Shown here one piece after another: positions 1-64,000 of a DNA stretch of 64,000 bases. Origin of the DNA: Bacteroidales bacterium (GTDB taxonomy: Bacteria; Bacteroidota; Bacteroidia; Bacteroidales; UBA12077); the NCBI GenBank assembly GCA_030637515.1, contig DAOWGM010000059.1, positions 25,441 to 89,440 on the forward strand, given 5' to 3'. The translations under genes and the position numbers were made by a program. Within the stretch, counting starts at the first letter, position 1. Each line of letters starts with the position of its first letter. The notes under the pieces were generated by a model that did not search any database, was not told the origin of the DNA, and was given only the letters and a program-made list of their open reading frames with translations.

Positions 1-399
1 AAGAAGGTGTTCCATGTTATGGTTGAGTGTTTGCAAAACATTAGTAAACATGCAGATTCGTTTGGATCTGATGATTTTCTTTTTGCAGGTCGAGGCATAT
101 TTATGGTAAGTAAAGGAAAAGACGATTATCATGTGACAACAGGGAATGTCATTGAAAATGATAAAATCGAAGAACTTACCGAAATGCTAACCCATATCAA
201 CAGCTTAGACCGGGAAGGTCTGAAGCAACTGTATAAGAGTCAGATGAAAGAAGGAAGACTTTCCGAAAAAGGTGGTGCTGGGCTTGGTTTTATTGACATA
301 GCTCGAAAAACAGGCAATAAGCTTGAATATCACTTTTTACCAATTGACGAAGGAAGTTCATTCTTCTTATTAACATCATCAATTTCAAGAAATGCTTAA
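1..399 (+). CDS. SiaB-like GHKL-fold protein kinase (partner-switching kinase), 5' end cut by window edge
   Basis: Open frame runs from the window edge. The C-terminal ATP-lid-like 'EKGGAGLGFIDIARKTGNKLEYHF' is typical of small anti-sigma/SiaB-type kinases. It lies directly upstream of a DUF1987/SiaC-like gene. Confidence 0.55.
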   Translation, partial: KKVFHVMVECLQNISKHADSFGSDDFLFAGRGIFMVSKGKDDYHVTTGNVIENDKIEELTEMLTHINSLDREGLKQLYKSQMKEGRLSEKGGAGLGFIDIARKTGNKLEYHFLPIDEGSSFFLLTSSISRNA

Positions 400-417
400 T
401 AAAATAATTATGATATT

Positions 418-798
418 ATGGAAGTAATAAAAATAAAAGGTACTGACGATACTCCAACAATTATTCTTGATCAGAACAATGGAATTTTTGAAATTTCGGG
501 GAGATCACTTCCTGAAGATGTAACTACATTCTACGAGCCTGTTTTAAACTGGCTGGAAGATTATCAGGATGAAGCAAATGATAAAACAGTATTCGCATTT
601 AAACTTGTTTATTTTAATACTGCATCATCAAAACTTATTCTTGATATTTTAATGAAGCTTGAAGAATTGCATGAAAATGGTAAAGAAGTTTTAATTAAAT
701 GGTTCTTTCCTGAAGATGATGAAGATATGGAAGAAGCAGGTGAAGAATATGCAGATATAGTTGATGTACCATTTGAACAAGTAAGTTACACATTATAG
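418..798 (+). CDS. DUF1987 / SiaC-like regulatory phosphoprotein
   Basis: 126 aa. The N-terminus 'IKGTDDTPTIILDQNNGIFEISGRSLPED..FYEPVLNWL' and 'VYFNTASSKL' match the DUF1987 family pattern. 18-nt gap after the kinase gene. Confidence 0.65.
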   Translation: MEVIKIKGTDDTPTIILDQNNGIFEISGRSLPEDVTTFYEPVLNWLEDYQDEANDKTVFAFKLVYFNTASSKLILDILMKLEELHENGKEVLIKWFFPEDDEDMEEAGEEYADIVDVPFEQVSYTL

Positions 799-806
799 TT
801 AGCTTA

Positions 807-814
807 TATTTTTG
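807..814 (+). promoter_or_regulatory. Bacteroidota-type -7 box (TATTTTTG) upstream of the ABC gene
   Basis: Matches TAnnTTTG, 33 nt before the ATG at 848. Confidence 0.4.
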
Positions 815-847
815 TTTTCTTTTTATTGTCGGTTTTAACTTAAAATT

Positions 848-3800
848 ATGAGTGAAGAGATTTTAAAAGCCCTTATGCAATTGTTTGCAATAATTGCAAA
901 ACAAGACGAAGGAGTAGAATCCAGTGAAAGGGAGTTTGTTAAAAATTTCTTAACTCAACAGTTAAATAACGAAGCTGTACCTGAATACATTGCTCTTTTT
1001 GATGAAAAAGCAGGATTTACAGGTAAAAAAGTAGAAAAAGGGGAAAACGAAAAAGTAAAGTTAACATCAGTTAAAGACTCGGTAAGGATTTTAGGAATTT
1101 GTAAAAAAATTAATAAAACACTTACCCAACAACAAAAAGTTATTGTTCTCGTAAGACTTTTTGAATTGGTTAACGCCGACAGAAAGTTTTCAGAACAAAG
1201 AATGGCAATTATTAATACAGTTGCTGAAGTTTTTAAGCTTACCAAGGAAGAATTCTTAAGTATTGAAAGTTTTGTTATACACAACGAAATTTCAGAAATA
1301 GACAATGCTGACAACTTAATAATTAACGATAAAGAGAATCAATGCAAAGAAGCTAAACATGTTAAAGTTGAAGCTTTAGACGGCAATATTTTTATCCTGC
1401 AAGTTAAAAGTGTTGATCTCTATTTTATGCGTTATAATGGCAACGAAGATCTTTTTCTGAATGGGCTCCCGGTTAATAATTTAAGAATTTACCTTTTTGC
1501 AAGTGGTGGTACTATCAAGTTACAAAAAGGAAAACCTATTTATTACAGTGATATTGTTGCTCATTATTTAGCCGATAGCACATCAACAAAAATTTCTTAT
1601 ATAGCAAGAGATATTAACTTTGTTTTTCCTAATGGAGGTATTGGATTAAGAAATATTAATTTTTCTGAAGATCAAGGAAAATTAATTGGATTGATGGGTG
1701 CCAGTGGTGCAGGAAAAACTACTTTACTTAATGTTCTAACCGGATTAAATACTCCTACTTCAGGCGAAATTCTTATAAATGGGATTAATCTTCATAAAGA
1801 AAAAGAAAAGTTAGAAGGTGTAATTGGTTACATACCTCAAGACGATTTGTTAATTGAAGAACTTACCGTTTTTCAGAATCTTTACTATAATGCAAAACTC
1901 TGTTTTAATGATAAATCAGAAGAGGAAATAGTTGAGCTTGTTGATAAAACACTAACCAGCCTTGGCTTAATTGATCGTAAACATTTAAAGGTTGGATCTC
2001 CAATGAATAAGATGATTAGTGGAGGTCAGCGTAAAAGATTAAATATTGCTCTCGAACTTATTAGAGAACCTTCTATCCTTTTAGTAGATGAACCTACTTC
2101 AGGTCTTTCATCAAGAGACTCTGAGAATGTAATGGACTTGCTGCGGGAGCTTGCTCTTAAAGGAAAATTGATATTTGTTGTAATTCATCAACCATCATCA
2201 GACATATATAAAATGTTTGATAATATGATGATTCTTGATACAGGTGGCTATATGATATATTATGGGAATCCTGTTGAAGGAGTTATGTACTTTAAGCGAC
2301 TTGACGCTCAGATCAATAGCGATGTTGGGGAATGTCAAATTTGTGGTAATGTTAATCCCGAACTTATTTTTAACATTATAGAGGCAAAGGTAGTTGACGA
2401 ATTCGGAAAATACACACCAAAAAGAAAAATTTCTCCCCATAAATGGGAAGAAAACTTTAAAGAAAATGTTAAAATAGATGTAGTTGATCCAGTTCAAGAA
2501 GCTCCTCCTTCTACCTTAAGAATTCCTTCCTGGTTTAAACAGCTTAAGATTTACACAATTCGAGACTTTCTTTCGAAAATAAGCAACAAACAATATATAG
2601 CATTAAACTTACTTGAAGCTCCAATATTAGGATTCATGCTTTCGTTTATAATCAGATATATAGTTGACCCTAATTCTAATGTTTATATTTTCCGTGAAAA
2701 TGAAAATATTCAAATTTACATTTTCATGGCACTTATAGTAGTATTGTTTTTAGGGCTAACGGTTAGTGCCGAAGAAATTTTTCGTGATCGGAAAATACTA
2801 AAACGAGAAGCTTTTCTAAATTTAAGCCGGTCAAGTTATTTAATCTCTAAAATATTCATTCTTTTTACAATATCAGCTATACAGGCAATTTTATTTGTTT
2901 TAATTGCAAACGGTATTTTAGAAGTTAAAGCAATGAATTTCCAATACTGGTTTGCATTGTTTACTACAGCAGCTTTTGCAAACATGTTAGGACTAAATGT
3001 ATCTGCTTCGTTCAATTCTGCGGTAACTATATATATTCTTATCCCGCTGTTAATGATTCCAATGATGGTTTTAAGTGGGGCAATGTTTCCTTTCGATAAA
3101 ATGAATCGGTCAATTAGTAGTGTTAAGAAAGTTCCATTTATAGCAGAATTTATGCCAACAAAATGGTCTTTTGAAGCATTAATGGTAAACCAGTTTAAGA
3201 ATAACGAATTTGAAAAGAATTTTTATGAAATAGAAAAACGAGAAAGTAATGCCGATTTTAAACATGTTTATTATATTCCTGAATTAGAAAAATCTCTTAC
3301 ATATATTGAAGATAACTGGTATAAATCTCATGACAATGAAGAGGTAAAGGCAAATATAGTTAGTAGCCTGAATTTATTAAAAACTGAACTTCCTAAAGAA
3401 GAAAAAAGAACAGGAGTTATATTTGAGTCAGGTCATCAGCTAGATACAGCTTTACTTAATGATATTGTAATTGGCAAAACAAGAGAGTTTATTGAAAAAA
3501 TAGACTCTTATTATATGCTAATCTTCCAAAAAGCAAACAACGAAAAAAATAATATTATTGATCATCTTAAAAAAACAAACCCGCAATTGTACAGGGGGAA
3601 ACGTGATGCATACCATAACGAAAGCGTAGAAGATCAGGTTAAAAAAGTATTTGAAAAAAACAAGATTATCCGATACAAAGACGAATTAATACAACAGATA
3701 GATCCAATTTATAAAGATGCTGATGTTGAAGGATTCTTCAATTTTAGATCACATTTTTATGCACCACGAAAATATTTTGCAGGAAAATATCATGATACTT

Positions 3801-3916
3801 TCTGGTTTAATCTGATTTTTATATGGGTTATGACAATTTTTTTATACATTACTCTTTATTACGAATTACTGAAAAAATTACTTGATCTTCCTGAAAAGAT
3901 TAAGTTTAAAAAATAA
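848..3916 (+). CDS. Fusion ABC transporter: N-terminal TerB-like helical domain + beta-rich linker + ABCG-like ATPase + ABC-2 permease + long C-terminal extension
   Basis: Walker A 'GLMGASGAGKTTLLNVL', signature 'ISGGQRKRLNIALEL', Walker B 'ILLVDEPTSGLS'. About 6 TM segments follow the NBD (NBD-TMD order as in ABCG/ABC-2 exporters). The N-terminal approx 150 aa resemble the TerB fold ('ALMQLFAIIAKQDEGVESSEREFV'). Confidence 0.85.
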   Translation: MSEEILKALMQLFAIIAKQDEGVESSEREFVKNFLTQQLNNEAVPEYIALFDEKAGFTGKKVEKGENEKVKLTSVKDSVRILGICKKINKTLTQQQKVIVLVRLFELVNADRKFSEQRMAIINTVAEVFKLTKEEFLSIESFVIHNEISEIDNADNLIINDKENQCKEAKHVKVEALDGNIFILQVKSVDLYFMRYNGNEDLFLNGLPVNNLRIYLFASGGTIKLQKGKPIYYSDIVAHYLADSTSTKISYIARDINFVFPNGGIGLRNINFSEDQGKLIGLMGASGAGKTTLLNVLTGLNTPTSGEILINGINLHKEKEKLEGVIGYIPQDDLLIEELTVFQNLYYNAKLCFNDKSEEEIVELVDKTLTSLGLIDRKHLKVGSPMNKMISGGQRKRLNIALELIREPSILLVDEPTSGLSSRDSENVMDLLRELALKGKLIFVVIHQPSSDIYKMFDNMMILDTGGYMIYYGNPVEGVMYFKRLDAQINSDVGECQICGNVNPELIFNIIEAKVVDEFGKYTPKRKISPHKWEENFKENVKIDVVDPVQEAPPSTLRIPSWFKQLKIYTIRDFLSKISNKQYIALNLLEAPILGFMLSFIIRYIVDPNSNVYIFRENENIQIYIFMALIVVLFLGLTVSAEEIFRDRKILKREAFLNLSRSSYLISKIFILFTISAIQAILFVLIANGILEVKAMNFQYWFALFTTAAFANMLGLNVSASFNSAVTIYILIPLLMIPMMVLSGAMFPFDKMNRSISSVKKVPFIAEFMPTKWSFEALMVNQFKNNEFEKNFYEIEKRESNADFKHVYYIPELEKSLTYIEDNWYKSHDNEEVKANIVSSLNLLKTELPKEEKRTGVIFESGHQLDTALLNDIVIGKTREFIEKIDSYYMLIFQKANNEKNNIIDHLKKTNPQLYRGKRDAYHNESVEDQVKKVFEKNKIIRYKDELIQQIDPIYKDADVEGFFNFRSHFYAPRKYFAGKYHDTFWFNLIFIWVMTIFLYITLYYELLKKLLDLPEKIKFKK

Positions 3917-3959
3917 TATTTCGAGGTATTGAATATTTTTATATCTTTATGAGATGTGT

Positions 3960-3967
3960 TAAATTTG
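3960..3967 (+). promoter_or_regulatory. -7 box (TAAATTTG) upstream of the lipoprotein operon
   Basis: Perfect TAnnTTTG, 30 nt before the ATG at 3998. Confidence 0.45.
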
Positions 3968-3997
3968 CAATATAACTGAAAATCAATCAAGTCGATT

Positions 3998-4906
3998 ATG
4001 AGCAAACATTTGATATACATATTATTACCATTATTAATATTTGCAGCCTGCCAATCAGACAAGCAAAAAGACACTGATTTTGGTGCTGAATTTGAAATTC
4101 CTGACTCTGTAATATATGATGGTGAGCTAGAAATTTCACAACAAGCAATGGATGAAATTGTCCAAAATATATCATCACCGGTTGAAATTGCGGCACTAAT
4201 TAAATCTGTTGGAGTACCTTATTCAAAAAACTATTTAGCAAGTACAGACAACATTGATAATTACAATACAAGTTTTGAAAAAGCTCTTGGCTTAGGTATC
4301 TATGGTGCCGATCTGGGTTACCAAAATATGTTTAATAAAACAGGTTCAGTAATTGATTATATTTCTGCTATAAAAACACTTGCCGATGGAATTCGTGTAG
4401 GACAGTTTTTTGACTTCTCGACACTAAGGCGCTTAGTTTCTAATAATCAGAATCTTGACTCTTTAATGACAATTTCTGTTCAGAACTTTAATCAAATGGA
4501 CCGATATTTGAATGAGAATAATCGTAGTAATTTAAGTTCCTTAATAGTAACAGGTGTATGGATTGAAAGTATGTATTTATTATGTGAGTCTATAAAAGAA
4601 TCTCCAAATGCTGAGCTTTCTGAAAAAATAGGAGAACAAAAAATTATTTTAGGTAACTTAATGTTACTTCTAAAGAATTACGAAAGAGATCCTAAATTTA
4701 AAGATCTTATTGAGAAACTTACTGAGATTCAGTCTATTTTTAGAGAAGTAACAATTACTTACGAAAAAGCAGAACCAGAAATGATTGAAGAAGACGGGAT
4801 GCTAGTAATAAAACAAAACGATAAACAGTCAATTGAAATATCAAATGAAACATTATTTAAAATTATTGATAAGACTGTTGAAGTTCGAAATAAAATAATA
4901 TTGTAA
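3998..4906 (+). CDS. Hypothetical lipoprotein
   Basis: Lipobox-like signal peptide 'LLPLLIFAAC|QSD'. Mostly helical-looking 302-aa protein; no family recognised. Confidence 0.6.
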   Translation: MSKHLIYILLPLLIFAACQSDKQKDTDFGAEFEIPDSVIYDGELEISQQAMDEIVQNISSPVEIAALIKSVGVPYSKNYLASTDNIDNYNTSFEKALGLGIYGADLGYQNMFNKTGSVIDYISAIKTLADGIRVGQFFDFSTLRRLVSNNQNLDSLMTISVQNFNQMDRYLNENNRSNLSSLIVTGVWIESMYLLCESIKESPNAELSEKIGEQKIILGNLMLLLKNYERDPKFKDLIEKLTEIQSIFREVTITYEKAEPEMIEEDGMLVIKQNDKQSIEISNETLFKIIDKTVEVRNKIIL

Positions 4907-4908
4907 AT

Positions 4909-5358
4909 ATGAGAAGCATTTATATAATTTTTACCTTATTTGCAATTATCATTCTTGGAAATAGCAATAAGTTATATGCTCAATCCGGTCAAGAATTAGT
5001 TGATATATGCAACATGATTGCAGGTGAAGCAACTTATTTAAAGGATTTTCAGATAAAACTTGAAGCTGCGAAGCCCGGAGAGGAACCACCAACTGCAAGA
5101 CATTCAGTTGTATTAAGTAAAAACACAAAATATCGTTTTTCTATTTGTAATTCCAAAGATTATCCTGGGGAGGCAACCATTCTATTATATGACAATAACA
5201 GACTTTTAGGGCAAAACTATATTGTTGCTACCGGAAAAAGTTATCCAACATTCGATTTTAAATGTACACAAACTAGTGTATATCATATTTTTATCTCTTT
5301 TAGAGAAGGAGAACAAGGTATGGCTGTTGCATTACTATCCTTTGTAGAAAGATTCTAA
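4909..5358 (+). CDS. Hypothetical secreted protein
   Basis: Signal peptide 'MRSIYIIFTLFAIIILGNSNKLYA|Q'. 2-nt gap after the lipoprotein gene suggests an operon. Confidence 0.55.
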   Translation: MRSIYIIFTLFAIIILGNSNKLYAQSGQELVDICNMIAGEATYLKDFQIKLEAAKPGEEPPTARHSVVLSKNTKYRFSICNSKDYPGEATILLYDNNRLLGQNYIVATGKSYPTFDFKCTQTSVYHIFISFREGEQGMAVALLSFVERF

Positions 5359-5381
5359 CATCAATTAAGTATAATAAAATC

Positions 5382-5411
5382 ATAACAGCTCATCTAATAA
5401 TGAGCTGTTAT
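5382..5411. terminator. Hairpin between convergent genes (11-bp stem ATAACAGCTCA/TGAGCTGTTAT)
   Basis: Perfect inverted repeat. The loop contains the TAG stop of the minus-strand gene. T-rich flank on the + side. Confidence 0.45.
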
Positions 5412-6392
5412 TTGTATATATACTATTAATCCTATAAGAATAATGATAATACTATTTAAATACCAGTTTCTCTTTAAGGTATAAAAATAGTTGGTTAGAA
5501 GAAAGGAAATGGGAATACTGATAAGGTAAATTATTTCAAATGAAACATATTTAAAAAAGAAAAATAAGATCAAACATATAACAAATAACCACCAATTAAT
5601 TACAAAATATTTCCTTGTTCTAATTTTTTTCATTTGAAAGTTCATAATAAGAACATAACTGGCATTTAGTATAATAAATAGTAGAAATCCATAAAATAAA
5701 TAATATGCTAAGTGAATATTATTAAATTCTTTTATAAAGCTAAATCCTTCTTTAACATTCTCAAGTAACAGAGTCAATTCTGACAAATCAAAAACTACAA
5801 AATAAAAGACAAAAACAAATAAATATGGCGTAAGAAAGCCTAAAAGGCTAACAATCCATTCTCTTCCTATAAATGGTCTTAAAACAGATAAGGATATCCA
5901 AATTACAATAAAAAATACTGAAAAAGGAACCCAAAATAGAGATGCAATAGATATAAAGAATCCAGCTAAATAAAGCTTATTTAAGGCATATTCCTCTCTG
6001 TAAATACTAAAAATATAATCAAGAGACAAGAATATAAATATTGTCCCTATAAGTGTTGGATTAAATCTTTGTAAGGGAATAAAACTACCTGAAATCAAAA
6101 TATAAAAAAAAGCAGGTAAATATGTTCTATAGTTAATTAGTATATATTTCCTATTAAACTGTATCAGCAAAAAAGCCTGAAATAAAACAAAAGCAAAACC
6201 CACAAATATTGAAGCAAGAGAATTAACCGGGATGATATTTCCAAAAAGGCGATACAAAGGCATACTTAGTATATCACCTGATATCTCTACTACATTTGTA
6301 TTTAAGATAGATAAACCCCAAATTAGAATTCCTGCCAAAACAATAAAAATAATTACTCCGGGTCGGTTACTTTTTAGAATAGAAGAAATCAT
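5394..6392 (-). CDS. Polytopic membrane protein of unknown function
   Basis: 332 aa, about 9-10 hydrophobic segments. Sits immediately downstream of purD on the same strand (5-nt gap), an arrangement I recall from other Bacteroidota (DUF6427-like). Confidence 0.6.
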   Translation of the reverse strand: MISSILKSNRPGVIIFIVLAGILIWGLSILNTNVVEISGDILSMPLYRLFGNIIPVNSLASIFVGFAFVLFQAFLLIQFNRKYILINYRTYLPAFFYILISGSFIPLQRFNPTLIGTIFIFLSLDYIFSIYREEYALNKLYLAGFFISIASLFWVPFSVFFIVIWISLSVLRPFIGREWIVSLLGFLTPYLFVFVFYFVVFDLSELTLLLENVKEGFSFIKEFNNIHLAYYLFYGFLLFIILNASYVLIMNFQMKKIRTRKYFVINWWLFVICLILFFFFKYVSFEIIYLISIPISFLLTNYFYTLKRNWYLNSIIIILIGLIVYIQITAHY

Positions 6393-6397
6393 GTGTG

Positions 6398-7666
6398 TTA
6401 TTTTAAATCAAATCCAATGTCACTTCTGTAATATTTACCATCAAATTGAATTGAATCAACATTTTGATAGCTTTTCTTAAGTGCTTCGAAGATATCTTTA
6501 CCATAAGATGAAACTGCAATTACGCGACCTCCATTAGTAACAATATCGGAAGAATCGTATTTAGTCCCTGCATGAAATACTAATGAATCATTAATTTCAG
6601 GTATTTCTATTTTTTTACCTTTTTCATAATTGCCGGGATATCCACCAGAAACCATCATTACAGTTGCACAAGCTTCCGGATTAAATTCAATTTTAGCTTT
6701 TTCAAGTGTTTCATTCTTAACATGTAAAAACAGATCAACAATATCTGATTTTATTCTTGGAACTACTACTTCTGTTTCAGGATCGCCCATTCTTACATTA
6801 TATTCAATTACAAAAGGATCTTCTCCTACTTTTATTAATCCAAAGAAAACAAATCCTTTATAGTCTATATTTTCATTAATCAACCCCTCTATAGTTGGTT
6901 TAATAACTCTTTCTTCAACTTTATCCATAAACCCCTTGTCTGCAAAAGGAACTGGCGAAACTGCTCCCATACCACCTGTATTTAATCCTGTATCAGCTTC
7001 GCCGATTCTTTTATAATCTTTTGCTTCAGGTAATATCTTATATGATTTACCATCGGTTAATACAAAAACAGACAATTCTATTCCACTAAGGAATTCCTCA
7101 ATTACCACAGTATCACTTGCTTTCCCAAACTGTCCCTGAAGCATTTCTTCAAGAGATTTTTTTGCTTCTTCAAGATCTTCCAGAATTAACACTCCTTTAC
7201 CTGCTGCTAGTCCGTCAGCTTTTAATACATATGGAGAGCTTACTTCTTCTAAGAATGCTTTCCCTTCATTAATACTTGCTTTTGAAAAGGATTTATATGA
7301 TGCTGTTGGAATATTATATTTGCTCATGAACTCTTTAGCAAAATCTTTACTTCCTTCGAGTATGGCTCCTGCCTTAACCGGACCAATTACAGATATGTTT
7401 TTTAAGCTTTTATCTTCCAGAAAATAATCTGCAATGCCATCTACTAAAGGTTGTTCCGGACCAACAACAACAAGCTCAACATTTTTCTCTATAGCAAATT
7501 TCTTTATCTTACTAAAATCTGATAAATTGAGATTAACATTTTCACCAAGTTCTGATGTTCCGGCATTGCCGGGAGCAATATAAAGTTTGTCAATTTTTTC
7601 ACTCTGAGTTATTTTCCAGGCAAGTGCATGTTCACGACCACCAGAACCTAAAAGTAGTATATTCAT
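6398..7666 (-). CDS. purD: Phosphoribosylamine--glycine ligase
   Basis: 'MNILLLGSGGREHALAWK' N-terminus, ATP-grasp core, 422 aa. Confidence 0.95.
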   Translation of the reverse strand: MNILLLGSGGREHALAWKITQSEKIDKLYIAPGNAGTSELGENVNLNLSDFSKIKKFAIEKNVELVVVGPEQPLVDGIADYFLEDKSLKNISVIGPVKAGAILEGSKDFAKEFMSKYNIPTASYKSFSKASINEGKAFLEEVSSPYVLKADGLAAGKGVLILEDLEEAKKSLEEMLQGQFGKASDTVVIEEFLSGIELSVFVLTDGKSYKILPEAKDYKRIGEADTGLNTGGMGAVSPVPFADKGFMDKVEERVIKPTIEGLINENIDYKGFVFFGLIKVGEDPFVIEYNVRMGDPETEVVVPRIKSDIVDLFLHVKNETLEKAKIEFNPEACATVMMVSGGYPGNYEKGKKIEIPEINDSLVFHAGTKYDSSDIVTNGGRVIAVSSYGKDIFEALKKSYQNVDSIQFDGKYYRSDIGFDLK

Positions 7667-7689
7667 AATCTGCTAATTTATTTTGTAAG

Positions 7690-7697
7690 CAAAGATA
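7690..7697 (-). promoter_or_regulatory. -7 box (TATCTTTG on minus strand) upstream of purD
   Basis: Plus strand CAAAGATA. 23 nt before the purD ATG. Confidence 0.4.
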
Positions 7698-7745
7698 ATT
7701 AACGGAAAGTTAGCCAACAAATTAATTTATCACTGCATATTAACA

Positions 7746-7774
7746 ATAAAAAAGGGCTCTTTTTCAGAGCCCTT
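7746..7774 (-). terminator. Rho-independent terminator of the SprB-repeat gene
   Basis: 9-bp stem AAGGGCTCT/AGAGCCCTT with a 5-nt loop, followed on the minus strand by a U-run (plus-strand A-run 7748-7753). Confidence 0.7.
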
Positions 7775-7785
7775 AATTGCATTAT

Positions 7786-10700
7786 TTACTGTATAATAAT
7801 TTTTCTATTGATACTTACCTCTTTATTATAGAGTCGTATGAAATATATTCCTTTCGGATAATTAGCAACATTAACTTCCATCCTGCTTTTTTCACCAATT
7901 AAATTTAAGTCTCTTATAAAAACAACACTTCCTGATGCGTTTACAAGCTGTATAGTAAAGTCTCCCTCATATTCTGTTTTAACAAATAATCTATCTGAAA
8001 CAGGATTAGGATAAATACGAATTTTCTCATCAGAAAAATAATCAACAATACCATCTGGAGAATCTACTGATAAAGTACTTGAAGTAATAGGACCGCAAGT
8101 ATTATCATCAGTCACATCAACAGTATAATCTCCTGGCAATAACGAGTTAAAAACACCTGTAGAATTTGTAACACTACCTGGGTTAAGAGTGTAACTTAAA
8201 TCTCCTGTACCACCAGAAGCTGAAACTGTAACAGATCCATCTGCCACTGTTGAAGCTGAAGCATTTGTTGCACTTTCAGAATCAATTGTTATAACAGGAG
8301 GATTAGTAATATCAACACTATCTTCGTATTCACAATTATTTGCATCGCTCGCAATAAAGTAATACCTGCCTGCCGATAAGCCACTCTGATTTTTATCGGT
8401 TATCGCATGACCAGATCCGCCTGATGTTGTCCAGAAGTAATCAAAAGTAGGTGTTCCTCCTGAAACATTAAGTAATATAGCACCATCATTCTCATTATTA
8501 CAAGTAATATCATAAACATCTGGTACAATAACAATTAAGCCAGGTTGAGTAATATTATATGGTTTTGTTTGTTCACAACTATTTGCATCTGTTACGGTTA
8601 CAGTAAAAGAACCTGCAGGCATATCATCTGCAATTGCTGTAGCCTGTGATCCAGGATCATCCCACAAATATGAAAAGCCTCCGGCTCCGCCAGAAGCATT
8701 TGCTGTTACCTGGGCATCATTATTACCATAACATGTTACTCCATCATCGAGTACAATATCTATTAATATTGCTAGAGCATCAGTAATAGTTGCATTATCG
8801 GGTGTTTCACAAGAGTTTGCATCCGTAACTGTCACATTATAAGTATCGGCAATAAGACCAGCAATATCCTGAGTTTTATCTCCTGTTGACCAATTATATG
8901 TATACGGTTCAGTACCTCCGGTAACAGTTAAGTCAACATATCCCGAATTATCTCCATTACAATCTAATTGCGGAGGAACATCGGTTGATGTATTCAGAAC
9001 TAATGGTTCTATAATTGTTACAGAATCTGTTTTAGAACCACTATCGTCAGTTACAGTAACTAAATATTTCCCTGCACTCAGACCTGTTGCAGTTGGAGAA
9101 TTTAATCCTCCATCATGACTCCATACATATGATAATGTTCCTGAATATCCTAAGGATGTAATTGTAGCTTCTCCATCTCCTAAGCTATTGCATGATACAT
9201 TTTGAATATCTGATTCTTTAAAATAAATAAATAATTGAGTAGAATCAATAATAGTTAGCGAAGTATCCGCAGTACAGCCATTATCGTCCAAAACGGTAAC
9301 TGAATAAAGTCCTCCATCGGTTAAACCAGTAATATCCTCTGTACTTGCAGAGAATAAATTCGGCCCGGTCCAGGTATATGAAGCATATGATTCTGCACCT
9401 CCTGTAACCACAAGGTTAACTGCACCATCCTGTGCAACAGGGACATTATTTATGTGAGTTACTGTTGTTCCTGTGAATACAATTGTATCTGGCCCAGATA
9501 TATTAATTAATGTATCTGCCGTACATCCTTTTTCATCTGTTACAGTAACAGAATATGTACCAGTAGTCAGTCCGGTCTGATCTTCAGCAAGAAGACTAAC
9601 ACCTGAACCTCCGTTTGACTCAAACCAATAGTAAGTATTGCCACCATTACCTCCGCTAACATTAAGACCAATTGCTCCTTCAGTACTATAACTGCAAGAG
9701 GTAACTTGTGTTATGTTTGGGTTAAACAGAAATGTATCTGGTTCGGTAATATTAAATGTAACTGAATCTATGGAAGATGCATTGTCAGTTATGGTTACAG
9801 TATATTTACCAGCAGTAAGGCTTGATGCTGTTGAATCATTTAATCCTCCATCATGACTCCAGTCATAATTAATAGGAGGTACTCCAAAAAATGGTGTGAC
9901 AATGAGTTCTCCATCGTTCCCTTTACCACATGTTACATTTTGCTTTTTAGTAAAGGCAACTGTAAATGGCGGATCATATTTAGCAACTAATAAGCAAGAA
10001 TTACCTGGTATTGGATTAGTAAATAAACTATCGCCAACTTGAACTTCTGTTGCTCTAAAATAACCTGCTAAATATCCATTATTTTCAGAATCAGAATCTA
10101 TTTCAAGTCCGGAATCATTTTCAGAATCTGAGCCATCAATACTTATTGCCTTTAAATCATTTCCATCAGTATCAATGAGTCCTAAAAAGATATCGTAATC
10201 ATCAGTACCACTTGACTTCAGAGTATCTTCACCAAAGATTATTTCGTTAGAAAAGTATCCGGTACAATATAAAAATCCATTTTGATAATTAATTCCACGA
10301 GCCCAATCATGTGAGGTACTACCATAACCTTTTCCCCAAATTAAATTTCCGTTTTTATTATATTTATAAATAAAAATATCATCGCCTCCATTTGTAGTTA
10401 TTGCAGAAGAAAGCTCAGTTAAAGTTGAATCAATTTGTATGTTTGTTCCCTCGAAATAACCTGTAAAGTATATGTTGCCATAGTTATCTCTTGATAATGT
10501 ACCGGATAATGCTTCTGCATCTGTACTGGTTCTTCTGGTCCATAATCCGTTTCCAGAGATATCTGTCTTGTAAATAAATACATCGGTATAACCTGATCCT
10601 GTTGAAACTTCATCTCCAGTTTCAAAAGAACAAGTACCATCAAATACACCTAAAAAATAATAGTTTTCATTATAGGCTTTTAAATCTGTGAATTTTGAAC

Positions 10701-11343
10701 TTAAAGTAGTAGTTGGAATATCCTTTGCAAACAGCGTGTTTCCTTCATCGTCTAATTTTGTAATAAACATACCATAACTATTACTATACCTTATATCAGT
10801 GGGAAAGGTAATTGAATCACGATAAACTCCTGCAACTACCAAATCTCCGTATTTATCAATATCAATTGAAGAAACAAATTGCTTAGCTTCATTATATGCT
10901 ATCTTTTTAGCCCATATCTCATTTCCGTTTAAGTCATATTTTGCAAGAAATATATCTAAAAAACCATCTGAGTTTAATACTGTTGGGTCGAAAGTAATAT
11001 CCTGCTGAAAACCACCAACTAAATAAATATATGTTCCATCGGAAACCATACTGCTTCCAAAATCTAAACCTCCACCGCCTAATTGTTTAAACCAATCAAT
11101 TGTATAGTCTGATTTATATTTAACAATATAAGCATCTCTGGAATTAGCAATATAATCAGTTCCAACGTTAATTGTTCCTAAATAGTCGCCAAATACATAA
11201 ACATTGCCATCTATTACTTCCTGACTAAGAATTTGGTTTATGTCAGCTGTAGAACTAATATAGTTACTAAGAACAAAATCCTGACTATTTGCAGAATTAC
11301 ATACTAACACGCTTAATATCAGTAAATTTAAAAAATTTCTCAT
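7786..11343 (-). CDS. Large secreted protein: SBBP-like beta-propeller repeats + multiple SprB repeats + T9SS type-A C-terminal sorting domain
   Basis: Signal peptide 'MRNFLNLLILSVLVCNSANS|Q'. Repeated 'D.F..KY...GN..W' units in the N-terminal approx 460 aa. At least 6 'C.G..DG.......GG...Y.Y.W' SprB repeats. C-terminus 'IRIYPNPVSDRLFV...GIYFIRL'. Confidence 0.85.
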   Translation of the reverse strand: MRNFLNLLILSVLVCNSANSQDFVLSNYISSTADINQILSQEVIDGNVYVFGDYLGTINVGTDYIANSRDAYIVKYKSDYTIDWFKQLGGGGLDFGSSMVSDGTYIYLVGGFQQDITFDPTVLNSDGFLDIFLAKYDLNGNEIWAKKIAYNEAKQFVSSIDIDKYGDLVVAGVYRDSITFPTDIRYSNSYGMFITKLDDEGNTLFAKDIPTTTLSSKFTDLKAYNENYYFLGVFDGTCSFETGDEVSTGSGYTDVFIYKTDISGNGLWTRRTSTDAEALSGTLSRDNYGNIYFTGYFEGTNIQIDSTLTELSSAITTNGGDDIFIYKYNKNGNLIWGKGYGSTSHDWARGINYQNGFLYCTGYFSNEIIFGEDTLKSSGTDDYDIFLGLIDTDGNDLKAISIDGSDSENDSGLEIDSDSENNGYLAGYFRATEVQVGDSLFTNPIPGNSCLLVAKYDPPFTVAFTKKQNVTCGKGNDGELIVTPFFGVPPINYDWSHDGGLNDSTASSLTAGKYTVTITDNASSIDSVTFNITEPDTFLFNPNITQVTSCSYSTEGAIGLNVSGGNGGNTYYWFESNGGSGVSLLAEDQTGLTTGTYSVTVTDEKGCTADTLINISGPDTIVFTGTTVTHINNVPVAQDGAVNLVVTGGAESYASYTWTGPNLFSASTEDITGLTDGGLYSVTVLDDNGCTADTSLTIIDSTQLFIYFKESDIQNVSCNSLGDGEATITSLGYSGTLSYVWSHDGGLNSPTATGLSAGKYLVTVTDDSGSKTDSVTIIEPLVLNTSTDVPPQLDCNGDNSGYVDLTVTGGTEPYTYNWSTGDKTQDIAGLIADTYNVTVTDANSCETPDNATITDALAILIDIVLDDGVTCYGNNDAQVTANASGGAGGFSYLWDDPGSQATAIADDMPAGSFTVTVTDANSCEQTKPYNITQPGLIVIVPDVYDITCNNENDGAILLNVSGGTPTFDYFWTTSGGSGHAITDKNQSGLSAGRYYFIASDANNCEYEDSVDITNPPVITIDSESATNASASTVADGSVTVSASGGTGDLSYTLNPGSVTNSTGVFNSLLPGDYTVDVTDDNTCGPITSSTLSVDSPDGIVDYFSDEKIRIYPNPVSDRLFVKTEYEGDFTIQLVNASGSVVFIRDLNLIGEKSRMEVNVANYPKGIYFIRLYNKEVSINRKIIIQ

Positions 11344-11353
11344 GGCTTTAGTT

Positions 11354-11506
11354 TTATGAAACTTGGTATGAAGTAGCTTCTTTTGTTACATCATGGGTCT
11401 CTCCGCCTTCAGTCTTTCCCTTGTCCAGACAAATTAACTTTGGAGTCTCCCAATTTAGTTTTTCAGAACAACTATTAGTCTCTATTTTATTCCCCTTTTT
11501 ATCCAT
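11354..11506 (-). CDS. Candidate lasso-peptide precursor (50 aa, not in ORF track)
   Basis: Hand translation: MDKKGNKIETNSCSEKLNWETPKLICLDKGKTEGGETHDVTKEATSYQVS*. Same strand as and downstream of B2. 'WETPKL' resembles the YxxPxL RRE-binding leader motif, there is a Thr-x-Gly junction (T32-E33-G34), Asp/Glu acceptors follow, and the C-terminal Ser is as in kinase-associated lasso precursors. Confidence 0.6.
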   Translation of the reverse strand: MDKKGNKIETNSCSEKLNWETPKLICLDKGKTEGGETHDVTKEATSYQVS

Positions 11507-11646
11507 ATCAACACATTTGTTTTTGATCTCAATAATTATGCAATTTTACTAATATTCAAGTAAATTTATTACGGTTTTATTGATTCTACAAGTTTTTGTT
11601 ATAAAAAATAGTTTTCAATACATTCAATTATAATAATTTTTTTCTT

Positions 11647-12084
11647 TTAGCTGTAAAATCCAACAACAGAAAATTTTTCATATCCTTTCTTTCCACTTAT
11701 AAAATCACTGCCAATTTTAAGCCAGGCATGTGCAATCAGTTTACTATTTTTATCTTTTGACACACCAAGATAAATTGTCGATTTTATCTGGTGTTTTTCC
11801 AATACTTTTTTCACTGCAATTGCCTCTTCAAAACATTTTACTTTCCATGGCAATCTTTTTTTTAGTCTTCGTTTATTTTTTCTCAAGACATCTATTAATT
11901 GAAGCTGATTCTCATTAACATCGACTTCAATCTCTTTTTTAAATTCCCCAAGAACAGAACTAAACCATTTTAAAGGAATAATTCGAACAAGAACAAAAGC
12001 ATAAATCAACCAAAAAAATGTTTGGTTTAAAATTATACGTTCTTTTTTATCTATCTTATAATATTTCTTTAACAGTTTGAACAT
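11647..12084 (-). CDS. Lasso peptide biosynthesis B2 protein (transglutaminase-like leader peptidase)
   Basis: 145 aa. 'WKVKCFEEAIAVKKVL' (catalytic Cys), 'LIAHAWLKIGSDFISG' (His/Asp). The N-terminal hydrophobic helix is typical of the family. Confidence 0.85.
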   Translation of the reverse strand: MFKLLKKYYKIDKKERIILNQTFFWLIYAFVLVRIIPLKWFSSVLGEFKKEIEVDVNENQLQLIDVLRKNKRRLKKRLPWKVKCFEEAIAVKKVLEKHQIKSTIYLGVSKDKNSKLIAHAWLKIGSDFISGKKGYEKFSVVGFYS

Positions 12085-12117
12085 ATTTGATGTTCATATT
12101 TTTAAACGTTTTAAGAG

Positions 12118-12408
12118 CTAATATGTTACAACAATCAACTCTTTTTCAATTAAATCCATAATAAATGGAGCAATGTCTTTAAAACATTTGTTTTTATCAA
12201 TATTGTAATTTGCTGTAATCATTTCAATCAGAGTAACTATTTTAATAGGATTTTTAATATTATCCCAAATAAAAGTTCCGGTTTTACCTAAACCATAATA
12301 TTCTCCTTTTTCGATACTCATCATTACTTTTTCACCATCCAGATCGCTGGTAAGAACATCGTTTTTTCTTTGTATAATTGTATCTAATGTAATTTCTATT
12401 TTAGCCAT
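12118..12408 (-). CDS. PqqD-family lasso peptide B1 protein (RiPP recognition element)
   Basis: 'LDGEKVMMSIEKGEYYGLGKTGTFIWDNI....VTLIEMITANYNID' is a PqqD-like pattern. I prefer the ATG at 12408 (MAKIEITLD), 1 nt after the upstream TAG, over the track start at 12438. Confidence 0.8.
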   Translation of the reverse strand: MAKIEITLDTIIQRKNDVLTSDLDGEKVMMSIEKGEYYGLGKTGTFIWDNIKNPIKIVTLIEMITANYNIDKNKCFKDIAPFIMDLIEKELIVVTY

Positions 12409-12409
12409 A

Positions 12410-13276
12410 CTAATAAATAGGTTTATTGTTAGTATCAATATATTCGTATTTCATCATAACAGATTTATGTTTTGAAATAACTTCTTCAGTTGTTTTTTGA
12501 TTTAAACAATTTTTCCAATCACCCGTTTTCCCCTTTCTAAAAAATGACTTTGATTTAATCATCTTTTCTTTAAATCCGCCTTCTTTCTCCTGATTTGCAA
12601 GAACTGAAAAATCACTTTTTTTGATAGCTTCATGAATTTCTGAATCTGGCTTTTCAATTCCAATAAATTTTACTGCATCTTTAAAACTATCAAATGTGTT
12701 GCTTATCATATCTTCATAACGAATAAAATGAACTGGGATATTTTTTTGCTCTGTCCAGCTTTTTACATGATCTGACCAAGATCCTAAAATTTGCCGGAGT
12801 TGATTTTGAAGCTTGTCATTCTGATTACAAAAAGCAAAATTTGAATCATTCAATGTTTTAACCATTTTCTCAACTGGTTTGGCACTATGATAAGCAAAAG
12901 AAACCAAAACATCCAGTGGATTTCTGATAATATAAACCACTCCCCTTGTTATTTCTGATGGAAAAAGAGGTTCACCTCTTTCTGTTGCATAGTACTTATC
13001 GTGAACTTTCTTAAACAACAATTCATTGCTTTCAGCAGATTGCATTCGATACACTTCCGGTCGTAAAGAATCAATTTCATTAAAAGTTAAATCAGATGAC
13101 GAAAGACCAGTATATTCATCAAATATTTTTCTGGAACTGGAAATTGAAGTGTCAGCCAGATCGTTAATATTAGCAGGGACATCCGAATCGTTTAACAAAT
13201 TCGTAAGAAATACTCTAAACCAGGTATTCCCTGACTTTGGATAACTTGCAAGCCATATAATGTTTTTTTTATACAT
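12410..13276 (-). CDS. PAPS-dependent sulfotransferase (Sulfotransfer_1 type)
   Basis: 5'-PSB motif 'SYPKSGNTWFRVFL' and 3'-PB motif 'VVYIIRNPLDVLVSFAYH'. C-terminal 'FFRKGKTGDWKN' matches the family GxxGxW region. Confidence 0.85.
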   Translation of the reverse strand: MYKKNIIWLASYPKSGNTWFRVFLTNLLNDSDVPANINDLADTSISSSRKIFDEYTGLSSSDLTFNEIDSLRPEVYRMQSAESNELLFKKVHDKYYATERGEPLFPSEITRGVVYIIRNPLDVLVSFAYHSAKPVEKMVKTLNDSNFAFCNQNDKLQNQLRQILGSWSDHVKSWTEQKNIPVHFIRYEDMISNTFDSFKDAVKFIGIEKPDSEIHEAIKKSDFSVLANQEKEGGFKEKMIKSKSFFRKGKTGDWKNCLNQKTTEEVISKHKSVMMKYEYIDTNNKPIY

Positions 13277-14165
13277 CCAGATTTAGCTTTTTCAATAAAA
13301 AATCTCCAAATTCATTTAGCAATAATGGTGATTGAGGCCTGGTAACCTTATAAACCTTTATTTCAGGTAAAAGTTTATTTAAAACCTGAAAATGATCCTG
13401 TTGTTTATCGAGGCCTTGAACAAATCTGTAACGATATGTATTGTTTTTAACTGTATTAAATTTTTTAATTCCGGATAACTCTTCAAATTCAAATCCAGGT
13501 GAATTTTTAGTGTTTATAATGATAATATTTTTTAAAGGAAGAGGCTCATTATAATAGTTTTCATTAACGGGTAACTGAAATTTCATCATGTCAGGCCTTA
13601 TCTCTTCCAAAGATTCATCGTGCATTTTTAATTTTTGCAAAACATCGTTCCATAATTTCATTTTGGGAAATCCGGGAACAACTTCAAGATTATGATTTAC
13701 AACACTAATATCGTCAGCTAAAACCTGAAAAGCCTGACTAACAAAATAAGCTGCAATAGAAGACTTTCCTACTCCACTTAATCCTGTAAAGACGGTTGCC
13801 GATTTACCAAATTTTACGGCACTTCCATGAACCGGTAATAAACCTCGCTGAATAAATAATGCGCCAAAAGCCGAACCTAAAAGAAATAAACGAACTTCTT
13901 TATCAATTTCCTTTTTTAAAAGCTTTACACTTATTTGGTTTCCATTAGCGACATAGTACTTAGCTATATTATTAACTTCCAGTAAGAATTCATTTTTAGC
14001 TGCCTGATACATTACACCTTTATTAATTATTTTATCAAGCTTTGTGGGAGCTTCCCCAATCTTTATCTCCACATCAGGTGTACCCCCAGAAACCAATAAT
14101 TCTGGAATTTCAAAATCAGATTTAATAATTAATCCGAATGCCTTATATGTAAAGGTTTTTACCAT
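13269..14165 (-). CDS. HPr-kinase-like (HprK-related) lasso precursor kinase
   Basis: 298 aa. P-loop 'FTGLSGVGKSSIAAYF' in the C-terminal-domain position. The stop overlaps the sulfotransferase ATG (ATGTATAA). Confidence 0.75.
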   Translation of the reverse strand: MVKTFTYKAFGLIIKSDFEIPELLVSGGTPDVEIKIGEAPTKLDKIINKGVMYQAAKNEFLLEVNNIAKYYVANGNQISVKLLKKEIDKEVRLFLLGSAFGALFIQRGLLPVHGSAVKFGKSATVFTGLSGVGKSSIAAYFVSQAFQVLADDISVVNHNLEVVPGFPKMKLWNDVLQKLKMHDESLEEIRPDMMKFQLPVNENYYNEPLPLKNIIIINTKNSPGFEFEELSGIKKFNTVKNNTYRYRFVQGLDKQQDHFQVLNKLLPEIKVYKVTRPQSPLLLNEFGDFLLKKLNLDV

Positions 14166-14183
14166 TTCTTTTCTTGCTTAGCA

Positions 14184-14191
14184 CAAATTTA
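14184..14191 (-). promoter_or_regulatory. -7 box (TAAATTTG on minus strand) for the kinase-sulfotransferase-B1-B2 operon
   Basis: Plus strand CAAATTTA. 18 nt before the kinase ATG (14165). Confidence 0.5.
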
Positions 14192-14258
14192 CACGAAAAT
14201 GCCTTAAAAGTAAGTATTATTGGAGTTTTTGCCTGTAGAATTATCCTTTTCAATTGCT

Positions 14259-14266
14259 TATATTTG
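14259..14266 (+). promoter_or_regulatory. -7 box (TATATTTG) for the cyclase-nucleotidyltransferase operon
   Basis: Perfect TAnnTTTG, 15 nt before the ATG at 14282. It lies inside the track's longer ORF, which argues for the shorter start. Confidence 0.5.
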
Positions 14267-14281
14267 TTAAAAGTCTTTTTT

Positions 14282-16165
14282 ATGAACTCCATTTTCGGAA
14301 GAATAAATACTAGTAAAAATCAAATTGATCAATCTCTTTTTAACAATAGTATTGATGTATTATCAGTATTCCCTGATGTCAAAAAAGAAATCAGTATAGA
14401 TAATAATACAGCTTTAGGAGAGGTTCTTTTTCCTCCATTTATACAAGCAGGTATTCAACATTCATCGAAAAGAATTGTTTCTGATTCAAAGCTTTACAAC
14501 TTACCAGATCTTGTGCAAAAGTTAAATATAAATGAAAATCAAGCCGAAGAAGGTTTTGTTATTTTAAAAGCCTATGAAAAGTGGGGCAATGATTGTGTTA
14601 AATATTTTATTGGAGATTTTGCTTTTGCAATTTGGGACACGAATACGGAAGAACTCTTTTGTGCACGTGATCATTTGGGAGTAAAGCCTTTTCATTATTT
14701 TTTTAATGATGAAACATTTGTTTTTAGTTCTGATATCAGTGCTGTTCTCGCGCAAAAGGATCTTCAGTTTAGTATTGATGAACAATACATTGCAGATACT
14801 ATCTCAATTATAAGTTCGAAAAAAATCAGAACAAATTATAATGAGATTAAGAAGTTGCCTCCTGCCTCTTACTTATTTTTAAAAAATGAGAACTTAGAAA
14901 TTAAACAATACTGGGAATTACAAACTCAAAAAACCATTCAGAAAAAAGACTCGGAAATTATTGAAGATTTTAAAACTTTACTTTTAAAAGCGGTAAAGTG
15001 CAGATTAAATAATGATAATTCAACCGGGACAGAGCTTAGTGGAGGTATTGACTCTTCGTGCATTACTGCAATATCTTCCAAGTTTGCTCAAATAAAAACT
15101 TTTTCTCATGTTTTACCTGATCATTTATTGGAAAAAATACATCCTTTTAAAGATGAGCGTGATTATATAAATCTTCTCGATGATTATTGTAACATTCAGG
15201 ATCGATATTTTATAACTTCAGAAAACAAATCTTTACATCGTGCAATTGAAGAAAATGTAATTGATTATAAAGGAATTTCTCAACAGAACTTTGGAGTTTT
15301 TTCTGATTGTTTGTATCAACAAGCAATGAAAGGAAATGTTTCTGTATTGCTTTCAGGATTTGGTGGAGATGAAGTAGTTACTTCAAAATCTAAAGGGTAT
15401 CTTTCTGAGTTAGCTTCAAATAGACAGTGGAAAGAACTAAAAAAAGATTTGAAGAATCAAAAGCCCAATAAATACAGATATTTAAGAACTCTATTAAAGT
15501 ATTTACTAAAGTTTAAAGCTCCGTTTATTTACAAGTTTATTTCTTTAAGAAAATATAAAAGACCGTTTTGGATAGATAAATATGATAATTTGGCAATAAG
15601 CAAAGAGTTCTCCCAAGAATTTAATATTAAAGAACGATACTTATTGTATTACAAAAAACGAAACTGTTCATCTCTGCAAAAAAATGCTATTGAAAGAATT
15701 ACACATCCGCATGTTTCGCAACGACTTGAATACTGTTCGTTAATTGCACGAAAGTACGGAATCGAATATCGATATCCTTTGCTTGACATACGTTTAATTG
15801 AGTGTTATCTGGCAATGCCTACGAGATTAAAAGCACAAAACGGAATCGGAAGATATGCAATCAGAAAAGCAATTGAGGGAATTGTGCCTGAAAAAATCCA
15901 ATGGAGAAATGATAAAAGCGGAGCTACCATTCCAAGCATTTTTATGAGAATGATAAATGATAAAGAACAAATATCAGAACTTATAAATCGGGCAAAGAAA
16001 ATTGATATTATTAAAAAATACATCGATCTTGAAAAATTTGAAAGATGGTTTCATAAACTCTGTCAAAGATCTGAAAACAAACAAAAAAATATTAATCCGG
16101 CTGCTTTTTATAATTACTTAAAGCTAATTATATTTATAGAACAAAATCCTAATCTTTTTAAATGA
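14282..16165 (+). CDS. Lasso peptide isopeptide-bond-forming cyclase (asparagine synthetase B homologue)
   Basis: PP-loop 'TELSGGIDSSCITA'. AsnB-like N-domain 'GDFAFAIWDTNTEELFCARDHLGVKPFHYF'. The N-terminus MNSIFG lacks the Cys2 glutaminase nucleophile. Confidence 0.85.
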   Translation: MNSIFGRINTSKNQIDQSLFNNSIDVLSVFPDVKKEISIDNNTALGEVLFPPFIQAGIQHSSKRIVSDSKLYNLPDLVQKLNINENQAEEGFVILKAYEKWGNDCVKYFIGDFAFAIWDTNTEELFCARDHLGVKPFHYFFNDETFVFSSDISAVLAQKDLQFSIDEQYIADTISIISSKKIRTNYNEIKKLPPASYLFLKNENLEIKQYWELQTQKTIQKKDSEIIEDFKTLLLKAVKCRLNNDNSTGTELSGGIDSSCITAISSKFAQIKTFSHVLPDHLLEKIHPFKDERDYINLLDDYCNIQDRYFITSENKSLHRAIEENVIDYKGISQQNFGVFSDCLYQQAMKGNVSVLLSGFGGDEVVTSKSKGYLSELASNRQWKELKKDLKNQKPNKYRYLRTLLKYLLKFKAPFIYKFISLRKYKRPFWIDKYDNLAISKEFSQEFNIKERYLLYYKKRNCSSLQKNAIERITHPHVSQRLEYCSLIARKYGIEYRYPLLDIRLIECYLAMPTRLKAQNGIGRYAIRKAIEGIVPEKIQWRNDKSGATIPSIFMRMINDKEQISELINRAKKIDIIKKYIDLEKFERWFHKLCQRSENKQKNINPAAFYNYLKLIIFIEQNPNLFK

Positions 16166-17328
16166 TTGATTTTAAAAATCATATTGAACAAAAATTCACT
16201 GATGAGTTAAAACTTCTGATTTTTCTTTCTCAGGGTGATTTGAATGATATCTCTTTCTTAGGAAATTTAGACAAGATTGATTGGGATGAATTTGTAGAAT
16301 TGACAATAAAACATAGGTTAGTATCGCATGTGTTACAGCATTCGGAATTTTTAGCTGAGAAATTTCCAATCCCCACTTACGAAAAATTAATTGACACCAG
16401 ATTAAAACACTCCAAAACATCACTTAATTATGCAATTCACGCTATTCGGATATTTCAAGAATTTAAAGAAAAAAGTATTCCTCATATATTTTTTAAAGGG
16501 CCATTACTTTCTCTTGAATTATATAATGATATTGGATACAGAAATTTTGGTGATATTGATGTATTGGTTGAAAAGAAAGATGCTGAGAAAGCAAAAAATC
16601 TACTTGAAGACTTAGGCTTTACTTGTATTTATCCTAAAATTAAACTTACTGAAAAACAAAAAGAAGTAAATTACAGTATTAGCCATCATTATCAGTTTAA
16701 ACATCCTGTACAAACTATTCATATTGAGCTACACTGGAATATTACAAATCCGAAAACTTTTTTTGGAATAGAATCAAAAGATATTATTTCAAACTCCATT
16801 AATTTAAAAGTGTCGAACTATGAATTGCCTTATATTTCAAAAATTGAAAATATCGTTTTTCAGGCTGCACACGGATCTATTCATCAATGGTATAGATTGT
16901 TCTGGATAAAAGATTTTTCGAAACTGCTCACAATAGTTCATTCTGAAGATCTGAAAAAAGCGTATGATTTATCAAAGAAACTTAAGCTGCAAAACTGTTT
17001 TATTCAAGCATGCTTATTATCAAATTTGCTTTACAAAACTGAAGTTCCAGATTTTGAGAATTTTAAGATTAAGAAGAATCTGAATAAGATTCCATTAAGC
17101 TCAATCACTGGAAAAGATTTAAGCAAGCAAGGATTAAAAGGAAAAATTAAATTCGTTTTATACAGAATCCGTTTAAAACCCGATTTCAATTATTATTTCG
17201 AATTAATTTACAGGCTAAGAACTCATTTGTCGGATTGGGAATTAATAAAGCTTCCAAAAAATCTATTCTTTTTATATTATGCTTTAAGACCTTTCTTACT
17301 GATTTATAAATTTCTATTTAGAAAATGA
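16162..17328 (+). CDS. NTP_transf_5 (PF14907-like) nucleotidyltransferase-fold tailoring enzyme
   Basis: 'GYRNFGDIDVLVEKKD' nucleotidyltransferase signature and 'IHIELHWNI'. ATGA overlap with the cyclase stop. Confidence 0.7.
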   Translation: MIDFKNHIEQKFTDELKLLIFLSQGDLNDISFLGNLDKIDWDEFVELTIKHRLVSHVLQHSEFLAEKFPIPTYEKLIDTRLKHSKTSLNYAIHAIRIFQEFKEKSIPHIFFKGPLLSLELYNDIGYRNFGDIDVLVEKKDAEKAKNLLEDLGFTCIYPKIKLTEKQKEVNYSISHHYQFKHPVQTIHIELHWNITNPKTFFGIESKDIISNSINLKVSNYELPYISKIENIVFQAAHGSIHQWYRLFWIKDFSKLLTIVHSEDLKKAYDLSKKLKLQNCFIQACLLSNLLYKTEVPDFENFKIKKNLNKIPLSSITGKDLSKQGLKGKIKFVLYRIRLKPDFNYYFELIYRLRTHLSDWELIKLPKNLFFLYYALRPFLLIYKFLFRK

Positions 17329-17943
17329 AGTATCTGAAAAATCAATTGAGCTAAATTGAAATCCTTTCGCCGAATAAAATTTTAGTACTTCAGGCAAAAC
17401 ATATTTGAGATTTTTTTCTGCTTTTATAGTATCATGAAAAACAATAATAGATCCTGGGTTTACTGAATTTATTGTTTTTTTCAGGCATGTTTCTTTCTTT
17501 AAGCTATTGTTATAATCTCTTGTAAGAACATCCCACATTACTATTTTAAACTCTTTTTTTAGTTGTCTTATTTGTGATGGTTTTATTCTACCATATGGAG
17601 GTCGAAAAAGATTAGAATTAATATACTCTGAAGCTTTTCTAACATTCTGAAAATACTTTTCATTACTCGTACGCCATCCCTTAATATGAGAATAGCCATG
17701 ATTGCCTACAGAATGCCCTTCGGCAATTATTTGCTTGTAAAGTTTTTGATTATTTTCAACGTTCTTCCCTATACAAAAGAAAGTGGCTTTGGCATTATAT
17801 TCTTTTAAAACAGAAATAACCCATTCGGTTACTCCCAATGTTGGACCATCGTCAAATGTTAAAAAAAGCTCCTTATTCCGATCAGGGAAACTCCAGATTA
17901 AATCTTTAAAAAATCTTGCAACTATATTTTCTTTCTTTATCAC
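17314..17943 (-). CDS. Polysaccharide deacetylase (NodB/CE4 family)
   Basis: 'LFLTFDDGP', 'GHSVGNHGYSH', 'FRPPYG' CE4 motifs. Confidence 0.85.
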   Translation of the reverse strand: MIKKENIVARFFKDLIWSFPDRNKELFLTFDDGPTLGVTEWVISVLKEYNAKATFFCIGKNVENNQKLYKQIIAEGHSVGNHGYSHIKGWRTSNEKYFQNVRKASEYINSNLFRPPYGRIKPSQIRQLKKEFKIVMWDVLTRDYNNSLKKETCLKKTINSVNPGSIIVFHDTIKAEKNLKYVLPEVLKFYSAKGFQFSSIDFSDTSFSK

Positions 17944-17946
17944 CTT

Positions 17947-20900
17947 TTAATTAAACTGCTCAATATATTGCATAAACTTTTGCTCAATCTGACTATTTAA
18001 CTCCTGCTGATTATTACTTGCAGTAATTCTGTAAAGCTCCTGCAAAATATAAAGATCCATTTGTTTTTCCATCGTAATATCCTTCGTTCCAGATGCAAGC
18101 TGAGGTTTAAGATTAAAATAATAATCAAGCTCAACAAACATTTTGCTGCTAAGTCTTTCTACCAAAGAGTTTGCCTTTTCTGTTGCACCTGCATGATAAT
18201 ACGCTGATATAACAGAAAGTAAAGTACTATTGAATGGTATCTTATGATCAGGAAATAATTCCATACAACGATCAAGGACTAATAAAGCAGAATCGTTCTT
18301 TCCTTCTTCAATTAATTTCTCAGCTAATCTTCCAAAACTACTTCGTAGGTTTGAAAACATCCTGGTATTATTTTCATCAAAATAGATGTCGTTTTCTTCA
18401 ATTCCACCCCAACGAAATTTATTCATAATATTATCGTACATCAACTCAGAATCAACTTCACCGCTATGAAATCGCTCCTTCTTTGCTTCAACCGGAACCA
18501 ACTGATATGTTAATCCATCAACTTTAAAATATTTTTGCAGATTAAAATACTTCGTACTGGTTACAGTCATTGCCCAATAAACAGGTCTCTCCCAATTGTT
18601 TGTTGCTAAAATATCGAGCAACATTAATCCGTCTTTATATAAGTATCCTTGATTAAAATTCCATTGCATCTCGTCAACAATTCGATCTCTGTATTTTTCA
18701 TCTACAATACCTTTTTCAATAACATTATCAGGATCAATCTTTAATTTATATTTCTTAGATGGAATATAATTTATCATTTCGTTTGCTACAAAAGGAGATT
18801 TAATCTTTGTTTTAGCATCATCGCTCGCAATAAAATCAACCACATCTCTTACATTAACTGCTTGCCCAACCCTGTCGTAGATCGGTAAAATATCACGAAC
18901 TCCTTTATGATATTTATCGTGAGTTAAAGAGAATGGCATTCGTTCAGCTTCATATGATTTACGACTCATTTGATCAATATACCATGCAGCTCTTAAATAA
19001 CTTAAATTACAAACTTTTATATCTGTTCTAATTCCTTCAACTTCCTGAGCATACCAAAGTGGGAATGTATCATTATCACCATTTGTAAATAAAATCGCAT
19101 TCTTTTTACACGAATTAAGATAATTATATGCAAGATCACGAGCTGTATATCTTCCTGATCTGTCATGATCGTCCCAGTTTTCAGAAGCCATAATTCCAGG
19201 AACTAAAACCAAAGTAATTACTGTCACCAATATTGCAGAAATTGACTTTGGAGCTTTTTTGCTTAAATAGCTAATAAGTCCTGCTACTCCTAATCCAATC
19301 CAAATTGAGAAAGCATAATAAGAACCTGCAAAAGCATAATCCCTTTCACGAGGCTGTATAGGATACTGATTTAAATAAACAACTATTGCTATACCTGTTA
19401 ATACATATAACATTAATACAACCGCGAAGTCTTGTTTGTTTTGTTTATAATGAAACATTAATCCGACAAGTCCGAGTAAAAGCGGCAACATAAAATATTT
19501 GTTTCTGCCAGGATTATTTTTAAGATGCTCCGGAACCTGATCCTGATCACCCAATCTTGCATTATCTACAAATGGAATTCCACTTATCCAATTTCCTTTC
19601 AACACATTACCATGACCTTGAATATCATTTTGTCGTCCTGAGAAATTCCACATAAAATACCTGAAATACATATGACCAATCTGGTATTTTACAAAAAATG
19701 CAATATTATTTGCAAAAGAAGGATTAACTCTTTTTTCAACTTTGCCGGCTCCATTTCTTACAGAAATCTTCTTGTCCGATATATTAACCCATTTATTATA
19801 TTCATTAATGTGTTTCTTATCGCTGCTATACATTCTCGGGAAAAGTGATGTAAAACGCGGATCAAATTCTACTTCAATTTTATAATCAGCAATCTCATAT
19901 CTTCCATCTTTTTTAATATAAACAGGTTTTGTTTTTTTATTACTTATAGCGGGAGCATCAAAAGACTGACCGTAAAATAATGGTCTGTCGCCATATTGTT
20001 CGCGATTCAAATAATATAATAAATCAAATACATTGTCCGGATTGTTTTGATCCATAGGAGGATCAGCAGCAGAACGAATAATAACCATTGCAAATGAAGA
20101 ATAACCAATTAGAATTACGGTTAATCCCATAATTACAGTGTTTAAAACAACTTTCCCTTTGCGATGTGTATATTTTATTCCCCATACAATTAATCCAATA
20201 ACAAGGAAAACATAAAATAATGCTCCTGAATTATATGGCAAACCAAATCCGTTTACAAACAATAAATCAAACCACGATGCAACTTTCAGAAATCCTGGAA
20301 TAATAACATACATAATAGATGCAAGAAGTATTACAGAAATTACTAAAGCATAGAAAATACCTTTTTTCGTTACTTCGTATCTTTTAAAATAATAAACAAA
20401 AGCAATAGCAGGAATTGCTAATAAGTTCAATAAGTGAACTCCAATAGATAATCCAAGTAAATATGCTATAAAAATTAACCATCGGTTCGCATATTTGTTA
20501 TCAGATTCGTTTTCCCATTTTAAAATTGCCCAAAATACAACAGCGGTAAATAACGAAGAGGTTGCATAAACCTCAGCCTCAACAGCTGAAAACCAAAAAG
20601 AATCAGAAAATGTGTATGCTAAAGCACCAACAATTCCACTTCCTATAATTGTAATTATATTTCCAATTGAAAAATTATCTTCTTTAATAAAAATCTTTTT
20701 TGCAAAGTGCGTAATTGTCCAGAACAAAAACAAGATTGTAAAAGCACTCGACATTGCAGAAAGAATATTAACCATTTTTGCTGCATTTTCAGGTCCTGAA
20801 GAAAACAATGTAAAGATTCTTCCTAAAATCATAAAAAATGGTGCTCCCGGTGGATGTCCAACTTCAAGTCTGTATGCCGATGCAATAAATTCACCACAGT

Positions 20901-21003
20901 CCCAAAAGCTTGCAGTTGGCTCAATAGTTAACATATAAACTATTGCTGCAATTAAAAAAACTATCCATCCAATGAGGTTATTATAAAATCGGTATTGTTT
21001 CAT
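17947..21003 (-). CDS. DUF2723 family membrane protein (GT-C-like, putative glycosyltransferase)
   Basis: 1018 aa. N-terminus 'TASFWDCGEFIASAYRLEVGHPPGAPFF', many TM segments, TPR-like soluble C-terminus. Confidence 0.8.
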   Translation of the reverse strand: MKQYRFYNNLIGWIVFLIAAIVYMLTIEPTASFWDCGEFIASAYRLEVGHPPGAPFFMILGRIFTLFSSGPENAAKMVNILSAMSSAFTILFLFWTITHFAKKIFIKEDNFSIGNIITIIGSGIVGALAYTFSDSFWFSAVEAEVYATSSLFTAVVFWAILKWENESDNKYANRWLIFIAYLLGLSIGVHLLNLLAIPAIAFVYYFKRYEVTKKGIFYALVISVILLASIMYVIIPGFLKVASWFDLLFVNGFGLPYNSGALFYVFLVIGLIVWGIKYTHRKGKVVLNTVIMGLTVILIGYSSFAMVIIRSAADPPMDQNNPDNVFDLLYYLNREQYGDRPLFYGQSFDAPAISNKKTKPVYIKKDGRYEIADYKIEVEFDPRFTSLFPRMYSSDKKHINEYNKWVNISDKKISVRNGAGKVEKRVNPSFANNIAFFVKYQIGHMYFRYFMWNFSGRQNDIQGHGNVLKGNWISGIPFVDNARLGDQDQVPEHLKNNPGRNKYFMLPLLLGLVGLMFHYKQNKQDFAVVLMLYVLTGIAIVVYLNQYPIQPRERDYAFAGSYYAFSIWIGLGVAGLISYLSKKAPKSISAILVTVITLVLVPGIMASENWDDHDRSGRYTARDLAYNYLNSCKKNAILFTNGDNDTFPLWYAQEVEGIRTDIKVCNLSYLRAAWYIDQMSRKSYEAERMPFSLTHDKYHKGVRDILPIYDRVGQAVNVRDVVDFIASDDAKTKIKSPFVANEMINYIPSKKYKLKIDPDNVIEKGIVDEKYRDRIVDEMQWNFNQGYLYKDGLMLLDILATNNWERPVYWAMTVTSTKYFNLQKYFKVDGLTYQLVPVEAKKERFHSGEVDSELMYDNIMNKFRWGGIEENDIYFDENNTRMFSNLRSSFGRLAEKLIEEGKNDSALLVLDRCMELFPDHKIPFNSTLLSVISAYYHAGATEKANSLVERLSSKMFVELDYYFNLKPQLASGTKDITMEKQMDLYILQELYRITASNNQQELNSQIEQKFMQYIEQFN

Positions 21004-21156
21004 ATCCTGAATTATTGATTTAATAAAATTTAAGGTCTAAAATTAAAACAAATAACGATAAATTACGGAGTTAATTATAACTAATCTTTAATTTATAGCT
21101 TATTATGAATCTGATCTAATCTATTTTTCTTATTTTCGGAAACATATTATATATGT

Positions 21157-22278
21157 ATGAAGTTAAGAACTGTCCTGATTTTATTTTTTGTTTTAATTGC
21201 ATCTTATTGTTATTCACAATCAGGATACTCATACTATATTCATGATTATAAGATAAACCCAAGCGATTCAAATAAGCTTTTTCTTGAAATTGACAATACT
21301 AATTTTATTAAAAACAACGAGTATTTTGGACCTGTTGCCGAAGGTTATACTCTGTTAGGATTTAATTTATCACCAAAGATTCAATATTTCCCAAATTCAA
21401 GAATTAAACTAAGTGCAGGAGCAAATTTGCTTTCATATTACGGACGAGAAAATGAAATAAACGCTTCGCTTCTTCTTTCGTTCCAATATAAAATAAATGA
21501 GCATTTTGATTTTGTTCTTGGAAATATTTACGGAACGGTTAATCATAAATTAATAGAGCCTATCTACGATTTCGAACGTTTTTTAAATAATAATATCGAG
21601 AATGGAATTCAGTTTTTATGGAACTACGATCGCATTTTTACTGACCTTTGGCTCGATTGGGAACAACAAATTCTTCAGGGCGATCCTTTTCAGGAGATTT
21701 TTAATGTAGGTTTATCTTCTGAATTTATTCTGTTAAAAAAGGAAGATCGATATTCACTATCAATCCCTTTTCAGAATATTGTTAGGCATGAAGGAGGACA
21801 AATTAATAGCAATAATGGTGAATCGCTAAAAACAATATTTAATAATGCTACCGGATTATCATTTAAAAAAACAATTCATCAGAAATACCTAAAGAAAATA
21901 ATACTTTCATCATTTATTGTTAATTATCAGGATCTATCGCCAAACAAAAAACAATTATATATTGATGGTACAGGATTTTATCCAAGCATTGAATTAGGAA
22001 ATAATAGCTTTGATCTTCTTTTAGGATATTGGTATGGAAATCAATTTATTGCACCTTTAAGTAATCCTATTTTTGAATCTTATTCGCGAACAAAGTTTTT
22101 TGTAGAAGAACCTGTTCGTCAGCTTATAACAAGCAAGTTAAGTTATCAAAAGGATGTATTTAAAGGAATTAATTTAAGTGTGAGATTGGAATCTTATTAT
22201 GATATTTTAAACGTAAATATGGAATATGCCTGGGGAATTCTTATTGTAATTAATGATCGCTTTTTTCTGAAAGAATAA
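21157..22278 (+). CDS. Hypothetical secreted / outer-membrane-like protein
   Basis: Signal peptide 'MKLRTVLILFFVLIASYCYS|Q'. Alternating beta-strand-like pattern, aromatic-rich. No family recognised. Confidence 0.5.
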   Translation: MKLRTVLILFFVLIASYCYSQSGYSYYIHDYKINPSDSNKLFLEIDNTNFIKNNEYFGPVAEGYTLLGFNLSPKIQYFPNSRIKLSAGANLLSYYGRENEINASLLLSFQYKINEHFDFVLGNIYGTVNHKLIEPIYDFERFLNNNIENGIQFLWNYDRIFTDLWLDWEQQILQGDPFQEIFNVGLSSEFILLKKEDRYSLSIPFQNIVRHEGGQINSNNGESLKTIFNNATGLSFKKTIHQKYLKKIILSSFIVNYQDLSPNKKQLYIDGTGFYPSIELGNNSFDLLLGYWYGNQFIAPLSNPIFESYSRTKFFVEEPVRQLITSKLSYQKDVFKGINLSVRLESYYDILNVNMEYAWGILIVINDRFFLKE

Positions 22279-22777
22279 ATCTCCAAGGTTTGTGTTTCCA
22301 CTCTCCGGCATAATCAATTCCAATTCTTGGTGTAGTTTTGTATTTTAAATCATTTAAACCCTCAATGTTTTCAATCCAAATGCGATCAGAGTTTGTAAGA
22401 TCTTCGCCGTAAAAGGATTTATCAATATTCAGTTTCTTTGTCAACTTTCCCGGTCCATTAAAACCCTTTATTCCACGAATTAAAACTGCCTGAGGAATTT
22501 CATTAACAGACGTAACAATATTAAGCATCCAGTACATTCCATAAATCAGATAAACATACACCAAGCCACCATTATGGTACATAATTTCAGTTCTGGTTGT
22601 ACGCCCTTTACTTGCATGGCAGGCAAGATCTTCTTCTCCGCAGTACGCTTCAACTTCAGTAATCAGATATTTTTCGGAAATTGTATCATTAAATCTTCTA
22701 ACCAGACTTTTTCCCAATAACTCAGGTGCAACTTTCAGTGCATCGCGGGTGAAAAAATCACGTTGAAGCCTGATCAT
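22250..22777 (-). CDS. mpg: DNA-3-methyladenine glycosylase (AAG/Mpg family)
   Basis: 'APELLGKSLVRR', 'TEVEAYCGEEDLACHASKGRTTRTEIMY..GGLVYVYLIYGMYWMLN'. Confidence 0.85.
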   Translation of the reverse strand: MIRLQRDFFTRDALKVAPELLGKSLVRRFNDTISEKYLITEVEAYCGEEDLACHASKGRTTRTEIMYHNGGLVYVYLIYGMYWMLNIVTSVNEIPQAVLIRGIKGFNGPGKLTKKLNIDKSFYGEDLTNSDRIWIENIEGLNDLKYKTTPRIGIDYAGEWKHKPWRFILSEKSDH

Positions 22778-23250
22778 TAATATTCAATTTTATCTACTTT
22801 GCTTTGCCATTTATTAAAAGCCTGAATTGCTTCGTCTTTTAGAATTTGAATGGTAGGAATTTTTCTTTTTTCGATTGGTAAATCAAGTTCTTCGTAAATA
22901 AAAGAATCGTCAAAGTCAATATCTTTTGCATCTTGTTTTGTATTTGCATAATACAATTTATCAAGTCGCGCCCAATAAATTGCACCCAAACACATCGGAC
23001 AAGGTTCGCAGGATGAATAAATTTCGCATCCGCTTAAATCATGTGTTCCAAGCACTTCGGCTGCATTTCGAATAGCGTTAACCTCGGCATGTGCTGTAGG
23101 ATCATTGTTGGAAGTTACCCTATTTACTCCTTTGGCAATAACCTTTCCGTCTTTAACAATAACTGCTCCAAATGGTCCTCCGTTATTTTCAATATTTGCA
23201 ATTGAAAGACCAATTGCCTCTCTCATAAAATCTTCTTCTTTCTTTAACAT
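22777..23250 (-). CDS. Nucleoside/guanine deaminase (CDA-fold zinc deaminase)
   Basis: 'HAEVNAIR' and 'CEPCPMC' zinc motifs, 157 aa. Confidence 0.85.
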   Translation of the reverse strand: MLKKEEDFMREAIGLSIANIENNGGPFGAVIVKDGKVIAKGVNRVTSNNDPTAHAEVNAIRNAAEVLGTHDLSGCEIYSSCEPCPMCLGAIYWARLDKLYYANTKQDAKDIDFDDSFIYEELDLPIEKRKIPTIQILKDEAIQAFNKWQSKVDKIEY

Positions 23251-23255
23251 CCTTC

Positions 23256-24836
23256 TTAAATTTTAATTTCCTTTTTATATCCAAATAAAAAAAGCGAGTA
23301 AAAATACGAAAAAAAAGTTATTCCAATTTGTGTTTCAAGAGTATCTTCATTTAAAAAAGATAATAGAATAATTGCTAACAGAACCATTATATAATACTTG
23401 TTGTATTGATTTAATTTTAAAACAGGATAGAAAAGCGAGAATAATATTATAACAAAGCCAACTAATCCAAACGTAAGTAAAAAAGTTACGTATTGATTGT
23501 GCGCTCTTAATCTGTTCTTTATAGGTAAAGGACTTTTGTTTTTTTCATAGTATTTGTTAAAAGTATCCTGAATATCACCTGTGCCAACTCCAAACCAAAA
23601 ATTATCTTTTATTATATCAGAAGCAGTTTTTAAAAACTCGAATCTCTGAGTAATTGAACTTCCATAATTATTAAATCCTTTTTTATATGCATCAATTTCC
23701 CAAATAGCTTCATATATTTTCGGATATAATCTATATTTATCAGCAAATATGTAATTAGGAATTCCTGATTCTATATTTTGAATATCAATCTTGGTTAATT
23801 TCGAAACACCTACAGAATCTTTCTTGTATCCTTTCGAAGTTAAATATCTTATTAATGTATTTTTTATTAGATGATCTTTCTGATCTTTTTCATTGTATTT
23901 AATTGAACTTCTGCTATTCCATTCTTTTATCAATTCCTTCTGACAAAAGTAAATCCAGACATAATTCCCATTTTCAATTTGTCCTTTTTCTAAGGTATGA
24001 TAATATTTATTTCCCGACTGAGTGAGTTTTTCAAGTTTTTCAATATCGACTTTTTGTACTGAATAAAATTTAGAAATAGAATGAGTTAAGTAGGATGCTG
24101 ACAATAAGAAGATCGTAATTAAGCTAACCTGCAAAAATAGTTTTGGAACTATATCTTTTATTTTAAAAGAGTAATAACCAGAAACTATTAATAACAACAA
24201 AATAAAAATAATAATTCCAGTAAAAGATTTTAATAAAAATAGAAATACTGCAAGCCATAAAATCATTATCGTATAAATAACAATTTCTGTTTTTTTCAGA
24301 TGAAAATCTTTCGAAAAAAGGATATAAGCTAAAGAAAATATACTAAAGTTTATAAGCAAACTAAGGCGTATATGAGACATAAAAACAGAAATATCTCGTA
24401 TATCCTGAATCGGATAATTAATAATCCCAGTTAAAATTGATGTACTTAATAAAGATGAAGAAATAACCGCCAATGAAAACCAGATCAGAATAACTTTGAT
24501 TTGTTGTTTATTTAATTTTTCCGCAGTGCCAATGATAACAGGAAATAGCAATAATATTGCTTTATTTCCAATATCATGAAAAGCATATCCAAAGTTTTTG
24601 GTGTTAATAAGCCAAATTAAATGCACAAAAAATACTCCGGTAAATATCAAGATTGATTTGTTATTTTTAAGTCTGTTCCATTTTGCTTTGAACTCAAATT
24701 CCAAAATCCAGTTCGACAATAAAAATAGCATTGAAATACTTAGGGCAAATTTTGATATTGGAAGGCAAATAGCGACCAAAATCAGTCCCAAATAGTATAA
24801 CTTAAAATGATTAATTGGTAATTTAAAGATCCTCAT
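23256..24836 (-). CDS. O-antigen ligase/polymerase-like (Wzy_C) membrane protein
   Basis: 526 aa, more than 10 TM segments with a large periplasmic-type loop. 'RAHNQYVTFLLTFGLVG' is a Wzy_C-like motif. Confidence 0.6.
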   Translation of the reverse strand: MRIFKLPINHFKLYYLGLILVAICLPISKFALSISMLFLLSNWILEFEFKAKWNRLKNNKSILIFTGVFFVHLIWLINTKNFGYAFHDIGNKAILLLFPVIIGTAEKLNKQQIKVILIWFSLAVISSSLLSTSILTGIINYPIQDIRDISVFMSHIRLSLLINFSIFSLAYILFSKDFHLKKTEIVIYTIMILWLAVFLFLLKSFTGIIIFILLLLIVSGYYSFKIKDIVPKLFLQVSLITIFLLSASYLTHSISKFYSVQKVDIEKLEKLTQSGNKYYHTLEKGQIENGNYVWIYFCQKELIKEWNSRSSIKYNEKDQKDHLIKNTLIRYLTSKGYKKDSVGVSKLTKIDIQNIESGIPNYIFADKYRLYPKIYEAIWEIDAYKKGFNNYGSSITQRFEFLKTASDIIKDNFWFGVGTGDIQDTFNKYYEKNKSPLPIKNRLRAHNQYVTFLLTFGLVGFVIILFSLFYPVLKLNQYNKYYIMVLLAIILLSFLNEDTLETQIGITFFSYFYSLFLFGYKKEIKI

Positions 24837-24969
24837 TTTCTATTCAAATCAATTCCTTCAAAGATAATTAAAGATAGTGGAGATAAAAATAAGTCATTTT
24901 TTCCAAAAAAAAATTTGCAAATTAATCTGTTTAAATCATTTATTGGCTTTTTCAATTTAAAAAAATAAC

Positions 24970-24977
24970 TATATTTG
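24970..24977 (+). promoter_or_regulatory. Distal -7 box (TATATTTG) upstream of rplM
   Basis: TAnnTTTG preceded by AAAAAATAAC. The context resembles the proximal box 113 bp downstream. Confidence 0.35.
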
Positions 24978-25031
24978 CGCCTTGTTTTAAGGATTTTAAC
25001 AAGTAAATCGTGCGATTATTTGTAGGTCAAG

Positions 25032-25056
25032 TTATTAACAAATAATTTGTTAATAA
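25032..25056 (+). promoter_or_regulatory. Perfect 11-bp inverted repeat (TTATTAACAAA-TAA-TTTGTTAATAA) followed by TTTT
   Basis: Read directly. It lies between two promoter-like boxes upstream of rplM and could be an operator or an attenuator hairpin. Confidence 0.4.
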
Positions 25057-25082
25057 TTTTCTTGATTTATAAAAAATAATTG

Positions 25083-25090
25083 TATTTTTG
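25083..25090 (+). promoter_or_regulatory. Proximal -7 box (TATTTTTG) upstream of rplM
   Basis: TAnnTTTG, 66 nt before the GTG at 25157. Confidence 0.45.
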
Positions 25091-25156
25091 CACTCCGCAA
25101 AATGTAGGAAAATATAATGTATTAAGATATTAATTAAAAAGTTAGGAGTTTTAAAA

Positions 25157-25612
25157 GTGGATACATTAAGTTACAAAACAGTATCAGCAAACAAGGCAAC
25201 TGTTCAGAAAGAATGGATACTTGTTGACGCGAAAGACGAAATTTTAGGCCGGTTAGCTTCTAAGGTAGCAATAGTTTTAAGAGGTAAAAACAAAACTTCT
25301 TTTACTCCACATGTTGATTGTGGTGACAATGTGATTGTTATTAATGCGAGCCAGATTAAATTGACAGGAAACAAAATGACAGACAAACAATATGTAAGTC
25401 ATTCAGGTTATCCAGGTGGACAAAAATTTATTACACCCGAAGCACTACTTGCAAAAAAGCCTATTGCTGTAGTTGAAAAAGCTGTAAAAGGAATGCTACC
25501 AAAAAATCGTCTTGGTAGAGAATTATTTAGAAACCTTTATGTTTATGAAGGTGCTGAGCATGCTCAGGAAGCACAAAAACCAAAGAAAGTAGAATTAAAC
25601 TCAATTAAATAA
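25157..25612 (+). CDS. rplM: 50S ribosomal protein L13
   Basis: '[45 protein letters not shown]'. GTG start preceded by AGGAG at 25144-25148. Confidence 0.95.
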
Positions 25613-25617
25613 TTAGT

Positions 25618-26004
25618 ATGGAAGTAATAAACACTTTAGGAAGAAGAAAGGCGTCTGTTGCACGGGTTTATTTAAGCGAAGGAAAAGGTAAAATTACAAT
25701 TAACGGTCGTGATTTAGAAACTTTTTTCCCTACAAAACCACTTCAGTACATTGTTAATCAACCATTAGAGTTAGTTGAAGTTGCCGGTAAATTCGACATC
25801 AAAATTAACATTTTCGGTGGTGGAGTAAAAGGACAAGCTGAAGCAGTTCGTTTAGGAATCTCAAGAGCTTTACTTGAAGTTGATCCAGAATATCGTGATG
25901 CTTTAAAGAAAGAAGGATTTTTAACAAGAGATTCACGAGTTGTAGAACGTAAAAAACCTGGTCAACCAAAAGCGCGTAAGAAATTTCAATTTAGTAAACG
26001 ATAG
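25618..26004 (+). CDS. rpsI: 30S ribosomal protein S9
   Basis: '[21 protein letters not shown]' ... C-terminal '[11 protein letters not shown]'. Confidence 0.95.
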
Positions 26005-26043
26005 GATAATATTCTGTTGGATAATATTCCGTTTAGTATCTAA

Positions 26044-26079
26044 ATTGTTGAGACGTCCCGCGAGGAGCTACTCAGCAAT
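26044..26079 (+). promoter_or_regulatory. GC-rich hairpin in the rpsI-rpsB spacer (candidate rpsB leader / processing structure)
   Basis: 9-bp outer stem ATTGTTGAG/CTCAGCAAT (one G-U pair in + sense) enclosing GACGTCCCGCGAGGAGC. This is a conspicuous GC island in AT-rich DNA. Confidence 0.35.
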
Positions 26080-26118
26080 TGATTGATTAAAAGAATGTAA
26101 ACGTAAAAAATTAAGTAA

Positions 26119-27015
26119 ATGTCAAAAACAAATTTTAATGAATTATTAGAAGCAGGTGTACATTTTGGTCACCTGAAAAGAAAGTGGAATCCTGCAATGG
26201 CTCCTTATATTTTTATGGAGCGTAATGGAATTCATATTATTGATCTTCAAAAAACAGAAGTAAAATTAAACGAAGCCTGCAATGCCTTAAAACAAATTGC
26301 GAAATCAGGCCGAAAAATTTTATTTGTTGCCACTAAAAAACAAGCTAAAGATATCGTATCTGAAAAAGTTGAAAGTACTCAAATGCCGTATGTTACTGAA
26401 AGATGGCCAGGAGGTATGTTAACTAATTTTCCAACTATTCGTAGAGCTATTAAAAAAATGTCTACAATTGATAAAATGGAAACAGATGGTACTTTCAAGA
26501 ATCTTGCAAAAAGAGAAAAACTACAAATTACACGTCAAAGAGCTAAACTTGAAAAAATGTTAGGTAGTATTTCAGACATGACAAGACTACCTGCTGCAAT
26601 GTTTATCGTTGACGTTTCAAAAGAACATATTGCGGTTAGAGAAGCACAAAGATTAAATATTCCTCTATTTGGAATTGTTGATACTAACTCTGATCCAAGT
26701 CCAATAGATTTTCCAATTCCTGCAAACGATGATGCATCAAAATCTATTTCTTTAATCATGGATAAAATTGTAGATTCTGTTAAAGAAGGTTTAGCAGAAA
26801 GAAAAATGGAGAAAGAAAAAGAAGCATCAGCAAAAGAGAGTAAGAAGGCTGCTAAAGCACAAAACTCTGATGCTAAAAAGACAAGCGCAAGAAAAGAAGA
26901 AACTCCTGCTGAAGAAATAAAAACAGAGGCTGTAATTGAAGAAAAAAAACCAGCTAAAAAATCTGTTAAGAAAGAAGAAGTAAAAGCAGAAGATAAGAAA
27001 GAAACAAAAGAATAA
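26119..27015 (+). CDS. rpsB: 30S ribosomal protein S2 with Lys/Glu-rich C-terminal tail
   Basis: 'LLEAGVHFGH..RKWNP.M..YIF..RNGIHIIDLQKT'. About 70-aa KE-rich extension at the C-terminus. Confidence 0.95.
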   Translation: MSKTNFNELLEAGVHFGHLKRKWNPAMAPYIFMERNGIHIIDLQKTEVKLNEACNALKQIAKSGRKILFVATKKQAKDIVSEKVESTQMPYVTERWPGGMLTNFPTIRRAIKKMSTIDKMETDGTFKNLAKREKLQITRQRAKLEKMLGSISDMTRLPAAMFIVDVSKEHIAVREAQRLNIPLFGIVDTNSDPSPIDFPIPANDDASKSISLIMDKIVDSVKEGLAERKMEKEKEASAKESKKAAKAQNSDAKKTSARKEETPAEEIKTEAVIEEKKPAKKSVKKEEVKAEDKKETKE

Positions 27016-27040
27016 AGTTCAAACATAAAAAATATATAAA

Positions 27041-27865
27041 ATGGCTCAAATAACTGCAGCTGAAGTAAATAAGCTGAGAAAAATGACCGGTGCCGGAATG
27101 ATGGACTGTAAAAAGGCATTAGTTGAAGCTGAAGGTGATTTCGATAAAGCACAGCAAATTATTCGTGAAAAAGGAATGGCAATTGCTAACAAGCGTTCTG
27201 ACAGAGAAGTAACTGAAGGTGTTGTTTTAGCAAAAGCTGAAGGAAGTAAAGGCGCTATTATAGCATTAAATTGTGAAACTGATTTTGTTGCTAAAAACCT
27301 GGATTTTGTAAAGTTAGCAGAAAACATTCTTGAAACAGCAGTTGCAAATTCTCCTGCAGATCTTGAAAGTCTTGTTAACATGGAAATTGAAGGAATTAAG
27401 ATTTCTGATAAAATTATCGAGCAAACTGGTGTTATCGGTGAAAAAATAGATCTTACATATTTCGCTAAAATTGAAGCTGGACAAGTTGCAGCATATATTC
27501 ATAGTGATAAAAAATTAGCAACTCTTGTTGGCTTAAATAAAGTTGGCATAGAAGAACAAATTGGTAAAGATGTTGCAATGCAAGTTGCTGCAATGGACCC
27601 TGTTGCTGTTAATAAAGATCAAGTTTCTCCTGAAGCAATTGAAAAAGAACTTGAAATTGGAAGAAATCAAGCTATCGCTGAAGGAAAACCAGAAAATTTA
27701 GTTGACAAAATTGCTCAAGGTAAATTAGGAAAATTCTTTAAAGAAAGTACCTTGTTAAATCAAGCCTTTATTAAAGAAAATAAGATGTCTGTTGAGCAGT
27801 ATTTACAACAAGCAGATAAAGATTTAACTGTTACAGAATTTAAAAGATTTTCAATTAAGCAATAA
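27041..27865 (+). CDS. tsf: Elongation factor Ts
   Basis: 'ITAAEVNKLRKMTGAGMMDCKKALVEAEGDFDKA' UBA-like N-terminus. Confidence 0.95.
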   Translation: MAQITAAEVNKLRKMTGAGMMDCKKALVEAEGDFDKAQQIIREKGMAIANKRSDREVTEGVVLAKAEGSKGAIIALNCETDFVAKNLDFVKLAENILETAVANSPADLESLVNMEIEGIKISDKIIEQTGVIGEKIDLTYFAKIEAGQVAAYIHSDKKLATLVGLNKVGIEEQIGKDVAMQVAAMDPVAVNKDQVSPEAIEKELEIGRNQAIAEGKPENLVDKIAQGKLGKFFKESTLLNQAFIKENKMSVEQYLQQADKDLTVTEFKRFSIKQ

Positions 27866-27886
27866 TCTTTTTTATATAGAATTATC

Positions 27887-27917
27887 AAGGGAGTTCTTTT
27901 TGAACTCCCTTTTTTTA
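27887..27917 (+). terminator. Rho-independent terminator after tsf
   Basis: Stem AAGGGAGTTC/GAACTCCCTT, T-rich loop, then TTTTTTT. Confidence 0.8.
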
Positions 27918-27946
27918 TTTTAATTTTATCGTAAAATAAAGCTAAA

Positions 27947-28891
27947 ATGAAAATAACAATACTTGAACCAATTGGAATTACACCCGATTCTTTGATAAAA
28001 ATAAAAGCCGGTTTTGAATCTTCAGGTCATGAGTTTATTACATATAATAATAGACCTGATAATGATGCAGAGATAATAAAACGGGCGCAAAATTCAGACG
28101 TACTCATATTAAGCAACCTTCCTCTATCCGAAGATGTAATAAATCAATGTGGAAGCTTAAAAATGATTTCTGTTGCATTTGCAGGGGTTGATCATATCCC
28201 AATGGATTTATGCCGAAAAAGAACCATATTAGTTTCAAATGCTGCAGGATATTCAAATCATGCTGTTGCAGAATTAGTTATAGGATCAGCAATTAATCTG
28301 TACAGGAAAATAAATTGGTGCGATTCTCAAACAAGAAAATCTGCTACTCGTGAAGGATTCTTAGGATCTGAATTATATGGAAAAACATTTGGAATAATTG
28401 GTCTCGGAGAAATTGGCACACAAGTAGCACATATTGCAAATGCCTTCGGTTGCAAAGTGCTTGCTTATTCAAGAACAAAAAAAGATATCGCTAATGTTAA
28501 ACTCTCAGATTTAAAATCGGTTTTAAAAAAAAGTGATATCATTTCTATTCATGTGCCGTTAACTAATGTAACAAAACATTTAATTGGTGAAAAAGAATTA
28601 CAATCATTAAAACCAACATCAATTTTAATTAATACCGCCAGAGGTGCAATTGTCGACAATGTAGCACTTTCCAATATCCTTAAAAACAATATGATTGCCG
28701 GAGCTGCGATTGATGTTTATGAGAAAGAACCTCCTTTAGAAAAAGATTATACATTATTTGATGCACCGAATACAATTTTACTTCCACATATTGGATATGC
28801 AACAAAAGAAGCAATAGAATTACGAGGAGAGATTGTAATCGAAAATATTAAAAGTTGGATTAAAGGAAATCCACAGAATGTAATGAATTAA
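27947..28891 (+). CDS. D-isomer-specific 2-hydroxyacid dehydrogenase (NAD-binding)
   Basis: 'GKTFGIIGLGEIGTQVA' Rossmann motif and 'INTARGAIVD', 'LLPHIGYAT' family motifs. Confidence 0.85.
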   Translation: MKITILEPIGITPDSLIKIKAGFESSGHEFITYNNRPDNDAEIIKRAQNSDVLILSNLPLSEDVINQCGSLKMISVAFAGVDHIPMDLCRKRTILVSNAAGYSNHAVAELVIGSAINLYRKINWCDSQTRKSATREGFLGSELYGKTFGIIGLGEIGTQVAHIANAFGCKVLAYSRTKKDIANVKLSDLKSVLKKSDIISIHVPLTNVTKHLIGEKELQSLKPTSILINTARGAIVDNVALSNILKNNMIAGAAIDVYEKEPPLEKDYTLFDAPNTILLPHIGYATKEAIELRGEIVIENIKSWIKGNPQNVMN

Positions 28892-28901
28892 ATCCTTTCG
28901 C

Positions 28902-29042
28902 ATGGATGAGTTCGAATTATTAAAGCAAACGGTACAGCAATGTGATAAATGTTTGTTAAGTAAAACAAGAACAAATGTTGTTTTTGGTGAAGGTAATAGA
29001 AATAAAGATATTGTGTATATTAATTTCTTAGACCAAATCTAA
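28902..29042 (+). pseudogene. Orphan N-terminal fragment of a family-4 uracil-DNA glycosylase
   Basis: MDEFELLKQTVQQCDKCLLSKTRTNVVFGEGNRNKDIVYINFLDQI*. It carries the 'C..C.L...R...VFGEGN' motif but stops where 'F.GEAPG' should follow. Full-length proteins are about 190-200 aa. Confidence 0.6.
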
Positions 29043-29196
29043 TTTATTGATGATTTATTCAAAAAATGACAATTTAAATGTAGCCTTAAAAATTTATTTC
29101 ATTTTTTTCTTTATTTTGGAAATTTGAAAACATAACTTTAACCTTATTTTAAAATAGTACTTAAAAATAGCTATATAAATTTTAATTAAATTACTT

Positions 29197-30204
29197 ATGA
29201 GAAAAATAAGAGCTTTTCTATTAATTTTAGGACTTTCGACTTTATTTCTAATTTCATGCGATGATGAAGATAACCCCTTTATTAACGAAGTACCTATAAT
29301 TAATGAACAAATATTCAGCATTAATGAGAATTCGCCTAGTGGAACAGTTGTAGATACGGTATTAGCCGTTGATAATAATTCTACCCAAGATTTATCATTT
29401 AATATTATTGGGGGAAACTCAAATGATGTATTTAATATTGACGAAAACACAGGTATACTGTATGTAAATAATGTCAAATACTTAGATTACGAAACTACCC
29501 CAGTGTTTGAATTAACTATAGAGGTTACAGATAATTATGAAACTCCTCTGTCAATTTCAGGTAAAATAACAATTAATATATTAGATATTCAACCAACTAA
29601 TACTGGGCTTATTTCATATTATTCTTTTGAAAATAATGTTCAAGATATATTTGGTGAAAATAACGGTTATGGAATTAACATAAGTTATATTTCGGGTTAT
29701 CCAAATAAAAATAATGCTGTTTCTTTTAATGGAATTGATAGTTATGTAAGTTTACATAACGAATTTGACTATGAGACAATGACATTAAGCTTATGGTTTA
29801 ATCCGCATGAAATTACAAGTGAATATGGCATTGTTTACACATCAGATAATCCAACGTTAAAATATGGTTTACAAAACATTCTAGTCTTAAAAAATGATGA
29901 AGGTGTAAATCTTCTCTCTGTTAATGTTTCAGGTCAAAACTACAATGCTGATCTTGAAGAAGGAGAATGGTATAATATTACAATAATGCGAAACAATAAG
30001 AATTACAATTATTATTTAAATGGAGAAATTGTTCAGTCTGGTTCTTTTGAAAACTACCTTACTTCTCAGGATGGATCCTCAAGCGCCATACTTGGATCTT
30101 TAAGAACATTAGACAAGAATTACTTTAAAGGACAAATAGATGATGTAAGAATCTATAATAGGGAACTAACCAAAGCAGAAATTAAAACAATCTTTCAAGA
30201 ATAA
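29197..30204 (+). CDS. Lipoprotein with cadherin-like repeat + LamG/concanavalin-A-like lectin domain
   Basis: Lipobox 'LFLISC|DD'. Cadherin pattern 'INENSPSGTVVDTVLAVDNN..LSFNIIGGN..DVFNIDENTGILYV...LDYE....FELTIEVTDN'. LamG_3-type ending 'FKGQIDDVRIYNRELTKAEI'. Confidence 0.75.
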   Translation: MRKIRAFLLILGLSTLFLISCDDEDNPFINEVPIINEQIFSINENSPSGTVVDTVLAVDNNSTQDLSFNIIGGNSNDVFNIDENTGILYVNNVKYLDYETTPVFELTIEVTDNYETPLSISGKITINILDIQPTNTGLISYYSFENNVQDIFGENNGYGINISYISGYPNKNNAVSFNGIDSYVSLHNEFDYETMTLSLWFNPHEITSEYGIVYTSDNPTLKYGLQNILVLKNDEGVNLLSVNVSGQNYNADLEEGEWYNITIMRNNKNYNYYLNGEIVQSGSFENYLTSQDGSSSAILGSLRTLDKNYFKGQIDDVRIYNRELTKAEIKTIFQE

Positions 30205-30272
30205 TAATTGCCTTAGTAAAGATAATAAACTATCTGACCACAAACAGTCTGTAGAAATTTTTTAAATTGTAA

Positions 30273-30297
30273 AAGGCTGTCCTTAAAAGACAGCCTT
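30273..30297. terminator. Bidirectional terminator hairpin between LamG gene and queA
   Basis: Stem AAGGCTGTC/GACAGCCTT with a 7-nt loop. T-runs on both strands. Confidence 0.65.
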
Positions 30298-30321
30298 CAT
30301 TTTATATGTCATTAAACAGAT

Positions 30322-31371
30322 TTATAGTATCAACATTGCGTCTCCGTATGTTCCAAATCTATACTCTTCTTTTATAGCAGCTTTATAAGCAGCCATTGTT
30401 GCATCGTAACCACCAAAAGCACTTACCATCATAAGTAAAGTAGAATATGGAAGATGGAAGTTTGAGATCATCATGTTTGGAACTCTTACCTGGTATGGTG
30501 GAAAAATGAATTTATTAGTCCATCCATCATAAGGCTTAAGATGTCCCTGTGTAGAAACAGAAGACTCAAGAGTTCTAAGAACTGTTGTTCCAACAGCTAT
30601 TATATTGCTTTTACTGTCTTTTGCTTTATTAACCTTTTCAACAGCTTCTTCTGAAATATGAATTTTTTCAGAATCCATTTTATGTTTCGTGAGATCCTCA
30701 ACATCAACAGATCGAAAATTACCTAAACCAACATGTAAAGTTATCTCGGCAAAATCAACACCTTTTATTTCCAGGCGTTTCATTAATTCCCTACTAAAAT
30801 GCATTCCTGCTGTTGGGGCAGCAACTGCTCCTTCGTGCTTTGCATAAATTGTCTGATAACGATCTTTATCCTCTGGTTCAACCTCTCTGTTAATAAACCT
30901 TGGCAAAGGTGTTTCTCCTAATTCATACAATGTCTTTTTAAACTCTTCGTATGATCCATCATATAAAAACCTTAAAGTTCTTCCTCTGGATGTTGTATTA
31001 TCAATTACCTCAGCAACTAATGAATCATCTTCTCCGAAATACAATTTATTACCAATTCTTATTTTACGAGCAGGATCAACTAAAACATCCCAAAGTCTTT
31101 GTTCGCGATTTAATTCACGTAAAAGAAATACTTCAATCTTTGCTCCCGTTTTTTCTTTATTACCATAAAGGCGTGCAGGAAAAACTTTGGTATTATTAAA
31201 TACCATAACGTCCTTATCATTAATATAATTAACGATGTCTTTGAAAATTTTATGTTCCAATTTCCCTGTATCTCTATGCACGACTAACATTCGTGCTTCA
31301 TCCCTATTTTCTGACGGAAATTTTGCAATAAGTTCTTTTGGAAGATTAAATTTAAACTGAGATAATTTCAT
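30322..31371 (-). CDS. queA: S-adenosylmethionine:tRNA ribosyltransferase-isomerase
   Basis: '[19 protein letters not shown]...RDEARMLV', 'TAGMHF', 349 aa. Confidence 0.95.
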
Positions 31372-31434
31372 TAATTTAAATTATTTTATGATTATACATG
31401 AATGACCTGCTTATACGCAGGAATATTGAATTAG

Positions 31435-32160
31435 TTACAAATTTGATAAAACTTCTTCTATTTCCTCGATTGTTAATGAAGATTCTAATTTATAACTTCC
31501 TATACGAGTTCTTATTAATTTTATTAAATGTGCACCTGACTCTATCTTTTTTCCTAAATCGTGAGCAAGAGAACGTATATATGTTCCTTTGCCACACACT
31601 ATTCTTAATGTAATATTCGGTAAATCAAAATTCACCAATTCAATTTCAGATATTGTTATTTTATTTGCCTTAAGTTCAAGCTCTTCTCCTTTTCGAGCAT
31701 ATTCGTAAGCTCTTTTTCCGTTAACATTCTTCGCTGAATAAACAGGAGGTATCTGATCTTGTTCACCAATAAACAAATTTAATGTCTCTTTAACCAGCTC
31801 TTCTGTAATATGATCGATAGGAAAAGACTCGTCATATTCTGTTTCTAAATCATAAGAAGGAGTTGTTTTACCAAGTTCAATTGTTGCAACATACTCCTTT
31901 TCATCTGCCATTAATTCGCTGATTGTTTTTGTGGCTTTTCCTGTACACACAAGAACGAGTCCTTCAGCTAATGGGTCAAGAGTTCCGGCATGACCAACTT
32001 TAAAACTTTTCATTCGAATATTAAACTCTTGTCTTAACTTTTTTCCAATTTGATTTTTTACCTTTTTTACTACATCGAAAGATGTCCATTCGTATGGTTT
32101 ATTAACAGGGATAACTTTTCCTGTCTGAAATTCTTCTATGTTTTTAACTTCAAATTTCAT
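31435..32160 (-). CDS. truB: tRNA pseudouridine(55) synthase
   Basis: 'KPYEWTSFDVV.KV......KVGHAGTLDPLAEGLV' with the catalytic Asp motif. Confidence 0.95.
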   Translation of the reverse strand: MKFEVKNIEEFQTGKVIPVNKPYEWTSFDVVKKVKNQIGKKLRQEFNIRMKSFKVGHAGTLDPLAEGLVLVCTGKATKTISELMADEKEYVATIELGKTTPSYDLETEYDESFPIDHITEELVKETLNLFIGEQDQIPPVYSAKNVNGKRAYEYARKGEELELKANKITISEIELVNFDLPNITLRIVCGKGTYIRSLAHDLGKKIESGAHLIKLIRTRIGSYKLESSLTIEEIEEVLSNL

Positions 32161-32952
32161 CTAAACAATTGAATATATTATTGCAACTATACCAACTATA
32201 AAACAATACAAAGCAAAATATGTAAGCTTACTGTTTTTTACGAGTTTTATCATCCAACTACATGCTAACAAACCCGTTAAAAAGGCTGCAATAAATCCAA
32301 TTGCTGTTGGAATTACCATATCTGATGATAAGGTAAAATCGGATGAAAATAAATCCTGTGCCATTTTACCCAAAATAAGTGGAACGACCATTAAAAAAGA
32401 AAAACGTGTAGCTTTTGTACGGTCTATACCAAGCAAAACAGATGTGGAAATTGTAGCTCCCGAACGAGAAATTCCAGGCATTATAGCTATTGCTTGTGAT
32501 ACCCCAATTAATAATGCTTTGCTATAGGATACTCCCTTTTCGGTAGTTTTTGCTTTATCTGCTAAAAACAATAGTACTCCTGTAACTAACAACATAAAGG
32601 CAACGAGAATAATATTACCATCAAACAGAGATTCAATCTGTTCGTTAAAAACAACTCCAATAAATGCAGCAGGAATCATGGATAAAATTATTTTAATAGA
32701 AAAAATGGTTTGCTCATTCCATTTAAACTGCACTAAGCCTAAGATAATTTCCCATATCTCTTTTCGAAATATAACTATAGTGCTTAAGGCAGTTGCACCA
32801 TGAAGCATAACTGTCATAAACATGCTTTCCTGTGGCAAAGCTTCATTGCTAAAAATTGCCTTTACCAATTCCAAATGTCCACTGCTACTAACAGGCAAAA
32901 ACTCTGTAAGCCCCTGAATAATTCCAAGGACCAAAGCTTCAATCCAATCCAT
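32161..32952 (-). CDS. uppP: Undecaprenyl-diphosphate phosphatase
   Basis: 'GIIQGLTEFLPVSSSGHL' and 'PGISRSGATIS' BacA motifs. Confidence 0.95.
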   Translation of the reverse strand: MDWIEALVLGIIQGLTEFLPVSSSGHLELVKAIFSNEALPQESMFMTVMLHGATALSTIVIFRKEIWEIILGLVQFKWNEQTIFSIKIILSMIPAAFIGVVFNEQIESLFDGNIILVAFMLLVTGVLLFLADKAKTTEKGVSYSKALLIGVSQAIAIMPGISRSGATISTSVLLGIDRTKATRFSFLMVVPLILGKMAQDLFSSDFTLSSDMVIPTAIGFIAAFLTGLLACSWMIKLVKNSKLTYFALYCFIVGIVAIIYSIV

Positions 32953-32970
32953 AATATATTTTTAAAGTGC

Positions 32971-33231
32971 TTATTCTTCCGTTTCTTTAGGTTTTTTCAT
33001 TATTGCATAAATTTCAAAAATGAAACCTATTAAAACTATAATTGGTGCAAGTGTAATTCGTCTGAAACTAAATATTTCCTCGTTAAATTCATTCGGGTTT
33101 TCGGCTTTCCCTCCAATCATTAAAAGAAAACCAAATACTATAATAGCAAAACCAATTATTAAAAGAATGTAATTTTCTTTTGCAAGAGCAAATTCAATCT
33201 TCTTTTCTTCTGGCTTATTCTTCTTTGACAT
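32971..33231 (-). CDS. DUF3098-like small membrane protein
   Basis: 86 aa, two TM segments. Conserved position between ftsX and uppP in Bacteroidota. Confidence 0.7.
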   Translation of the reverse strand: MSKKNKPEEKKIEFALAKENYILLIIGFAIIVFGFLLMIGGKAENPNEFNEEIFSFRRITLAPIIVLIGFIFEIYAIMKKPKETEE

Positions 33232-33247
33232 TTCTAAATTATTTTAA

Positions 33248-34126
33248 TTAATAATACAATTTGTCCACTTTCATTCTTAAATACTTGGATACAGCAAAAA
33301 AAGTTAAAACCCAGTTAATTAATATCCCAAATATCAATACACATAAGAATAACATACCGATAATTTCCACATCCTGAAAGCTTATTATTTCCTTAAATTC
33401 TTTTTGTGCAGCATACAATAAACCGGTTAAAAAGCCCATTGCAAGTATTGCTGCAAGAATCCCATTTCCTGCGCTTTTATATAAGAAAGGTCTTCGAATA
33501 AATCCTCGCGTCGCACCAACAAGCTGCATGGTATTTATCAAAAATCGCTTTGAATATACTGAAAGCCTGATTGTGCTGTTTATTAAAGTTATAGCAACTA
33601 AAAACAATAGTCCGCTGAATATTAGTATTATAAGACTTATTTTTCTGATGTTTTCATTAACAAGGCTTATTAATGATTTCTGATAAAAAACTTCTTTTAT
33701 CTGCTCGTATTGTTTAAATTCTTTTTCAATAACCACGATGCTATCCTGATTTGCATACTCTGCATACATGTGAACTTCTATTGAGGCTAATAATGGATTA
33801 AAGCCAAGAAACTCTACAAAATCTTCACCCAATTCTTTCTGCAGTTCTTCTGCAGCTTCTTCTTTTGTAATATATTTCGTTGATTTTACATATTCAGCTG
33901 CATCGAGGCTTTTTTGTAGTAAAATAACATCAACCTCTTTTACATTCTCTTTTAAAATAACAGAAAAACCTATGTTTTCTTTTACATACTCCGATAAGCG
34001 TTTAGCATTTAATACCAGAATACCCATAAGTCCCAAAAGAAAAAGCACTAGAGAAATGCTAATTAAAGAAGTAAAGTAAGAACTTCTTAATCTGCGTTTT
34101 GTGCTGTTTGTTTCTTTTTTTCCCAT
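33248..34126 (-). CDS. ftsX: Cell division protein FtsX-like permease
   Basis: 4-TM FtsX topology with a periplasmic loop. I prefer the ATG at 34126 (MGKKETNS...) over the TTG at 34156. Confidence 0.8.
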   Translation of the reverse strand: MGKKETNSTKRRLRSSYFTSLISISLVLFLLGLMGILVLNAKRLSEYVKENIGFSVILKENVKEVDVILLQKSLDAAEYVKSTKYITKEEAAEELQKELGEDFVEFLGFNPLLASIEVHMYAEYANQDSIVVIEKEFKQYEQIKEVFYQKSLISLVNENIRKISLIILIFSGLLFLVAITLINSTIRLSVYSKRFLINTMQLVGATRGFIRRPFLYKSAGNGILAAILAMGFLTGLLYAAQKEFKEIISFQDVEIIGMLFLCVLIFGILINWVLTFFAVSKYLRMKVDKLYY

Positions 34127-34202
34127 TCCTTTTTTTATAATCGTGCAAAGATACAAATAAATATGTTATTGATCGCCTTAATATATCTGAATAACAAACT
34201 GT

Positions 34203-36638
34203 TTATTTGTCGTTTTTATTATAAAATATTACAAGTTCTCTTCCAAAAACCGAAATTAAAAATAACAATAATATAAGTGATCCAGCTAAAGAAACTTTAC
34301 TGCCCTTATTATACGAATCGGGTTCAAACTTAAACTCAATGGTATGATTACCTTCAGGTATAACCATTGATCTTAATACATAATTAACACTAAAATAATC
34401 TGCAATATTTCCATCGATATATACATTCCATCCTTTTGGATAATAAATCTCAGAAAAAACAGCAAGTTTTTCATCTGCACAATTTGCTGCGTATGTTAAG
34501 TGATTTGGTTTATAATCTTCAAGTCTAATAAATGATGTGGTATCATTAATAAAATTCTTTCCTTGAACAAACTCTTCAAACCTCTGATCAACAATTGCTT
34601 CTTGAGAAGGATTAAACTCACTTAAAGCTTGAAGCTCAGCATCAGCATCGGGAACAATTCTATAATCTTCAACAAACCATGCATTTCCTAAGGCTTCCTG
34701 ATTATATTGTGCAACTGGTTGTCGGTTATTATCAGGAACAATAAAATATTTTGTATTAAGCATGTTTAATACATCCATATTATTTTTCGAGATCTGATGT
34801 TCGATCAACTCTTGATATCTTCTCATTTTTGCCCCATGATACCCACCAATTGATTTATGAAAATATGAAGTGCTTGCATCGTTAAAAGGATCAATAGTTA
34901 AATTTAAAACTCGGAAGTTTGGATCTCTATCCTGTAAAATTCTTTGATTGGCCGGAGACATTTTATAAGGTTCCTTCGCTTCTCTTTTACTTATAAAATT
35001 ATCGTTGTTTAAATACCTTCTATCAATTGCCCACATATCAATTAGTATTAAAACTATTAATGCAGCAAAAGCGTAATTCTTTTTCAACTTGTTCTTTATA
35101 AAAGCATAGATTACTATTGCCGAAAGTAAAATAAACATGAATGATCGGAATGCATCGGCACGTAATAGCATTTTTCGGTCTTCTCTTAATGCATCAACAA
35201 AAGCTTTTGCTCCTTGTGCAATAAGTCCTTCATCAGATGTTGCTGAAAAATCATAAAATAAACCAGGAAGTATAGCAAAAAACAATGTAATTCCTCCGGT
35301 TATATAGAATGAATACTTAAATGCTTTTTCAAGTTTAATTTTATCAACGCTTTTCTCAAAAACTTCTTTAAGTGCAAGAATTGCCATTAATGGAATTGTA
35401 AATTCAGCAATTACTAATGTTGTTGAAACAACTCTGAATTTATTATACCCAGGAACATAATCAAGGAAGAAATTTGTAATTAAAGGGAAGTTATGTCCCC
35501 AAGCGAGAATTATTGATAATGCTGTTGCTGAAATTAACCACCATTTTAATTTAGGATCGAGAATGAAAATACTCAACACAAAGAAAAACATGATTATTGC
35601 TCCAAAATAAACTGGTCCGGAAGTAAAAGGTAGGCTTCCCCAATATACATATGGAGCATGCTTAACAAATTGCGAAGCATTTTTTGCTCCTTGCATTCCT
35701 TTAATTACTTCGTAAACAGATGAGTTTTCCCCAACATTTACAGAACTACCGCCTCCTTTAAAATTTGGAATTAATAATGTTAAAGTTTCATCAATACCAT
35801 AACTCCAATCTGTTGCGTAATCTTTATCAAGTCCTGATGTTCTATTTTCTTTATCGCTTGTAAGTTCTGTTTTACCCCTAATAGAATATTTTCCGTATTC
35901 TAAAACGGGTAATGTTTTTTCAAGATTTGTTGCTAATGCAAGTAATCCAACAATAATTAATAAAGCTGTCGCTTTTAAAAACGGCACCCATTCTTTTCCT
36001 TTTATTGTATAAACAAATTCTACAACACCAAAAATTAATACAATCATTAATGTATAATATGTGATCTGTAAATGATTAGCAATAAGCTGCAATGCTAAAA
36101 ACAATGAAGTAATTGCCGAACCTAACAATATTTTTCCTCTGTAAGTTTGATATACTCCTGCAATTATAGGTGACATATACGCTATAGCCGTAACCTTACT
36201 ATTATGACCTGCCGAAATTATTATAAAGAAATACGATGATAATGCAAAGGCTATAGCTCCAGCAAAGCTTAACCAAGGATTTACACCAAATATTAATAAA
36301 GCAATATAAAAGCCTAAAAAACACAAGAATAATTGTGAAGCAGGACGTTCAAATATTTTTAAAACTTTGTCGATATGCTTAATTAAATTGCTTTTTGACT
36401 GAACAGAAATTAAATAAGCAGGCATACCTCCAAACGCACTATTTGTCCATAAAGCCTCTTCACCAGTCGCCTCCCTGAAATCTCGAATCTCTTTAGAAAT
36501 TCCTAAGAAAGTTGTTTTATCATGTTGTTGTATAACTTTTCCTTCGAGCAAGGGACTGAAATAAATAAATGATATTGCAATAAATATTACCACAGCAATA
36601 AAATGTGGTAATAATTTATTTATAAACTGCTTATTCAT
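34203..36638 (-). CDS. YfhO family membrane protein (GT-C-like glycosyltransferase)
   Basis: 811 aa, many TM segments plus a C-terminal soluble domain and a terminal TM. Family-typical N-terminus 'FSPLLEGKVIQQHD'. Confidence 0.75.
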   Translation of the reverse strand: MNKQFINKLLPHFIAVVIFIAISFIYFSPLLEGKVIQQHDKTTFLGISKEIRDFREATGEEALWTNSAFGGMPAYLISVQSKSNLIKHIDKVLKIFERPASQLFLCFLGFYIALLIFGVNPWLSFAGAIAFALSSYFFIIISAGHNSKVTAIAYMSPIIAGVYQTYRGKILLGSAITSLFLALQLIANHLQITYYTLMIVLIFGVVEFVYTIKGKEWVPFLKATALLIIVGLLALATNLEKTLPVLEYGKYSIRGKTELTSDKENRTSGLDKDYATDWSYGIDETLTLLIPNFKGGGSSVNVGENSSVYEVIKGMQGAKNASQFVKHAPYVYWGSLPFTSGPVYFGAIIMFFFVLSIFILDPKLKWWLISATALSIILAWGHNFPLITNFFLDYVPGYNKFRVVSTTLVIAEFTIPLMAILALKEVFEKSVDKIKLEKAFKYSFYITGGITLFFAILPGLFYDFSATSDEGLIAQGAKAFVDALREDRKMLLRADAFRSFMFILLSAIVIYAFIKNKLKKNYAFAALIVLILIDMWAIDRRYLNNDNFISKREAKEPYKMSPANQRILQDRDPNFRVLNLTIDPFNDASTSYFHKSIGGYHGAKMRRYQELIEHQISKNNMDVLNMLNTKYFIVPDNNRQPVAQYNQEALGNAWFVEDYRIVPDADAELQALSEFNPSQEAIVDQRFEEFVQGKNFINDTTSFIRLEDYKPNHLTYAANCADEKLAVFSEIYYPKGWNVYIDGNIADYFSVNYVLRSMVIPEGNHTIEFKFEPDSYNKGSKVSLAGSLILLLFLISVFGRELVIFYNKNDK

Positions 36639-36746
36639 AATAGTTATTGTTAATATATTAAAACAAAACGGAAACTTTAAAAATAATATAAATATTGCAA
36701 TATTCTTAAAATTATTTAATTTGATTCATTTCATACTTTTTCTTAG

Positions 36747-36754
36747 TATTTTTG
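36747..36754 (+). promoter_or_regulatory. -7 box (TATTTTTG) for the glycan locus operon
   Basis: TAnnTTTG, 18 nt before the ATG at 36773. It overlaps the track's TTG start at 36752, which argues against that start. Confidence 0.45.
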
Positions 36755-36772
36755 GGGTTTAAACAAAGGAAT

Positions 36773-37969
36773 ATGCAAAATATCGGAATAGTTGTTGATA
36801 ATGAATTCAACACAGATATTAGAGTTGTGAATGAATGTAGATCATTGTTAGAAAATGGATTTAATATTTTTGTGCTTTGTTTTAATTATGGCCAGCATAA
36901 AAATCTTGAAATGGTCCATGGGTGCCAGGTAATTAGAATACCTGTTAAACGAAAGATTCGGAACATTCTGTTTGCATTTAACAATACTGTGGAGCTTTAC
37001 AATATTTTCTGGAAAATTCACATAAAGAAATTTATTAAAAAATTTCCTGTTGACGCTCTACATGTCCATGATTTATATTTATCAAAACCAGCTTTTTATG
37101 CTACAAAAAATTCTACCATATCTTTTAATCTTGATTTACACGAGAATTACCCTGCTGCTATAAAAGGCTACAAGTGGATGTTTAAGTTTCCATCGAAATA
37201 TTTTGTAAATGCAAGAAAGTGGCAAAAGCTTGAACGAAAATATTTAAATTATCCTGAAAAAATTATTGTTCTTAGTGAAACTTTCAGAGATGATCTTATT
37301 AATAAATATTCCTTCCTGAATCAAAATAAATTCATAGTATATCCTAATGTTGCGGATTTAAAAGAATTAACGGGCTTTAAAATTGACAACTCTATTCTTC
37401 CAAAAAAGAATGATTTTATTTTATTTTATTTTGGTGTTATATCGGAAAGAAGAGGAATTTATACTGTTATTAATTCTTTAAAAGAATTAAAATCTACTTT
37501 ACCAAATCTCAAACTTCTATTAATTGGTCCTGTATATAAATCTGAGCGAGCAGTTTTTAACCAAACTATTAATGATCAGGAAATAAAAGATATGATAATT
37601 TATTATCCATGGAAAGATATAAGCTTACTTCCATCGTATATAAATATAAGTGATATTTGTCTGTCTCCGATTATAAAAAATGATCAGCACGAATCGGGAG
37701 TCGCAAATAAAATTTTCCAATACATGCTTTTTGAAAGGCCGCTTATTGTTTCAAACTGCAAACCACAGCAAAAAATTATTTTAGAAGAGAATTGCGGGCT
37801 GGTATTTGAAAGTGATAACTCAAACGATCTGTCTGATAAAATTAAAGAACTTTATAATGATGAGAAATTGAGAAAAGAAATGGGAGTAAATGGGAAAAAA
37901 GCAATAGAAAATAAGTATAACACACAAATCGCAGGAGAGAATTTAGTTAATTTGTATAGAAATTTATAG
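36773..37969 (+). CDS. Glycosyltransferase family 4
   Basis: GT-B fold. 'HESGVANKIFQYMLFERPLIVSN' is an EX7E-type motif. Confidence 0.8.
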   Translation: MQNIGIVVDNEFNTDIRVVNECRSLLENGFNIFVLCFNYGQHKNLEMVHGCQVIRIPVKRKIRNILFAFNNTVELYNIFWKIHIKKFIKKFPVDALHVHDLYLSKPAFYATKNSTISFNLDLHENYPAAIKGYKWMFKFPSKYFVNARKWQKLERKYLNYPEKIIVLSETFRDDLINKYSFLNQNKFIVYPNVADLKELTGFKIDNSILPKKNDFILFYFGVISERRGIYTVINSLKELKSTLPNLKLLLIGPVYKSERAVFNQTINDQEIKDMIIYYPWKDISLLPSYINISDICLSPIIKNDQHESGVANKIFQYMLFERPLIVSNCKPQQKIILEENCGLVFESDNSNDLSDKIKELYNDEKLRKEMGVNGKKAIENKYNTQIAGENLVNLYRNL

Positions 37970-37972
37970 TAA

Positions 37973-38854
37973 ATGAGTTTTAGAAAAAGATTTATTGTCA
38001 CATTAGATGACATCTACTGGTTCATTAAAGCCGGAAAATCAAAAAAGAAAGTTTCTGCTTCCGAATTAAAATCGGATTTAAATAATTACATTCAATCTCC
38101 AGTTTTTTTTCTTTCAACAGGGAGATGTGGGACAAAATGGTTCTCCGATCTTTTAAGCTCAAATAAATCGTTAATGGTTCTGCATAATCCTAAACCATCA
38201 TTCGCAAATCAAAATAATTTAGTCTACCAGATATTTAAAAATAATGAAGCCTCTGACTCAGAAATAAATCTTGTAAAAGAAATATTTCTTACTGGTCGCG
38301 AACAATATCTGCGCTATTCTTATAAAACTCAAAAAAGATATATCGAGACAAATAATTACATAAGCTTCTTTGCTCCTGCTTTAATTAAAATATTCCCTGA
38401 TGCTAAATTTGTACATTTATACAGGCATCCTGGTGAGTTTGTCCGCTCAGGTATTAGAAGGAATTATTACGATAAAGAAAATCCAAATGATGTAAAAAGA
38501 ATTACACCAATTAGTGAACATTTACAAGAAAGTTGGGGAAACATGAATCAACTGGAAAAAACATCTTGGTTATGGAATGAAACAAATTCATTTATTGAAA
38601 AATTTAAAAATGAGCATTCGGCAAACTGTTACGATTTCAATTTTAATGAATTAAACCTCAAGAATGTTACTTCCCTTATGAATTTTTTGGATATCAAAGT
38701 TCCAGAATCTAACATTAAAAGAACATTAAATAAAAAATCCAATGCTCAAAAAGCAGGATCCTTTGCTGAATATAAGGACTGGGATTCAAATCAAAAGTTA
38801 GCATTAAAAGAAATTTGTAATGATTTATCCAAAAAATACAACTATAAAATTTAA
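37973..38854 (+). CDS. Sulfotransferase-family protein (second one in the window)
   Basis: 5'-PSB-like 'FFLSTGRCGTKWFS' and 3'-PB-like 'FVHLYRHPGEFVRSGIRR'. Confidence 0.6.
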   Translation: MSFRKRFIVTLDDIYWFIKAGKSKKKVSASELKSDLNNYIQSPVFFLSTGRCGTKWFSDLLSSNKSLMVLHNPKPSFANQNNLVYQIFKNNEASDSEINLVKEIFLTGREQYLRYSYKTQKRYIETNNYISFFAPALIKIFPDAKFVHLYRHPGEFVRSGIRRNYYDKENPNDVKRITPISEHLQESWGNMNQLEKTSWLWNETNSFIEKFKNEHSANCYDFNFNELNLKNVTSLMNFLDIKVPESNIKRTLNKKSNAQKAGSFAEYKDWDSNQKLALKEICNDLSKKYNYKI

Positions 38855-40038
38855 TGGATCCCCAAATAATTAAGGCATACAAACAGCTTGAAGAATGGAT
38901 TGATAAAAATGGTCCGTTTAGTTATGATGTTTCAGATATTAAAGCATTACCCTTTTTTATTTTTATAATAAATCTGAGCCGCAAATCAAAATTTGCAAAA
39001 AATCTAACTGCTCCCATAATTTATTTAAGTGATAATTATTCAAATCTTCTTAGAAAAATATTCATTGTAAAGAAAAATATTTTTCCTCAGGGACAAGCTC
39101 TAATTGCAAGAGCATTTTTTGCTAAATACAATCTTACAAATGATAAGTCATATCTTGAAAAAGCTATCAAAATACTTGAATGGTTAAAAGAGAACACATC
39201 TCAAGGTTATAAAATGTATTGCTGGGGTCAACCATATAACTGGTATTCAAGAAAATTATTCCCGACTAATATTCCGAGAGCAACAGTTACATCACAGGTA
39301 GCAAATGCCTTTCTTGATGCATATGAAATTTTGCGTGACAAAGAATATCTCAGAATTGCAGAAAATTCTTGCGACTTTTTTATTGAAGATCTGAATTGGA
39401 AAGAAGATGCTGATGGATTTATTTGTTTTAGTTATACAAGTGTTGATAATTATCATATTCATAATGCCAGCATGTTGGCAGCAGCAGTGCTTATCCGAAC
39501 TTGGAAGTATTCAGGAATCGAAAAATATAAAGAATATGGCCTGAAAGCTATGAATTTCACAATAAAACACCAGAATGAAAATGGTTCATGGTATTATTGG
39601 GCACCACCCGATAAAATTATGGGTAAAATAGACAGCTATCATACTGGATTTATTATAGAGTCTCTTGAATCAATAAAAAAGAATCTTGGCTCAGAATTTA
39701 CTGATAATGACACCTTAAAAAATGGCCTGGCGTTTTATATTAATAACTTTTTTGCAGATGGAGAAGTTCCAAAAATGACTTTCAAGTCTGTACATCCAAT
39801 TGATATTCAAAGCTGTGCGCAAGCTATCATTACTTTTGGAGAGTTACAATCAAGCTTCCCAGAGCTAACTGAAAAAGCTGAAAAGATTGCTTTATGGACA
39901 ATCAATAACATGATGGATAAAAAAGGTTATTTTTATTATCGAATTTATAAAAACGGAAGAATTGATAAAACGCCTTATATTCGTTGGTCGGAATCATGGA
40001 TGTTAAGAGCATTAACTTTTTTATTACAAGACAAATAA
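38854..40038 (+). CDS. Hypothetical protein, probably (alpha/alpha)-toroid fold glycan-modifying enzyme
   Basis: Repeated helix-pair pattern with aromatic turns ('CWGQPYNWYS','NENGSWYYW','KKGYFYYR'). TAATG overlap with the sulfotransferase stop. Family not recognised with certainty. Confidence 0.4.
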   Translation: MDPQIIKAYKQLEEWIDKNGPFSYDVSDIKALPFFIFIINLSRKSKFAKNLTAPIIYLSDNYSNLLRKIFIVKKNIFPQGQALIARAFFAKYNLTNDKSYLEKAIKILEWLKENTSQGYKMYCWGQPYNWYSRKLFPTNIPRATVTSQVANAFLDAYEILRDKEYLRIAENSCDFFIEDLNWKEDADGFICFSYTSVDNYHIHNASMLAAAVLIRTWKYSGIEKYKEYGLKAMNFTIKHQNENGSWYYWAPPDKIMGKIDSYHTGFIIESLESIKKNLGSEFTDNDTLKNGLAFYINNFFADGEVPKMTFKSVHPIDIQSCAQAIITFGELQSSFPELTEKAEKIALWTINNMMDKKGYFYYRIYKNGRIDKTPYIRWSESWMLRALTFLLQDK

Positions 40039-40046
40039 TTTCACAA

Positions 40047-40895
40047 ATGATAATTTCAGATTTAAAATATATTTGGAGAAGGATTAAGCTGATAAAAAAG
40101 ATTTCACAGCTTAATATTGATAATGCTGGAATTGATGAAGAAGGAATCCCTTTTGTAAAATTAAATAATGGTCCGGTTTTTTATGGTTTGCTGTCAAAAC
40201 CAAAGCTCAGAAAATATTATAATCTAATGCCCACAAAAACAAAAGCAGTTTTACCTTTTGAATGCTTTTTAGTAGCAAACGATATTGTTATAAGATATTA
40301 TGAAGGAGGATTACAACTGGGAGGACCGGCAAAAGAACTTTACTATTCTGCTAAAACTGGTGATTATATTGCTGAAATGGGAGCTTATATGGGTTATTAC
40401 ACAGTCTATCTTTCAGAAAAAGTTGGTGCTGAAGGAAAGATAATAGCGATTGAACCAATGCCCGACAATTTAAAAATACTTAAAAAGAATATAGAAAAAA
40501 ACAATCTTTCGAATGTAACTATCGTTCCTAAAGGAGTGTGGAAAGAAAAAAATAAAATAACTTTTCAACGAAATAAAGGAGATCATCAATCAGGAAGTAT
40601 TGAATTAAATTACGAAGATAATGACTCATTAGAAATCCCTGTTGACTCACTTGATAATATTTTAAAGGAACAAAACGTTTCGCATATTGATTTTATGCTA
40701 ATTCAATTGAATGGTGTAGAAATTGAGGCCCTGGAAGGATTAAAAATGATTAAGCCAGACAATCTGGCAATTGCGGCACGATACAATAAAGATAAAGTTC
40801 CTGCTGCAAAAGTAATTTCAGATATACTAAATGCCAGAGATTACGATTGCAATATCGTTAAAGATGATTTTGTTTTTGCCAAACTGAAAAAATAA
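40047..40895 (+). CDS. FkbM family methyltransferase
   Basis: 'IAEMGAYMGYYTVYLSEKVGAEGKIIAIEPMPDNLKILKKNIEKNNLSNVTIVPKGVW'. I prefer the ATG at 40047, after the upstream stop. Confidence 0.8.
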   Translation: MIISDLKYIWRRIKLIKKISQLNIDNAGIDEEGIPFVKLNNGPVFYGLLSKPKLRKYYNLMPTKTKAVLPFECFLVANDIVIRYYEGGLQLGGPAKELYYSAKTGDYIAEMGAYMGYYTVYLSEKVGAEGKIIAIEPMPDNLKILKKNIEKNNLSNVTIVPKGVWKEKNKITFQRNKGDHQSGSIELNYEDNDSLEIPVDSLDNILKEQNVSHIDFMLIQLNGVEIEALEGLKMIKPDNLAIAARYNKDKVPAAKVISDILNARDYDCNIVKDDFVFAKLKK

Positions 40896-40902
40896 ATCCG
40901 GT

Positions 40903-41622
40903 ATGCAAAACTTAAAAATTACAATAATTGGAAATTCTGTTTCCTTAAGAACCAGACCTGTTGAAAAGCATCCGGATAATAAAAATTATGGAAAATTACT
41001 GGAGGAATTTCTTTGCCAGAATGCTTCTGATAAAAACATAGTGATAAATAACAAAGCTACAGGTGCTTATACCGTATACAATGTATTAACAAAAATTGAT
41101 GATTTCGTTAATACATTCCCTGATTATTATATCATTAACCTTGGTGTAGTTGATGCTTCGACAAGAGAAATCCCTTTGTGGTTTTATCGGTTAGCCAGTA
41201 GTAAAAAAAAAGGTTTTGTTTATAAACTATTATCGTTTTTTTATCGTGGATTGATTATAAAAGCCCGTCCTGCATTTGTAAAGCTGAGAGGAAAAAGGTC
41301 ATGGATTTCTTCAAAAAAATATAGAAAATACTTTTCTCATTTAGTAAAAACATTGATTAAAGAAACAAATGCAAAAATTATTGTAATGCCAATAAATCCG
41401 GCAAATAATAGAGTAGAAAAAGAACTTCCTGGATCCTTAAAAAACCACTTGTTATATACAAAGTTAATGAAAGATATTTCATTAGAATTTTCTCAGCATT
41501 TCTTAGAACTTAATAATTTAAATTCTGAAGAACATTATCCTGATGGTGTTCATTATTCAATTTCGGGTCATAATGTTGTAGCGCAGGAGCTTGGTAAAAT
41601 CATATTAAAAGAAAATAATTAA
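40903..41622 (+). CDS. SGNH/GDSL-like hydrolase (possible glycan O-acetyl esterase/transferase)
   Basis: Block I 'ITIIGNSVS' (GNS instead of GDS) and block V 'PDGVHYSISGH'. Confidence 0.6.
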   Translation: MQNLKITIIGNSVSLRTRPVEKHPDNKNYGKLLEEFLCQNASDKNIVINNKATGAYTVYNVLTKIDDFVNTFPDYYIINLGVVDASTREIPLWFYRLASSKKKGFVYKLLSFFYRGLIIKARPAFVKLRGKRSWISSKKYRKYFSHLVKTLIKETNAKIIVMPINPANNRVEKELPGSLKNHLLYTKLMKDISLEFSQHFLELNNLNSEEHYPDGVHYSISGHNVVAQELGKIILKENN

Positions 41623-42998
41623 TGGAAGGGTTTTTAAGTAAGAATCAAATTGATTATGTGTTCTTCCATTTAAATCTTACAATGGAATTAGATGATTCTC
41701 TAAAATCATATTTTTATTTCAATAAGAAAGAGTCTCTTGATAATCTTGCAAACAAAATTATATTCAACCTTTCCCCATCTCGAATTGATAATAATTCCAT
41801 CAATATAGTTAATGAAATTCCTGTTCTTTTCCCAATATCAGAAACAAAAAAGTACTATTCTATAGAAGGTGACAATCTGGTTTTTCATCATGATATATTA
41901 AAAAGTTGTTTCTATTTATTGTCAGGATATCAAGAATATAACTCTTCTGATAAAGATAGTTTTGGTAGATTACCATATGAGAATTCGATTCAAAAAAGAT
42001 TAGGAATAACTCTAATACCTGTTGTAAATTATTACTTCAATATCATTGCTGAAGGAATCACTTCTTTTTTAAGCCAAAAGGGTATTGAAGTAAAACGAAA
42101 AAACCTATTTAGGAATTTTGGTTTTTTTCTTACTCACGATATCGATAATGTTGATTACTACACTTTTAATCGATTTCTATATAAGATTAAAGAATTAACC
42201 GGTTTTACCAAAAGCTATTATTCGTTTAAAGTCAATATCAATCATTTGACTAAAACATTTCTTGAGCTTTTAAAGTTCTCAAAAAAGCAAAACCCAGCAT
42301 GGAATTTTAGCTATTTAAGAAACCTGGAAAAACAAAATGATTTTCGATCGGCATTTTATTTTTTAGAAAAAGACAGCAAGAACAATGATTCTAAATACAG
42401 TTTTTCAGAAGCAAGGATCAAAGAATTATTTCGGTACTTAAGAAAAGAAAATTGTGAAATTGGATTGCATGGTACAGTTGGTTCGTTTTTTAATGAGAAA
42501 AAGCTAAATCAGACTCTTATAAATTTAAATAAAAATACTCCTGAAAAAGCAACAGGAATTAGGCAACACCGACTATTATACAAGCTACCTCAAACAGCTT
42601 TAATTCATGAAAAAGTTGGATTAAAATATGATACAACGTTATGTTTTGCTGAACATGAGGGGTTTAGGAATTCATTTTGTTTTCCTTTTAAATTATATGA
42701 TTTCGAAAATGACAGAATGATAGATCTATGGGAAATTCCTTTAAATGTTATGGATGTAACTCTATTTCATTATCGAAAGTTTACTACTCAGGACGCAATG
42801 CCTGCCATTGTTAAAATTATCAATGAAATAAAAAAATTTAATGGTGTTTTTACTTTATTATGGCATAATGATTTCTTTGATGAGGACAGATATCCGGGAG
42901 TAACAGACTTTTACAAAACCCTTTTAAAGATAATTAAAAACGAAGATCCTGAAAATGTTTTAGGAATTGAGATAATTGATAAATGCTTGGAAAATTAA
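41622..42998 (+). CDS. Polysaccharide deacetylase-like protein (divergent)
   Basis: 'FFLTHDIDNV', 'EIGLHGTVGS', 'GIRQHRL' loosely resemble the CE4-type metal/catalytic motifs. Confidence 0.4.
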   Translation: MEGFLSKNQIDYVFFHLNLTMELDDSLKSYFYFNKKESLDNLANKIIFNLSPSRIDNNSINIVNEIPVLFPISETKKYYSIEGDNLVFHHDILKSCFYLLSGYQEYNSSDKDSFGRLPYENSIQKRLGITLIPVVNYYFNIIAEGITSFLSQKGIEVKRKNLFRNFGFFLTHDIDNVDYYTFNRFLYKIKELTGFTKSYYSFKVNINHLTKTFLELLKFSKKQNPAWNFSYLRNLEKQNDFRSAFYFLEKDSKNNDSKYSFSEARIKELFRYLRKENCEIGLHGTVGSFFNEKKLNQTLINLNKNTPEKATGIRQHRLLYKLPQTALIHEKVGLKYDTTLCFAEHEGFRNSFCFPFKLYDFENDRMIDLWEIPLNVMDVTLFHYRKFTTQDAMPAIVKIINEIKKFNGVFTLLWHNDFFDEDRYPGVTDFYKTLLKIIKNEDPENVLGIEIIDKCLEN

Positions 42999-44455
42999 AA
43001 CATACAGCAAAACAAACTTTCATTTATAGCTTAGGAAATATCAGTTCTAAGTTAATTGGATTTATTCTTTTGCCTCTATACACTGGTTATTTGCAAACTG
43101 AAGAATATGGAATTTTTGCTATTCTAGAAGTTACCAGTACTATAATGGTTGCTGTACTTAGTTTTAAACTTTCAACAGCCATGATGCGTTGGTGTTCTTC
43201 TGAAAACATAGGAGATAAAGCAAAATCATTGCTTTTTACAACCTATAGCAGCTCATTTTTCATTATTATTCTGTTAAATCTCACTCTTCAACCTTTTCGT
43301 GAATCCTTTTCTAATTTATTCTTTAGCACTAATATTTATAGTGAATATTTTTTAATTCTTCTTTTATCAGTTTCATTTGAAATCCTTAATTTATTTTCTT
43401 TTGATCTTTTACGCCTAAAAGAAAAATCATTTTTTTATATATCTGCCTCTATTTTAAGAATAGTAACAATCCTGGTTTTAAATATCTATTTTATTAAATA
43501 TGTAGGATTAGGTGTTAAAGGAATTATTCTTAGCCAGTTAATTGGTAATGTCTTGATATATATTATTACGCTTCCATTTATTATAAAAAACATGATTCTT
43601 AAGTTCGATTTACCTGAATTGAAGAAAATGTTTCAGTACGGAATTCCTCTTATTTTTTCAACTATTTCGATGATGATGATCACAATGGGCGATCGTTATA
43701 TTATCAAATATTTTTCAAACTATTCAGATGTTGGAATTTATTCATTGGGATACAAAATAGCAAGTGTTACCAATGTTCTTATTATTCAATCATTTCAAAC
43801 AGGGTTCTTACCTATTGCATATAAAAATTTCGACAAACCTGATGCGCAAAGATTCTTCTCAAAAATCTTAACTTATTATACCTTTGTTTTAGTATTAGCG
43901 AGCCTTGGAATATCCTTATTTTCTCAGGAAGTTATTGATTTGTTTTCAAAAAATTCAGACTACAATATCGCATATACAATTGTTCCATTTATTTCTCTTG
44001 CTTTTATTTTTAAAGGAGTTCAGTACGTATATTCATTAGGTTTGCATTTTGCTAAAAAAACAAAATACAATGCATATATAGTTCTTTGTGCTGCAATAAT
44101 AAACTTTATAATTAATATCCTGTTAATTCCACGCTATGGAATATATGGAGCAGCAGTAGCAACTATAATTTCGTGGATAATCATGTCAACTGCATTTTAT
44201 AAATTCTCATTTAAATATTATAAAGTTAAATACGAAATTAAAAAAGTAGTTCTTTTAATAGTTACAGGAATTGCACTTTATAGTATCTCTTTATTTTTTA
44301 ATGATTTTATTTTTTACACTAAAATAATTGCTAAATCAATCCTTATTATTTCATTCCCGTTTTTACTATGGATATTTAGATTTTATGAGAAAAATGAACT
44401 CGAAATATTAAAAGGATTTGTTAAGAAAGTTTTTTCAAGGAAAATTTCTGATTGA
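42983..44455 (+). CDS. Oligosaccharide flippase (Wzx / MOP superfamily)
   Basis: 490 aa, about 12-14 TM segments. N-terminus 'KQTFIYSLGNISSKLIGFILLPLYT'. Confidence 0.8.
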   Translation: MLGKLKHTAKQTFIYSLGNISSKLIGFILLPLYTGYLQTEEYGIFAILEVTSTIMVAVLSFKLSTAMMRWCSSENIGDKAKSLLFTTYSSSFFIIILLNLTLQPFRESFSNLFFSTNIYSEYFLILLLSVSFEILNLFSFDLLRLKEKSFFYISASILRIVTILVLNIYFIKYVGLGVKGIILSQLIGNVLIYIITLPFIIKNMILKFDLPELKKMFQYGIPLIFSTISMMMITMGDRYIIKYFSNYSDVGIYSLGYKIASVTNVLIIQSFQTGFLPIAYKNFDKPDAQRFFSKILTYYTFVLVLASLGISLFSQEVIDLFSKNSDYNIAYTIVPFISLAFIFKGVQYVYSLGLHFAKKTKYNAYIVLCAAIINFIINILLIPRYGIYGAAVATIISWIIMSTAFYKFSFKYYKVKYEIKKVVLLIVTGIALYSISLFFNDFIFYTKIIAKSILIISFPFLLWIFRFYEKNELEILKGFVKKVFSRKISD

Positions 44456-44502
44456 AGATATAAAAAGAGCTTAAATTATTGATAATTTCATATCAACTTA
44501 AT

Positions 44503-44510
44503 TATCTTTG
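44503..44510 (+). promoter_or_regulatory. -7 box (TATCTTTG) upstream of the PIG-L gene
   Basis: TAnnTTTG, 20 nt before the ATG at 44531. Confidence 0.4.
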
Positions 44511-44530
44511 TTTAATAACCACAAATTTTA

Positions 44531-45166
44531 ATGCTGATGTATAATAATATTTTAGTTTTAGCACCTCACACAGACGATGGAGAATTAGGTTGTGGAGCAA
44601 CTATTGCAAAATATCTTAGCGAAGGAAAAAATGTTTTTTATGCTGCATTTTCAATTTGTGAAGAATCTGTTCCTGAAGGTTTTCCAAAAGACATACTTGA
44701 AACAGAAGTAAAAAAAGCAACTTCGGTACTTGGTATTAAAAAAGAAAATCTGATTATATACAAATTTAAAGTTCGCAGATTCCCCGAGTTCCGACAGGAA
44801 GTTCTTGAAGAATTAGTTAAACTTAACCGTAAAATTAAGCCTGATCTTGTAATTATGCCATCATCTTTTGATATTCATCAAGATCACAAAACTGTTTTTG
44901 AAGAAGGGCGCCGAGCATTTAAGAACTGTTCAATTTTGGGTTATGAGTTTATGTGGAACAACTTTTCTTTCAATTCTACTTGCTCAATTGTTGTTAATCA
45001 GGAGCAAATCAATAAAAAGATTGAATCCATAAACGAATATAAATCACAAGTAAAACGATTTTATGCAAGTGAAAAAATGGTAACAGGGCTTGCCAATTAT
45101 CGCGGTCTTCAAATCTCAAAAGAATATGCTGAAGCTTTTGAAGTAATCAGATGGATTATTCCTTAA
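44531..45166 (+). CDS. PIG-L/LmbE family N-acetylglucosaminyl deacetylase
   Basis: 'VLAPHTDDGELGCGATIAK' and 'HQDH' zinc motifs. Confidence 0.85.
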   Translation: MLMYNNILVLAPHTDDGELGCGATIAKYLSEGKNVFYAAFSICEESVPEGFPKDILETEVKKATSVLGIKKENLIIYKFKVRRFPEFRQEVLEELVKLNRKIKPDLVIMPSSFDIHQDHKTVFEEGRRAFKNCSILGYEFMWNNFSFNSTCSIVVNQEQINKKIESINEYKSQVKRFYASEKMVTGLANYRGLQISKEYAEAFEVIRWIIP

Positions 45167-46259
45167 TGTTTTTGAGATTTTCTTTTTGGTTTGAACTTAA
45201 ACTTCCAAAAACCAAATCCTGAATAGCAAAATTATCATCAAAAGGTACGAGATCAATAAGTTTCTTCTCGGTATCGAAAATTACAAAACAGTTTCGGTTA
45301 GAATCTATTGACACAACCAAACTACCTGAAATTACTGAATTTTGTATCCATTCAAAATCCAAAAGCAATTCGCTTTTACCTTCAATATTTTGAAATTTAT
45401 AGTGCTTATTGTTATTTAAATTCCCAGTGACAAAAGATCCTCCTGTTGTACTTGTTGCAACATATTCATTATTTCTCCTTTTACCACCGTGCGGACTTTT
45501 TAAACCATCCAGGAGCTTTGTGCTCTTTCCTGACTTTATATCAATTGAAAATACACTGCCTTCGTGAAAAAAAGTAGCTATGACTTTATTTTTGTCATTA
45601 GGATCGTAAACAACTGAATTTATAAATGCAGCCCTTTGTGATGTCGGTAAAGTTTGGTTTTTCGGATCCGTAATTAGGATATGTTTTTTACCTTCGGCTT
45701 TATATTGTGCAGATTCTTCAATGTTCCTTGTTAAGTACAATTTTTCGCCTGTTTCAGGATCTAAACCATGATTAAATCCATTTTCCCATGCAAACCATTC
45801 AAATGTTTTTTTATTAGTTAGAAAATCATATTCAAATATAACATCGTAACCCGAAGAACTTATTAAAACCTTTGATCCTCTTATATCAATTGTATGAATA
45901 AAACTGAACCATGGATCTTGAATTACTTCTGTTCCATTTTCATGAATAACATAAACTCGGTTCTCAGAAGAAACTGCCAATACATTATTTTTAATATCAA
46001 TTCCTCTGGGTTCGGGAACTTTCAGAAAAATTTCTTGATTGACTATTTTTCCATTCTTTATTTGAATGCCAGCGACTCCTCCTTCAGTAACTTCACGTCT
46101 AACAAAACTTCCTGTACGCTTTGATTTTTTATCTTTTGTAGTAAGATATCGGTTTCTTATTGCCTGCAAATCAAAGCTTTTAATACTTATTAAAAGATTT
46201 AACTCATCATAGAAAGAATTGTTCTTTTTAAATTCGGAGAGATCAATGTATTCGGTCAT
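45156..46259 (-). CDS. Hypothetical protein (beta-rich, possibly propeller-like)
   Basis: 367 aa, no signal peptide. 4-nt start/stop overlap with the upstream GT4 gene. No family recognised. Confidence 0.5.
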   Translation of the reverse strand: MTEYIDLSEFKKNNSFYDELNLLISIKSFDLQAIRNRYLTTKDKKSKRTGSFVRREVTEGGVAGIQIKNGKIVNQEIFLKVPEPRGIDIKNNVLAVSSENRVYVIHENGTEVIQDPWFSFIHTIDIRGSKVLISSSGYDVIFEYDFLTNKKTFEWFAWENGFNHGLDPETGEKLYLTRNIEESAQYKAEGKKHILITDPKNQTLPTSQRAAFINSVVYDPNDKNKVIATFFHEGSVFSIDIKSGKSTKLLDGLKSPHGGKRRNNEYVATSTTGGSFVTGNLNNNKHYKFQNIEGKSELLLDFEWIQNSVISGSLVVSIDSNRNCFVIFDTEKKLIDLVPFDDNFAIQDLVFGSLSSNQKENLKNIKE

Positions 46260-47572
46260 TTTTTTAAAAGTATATTTAGTTGATCTGCAAATTGATTTGC
46301 CTGATGTTTTCTTGAAAACTTTTGATTATCAGTTTCAGGGTACTTAAATAATTCACCTGAATTATTAAGCCAAAGAGAATAATACTTTTTGATTTGTTCT
46401 TTTATTTTATTTTTTTCAGTATACCCTACCATTTCATCTCTACCCGAATCTCTAAGAATTTCTGAAGCATTTCCGTCAACAGGACCAATAGATAAAACAG
46501 GAGATCCAGAAGCAATATATTCAAATAGTTTTCCTGTAATTATTAGATTATTCGAATCGGTATCAGGTATAATAAATAACAATAAACCAGAATTTACCAT
46601 AAGCTTTACTGCATCCGAATGAGAAACATATGTATTTGTCTTAACTATATCTTTTAAATCAAACTTTTCAATAAACTCAAATAGTCCAGAATTTAAATTA
46701 CCTGTCAGATTAATTACGAAATTAGTACTAAACTCAAGGAGTTCATTTTTTAGTTCTGAAATTGCTTCCCAAAAAGCTTTAATATTTTGATTCGGTTTAA
46801 AATTTCCAACATAAGAAAGTGTAAAAATTTCCGTTTTCTCAGGAATTGTTTCAGGAATATCTTCAGGATCAAAACCATTATAAACGACTTCTATTTTCTT
46901 CGCTCGATCTTTAAATTCTTCCATTAGTCCTTTACTAACAACAGTTACTAAGTCAGAATTCATAAGAACAGAATCTTCCAACTTTCTGTCCTTAATTTTT
47001 GTTCTTTTTGTTCGAGGGAAAAATTTATTGTAAAAAATATTTGTCCAAGGATCTCTAAAATCTGCAATTAAGGACAATCCATACTTCTTCTTTAATTTAA
47101 GACCAATTAAATGAACACTATGAGGAGGTCCTGTAGTAATAATAGCCTCTATTTTATTTTCTTCAATTATTTTGCTTGCTTCTTTTAATGCAAATCGGCT
47201 CCATCCTTTTCTCGCATCAGGAATAAAAAAATTGGCGCGAATAAATAAGGTAAGCTTCTTGAAAAATCCTTTGTTATTTTCAAAACCAATTAATCCTGTC
47301 CCAACCTGTTTTCCTTTTTTCCCTGATAAACGATTATAAATTTCAAAAGGTTCAAATGTTTTGGTTTTAATTACCTGCAGCGAATCAACTTCGTATTCAA
47401 GACTTTGATCAACAGACGAAGAACTTGTATTTTCAACAGTTAGTATAACAGGCTGCCAACCAAAATCAGAAATATATTTCGATATTTTTAAAAAACGTTG
47501 TACTCCAGGCCCTGAAGCCGGAGGCCAGTAGTAAGTTAATATTAGAACTTTTCTTTTAGCTGTGTTTTCCAA
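46256..47572 (-). CDS. Glycosyltransferase family 4
   Basis: 'KVLILTYYWPPASGPGVQR' N-terminus and 'GKLFEYIASGSPVLSIG' motif. Confidence 0.8.
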   Translation of the reverse strand: MENTAKRKVLILTYYWPPASGPGVQRFLKISKYISDFGWQPVILTVENTSSSSVDQSLEYEVDSLQVIKTKTFEPFEIYNRLSGKKGKQVGTGLIGFENNKGFFKKLTLFIRANFFIPDARKGWSRFALKEASKIIEENKIEAIITTGPPHSVHLIGLKLKKKYGLSLIADFRDPWTNIFYNKFFPRTKRTKIKDRKLEDSVLMNSDLVTVVSKGLMEEFKDRAKKIEVVYNGFDPEDIPETIPEKTEIFTLSYVGNFKPNQNIKAFWEAISELKNELLEFSTNFVINLTGNLNSGLFEFIEKFDLKDIVKTNTYVSHSDAVKLMVNSGLLLFIIPDTDSNNLIITGKLFEYIASGSPVLSIGPVDGNASEILRDSGRDEMVGYTEKNKIKEQIKKYYSLWLNNSGELFKYPETDNQKFSRKHQANQFADQLNILLKK

Positions 47573-47586
47573 ATTCCTGATTTATT

Positions 47587-49140
47587 TTAATAAATCTTTT
47601 TCAACAATTTTTTCATACTCACTTTATCATCAACAATCTTAGAAAGTTCTGTAATTGAAACTCTTTCCTGTTTCATTGTATCACGATCACGAATTGTCAC
47701 CGTATTATCTTCAAGAGTTTGATGATCAATAGTTACACAATATGGAGTTCCGATGGCATCTTGTCTACGATAACGACGACCAATAGAATCTTTTTCATCG
47801 TACTGACATGTGAAATCAAACTTTAATTCATCTAAAATCTCACGTGCTTTTTCAGGTAAACCATCTTTCTTAATTAATGGTAATACTGCCAACTTAATTG
47901 GAGCTAATGCAGGAGGAATTTGTAAAACAACTCTGGTATCTGATTCTCCATTTTCTTTTGTAAGTTCTTCCTCTTTTAAGCAAGCTGATAATATTGTTAA
48001 GAAAGTTCTATCCAGTCCAATTGAAGTTTCAACTACATAAGGAACAAAGCTTTCTCCTGACTCAGGATCGTAATACTGCATCTTTTTACCTGAGAACTTC
48101 TGATGTTGAGATAAATCAAAATCAGTTCTTGAATGGATTCCTTCCAGTTCTTTAAACCCAAATGGAAATTCAAATTCGATATCATAAGCTGCATTTGCAT
48201 AATGAGCTAATTTATCATGCTTATGAAATCTGTATTTTTCTTCTGGTAAGCCCATTGCTTTATGCCAGTTTATCCTCACTTCTTTCCAATGTTCAAACCA
48301 TTCCATTTCTGTTCCAGGCTTAATAAAAAATTGCATTTCCATCTGCTCAAATTCACGCATACGGAAAATAAACTGGCGGGCAACTATTTCATTTCTAAAA
48401 GCTTTACCAATTTGTGCAATACCAAAAGGAAGCTTCATGCGACCTGTTTTCTGCACATTAAGATAATTTACAAAAATACCTTGAGCAGTTTCAGGACGTA
48501 AATAGATTTTACTTGCGCCATCAGCTAAGGAACCTAATTGTGTTTCGAACATCAGGTTAAACTGACGCACATCAGTCCAGTTTTTAGAACCAGAAACAGA
48601 ACAAGCAATTTCACAATCAATAATGATTTGCTTTAATTCAACAAGATCATCTGCTTCTAATGCTTTTACTAAACGAGCTTGTATTTCATCAATCTTTGCC
48701 TTGTTTCGTAAAACATTTGGATTTGTTTCCAAAAACTGCTTTTCATCAAAAGTGTCTCCAAATTTCTTCCGACCTTTTTCAACATCCTTATTTATTTTTG
48801 CCTGATATTTTTGAATATGATCTTCAATTAAAGCATCTGCACGATATCTTTTCTTAGAATCTTTATTGTCAATTAATGGATCGTTAAAAGCACTTGTATG
48901 ACCTGATGCGTTCCATATCTCAGGATGCATAAATATAGCTGTATCAATTCCAACAATATTTTCATTCATTTTAACCATTGCATCCCACCAATACTTTTTA
49001 ATGTTGTTCTTTAATTCAACACCCATCTGTCCATAGTCATAAACAGCACTTAATCCATCATAAATTTCACTTGATTGAAAAATGTAACCGTACTCTTTTG
49101 CGTGTGCAATAAGTTTCTTAAATTGATCGTCTTGAGCCAT
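47587..49140 (-). CDS. glyQS: Glycine--tRNA ligase (homodimeric class II)
   Basis: 'AKEYGYIFQSSEIYDGLSAVYDYGQMGVELKNNIKKYWW', 517 aa. Confidence 0.95.
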   Translation of the reverse strand: MAQDDQFKKLIAHAKEYGYIFQSSEIYDGLSAVYDYGQMGVELKNNIKKYWWDAMVKMNENIVGIDTAIFMHPEIWNASGHTSAFNDPLIDNKDSKKRYRADALIEDHIQKYQAKINKDVEKGRKKFGDTFDEKQFLETNPNVLRNKAKIDEIQARLVKALEADDLVELKQIIIDCEIACSVSGSKNWTDVRQFNLMFETQLGSLADGASKIYLRPETAQGIFVNYLNVQKTGRMKLPFGIAQIGKAFRNEIVARQFIFRMREFEQMEMQFFIKPGTEMEWFEHWKEVRINWHKAMGLPEEKYRFHKHDKLAHYANAAYDIEFEFPFGFKELEGIHSRTDFDLSQHQKFSGKKMQYYDPESGESFVPYVVETSIGLDRTFLTILSACLKEEELTKENGESDTRVVLQIPPALAPIKLAVLPLIKKDGLPEKAREILDELKFDFTCQYDEKDSIGRRYRRQDAIGTPYCVTIDHQTLEDNTVTIRDRDTMKQERVSITELSKIVDDKVSMKKLLKKIY

Positions 49141-49276
49141 ATTCTATTCTTTTTTAATCTCTTTTTTATTAATCAGACAAAAATAATCGAAATAGTTTTT
49201 AAATCATAACATTATTATCATATACCTATAAAGCGTATAATTACCTTAAAATCTATATTTTTTCAATAACAATTTC

Positions 49277-49284
49277 TACCTTTG
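49277..49284 (+). promoter_or_regulatory. -7 box (TACCTTTG) upstream of nadB
   Basis: TAnnTTTG, 27 nt before the ATG at 49312. Confidence 0.4.
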
Positions 49285-49311
49285 CTTATTAGCATTTAAA
49301 CTCCTTTAAAT

Positions 49312-50892
49312 ATGATAAGAGAAACCGAATTTTTGGTTTTAGGATCTGGTATAGCAGGATTAAGTTTCGCACTAAAAGTTGCAGAATTTGGAAAAGTGAT
49401 TTTGATTAGTAAAACATCGCTTGAAGAATCGAATACTAAATATGCTCAGGGAGGAATTGCTGCTGTTACTTATGAACCTGATAATATAAAAAAACATGTA
49501 GAAGATACTCTTATTGCAGGTGATGGTTTATGCAATCGTGAGATTGTTGAAATGGTAGTAAAAGAAGCTCCTGCTCAAATACAACAGCTTATTGACTGGG
49601 GAGTAAGTTTTGATCGGAATGAAAAAGGAGCATATGATTTAGGTAGAGAAGGAGGACATTCTGAATACAGGGTATTACACCATAAAGATAAGACAGGAGA
49701 AGAAATTCAAAATTCATTAGTAAAAAGAGTAAAAGAACATCGTAATATTGAAATATTAGAAAATCATTTTGCGGTTGATCTAATTACACAACATCATTTA
49801 GGAAAATTAGTAAAACGCAATCAAAAAAATACAGATTGTTACGGATCCTATATTCTTGATTTACAAACAGACCAGGTAAACACTTTTCTTTCTAAAATTA
49901 CTTTAATTGCAACCGGAGGAACTGGTAATTTATACGAGTCGACCACTAATCCGAAGATCGCCACAGGTGATGGAATAGCCATGGTTTACCGTGCAAAAGG
50001 AGTTATTGAAAATATGGAGTTTATGCAGTTCCATCCAACTTCACTTTATAATCCTGGCGAAAAGCCTTCTTTTTTAATCACAGAAGCTCTTCGTGGTTTT
50101 GGAGCTATACTAAAAACCACAAAAGGAGAAGAATTCATGCAGAAATACCATAAAAAGGGATGTCTTGCTCCACGTGATATAGTAGCACGCGCGATTGATT
50201 ATGAGATGAAAATATCTGGTGATGATTATGTTCATCTGGATTGCTCACATCTTAATGCTAAAAAATTAAAAGATCACTTTCCAAATATTTACAATAAATG
50301 TTTATCTCTAAATATTAATATTACTAAAGACCCTATTCCCGTTGTTCCAGCGGCACACTATATGTGTGGCGGAATAAAAGTTGATAAAAATGGATGCAGT
50401 GCGATTAACCGTCTTTATGCAATAGGAGAAGTTTCCTCAACAGGACTACATGGAGCCAACAGACTGGCATCAAATTCTTTATCTGAAGCTGTTGTTTATG
50501 CAGACAGGGCCGCAAAAGATGCAATAAAAAAAATAGTTCATCAGGAGATTAACAAAAATATTCCGGAATGGGATTCTCAAGGAACAACATATCCTGAAGA
50601 AATGATTATGATTACTCAGAATTACAAGGAAATGCAACAAATAATGAGTAATTATGTAGGAATAGTAAGATCTAATCTTCGATTAGAAAGAGCCTTACGA
50701 CGATTAGAAATCATTTATAAAGAAACTGAAGAATTATATGAAAGGTCTATCCTTTCACAAAAACTTTGCGAGCTAAGAAACCTGATTAACGTTGGTTATC
50801 TGATATTAAAAATGGCTCAGGGCCTGCACGAGAGTAGAGGCTTACACTATACCATTGACTATCCTAAAAAAGGATCTGTTAGTGAATTTTAA
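49312..50892 (+). CDS. nadB: L-aspartate oxidase
   Basis: FAD motif 'VLGSGIAGLS', 'YAQGGIAA', 'HPTSL', 'GLHGANRLASNSL'. Confidence 0.95.
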   Translation: MIRETEFLVLGSGIAGLSFALKVAEFGKVILISKTSLEESNTKYAQGGIAAVTYEPDNIKKHVEDTLIAGDGLCNREIVEMVVKEAPAQIQQLIDWGVSFDRNEKGAYDLGREGGHSEYRVLHHKDKTGEEIQNSLVKRVKEHRNIEILENHFAVDLITQHHLGKLVKRNQKNTDCYGSYILDLQTDQVNTFLSKITLIATGGTGNLYESTTNPKIATGDGIAMVYRAKGVIENMEFMQFHPTSLYNPGEKPSFLITEALRGFGAILKTTKGEEFMQKYHKKGCLAPRDIVARAIDYEMKISGDDYVHLDCSHLNAKKLKDHFPNIYNKCLSLNINITKDPIPVVPAAHYMCGGIKVDKNGCSAINRLYAIGEVSSTGLHGANRLASNSLSEAVVYADRAAKDAIKKIVHQEINKNIPEWDSQGTTYPEEMIMITQNYKEMQQIMSNYVGIVRSNLRLERALRRLEIIYKETEELYERSILSQKLCELRNLINVGYLILKMAQGLHESRGLHYTIDYPKKGSVSEF

Positions 50893-50900
50893 AAAGAAAA

Positions 50901-50922
50901 GGCGACCGATGGTCGCCTTTTT
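50901..50922. terminator. Bidirectional terminator between nadB and the C25 peptidase gene
   Basis: GGCGACC-GAT-GGTCGCC stem-loop flanked by an A-run upstream and a T-run downstream. Confidence 0.8.
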
Positions 50923-50924
50923 TG

Positions 50925-53900
50925 TTATTCTTTAATCAGTTTTTGTTTATAGACCTTTTCTCCTGTGTCAATTTGAATTATATAAATTCCATTCGAACAA
51001 TCAGAAATATCTATATTAACCTCTGAACTTTCAGAAACTCTATTTAGAATTTGTTTGCCATTAATATCATAAACAGAAATCTTCGACTTTGTTAATTTTT
51101 CTCCCTGAATTATTATAATTCCAGAAGTAGGATTTGGATAAATCTTAAAATCATCTGAATTTAGAATCTCATCTTCAATTGATGTTGATAATAAAGAAAC
51201 TTCACAAGTAACATTTTCATCTACAACATTCATGCTCCCGGCTTTTGAATAAAATCCAAAGGCACTAATTTTATAAGAATAAGTTCCGGCTATTAAATCA
51301 TATGAAGTTTCTCCCTGATCATTTGTTGTTTGTTCCTTAGAATAATTAACTAATACACTTGCGCCTTCAACATTATTTGTTCCATCATCAACTTTAAATT
51401 TAACTACATATCTTTCAGGCTCATATACGTTTATCGTATAGTCTTCAACTTCTCCATAACTTGTTACCCCACAAGGATTTAAGACTCCGCCGTACTGCAC
51501 CCTCACTCTCATAGTAGTTTCACCTACCGATGCATCCAAAGGAACTACAATTGTACCGGTACCGGTACCAGAAGAATATGAGATTGTAATTTCTTCATCT
51601 TCATCATCAAAATCTTTATCTTGATTCCAGTCAATCCAACAACCCATTATATCTAAATCATAAGGATTCCCATTTGTCATTACAATTTCATATGACATTT
51701 CCTGACCTAAATCTGTTGATATTGCTGTAAAATCCTGATAATTACTACAAGCCGAAGAATTATCAATTGTATTTAATATTACCTGTCCTATATACAATAA
51801 ACAATCTCCGTTTGCATCACAATATTTAGCTTCTTCAACATTTATTAAATCATCATATCCAAGAGTATCATCTCCAAATGCATTTATAACTTTTAGTCCT
51901 ACATTATAAGTACCTAAGTCATTAAATGTAACAGTCGGATTTTGTTCAGTGGAAGAGGCTGGCGTTCCACCTTCAAAGCTCCAGATCCATGATGTTGGTT
52001 CGTTTAAAGAATAATCAGTAAACTGAACTGATTCGCCAGGAAGAATTTTGGTATTGCTCGGTAAAAATGATGCTGATGGCGGAAATTCACAAGTACCGTT
52101 AACTGTTATATTAACTACATATGGTTTATGGTTATCTTTAGAGATTGTTACTATCCCCGGATCAGTTGAATTACCTGCATAATCAAAATTAATTGTTGCA
52201 TTTCCTCCAGAAACAACTTCTTTCCCAACTAACTTACCATCTATAACTAAAGTAACTAAGGAACCTTCAACAGTACATCCTGATATTGAAAAAGATGTTG
52301 CATCACAATCTATTAAAGACGGTACTGTAGCTGAGATTAAATTATTGTTTGGATTTTCTGTCCATATTTTCATTGCAGGATCACCAAAATAATGAAATAA
52401 CTCATAAGTATATGTATTATCACCATAATTTTGAACCATTGCGTACAAGCCTTGATTTACAACATCTCCCATTGTACGAATATCGTTTCCTGCACCGATG
52501 GTATAATTAGTTCCGGTTCCATAAGAACCAAAATCAGGAGATATTCCTGGATCTGACCATATCGCATCTATCATTCCTTCTGAAAGGGCATCATTATAAC
52601 CACTATAACTGTAATATGCAGCACCTACCACTCCAACAGCTCCTTTGTTTTCCATTCTTAAAAATTTTTCGGCAAAACAATTATCCAATTGAAATTCTCC
52701 CGTATGACAATTCATACTAAAGATAACCGGAAGCAAATCTCCATTTGAAAGGTTGGTCATAGAAGAAGTAGTGTAGTATGGATGAGCCCAACCTGAGCCT
52801 CCACTATAACCATGATCTCTATGAAATACCATGAATTTTCCGGCATCAATTGCTGATGTTATTTCAGTACTTCCTCCACTCCAATTAAATGAAGGATCTC
52901 TAAGTTCGGTAGGTAGTAACTGCCCATCAGAATAATCTCCATTATTGTAACGTAAAGTAGTTACATCTGCAGTTCCAGCACCAGTTTCTCTAAAGTATAT
53001 TCTTTCTGAAGTATAACCGTAATTACCTTGTAAATAATCTCTAATCTCTTCGCTTGTGTGACAAAAACGTCTGTCTGCATATCCATCATTGTTATCTGTG
53101 TCCTGCCATTGTGCACAGTTTAATATATTTTGATAATATCCTGTATTTGTAGTTGGAGTTTTTTCGTAATTAATAATTTTATCAATAACAACATCAGCTT
53201 CTGCACTTGTTGATACGGATATTCTTCCATGTGCCATATCTGGAACATGGTCAAGTCCTTCATCCATACATGCATAATATAGATCCGTTGCAAAATCATC
53301 ACCTTCGGGTTCTTGCTTAATAGTTCCTGGTACTGCATAAGAACCTGTATGATCACCAATAATTACAAAATAATCCGGTTTTATTGTCCATGTATTATAT
53401 CTTGCGTGCACAGCATCTTTAACCTCTTCGGCTGTCCATGAAGATTTAGAAACAACATCAACCGAATAACCAAGTTGACGTTTCCAATTTGCTAATTTTT
53501 CCGCTTGCGAAATATATTGCGAATGCGTGATAATAATGTAGTTTTTTCCTCCTCCTGATTTATTTTTTTTTTGATTCTCCGCAGAAAATCCATCAGGTAT
53601 ACTTTCAGAGTTAATTACACTCCGCTTTAATAAATTTGTATAATGCAGTGTGTTTTCAGTTGCTATATAATCAAAAGACTCTTCTCCACCAACTGTTTCT
53701 AATCTGTATTTTATATTAGTATAAACCCTTATTTTACCTGTAACAGGATTAAATTGTACTGGTCTTATCTGAGTGTTAGCAAGACCTGTTCCTCTGTTTA
53801 TACCCACACTAACAATTTCAACTATATTTTTTGGGAAGAATTCATCCTTTGAATAAACCACAAGATCCTTTTTGAACTTTGGGCTAGGTGCACCTTCAGT

Positions 53901-54320
53901 ATCTCTGGCAGGTTCAAGTGTTGGATGAACCATATATCCATCGTATTCGTAATACTTAGCATCGAGAATAATTATTTTCCCTATAGCTCCTTTTGGCATT
54001 GCAATAATATCACTATATGCAGGCATAGCAGGTGCGCCAATTTGCGACATTGTTCCAAAACCATCAATATAAAAATAATTATACGTAGATTTTTCAACTT
54101 CAGTCTCTGAAATAAAAGCTCCTGTAAAGGTATACCCTATTTCCACATCATTTGATTTTACACTCTCATAAGCTCTTTGTGGTTCTGTTTCAATTTCCGT
54201 CTTAGCTTCCTTTATTCCATCTTCAAAAGAAAGGTATGTGTTTTGAGAAAATGAATTTATTGATAAAAATAAAAACATTGCTAAACACAAAACTGATTTT
54301 TTAAACAATAAATGTTTCAT
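50925..54320 (-). CDS. Peptidase C25 (gingipain-like) with PKD domain, GEVED domain and T9SS C-terminal sorting domain
   Basis: Signal peptide. 'NYIIITHSQYISQAEKLANWKRQLGY', candidate catalytic 'FHRDHGYSGG' / 'FSMNCHTGEF'. PKD 'VQFTDYS...WSFEGGTP..S.EQNPTVTF...GTYNVGLKV'. 'YGEVEDYTINV'. C-terminus 'FKIYPNPTSGIIII...GIYIIQI'. Confidence 0.85.
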   Translation of the reverse strand: MKHLLFKKSVLCLAMFLFLSINSFSQNTYLSFEDGIKEAKTEIETEPQRAYESVKSNDVEIGYTFTGAFISETEVEKSTYNYFYIDGFGTMSQIGAPAMPAYSDIIAMPKGAIGKIIILDAKYYEYDGYMVHPTLEPARDTEGAPSPKFKKDLVVYSKDEFFPKNIVEIVSVGINRGTGLANTQIRPVQFNPVTGKIRVYTNIKYRLETVGGEESFDYIATENTLHYTNLLKRSVINSESIPDGFSAENQKKNKSGGGKNYIIITHSQYISQAEKLANWKRQLGYSVDVVSKSSWTAEEVKDAVHARYNTWTIKPDYFVIIGDHTGSYAVPGTIKQEPEGDDFATDLYYACMDEGLDHVPDMAHGRISVSTSAEADVVIDKIINYEKTPTTNTGYYQNILNCAQWQDTDNNDGYADRRFCHTSEEIRDYLQGNYGYTSERIYFRETGAGTADVTTLRYNNGDYSDGQLLPTELRDPSFNWSGGSTEITSAIDAGKFMVFHRDHGYSGGSGWAHPYYTTSSMTNLSNGDLLPVIFSMNCHTGEFQLDNCFAEKFLRMENKGAVGVVGAAYYSYSGYNDALSEGMIDAIWSDPGISPDFGSYGTGTNYTIGAGNDIRTMGDVVNQGLYAMVQNYGDNTYTYELFHYFGDPAMKIWTENPNNNLISATVPSLIDCDATSFSISGCTVEGSLVTLVIDGKLVGKEVVSGGNATINFDYAGNSTDPGIVTISKDNHKPYVVNITVNGTCEFPPSASFLPSNTKILPGESVQFTDYSLNEPTSWIWSFEGGTPASSTEQNPTVTFNDLGTYNVGLKVINAFGDDTLGYDDLINVEEAKYCDANGDCLLYIGQVILNTIDNSSACSNYQDFTAISTDLGQEMSYEIVMTNGNPYDLDIMGCWIDWNQDKDFDDEDEEITISYSSGTGTGTIVVPLDASVGETTMRVRVQYGGVLNPCGVTSYGEVEDYTINVYEPERYVVKFKVDDGTNNVEGASVLVNYSKEQTTNDQGETSYDLIAGTYSYKISAFGFYSKAGSMNVVDENVTCEVSLLSTSIEDEILNSDDFKIYPNPTSGIIIIQGEKLTKSKISVYDINGKQILNRVSESSEVNIDISDCSNGIYIIQIDTGEKVYKQKLIKE

Positions 54321-54486
54321 ATAATAATCTATAGGTTAATAAAATGTATATTTTTCAAAATGTGAAGATAGTAAATTTATTATACGAGCTTTGAAAAAAA
54401 TAAAAAAATGTTCAAATTTAAGCTGAAGTCTTATAGTTTTTTGGCAAGTAACTTTATGAAAAAAACTATATACCTTAAAAAAATAG

Positions 54487-54494
54487 TAGTTTTG
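54487..54494 (+). promoter_or_regulatory. -7 box (TAGTTTTG) upstream of lpxK
   Basis: TAnnTTTG, 35 nt before the ATG at 54530. Confidence 0.4.
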
Positions 54495-54529
54495 TACTAA
54501 GAAAATATTTTCTTCATTTCAATAAGCTA

Positions 54530-55633
54530 ATGAATAAACCATTACGAAATATATTAAGTCCGGTTTTATTCCCGTTAAGTTTGCTTTACGGTTTCATCAT
54601 TTATATCCGAAATCGATTATTTGATTACAATCTGTTTAAATCAAATCAATTTAATATTCCTTTAATTTCCGTTGGCAATATTACTGTTGGAGGAACAGGG
54701 AAAACGCCACATATTGAGTATCTAACCAACTTACTTAAATCTGAATTTAAAGTTGCTACATTAAGCAGAGGATATAAAAGAAAATCGAAAGGTTTTATTT
54801 TATCAACAATAAACTCTACAGATACTGAAATTGGTGATGAACCAAAACAAATTAAACAAAAATTTCCAGACATTGATGTAGCAGTTGATGAAAGCAGAAC
54901 ACGAGGGATTAATAAATTAATTCAACAGAAAAACCCTGATGTAATTTTATTAGATGACGCTTTCCAACATAGAAAAGTAAACCCTGGTTTATCTATCCTA
55001 TTAATTGATTTTTCAAGACCCATAAACAAAGATTTTATGCTGCCTTTTGGCAATTTGAGAGAACAGGAATTTGAAAAAAGACGGGCTAAAATTATCATTG
55101 TAACCAAATCTCCCAATGATTTAAAGCCAATTGAACGAAGAATTATCTTTAATGAAATAAAGCCCTACCCTTTTCAACATGTATTTTTTACATGCTTTGA
55201 TTACGGTAAAATAACTCCCGTCTTTGGTAATTCTGAGAACAAAATTGAAGATAATATTTCCAAAAATTACGAAGTATTATTAGTAACAGGAATTGCAAAT
55301 CCAAAACCCTTAAAAAAATATATTTTGGAAAATATTTCCAAAAATATTCATAATTTAGAATATTCGGATCATTACTCTTTCAAAGACTCTGATTTTAAAA
55401 CAATTACACGAAAATTTAAAGAGATCGGTTCAGATAATAAAATCATCATTACAACAGAAAAAGATGCAATGCGTTTGCAAAAATTTAGTAATATTGCTGA
55501 TAATCTGAAAGAATCGTTTTTTTATATTCCGATTCAGGTTAAATTTTTAAATAACCGAACAGATAATTTTAATCAACAAGTCATTGAATATGTTAGAAAG
55601 AATAAAGAGCACAGTTTCCTATATCCAGGATAA
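54530..55633 (+). CDS. lpxK: Tetraacyldisaccharide 4'-kinase
   Basis: 'ISVGNITVGGTGKTPHIEYL' P-loop and 'LLDDAFQHR'. Confidence 0.9.
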   Translation: MNKPLRNILSPVLFPLSLLYGFIIYIRNRLFDYNLFKSNQFNIPLISVGNITVGGTGKTPHIEYLTNLLKSEFKVATLSRGYKRKSKGFILSTINSTDTEIGDEPKQIKQKFPDIDVAVDESRTRGINKLIQQKNPDVILLDDAFQHRKVNPGLSILLIDFSRPINKDFMLPFGNLREQEFEKRRAKIIIVTKSPNDLKPIERRIIFNEIKPYPFQHVFFTCFDYGKITPVFGNSENKIEDNISKNYEVLLVTGIANPKPLKKYILENISKNIHNLEYSDHYSFKDSDFKTITRKFKEIGSDNKIIITTEKDAMRLQKFSNIADNLKESFFYIPIQVKFLNNRTDNFNQQVIEYVRKNKEHSFLYPG

Positions 55634-56399
55634 GACAAAATTTCAACCAGAAGTTGGAATTATTTTAGGAACAGGTTTAGGTGGATTGGTTAAAGATATA
55701 AAGATTGAACATTCTCTTGATTATGATACAATTCCTGATTTTCCGGTTTCTACGGTAGATGGTCATCATGGAAGATTAATTTTAGGTGAATTAGGCGGCA
55801 AAAAAATTGTTGCTATGCAGGGACGTTTCCATTTTTATGAAGGATATCCGATGGAAATGGTAATTTTCCCGGTACGTGTAATGAAATTTTTAGGAATAAA
55901 AACATTGTTTGTTTCAAATGCAAGTGGTGGAGTAAATCCTGATTTCGAGATTGGTGATTTAATGATTCAGAACGATCATATTAATTTAATTCCAAATCCA
56001 TTAATTGGAAGACACATACCTGAGTTTGGTGCTCGTTTCCCTGATATGAGCGAAGCTTATGATCCTGTTTTAATAGAAAAAGCAAAAGAAATAGCAAAAA
56101 AGAATAACATAAAAGTTCAGGTTGGATGCTATGTTGCAACAACAGGACCTACTTTTGAAACTCCAAAAGAATATCAGTATTTTAGAATTATTGGTGGCGA
56201 TACTGTTGGGATGTCAACTGTTCCAGAAGTTATTGTTGCCCGACAAATGGGAGTTCCTTGTTTTGCAATATCAATTATTACTGATTTAGGTGTCCCGGGT
56301 AAAATTGTTGAAGTAACTCATGAGGAAGTTCAGAAAGTAGCTTCAAAAGCCGAAACCAAAATGACCCTCATAATGGAAGAATTAATATCTCAATTATAA
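55590..56399 (+). CDS. Purine nucleoside phosphorylase (trimeric PNP/MTAP family)
   Basis: 'PEVGIILGTGLGGL', 'GRFHFYEGY', 'NASGG', 'GPTFETPKE', 'GGDTVGMSTVPE'. I prefer the ATG at 55590 over the TTG at 55584. Confidence 0.9.
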   Translation: MLERIKSTVSYIQDKTKFQPEVGIILGTGLGGLVKDIKIEHSLDYDTIPDFPVSTVDGHHGRLILGELGGKKIVAMQGRFHFYEGYPMEMVIFPVRVMKFLGIKTLFVSNASGGVNPDFEIGDLMIQNDHINLIPNPLIGRHIPEFGARFPDMSEAYDPVLIEKAKEIAKKNNIKVQVGCYVATTGPTFETPKEYQYFRIIGGDTVGMSTVPEVIVARQMGVPCFAISIITDLGVPGKIVEVTHEEVQKVASKAETKMTLIMEELISQL

Positions 56400-56426
56400 A
56401 GTAATCAGACACATAAAACTTCACAC

Positions 56427-56485
56427 TTCGACAAGCTCAGTGTGACAGAGGAATTTAAAAAAGTTGTCATATTGAGCAAGTCGAA
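56427..56485 (+). repeat. Imperfect 20-nt inverted repeat (hairpin) downstream of the PNP gene
   Basis: TTCGACAAGCTCAGTGTGAC ... GTCATATTGAGCAAGTCGAA. 18 of 20 positions pair in the + sense RNA, including two G-U wobbles. 19-nt loop. T-run at 56497-56503. Confidence 0.5.
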
Positions 56486-56527
56486 ATATGAACAACTTTT
56501 TTTATTTTTAGTTTCTTCCTATCAATT

Positions 56528-57694
56528 ATGAAAAACCAGAAAAAATTTCAGTTAAAGAATGTCATTTCCATTTCTTTTGCCCATTTCGTGCACGATACTT
56601 ATTCTGCTTTTCTTGCCCCAATAATTCCTTTATTAAAAGCGAAATTAGGAATAAACAATACCCTGGTCAGTTTTATGTTTGTTGCCCAGCAAATTCCTTC
56701 TTTACTAAATCCTTTTATAGGAATAATAGCTGATAATTTAAAAATCAGATACCTTGTTATTTTAGCTCCTGCAATTACCACAATTTGTATGAGTTTTCTG
56801 GGAGTAGCACCTCATTATATTATTATTCTTGTTTTGCTTTTTGTAATGGGCTTAAGTAGTGCTATGTTTCATGTTCCAACTCCTGTGCTAATCAAGAAAA
56901 TTTCAGGCGACAGAATTGGAAAAGGCATGAGTTTTTATATGCTTGGAGGTGAGGCTGCACGAACAGTTGGCCCTCTGATTATTGTTGCTGCCGTTAATGT
57001 TTGGGGCCTAGAAGGAACATACAAACTTATTCCGTTTGGATTATTTGCATCACTGATTCTTTACTTCAGACTAAAAAATATAAATATTTCAGAGGATCTA
57101 AAGGGAAAGAAATCATTAGATGGAATTAAAACAACTTTTAAAGAACATCTTCCGTTCTTTATTCTTATTGCAGGAATTATGTTTTTCAGGGGATTTATGA
57201 AAACCTCTATTTCAAGTTTCTTGCCTACTTATTTAGATGAAAAAGGAGGCTCGTTACTGTTGGGCGGTATTTCTTTATCTGTTTTTGAATTTGCTGGTGC
57301 AGCTGGAGCTTATCTTTCAGGAACATTTTCAGATAAAATAGGACGATTAAGAATGCTAACAATAATTATTCTTGTTTCTCCATTTTTAATGCTCCTTTTT
57401 ATTTATTCAGAAGGAACAATGATGTTTCCTGTTTTACTTGTGCTGGGATTTTTCCTTATTTCATCAACTCCTGTTCTGCTTGCTCTGGTTATGGATATTG
57501 ACTCTGAGCATCAGACCTTTTTAAGTGGTGTGTTTATGTTTATTTCTTTTGTTTCTTCTTCAGCAACTGCTCTTTTTGTTGGTGTTTTAAGTGATTATAT
57601 CGGATTAGTTGCTACATATAAGGTTGCATCTATGCTGGCATTTCTGGCAATTCCGTTTGTTTTAATTCTTCGAAATAAATACAAAAAACTATAA
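56528..57694 (+). CDS. MFS transporter
   Basis: 388 aa, about 12 TM segments. The 'GIIADNLKIR' loop is typical of the MFS motif A region. Confidence 0.8.
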   Translation: MKNQKKFQLKNVISISFAHFVHDTYSAFLAPIIPLLKAKLGINNTLVSFMFVAQQIPSLLNPFIGIIADNLKIRYLVILAPAITTICMSFLGVAPHYIIILVLLFVMGLSSAMFHVPTPVLIKKISGDRIGKGMSFYMLGGEAARTVGPLIIVAAVNVWGLEGTYKLIPFGLFASLILYFRLKNINISEDLKGKKSLDGIKTTFKEHLPFFILIAGIMFFRGFMKTSISSFLPTYLDEKGGSLLLGGISLSVFEFAGAAGAYLSGTFSDKIGRLRMLTIIILVSPFLMLLFIYSEGTMMFPVLLVLGFFLISSTPVLLALVMDIDSEHQTFLSGVFMFISFVSSSATALFVGVLSDYIGLVATYKVASMLAFLAIPFVLILRNKYKKL

Positions 57695-60334
57695 TCTGGC
57701 AGCAACAACAACTGATTTTTTAAATTGCTTAACATTTCCATCCAAATCAAAAATTTCGATGTAAACAACATATATTCCTATTAGTGCTTTTTGATTTTTA
57801 TCATCAAGTCCATCCCAAGTAATAACACTTTCAATTCCCATTAATTGGTTATTAGCAAGATATCGAACTAATCTGCCTTTTGAATCAAATATTTTAATAT
57901 TAGCAACATATCCCGGCTCATCTAGTAAAAATGTAATATTTGTAACATCCTCAAAACCATCATTATCAGGTGAAAAAACTTCTGGATCAATATTAACCTC
58001 TTCTGTAATATCTTCTTCATCTAAAAACTGTGAATTCTCGTAAGCTGGAGTTGCAAATCCTGCCAATTCTGATGCTGAATGCCAATTTGTTTTATCAACC
58101 GATGATCGATTATAATTTATACGTTCTAACGAAACACCTTCGTCAGTTGCTAAAAGAGAAAATTGCATATCCTCATCATAAGATAGCTTATCAATAATCG
58201 TCAGAGACTTATTTAACAACAAAACTATTCCGTTATCATCATTCATTGATGGCAAATCCATATCAATAAAACCATCTGGATTTGAAGTGTAATATTGTTC
58301 TTTTATAAAACCTTCATCTTCTGTTAATACAAGATAATCTCCTGGGAAAATAAGAAAACCTTCATCTGTAATATGTTCAATTCCAGAATATTCTCCAGTT
58401 TCAATATCTAAGGTTGCGATTCTAAGATCTTTAATATCAAATATTTTTTCTGATCTATTATATATCTCAATAAAATCAGAACCGTCAGGTATCGGATTAA
58501 ATAAAATTTCATTTATAACTACATCGTTTTCTTCAAAATCAACCGGAATAGCAAATCGTGCCGTATTTTTATCTGCGATTTCGTTTCCTGCACAATCCAA
58601 AATTCCTCCACTTATTTCCAAAGTATATACCAAACTTGCACTAAAAGAATTTGTAAAATCAAGAGTTGTTGACTTATTATCAGGAGCAACAAGATTAACT
58701 GAAGTAGGATTTCCAATACTATGATCAACAGAATAAATTCCTGTTTGATTAACTGAGCCACTTTCCAAACTTTCATTAAAAAACAACAGAATACTATTTT
58801 CACTTAGAACAGTAATTCTTAAAAGTTCTGGAGAATCTAAGTCCGGATTTGAAGCGTAAACTGAATTTTCTTGTCCTGGCGTTCCTCCTGTTCCACTTTC
58901 TGAAGCAATCCAGTTATTTTCTTCACCACAAGGATTTAAAGGATCTATTTGCTCCAAGGACCAACCACCTTCAGATTTATATTCATCTTGATACCAATCT
59001 TCTGTATAAATTACTGTAGAAATAATATCATCTGACTCATCCTGAATAATTAATGTTTGTCCTGAGTTAGTAAGAGAAAGTGAACTTAAGGTTATTGTAT
59101 TCCCAAAACCCGAGAATTCAGATTCATCATCTTCGTCACAAACAATATAATATTTGTTTGATTTTACGATAACTGAAGGGAAATACTTTATTGTTGATCC
59201 CATTTTTAATGTCCAACCAGTTATGTTAATATCAAAATCTGAAGTATTATAAATCTCAAGATATTCAACTTCAGGTAAGCTAACAGCCGGATTAGGATCA
59301 GCCATAATTTCGTTTATTACAATATCGTAAGGCTGAGGAGTATAATAATGAAATTCTATTGTGGTAAGACTCATTGCATTACCTTCGATATCTTCAACAT
59401 CTTTTATTTCAATCTCATAAAACTCTCCATTCTCAATATCATTGTCGAATATAAGTTCTGCAAGCCTTCCTGTTTCATCAACACTTACCGAAGTGGGTCT
59501 TCCAATTCCATTATTTACCAAATAATTTAATGGGTTTACTGCAATTGTTGAATCTACTTTTTCATTAAACTCTAATTTTAAACTATTTGACGATAAAACA
59601 TAAAGCGAATCAACTACTGGAGGATCATTATCAACATAAATTTCTCCAGTTATAGAGATATCATCAATCCACAATTTTTGATCTCTACCTGAAGTATACT
59701 CATGATAAATTCCAAAGTAATCTGTAAATAAGTATGAATCCTCAAATCCAGAACCAACATTTGCTAAACTGTTAAAATCTCCGTCAAGATTATAATTAAT
59801 TTCCCAAACACCAGTAGCTGATCTTGAAACCTCAATTGCAGGCGCTTCTGTAGTACCTACATCCTGTTGCCAGTTAACTGTAGTTTTAAGAATCTCGCTT
59901 GCACCTCCTGAGGTAATCTTCCATAATTTTAAAGTATCTGTTAATCCTGTATAATTTACTCCCACTACATATCCATTAGCTGAGCCAGATGGATACATTT
60001 GTGTTGAATTAGCATCACTTGTAATAAATACACCCCAATTATTTGAGGAAGAAGGATCATAACCATGCATCAACCTAAATCTCCATTTTGTAATACCAGC
60101 ATTTAAATCTAATGTCACTAGTTCAACTGATATGCGATCTCTATCATCAACAGTATTATCAAATATATGTTGTAATGAATACGAACCGTTTAGAGGATCT
60201 ATATCTGAAGCTGCCCAACGGTCTGCTGTACTTTGGGTCCAATTAGTTATATCACCATCTTCAAAATCGTCAGTTAACTGGGCAAGTACAGTTACAGGGA
60301 AAAACAAACACAGAATTAATAGTCTTTTAATCAT
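57689..60334 (-). CDS. Secreted protein with two lamin-tail domains and a C-terminal beta-sandwich (FlgD-Ig/T9SS-like) domain
   Basis: Signal peptide 'LILCLFFPVTVLA|Q'. LTD signatures 'DIVINEIMADPNP..EVEYLEIYNTS' and 'DVVINEILFNPIPDGSDFIEIYNRS'. C-terminus 'FSPDNDGFEDV...GIYVVYIEI'. Confidence 0.7.
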   Translation of the reverse strand: MIKRLLILCLFFPVTVLAQLTDDFEDGDITNWTQSTADRWAASDIDPLNGSYSLQHIFDNTVDDRDRISVELVTLDLNAGITKWRFRLMHGYDPSSSNNWGVFITSDANSTQMYPSGSANGYVVGVNYTGLTDTLKLWKITSGGASEILKTTVNWQQDVGTTEAPAIEVSRSATGVWEINYNLDGDFNSLANVGSGFEDSYLFTDYFGIYHEYTSGRDQKLWIDDISITGEIYVDNDPPVVDSLYVLSSNSLKLEFNEKVDSTIAVNPLNYLVNNGIGRPTSVSVDETGRLAELIFDNDIENGEFYEIEIKDVEDIEGNAMSLTTIEFHYYTPQPYDIVINEIMADPNPAVSLPEVEYLEIYNTSDFDINITGWTLKMGSTIKYFPSVIVKSNKYYIVCDEDDESEFSGFGNTITLSSLSLTNSGQTLIIQDESDDIISTVIYTEDWYQDEYKSEGGWSLEQIDPLNPCGEENNWIASESGTGGTPGQENSVYASNPDLDSPELLRITVLSENSILLFFNESLESGSVNQTGIYSVDHSIGNPTSVNLVAPDNKSTTLDFTNSFSASLVYTLEISGGILDCAGNEIADKNTARFAIPVDFEENDVVINEILFNPIPDGSDFIEIYNRSEKIFDIKDLRIATLDIETGEYSGIEHITDEGFLIFPGDYLVLTEDEGFIKEQYYTSNPDGFIDMDLPSMNDDNGIVLLLNKSLTIIDKLSYDEDMQFSLLATDEGVSLERINYNRSSVDKTNWHSASELAGFATPAYENSQFLDEEDITEEVNIDPEVFSPDNDGFEDVTNITFLLDEPGYVANIKIFDSKGRLVRYLANNQLMGIESVITWDGLDDKNQKALIGIYVVYIEIFDLDGNVKQFKKSVVVAARL

Positions 60335-60417
60335 GAGTATATCGATTAAATATTTAATTTTGAAAGATACAAAAAATGATTTTGAGTATTTTTAAATAAC
60401 ATATAATAATTTTTAAA

Positions 60418-61407
60418 ATGAAAATAGCTGTTGTAGGAGCAACCGGATTGGTAGGAACGGTAATGTTAAAAATGTTGGTTGAAAGAAACTTCCCTTTTAC
60501 TGAAGTATTGGTAGTTGCTTCTGAAAAATCGATTGGTAAAAAAATCAGTTTCAATAATTCTGAAATTGAAGTAATAGGAATAAAACAGGCTATTTCCTTA
60601 AAACCAGATATTGCTATTTTTTCTGCAGGTGGAACTACATCCTTGAAATGGGCTCCAGAATTTGCTAAAGTTGGTACAACCGTAATTGACAACTCATCGG
60701 CTTGGAGAATGCACGAAAATATTAAACTTGTTGTTCCGGAAATTAATGCTTCGGAATTAAACAAAGAAGATAAAATAATTGCCAACCCAAATTGTTCAAC
60801 CATTCAGATGGTTCTTGCTTTGGCTCCATTACACGAAAAATATAAAATAAAAAGGCTCGTTGTTTCTACCTACCAATCGGTAACCGGAACAGGCGTTAAT
60901 GCGGCTGAACAGCTTGAAAATGAAAGGAAAGGCATTAAAGGAGAGATGGCTTATCCGCATCCGATAGATTTAAATTGCATTCCACACGGTGGTGATTTTG
61001 ACGAAACAGGATATACTTCGGAAGAAACCAAATTGGTGAATGAAACTCGAAAAATATTAGGTGATCAAAGCATAAATGTAACAGCTACTGTTGTTCGAAT
61101 TCCGGTTTATGGAGGACATTCTGAGGCTGTAAATATTGAATTCGAAAATGATTTTGATATTACAGAAGTAAAAAAAACACTTTCAGATTTTCCTGGAATA
61201 ACCGTTCAGGACGATCCAGCAAATAATATTTACCCGATGCCAAAATTTGCTCATGGGAAAGATGATGTTTTTGTTGGCAGAATTCGTCGTGATTTATCTC
61301 AAGCCAATAGTCTTGATATGTGGATAGTTTCAGACAATTTACGTAAAGGCGCTGCAACAAACGCTATTCAGATTGCCGAGTATTTGATTAAAAAGAATCT
61401 GGTATAA
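60418..61407 (+). CDS. asd: Aspartate-semialdehyde dehydrogenase
   Basis: 'MKIAVVGATGLVG', active site 'IANPNCSTI', 329 aa. Confidence 0.95.
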   Translation: MKIAVVGATGLVGTVMLKMLVERNFPFTEVLVVASEKSIGKKISFNNSEIEVIGIKQAISLKPDIAIFSAGGTTSLKWAPEFAKVGTTVIDNSSAWRMHENIKLVVPEINASELNKEDKIIANPNCSTIQMVLALAPLHEKYKIKRLVVSTYQSVTGTGVNAAEQLENERKGIKGEMAYPHPIDLNCIPHGGDFDETGYTSEETKLVNETRKILGDQSINVTATVVRIPVYGGHSEAVNIEFENDFDITEVKKTLSDFPGITVQDDPANNIYPMPKFAHGKDDVFVGRIRRDLSQANSLDMWIVSDNLRKGAATNAIQIAEYLIKKNLV

Positions 61408-61430
61408 TCCAGAGGTATCAATACTAATAT

Positions 61431-62624
61431 CTAATAAAGAAAATTATTGTAAGGATAACGAACTGCGTGAATCTCTTTAACCTTGTCGTAAATTAATTTC
61501 TTGAAGTTTTCAACATTTGCTTTTTGTTTGGCAGAGATAAATATACAATGATCGTTGTTTTTTGCCATCCAAGTTTTTTTAAGCTCTTCCAATGAATAAT
61601 TACTCTGAGTCTTCGGAGTTAAATCGTCATCATCTTTTTTATCAAAAGTATAGGCATCAATCTTATTAAACACAATATATGATTCAGTTTCAGCAGAGCC
61701 TATTTCCTTTAGCGTTTCTTGTACAACTTGAATTTGATCTTCGAAATTAGGATGAGAAATATCTACAACGTGAAGTAAAATATCGGATTCCCGAACTTCA
61801 TCTAAAGTTGATTTAAACGATTCAACCAAATTATGAGGAAGTTTTCGAATAAATCCAACAGTGTCGGATAAAAGAAAAGGTAAATTTTCAATAACAACTT
61901 TACGTACGGTTGTATCAAGTGTAGCAAAAAGTTTATTCTCAGCAAAAATTGCTGACTTGCTCAACATATTCATTATGGTTGATTTACCAACATTTGTATA
62001 TCCAACCAATGCAACCCGAATCATTTTACCACGATTCTTACGTTGAGTTGCCATTTGCTTATCAATCTTTTTTAATTGTTCCTTTAAAAGTGAAATTTTA
62101 TCGCGAATAATTCGGCGGTCAGTTTCAATTTCTGTTTCCCCCGGACCACGCATTCCAATACCTCCACGTTGACGCTCCAAGTGAGTCCAGAGTCCTGTTA
62201 ACCGAGGTAATAAATATTCATATTGTGCAAGTTCTACTTGTGTTTTTGCATGTGCCGTTTGAGCTCTTTTTGCAAATATATCGAGTATTAAATTCGTTCT
62301 ATCAATTATCTTACACCTAAGAACTTTTTCAATATTACGAAGTTGTGTTGGCGACAAATCATCATCAAAAATAACCATATCAATATCATTATCCTTAACG
62401 TAATATTCTACTTCTTCAAGTTTCCCTTCGCCAATAAATGTACGTGCATTTGGAATGTTTACCTTTTGAGTAAATTGCTTTACGGGAATAGCTCCAGCTG
62501 TTTCCGTAAGAAAAGCCAGCTCTTCGAGGTATTCTTGTACTTGTTCTGAGTTTTGTTCTTTATTTATTACTCCAACCAACACTGCCTTTTCGGGCTCAAT
62601 CGCTGTATTAATATTTTTGGGCAT
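61431..62624 (-). CDS. hflX: GTPase HflX
   Basis: HflX N-domain plus G1 'LVGYTNVGKST', G3 'DTVGF', 'NKID'. Confidence 0.95.
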   Translation of the reverse strand: MPKNINTAIEPEKAVLVGVINKEQNSEQVQEYLEELAFLTETAGAIPVKQFTQKVNIPNARTFIGEGKLEEVEYYVKDNDIDMVIFDDDLSPTQLRNIEKVLRCKIIDRTNLILDIFAKRAQTAHAKTQVELAQYEYLLPRLTGLWTHLERQRGGIGMRGPGETEIETDRRIIRDKISLLKEQLKKIDKQMATQRKNRGKMIRVALVGYTNVGKSTIMNMLSKSAIFAENKLFATLDTTVRKVVIENLPFLLSDTVGFIRKLPHNLVESFKSTLDEVRESDILLHVVDISHPNFEDQIQVVQETLKEIGSAETESYIVFNKIDAYTFDKKDDDDLTPKTQSNYSLEELKKTWMAKNNDHCIFISAKQKANVENFKKLIYDKVKEIHAVRYPYNNFLY

Positions 62625-62703
62625 CTTTCTATTTTCGATTGTTAATTAAAAAATGTGTTTGCAAAGGTAATAAATTTGCAATTAGGTTATATAGCAAATA
62701 AAA

Positions 62704-62735
62704 AAAGCTGCATCCAGTTTATTGGATGCAGCTTT
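62704..62735 (-). terminator. Rho-independent terminator of the TonB-like gene
   Basis: 13-bp stem AAAGCTGCATCCA/TGGATGCAGCTTT, followed on the minus strand by a U-run. Confidence 0.8.
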
Positions 62736-62754
62736 CATTAACTTAAACTTTTGT

Positions 62755-63426
62755 TTATTGTAATTCGAATGATATTATTATTCCATACATTGCTCTTACA
62801 TTTTTACCCGCTTGAATTGCCGGCTCCCATTTTGGCGAATTTTGAATAACTCGTAATACTTCTTTGTCAATTGAAGAATGTACTCCACGCAATATTTTAA
62901 TTTGTGACAACGAACCGTCTAAATCAACAACAAACTGAGCTTGAACTTTACCTGTTAAACCATTTTCTTGAGCATCAACAGGGAACTTAATATTATCAAT
63001 GATATATTTTCTAAAGGCATTATCGTCTTTCCCCATAAATTTTGGATACTCTTCAACCTTATAATAAATTGGCTCTTCAACCACTTCTTCAGGCTCTTTA
63101 AAATCAATTATCTCAATTGCATCTCCTTCTCCTATTTCAGAGATTAAAAGACTTAAATCAACTTCAGGAACTTCAAATTCATCCGGAGTAATTTCAAATT
63201 TTGGCACTTTAACCTTTTTAGGTACTTCAGCTTTTGGCCTTGTTACCGGAGGTAAAATACATAAATCATCATAGTTGGTATTAATAATGTATTCTTTTGG
63301 AATTTCAACATTTGATTTCCATTCAAATGCAGCTAGAATTACTGAGAGGGCAATCACCAGACCTATTTGTATAAAAATAGTCCGTAAATTTTCGAGGTTT
63401 GCTCTTTTCGATTTTTTTGCTTTCAT
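62755..63426 (-). CDS. Energy transducer TonB-like protein
   Basis: N-terminal TM, Pro/Glu/Lys-rich spacer 'PKAEVPKKVKVPKFEITPDEFEVPEV', TonB_C-like 'LTGKVQAQFVVDLDGSLSQIKILRG'. I prefer the ATG at 63426. Confidence 0.75.
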   Translation of the reverse strand: MKAKKSKRANLENLRTIFIQIGLVIALSVILAAFEWKSNVEIPKEYIINTNYDDLCILPPVTRPKAEVPKKVKVPKFEITPDEFEVPEVDLSLLISEIGEGDAIEIIDFKEPEEVVEEPIYYKVEEYPKFMGKDDNAFRKYIIDNIKFPVDAQENGLTGKVQAQFVVDLDGSLSQIKILRGVHSSIDKEVLRVIQNSPKWEPAIQAGKNVRAMYGIIISFELQ

Positions 63427-63624
63427 GGTATCAGGGTTTAAGGTTAAACATTTCTTTCCCACAAATTTTCGCTAAAAGCCGGCTTTGTTATATTATACGT
63501 TTTATAACAGAAAAGATTGTTGATTTAACTTTTTTTAACGAAAATCTTTTTCTCTTAACTTTAAAATTAAATGGGTAATTAAAACACCTTATTATAATCA
63601 ATAAAATAAAAATTTAAAAAACAT

Positions 63625-63642
63625 TTGGAATATTCATTCCAA
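63625..63642. promoter_or_regulatory. Inverted repeat TTGGAAT-ATTC-ATTCCAA (candidate TetR operator)
   Basis: 7-bp arms, read directly. It lies about 18-35 nt upstream of the TetR-family GTG start, overlapping the promoter region. Confidence 0.4.
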
Positions 63643-63647
63643 GTTAT

Positions 63648-63655
63648 TATGTTTG
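63648..63655 (+). promoter_or_regulatory. -7 box (TATGTTTG) immediately upstream of the TetR gene
   Basis: TAnnTTTG ends 4 nt before the GTG at 63660, which implies a leaderless or nearly leaderless mRNA. Confidence 0.4.
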
Positions 63656-63659
63656 CATC

Positions 63660-64000
63660 GTGAATAAAAAAGACAACATATTAAAAGCTGCATTAAAGTT
63701 ATTTGTGGAGCAAGGAGAACAAGCCTCCTCAATGAAATGGATTGCTAAAGAAGCAAAATGTGGAATAGGAACAATGTATAATTATTTCCAATCGAAAGAT
63801 GAATTAATTAATGAGCTATATGTTGAAATAAAAACCAAACTATTTACTAATATTCTTGAAGAACTAAATCATAGTGCTCCGGTAAAACAGCAATTTGTAG
63901 AAACATGGCTTAAGGCAATGAATTTTGCAGTATCTAATCCCTTAGAATACACATTTCTGGAAATATTTTCACATTCACCAAAAATATCAAAACAAGCATC
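63660..64000 (+). CDS. TetR/AcrR family transcriptional regulator (3' end cut by window edge; not in ORF track)
   Basis: Hand translation from the GTG: MNKKDNILKAALKLFVEQGEQASSMKWIAKEAKCGIGTMYNYFQSKDELINELY..., the classic TetR N-terminal HTH. Confidence 0.75.
   Translation, partial: MNKKDNILKAALKLFVEQGEQASSMKWIAKEAKCGIGTMYNYFQSKDELINELYVEIKTKLFTNILEELNHSAPVKQQFVETWLKAMNFAVSNPLEYTFLEIFSHSPKISKQA

What the first reader, a model, noticed from the sequence alone, without database searches (positions are those of the whole stretch)
12410..13276. Eukaryote-like PAPS sulfotransferase embedded and translationally coupled inside a RiPP operon
Seen in sequence: both PAPS-binding motifs are intact ('PKSGNTW', 'RNPLDVLVS'). 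The gene is wedged between the kinase and B1 with a start overlap on one side and a 1-nt gap on the other, so it is almost certainly co-expressed with them.

Inference: candidate acceptors are Tyr47 or the Ser/Thr residues of the ...EATSYQVS tail, or a sugar installed by the nucleotidyltransferase. Sulfation is very rare among bacterial RiPPs, and a sulfated lasso peptide would be a new modification class. Sulfate and phosphate are nearly isobaric, so such products are easy to mis-assign.
Basis: partly seen in the sequence, partly recalled or inferred. Interest (0 to 1): 0.72.

Follow-up and report, generated by a model that had tools for sequence, protein, structure and literature searches.

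The report
Sulfotransferase paired with lasso-peptide kinase
This gene is a real, intact sulfate-adding enzyme built into a lasso-peptide gene cluster and always partnered with the cluster's peptide kinase; the pairing was noted in print years ago, but what the enzyme sulfates has never been shown, so it remains a good experimental target.

Summary
Window 12410-13276 (-) encodes a 288-aa Sulfotransfer_1 protein with intact PAPS motifs. Its start overlaps the HprK-like kinase gene by 8 nt, and its stop lies 1 nt before the B1 start. The surrounding genes form a paeninodin-type lasso cluster in a Bacteroidales MAG.

The enzyme belongs to a very large bacterial clade, and its best profile match among solved structures is the bacterial glycopeptide sulfotransferase Teg12. 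"Eukaryote-like" is therefore misleading.

- **Kinase partner:** in 78 of 78 related loci with upstream sequence, spanning many phyla, a kinase gene lies within 1 kb. It usually overlaps the sulfotransferase gene.
- **Lasso context:** 45 of 46 loci with full flanks carry lasso genes.
- **Fusions:** kinase-sulfotransferase fusions occur in both domain orders, and sulfotransferase-PqqD fusions also exist.
- **Sulfate donor:** six loci carry cysC/N/D beside the cluster.

I conclude it is a dedicated PAPS-dependent tailoring enzyme working with the kinase on the leader-bound precursor. The acceptor is unresolved. Tyr47 is not conserved, and the nucleotidyltransferase is present in only about half of the loci.

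The co-occurrence was already noted in 2014 and 2016. No sulfated lasso peptide appears in the literature I could search. Verdict: a new member of a known, uncharacterised cluster type, of moderate interest.

The parts
12410..13276 (-). Sulfotransferase (ST), 288 aa, Sulfotransfer_1 family. It carries the 5'-PSB loop YPKSGNTW (12-19), the invariant His92, the 3'-PB motif RNPLDVLVS (118-126) and FFRKGKTGDW (245-254).
   Evidence: Pfam E=7.7e-30. PDB sequence hits to SULTs, Teg12/14 and StaL. AF2 model with pLDDT 89.4, top Foldseek hit Teg12 3mgb. Motif residues are invariant in 42 homologues.
13269..14165 (-). HprK-like peptide kinase (K), 298 aa, Walker A GLSGVGKSS. Its stop overlaps the ST start by 8 nt.
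   Evidence: Hpr_kinase_C E=5e-5, below the Pfam cutoff. HprK-related NCBIfam hits are weak. A K homologue lies within 1 kb of the ST in 78 of 78 loci with upstream sequence.
12118..12408 (-). B1, a PqqD-type RiPP recognition element, 96 aa from the ATG that lies 1 nt after the ST stop.
   Evidence: PqqD E=1.1e-13. NF033536 lasso_PqqD_Bac E=1.2e-27, above its cutoff.
11647..12084 (-). B2, the transglutaminase-like leader peptidase, 145 aa.
   Evidence: Transglut_core3 E=4e-15. NF033537 lasso_biosyn_B2 E=2.8e-18.
11354..11506 (-). Precursor peptide A, 50 aa. The leader carries W19xxP22xL24...T32-E33, and the predicted core is GGETHDVTKEATSYQVS with a C-terminal Ser.
   Evidence: Sequence. Homologous precursors with the WxxPxL leader and a C-terminal Ser occur in about 44 related loci. 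The leader register matches PbaA W-15 (PMC13381572).
14282..16165 (+). C, the Asn-synthetase-like lasso cyclase. It is divergent from K. The likely start is the ATG at 14282 (MNSIFG...); the ORF is open from a TTG at 14174.
   Evidence: Asn_synthase E=3.4e-38 and GATase_7. NF033535 lasso cyclase E=9e-111, below that model's cutoff.
16162..17328 (+). NTP_transf_5 nucleotidyltransferase (PsmN-like), 388 aa. Its start overlaps the C stop by 4 nt.
   Evidence: PF14907 E=2.7e-46. PsmN of the same family is required for adding hexose to the phosphate in pseudomycoidin (PMC6993621).

Best explanation
The gene encodes a catalytically competent, PAPS-dependent O-sulfotransferase. It is a dedicated tailoring enzyme of a paeninodin-type (kinase-bearing) lasso-peptide pathway and works as one unit with the HprK-like peptide kinase.

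Proposed sequence of events:
1. B1 (the RRE) binds the WxxPxL leader of the 50-aa precursor.
2. The kinase phosphorylates the C-terminal Ser50.
3. The sulfotransferase, held in the same complex, moves sulfate from PAPS to a hydroxyl in the same C-terminal tail. In this peptide the candidates are Thr45, Ser46, Tyr47 or Ser50.
4. B2 removes the leader and C closes the ring, giving a lasso peptide with a strongly anionic phospho- and sulfo-modified tail. The nucleotidyltransferase may decorate it further.

What is shown: enzyme family and intact motifs; operon structure; the obligate kinase-sulfotransferase pairing and the fusions; the lasso context; PAPS genes inside some clusters.

What is inferred: that the peptide is the acceptor, that the linear precursor rather than the mature lasso is the substrate, and which residue is modified.
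For: - **Enzyme:** PF00685 at E=7.7e-30. The AF2 model has pLDDT 89.4 and its best fold matches are Teg12, SULT1D1, SULT1E1 and StaL. K14, H92, R118, S126, R247 and G249 are invariant in 42 homologues.
- **Module:** a kinase gene lies within 1 kb in 78 of 78 loci with upstream sequence, across Bacteroidota, Chloroflexota, Acidobacteriota, Desulfobacterota, Cyanobacteria, Bacillota, Pseudomonadota, Actinomycetota and other phyla. The kinase stop and sulfotransferase start overlap in 49 of 76 pairs and lie within 20 nt in 73 of 76.
- **Fusions:** K-ST (P0162, P0174, P0201, P0238) and ST-K (P0124, P0231) both occur. Most of the 68 relatives of P0162 at E<=1e-20 align over about 97% of the fusion, and some sit on Mb-sized contigs. 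ST-PqqD fusions exist (P0157, P0316).
- **Lasso context:** 45 of 46 full-flank loci carry a cyclase or B2 gene.
- **Sulfate donor:** cysC/cysN/cysD lie beside the cluster in L024, L032, L048, L070, L073 and L075.
- **Substrate form:** characterised homologous kinases act on the C-terminal Ser of the linear precursor and not on the folded lasso (PMC8498205).
- **Conserved target:** precursors in these clusters mostly end in Ser, in about 44 loci, against a 10% background for small ORFs. ST residues 29-80 are highly conserved although the core peptides vary widely. By analogy with Teg12/StaL I take this stretch to be the acceptor-side region. If so, it argues for a conserved acceptor feature.
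Against: - There are no biochemical data for any member of this clade, and no sulfated lasso peptide appears in the searchable literature.
- Apart from the C-terminal Ser, no hydroxyl position is conserved across precursors. That Ser is the kinase's known target, so two enzymes would compete for or share one site.
- Seven loci have leader-motif precursors that do not end in Ser.
- No PAPS synthesis genes were found in this 64-kb window. The rest of the genome was not available.
- The catalytic role of His92 rests on invariance and position, not on a residue-level structural superposition.
- Only the 80 closest of at least 579 genomic relatives were examined.
Confidence: 0.6

Rival explanations
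1. Sequential chemistry on one site. The kinase makes phospho-Ser50 (or a polyphosphate), and the sulfotransferase sulfates the phosphate itself. The product would be a peptide-bound phosphosulfate, or a sulfate-capped polyphosphate, resembling the anhydride in APS/PAPS.
For: - The sulfotransferase is never seen without an adjacent kinase (78 of 78 loci), whereas kinase-only lasso clusters exist, such as paeninodin. This asymmetry suggests the sulfotransferase depends on the kinase's product.
- Fusions occur in both domain orders.
- The C-terminal Ser is the only hydroxyl shared by most precursors.
- In pseudomycoidin the phosphate is already used as a handle, for hexose addition.
Against: - The invariant His92 general base fits a hydroxyl or amine acceptor rather than an already ionised phosphate.
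- To my knowledge no Sulfotransfer_1 enzyme is known to sulfate a phosphate.
- The pairing and the fusions are equally well explained by shared substrate docking.
Confidence: 0.12
2. Tyrosine O-sulfation of Tyr47, similar in outcome to RaxST/TPST or to the phenol sulfation by StaL/Teg12.
For: - The closest solved relatives, Teg12, StaL and the SULT1 enzymes, sulfate phenolic hydroxyls.
- Tyr47 lies 3 residues before the C-terminus.
- Many Bacteroidales precursors have a Tyr 1-6 residues before the terminal Ser.
Against: - Precursors in many sulfotransferase-bearing clusters have no Tyr in the tail or anywhere in the core, for example L020, L023, L024, L034, L040 and one of the three L063 peptides. 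Yet the residue 29-80 stretch, which I take to be acceptor-side, stays conserved.
- The match to the TPST-type family PF13469 is below threshold, at 19.7 bits against a cutoff of 27.
Confidence: 0.13
3. The sulfotransferase sulfates a sugar that the NTP_transf_5 nucleotidyltransferase attaches to the phosphorylated Ser.
For: - The nucleotidyltransferase gene is in this cluster.
- Its homologue PsmN is required for adding hexose to the phosphate of pseudomycoidin.
- Sulfated sugars are common sulfotransferase products.
Against: - The nucleotidyltransferase gene is found in only 34 of 80 loci, and in 24 of 46 with full flanks. It is within 1 kb of the sulfotransferase in only 7.
- The fusion partners are the kinase and B1, never the nucleotidyltransferase.
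Confidence: 0.08
4. The protein is not a peptide-tailoring enzyme. It would be either a housekeeping or xenobiotic sulfotransferase sitting here by chance, or a non-catalytic scaffold for the kinase.
For: - No biochemistry exists for the clade.
- In one locus, L055, the kinase next to the sulfotransferase has a degenerate P-loop. This shows that partners in this module can lose catalysis.
- L006 has the kinase-sulfotransferase pair with no lasso genes within 10 kb.
Against: - The pairing and lasso context are conserved across many phyla.
- All PAPS-binding and catalytic residues are invariant.
- Six loci have cysC/N/D embedded beside the cluster.
- Fusion to an RRE occurs.
Confidence: 0.05

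Closest known systems
Paeninodin- and pseudomycoidin-type lasso clusters (PadeK, ThcoK, SyanK, PsmK kinases; PsmN nucleotidyltransferase)
   Same: Split B1/B2, an Asn-synthetase-like cyclase, an HprK-like kinase, an NTP_transf_5 gene, a WxxPxL leader with W at -15 and T at -2, and a C-terminal Ser on the precursor.
   Different: This cluster has an extra sulfotransferase gene overlapping the kinase gene. It has no ABC exporter gene, and the host is Bacteroidales. The characterised clusters carry no sulfotransferase and their products carry only phosphate with or without hexose.
Teg12, Teg14 and StaL, the glycopeptide-antibiotic sulfotransferases
   Same: Same Pfam family and fold. Teg12 is the best profile and fold match. 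They share the bacterial YPK(S/A)GNTW loop, use PAPS, and act on a peptide natural product.
   Different: Sequence identity is only about 21-23%. Those enzymes sulfate phenols or other hydroxyls of a cross-linked non-ribosomal aglycone, with no leader, no RRE and no kinase partner.
SslST and SscST, the sulfonated class II lanthipeptide sulfotransferases (PMC11143521)
   Same: A PAPS-dependent sulfotransferase embedded in a RiPP cluster. Those clusters carry cysCDN, as do six of the lasso loci here.
   Different: SslST is leader-independent, needs the LanM-made ring and sulfates a Tyr. Only two such clusters are known. Here the clade is widespread, is fused to a kinase or an RRE, and probably acts on the leader-bearing precursor.
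RaxST/RaxX (sulfatyrotide) and the TPSTs
   Same: Sulfation of a ribosomal peptide before leader removal.
   Different: They belong to a different sulfotransferase family. The window protein is below threshold for PF13469. They are Tyr-specific, and Tyr is not conserved in these precursors.
Linear polyphosphorylated peptide (LPP) clusters of Bacillota (PMC13381572)
   Same: They show that the HprK-kinase, RRE and nucleotidyltransferase set is a portable tailoring module used outside lasso pathways. This may explain the rare kinase-sulfotransferase loci without a cyclase, L006 and L081.
   Different: The text of that paper does not mention a sulfotransferase. LPP clusters use a YxxP leader and an SpI peptidase, and have no cyclase.

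Membership tests
Sulfotransfer_1 (PF00685), PAPS-dependent sulfotransferases | Profile match above the curated threshold over the whole domain | tested here: met
   104.6 bits against a cutoff of 22, residues 7-266 matching profile positions 4-243 of 255.
Sulfotransfer_1 (PF00685), PAPS-dependent sulfotransferases | 5'-phosphosulfate-binding loop PKSGxTW with the catalytic Lys | tested here: met
   YPKSGNTW at 12-19. P13, K14, S15, G16, N17, T18 and W19 are invariant in 42 homologues. The loop aligns to the same loop of Teg12 and mouse EST.
Sulfotransfer_1 (PF00685), PAPS-dependent sulfotransferases | 3'-phosphate-binding motif (RNPxDxxVS) and the C-terminal RKGxxGDW motif | tested here: met
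   RNPLDVLVS at 118-126 and FFRKGKTGDW at 245-254. They align to SULT7A1, SULT1E1 and Teg12. R118, S126, R247 and G249 are invariant.
Sulfotransfer_1 (PF00685), PAPS-dependent sulfotransferases | Catalytic His general base after the strand that follows the PSB helix | tested here: inconclusive
   His92 (KKVHD) is invariant and sits at the end of strand 87-91 of the model. Its spacing to the 3'-PB motif (20 residues) is close to that of mouse EST His108 (18 residues, from my knowledge of the residue number). No residue-level superposition was available.
Sulfotransfer_1 (PF00685), PAPS-dependent sulfotransferases | Sulfotransferase fold | tested here: met
   AF2 pLDDT 89.4 and pTM 0.89. Foldseek probability is 1.00 to Teg12, SULT1D1, SULT1E1 and StaL, with TM 0.55-0.66.
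Sulfotransfer_1 (PF00685), PAPS-dependent sulfotransferases | PAPS-dependent sulfuryl transfer activity | not testable with these tools
   Indirect support only: cysC/N/D genes lie beside the homologous clusters in 6 of 80 loci.
Kinase-type (paeninodin-like) lasso peptide gene cluster | Asn-synthetase-like cyclase plus split B1 (PqqD RRE) and B2 (transglutaminase-like peptidase) | tested here: met
   Pfam and NCBIfam lasso models match all three. The cyclase scores below the cutoff of the cyanobacterial exception model NF033535 but at E=9e-111.
Kinase-type (paeninodin-like) lasso peptide gene cluster | HprK-like kinase in the cluster | tested here: met
   The Hpr_kinase_C match is weak (E=5e-5), but the Walker A motif is intact. 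An HMM built from cluster kinases finds the same protein in 78 related loci at E<=1e-7, and far lower in nearly all of them.
Kinase-type (paeninodin-like) lasso peptide gene cluster | Precursor with a WxxPxL leader, Thr at -2 and a C-terminal Ser | tested here: met
   W19ETPKL24...T32E33 and the C-terminal Ser50. The register equals PbaA W-15.
Kinase-type (paeninodin-like) lasso peptide gene cluster | Core with Asp or Glu at position 7, 8 or 9 for ring closure | tested here: not met
   With cleavage after T32-E33 the core is GGETHDVTKE..., with acidic residues at positions 3, 6 and 10. The feature would be met (Gly1-Glu9) only if cleavage is shifted by one residue. The closest homologue, L001, has Glu9.
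TPST/RaxST-type tyrosine sulfotransferases (PF13469 Sulfotransfer_3) | Profile match above threshold | tested here: not met
   19.7 bits against a cutoff of 27, and only a partial match over residues 112-210.
TPST/RaxST-type tyrosine sulfotransferases (PF13469 Sulfotransfer_3) | A conserved acceptor Tyr in the substrate peptide | tested here: not met
   Tyr is absent from many precursor tails in sulfotransferase-bearing clusters.

The most novel reading that the evidence does not exclude
The kinase and the sulfotransferase act one after the other on the same C-terminal serine. The kinase's phosphate, or the end of its polyphosphate chain, is the sulfate acceptor. The product would be a ribosomal peptide carrying a phosphosulfate mixed anhydride (a sulfate-capped phospho-tail). 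That group is otherwise known to me only in APS and PAPS. This would explain why the sulfotransferase is never found without its own kinase and is repeatedly fused to it.
Probability: 0.12. Interest if true: 0.85.

Novelty: new member of a known kind. Interest (0 to 1): 0.48.

Why it matters
Sulfation is known in only a handful of RiPPs: RaxX, some methanobactins, conopeptides and two lanthipeptides. It has not been shown for any lasso peptide.

This clade is not a rarity. It occurs in at least 579 species-level genomes across many phyla, and it always sits beside a peptide kinase. Finding out what it does would define a widespread lasso modification that has so far gone undescribed.

It would also test whether some +80 Da "phospho" adducts on such peptides are really sulfate. 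If so, it could supply a leader-guided peptide sulfotransferase for engineering.

In Bacteroidales the cluster occupies a conserved chromosomal position. That hints at a physiological role rather than a sporadic antibiotic role.

Tried and rejected
- **'Eukaryote-like' or horizontally acquired gene.** Rejected. GC content matches the neighbours, the clade is large and bacterial, and Teg12 is the best profile match.
- **Two functional classes of kinase.** I asked whether sulfotransferase-adjacent kinases and second-copy kinases fall into separate clades. A neighbour-joining tree showed no clean split. Only one adjacent kinase, in L055, has a degenerate P-loop. I dropped this line.
- **A second conserved hydroxyl in precursor tails.** None was found.
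- **PAPS genes in the window.** Ten candidate ORFs were scanned by Pfam, and E. coli CysC/N/D were searched against all window ORFs. Nothing was found.
- **NCBIfam.** There is no curated model for the sulfotransferase or the nucleotidyltransferase.
- **Papers not held in the library.** Zhu 2016 JBC, Zhu 2016 FEBS Lett and Tietz 2017 (RODEO) could not be read. Their content is cited only through the 2021 review.
- **More distant relatives.** Those fused to DUF6065 or GNAT lie outside lasso contexts. I treated them as outside the clade.
- **Structural limits.** Model coordinates are not exposed, so I could not inspect the acceptor pocket.
Full report
**1. The observation**

The ORF at 12410-13276 (-) encodes 288 aa. 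It matches Pfam Sulfotransfer_1 at E=7.7e-30 over residues 7-266. So is the third PAPS motif, FFRKGKTGDWKN at 245-256, which aligns to the RKGxxGDWKN of cytosolic SULTs.

Reading the minus strand directly confirms the junctions. The kinase ORF ends GAT GTA TAA, and the sulfotransferase ATG lies inside it, giving an 8-nt overlap (ATGTATAA). The sulfotransferase TAG is followed by a single T and then the ATG of the PqqD protein. The precursor is 50 aa, has Tyr47 and ends EATSYQVS.

The window comes from a Bacteroidales MAG, because an identical protein is on record under that name (P0001). GC content is uniform at about 30% across the region.

**2. The surroundings**

On the minus strand the order is kinase, sulfotransferase, B1, B2, precursor:
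- kinase K, 13269-14165
- sulfotransferase ST, 12410-13276
- B1, 12118-12408
- B2, 11647-12084
- precursor A, 11354-11506

The plus strand runs divergently, with cyclase C (about 14282-16165) followed by an NTP_transf_5 nucleotidyltransferase NT (16162-17328). Pfam and NCBIfam place B1, B2 and C in the lasso families.

The leader has W19xxP22xL24 and T32 at -2. That puts W at -15, the same register as the paeninodin-like leader PbaA described in PMC13381572. This is therefore a paeninodin/pseudomycoidin-type lasso cluster with an added sulfotransferase. No exporter gene lies next to it.

**3. What kind of sulfotransferase**

The single-sequence search of solved structures gives mammalian SULTs first (E about 1e-15), with Teg14, Teg12 and StaL close behind. 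A profile built from 42 homologues puts the bacterial glycopeptide sulfotransferase Teg12 first, at 8.6e-19. Teg12 also shares the loop "WIASYPKAGNTW".

The AlphaFold model is confident (pLDDT 89.4), and its best Foldseek match is the Teg12-PAP-aglycone complex. In alignments of 13 and of 42 homologues, K14, H92, R118, S126, R247 and G249 are invariant. I could place His92 as the catalytic base only by its invariance and its spacing, not by superposition.

The clade is large: 7411 relatives at E<=1e-10 in the 90%-clustered database, and 1143 representatives at E<1e-30 in the 50%-clustered library. "Eukaryote-like" is true only in the sense of the shared Pfam family.

**4. Related loci**

A scan of one genome per species found at least 579 relatives, and I analysed the 80 closest. 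I used HMMs built iteratively from the window's own cluster proteins.

- **Kinase:** a kinase gene lies within 1 kb of the sulfotransferase in 78 of 80 loci. The two exceptions are contigs that begin inside the sulfotransferase gene.
- **Lasso genes:** of 46 loci with at least 5 kb on both sides, 46 have K, 45 have a lasso cyclase or B2, 40 have B1 and 24 have NT.
- **Taxa:** Bacteroidota, Myxococcota, Chloroflexota, Acidobacteriota, Desulfobacterota, Cyanobacteria, Bacillota (Sporomusa), Alpha- and Gammaproteobacteria, Actinomycetota, Verrucomicrobiota, Gemmatimonadota and others.
- **Junctions:** the K stop and ST start overlap by 1-14 nt in 48 of 76 pairs and by 47 nt in one more. They lie within 20 nt in 73 of 76.

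The overlap seen in the window is a conserved feature and not a local accident.

**5. Fusions**

Among the best 150 representatives, seven are multi-domain proteins:
- four K-ST fusions (P0162, P0174, P0201, P0238)
- two ST-K fusions (P0124, P0231)
- one ST-PqqD fusion (P0157)

A search with P0162 returned 68 relatives at E<=1e-20. Most align over about 97% of the fusion, and several are on contigs of 0.5-7 Mb. The fusions are therefore not assembly artefacts.

Two contexts were inspected:
- P0297 sits beside a cyclase and a 59-aa precursor ending in Ser, and a second ST-K gene pair lies further along.
- P0157 follows a separate kinase gene.

Fusion in both orders points to a physical kinase-sulfotransferase unit. 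Fusion to the RRE points to recruitment through the leader, and so to action on the uncleaved precursor. Characterised homologous kinases also act on the linear precursor and not on the folded lasso (review PMC8498205).

**6. Sulfate donor**

E. coli CysC, CysN and CysD, taken from NC_000913, find homologues immediately beside the cluster in six loci: L024, L032, L048, L070, L073 and L075. In L073, cysC-cysD-cysN ends about 10 nt before B1. My rough estimate is that fewer than one such locus would be expected by chance.

The same arrangement was used to argue for sulfation in the lanthipeptide ssl cluster (PMC11143521). None of these genes is in the window. The rest of the genome was not available.

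**7. The acceptor**

Using the leader motif rather than the C-terminus to find precursors, about 44 loci have leader-motif peptides ending in Ser. Seven loci end in N, F, P, I or T. The background for small ORFs ending in Ser is 10%.

No other hydroxyl position is conserved:
- Several tails lack Tyr entirely, for example L020, L023, L024, L034, L040 and one of the three L063 peptides.
- Some have no Ser, Thr or Tyr within six residues of the terminal Ser, for example L043, L054, L055 and L063.

Residues 29-80 of the sulfotransferase are highly conserved. I take this stretch to be acceptor-side by analogy with Teg12 and StaL, not from a structural test.

I read this as recognition of a constant feature of the C-terminal end, possibly the (phospho)serine terminus. 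The exact oxygen that receives sulfate remains undetermined.

- The sugar hypothesis is weakened by the patchy presence of the nucleotidyltransferase.
- The Tyr47 hypothesis is weakened by the lack of Tyr conservation and by the sub-threshold match to the TPST family.
- The phosphosulfate idea fits the one-way dependence on the kinase. It fits poorly with an invariant His general base.

**8. Literature**

- Letzel 2014 recorded an HPr kinase and a sulfotransferase in some lasso clusters and called their role unclear.
- The 2021 review, citing Zhu 2016, mentions a putative sulfotransferase gene at the start of some Firmicutes clusters. It gives no function.
- Pseudomycoidin shows that the NTP_transf_5 protein PsmN is required for adding hexose to the phosphate.
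- A 2022 review of lasso modifications contains no "sulf" term. A June 2026 JACS review lists lasso modifications without sulfation.
- Targeted searches found no sulfated lasso peptide.
- Known sulfated RiPPs are RaxX, some methanobactins, conopeptides and two lanthipeptides.

The library lacks most subscription papers, so a recent characterisation could have been missed.

**9. Verdict**

The gene association is already in print, so this is a new Bacteroidales member of a recognised but uncharacterised cluster type.

This analysis adds:
- the strict, often fused kinase-sulfotransferase pairing
- the RRE fusions
- the PAPS genes embedded beside some clusters
- evidence against Tyr and against a sugar as the general acceptor

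Interest is moderate. It would be high if the two enzymes turn out to build a phosphosulfate on one serine.

Noticed in passing
window 11354-11506 (-); also L016 11590-11724 and L030 3678-3806: With the leader register W(-15)/P(-12)/L(-10)/T(-2), the predicted core GGETHDVTKEATSYQVS has acidic residues at positions 3, 6 and 10, and none at 7-9 where known lasso rings close. Two other Bacteroidales precursors also have Glu10, while nine have Glu or Asp at 9. The explanation is either cleavage shifted by one residue or an unusually large ring.
   Followed up: partly
window 5394-21003; L001, L005, L009-L016, L018, L030, L046, L069: In Bacteroidales the lasso cluster sits in a conserved chromosomal slot. 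On one side are a TMEM260-like membrane protein and a polysaccharide deacetylase. On the other are a SprB-repeat protein, purD and a DUF6427 protein. The same order recurs in 12-14 loci whose sulfotransferases are only 45-67% identical, which suggests long vertical inheritance rather than a mobile cluster.
   Followed up: partly
window 7786-11343 (-): A 1185-aa protein with SprB repeats and a T9SS C-terminal sorting domain starts 10 nt after the precursor's stop codon. Homologues lie directly downstream of the precursor gene in at least nine other Bacteroidales loci. It may be co-transcribed with the precursor. Any functional link is unknown.
   Followed up: partly
L024 13669-16465; L032 3-1388; L048 6995-9759; L070 11775-12407; L073 5407-8251; L075 8431-9234: PAPS-synthesis genes (cysC, cysN or cysNC, cysD) lie directly beside the kinase-sulfotransferase lasso cluster in six of the 80 related loci. 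None is present in the window.
   Followed up: yes
L055 9060-9992 versus L055 4979-5869: The kinase next to the sulfotransferase has a degenerate P-loop (GNGVST instead of GxGKST), while a second kinase in the same cluster is intact. This is a single case of a possible pseudokinase partner.
   Followed up: partly
L006 9073-10831; L081 5032-7142: Two loci have the kinase-sulfotransferase module without a recognisable lasso cyclase. L006 has no lasso genes within 10 kb. L081 has a kinase plus an ST-PqqD fusion beside a B12-binding radical SAM gene. The module may also serve non-lasso RiPPs, as described for the kinase, RRE and nucleotidyltransferase set in LPP clusters (PMC13381572).
   Followed up: partly
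L082 8001-14882: One cluster carries a K-ST fusion plus a second, separate ST-K gene pair, together with a Glyco_transf_8 gene and an Asp/Arg hydroxylase gene. Extra sulfotransferase copies often come with their own kinase (also L043, L072). L021 and L031 carry additional ST-like ORFs without an extra kinase.
   Followed up: no
P0318, P0321-P0334; L084: More distant sulfotransferase relatives are fused to DUF6065 or to a GNAT acetyltransferase domain. The one context I read, the DUF6065 fusion P0332 (L084), is a short contig with no lasso genes. These mark the outer edge of the lasso-associated clade.
   Followed up: partly
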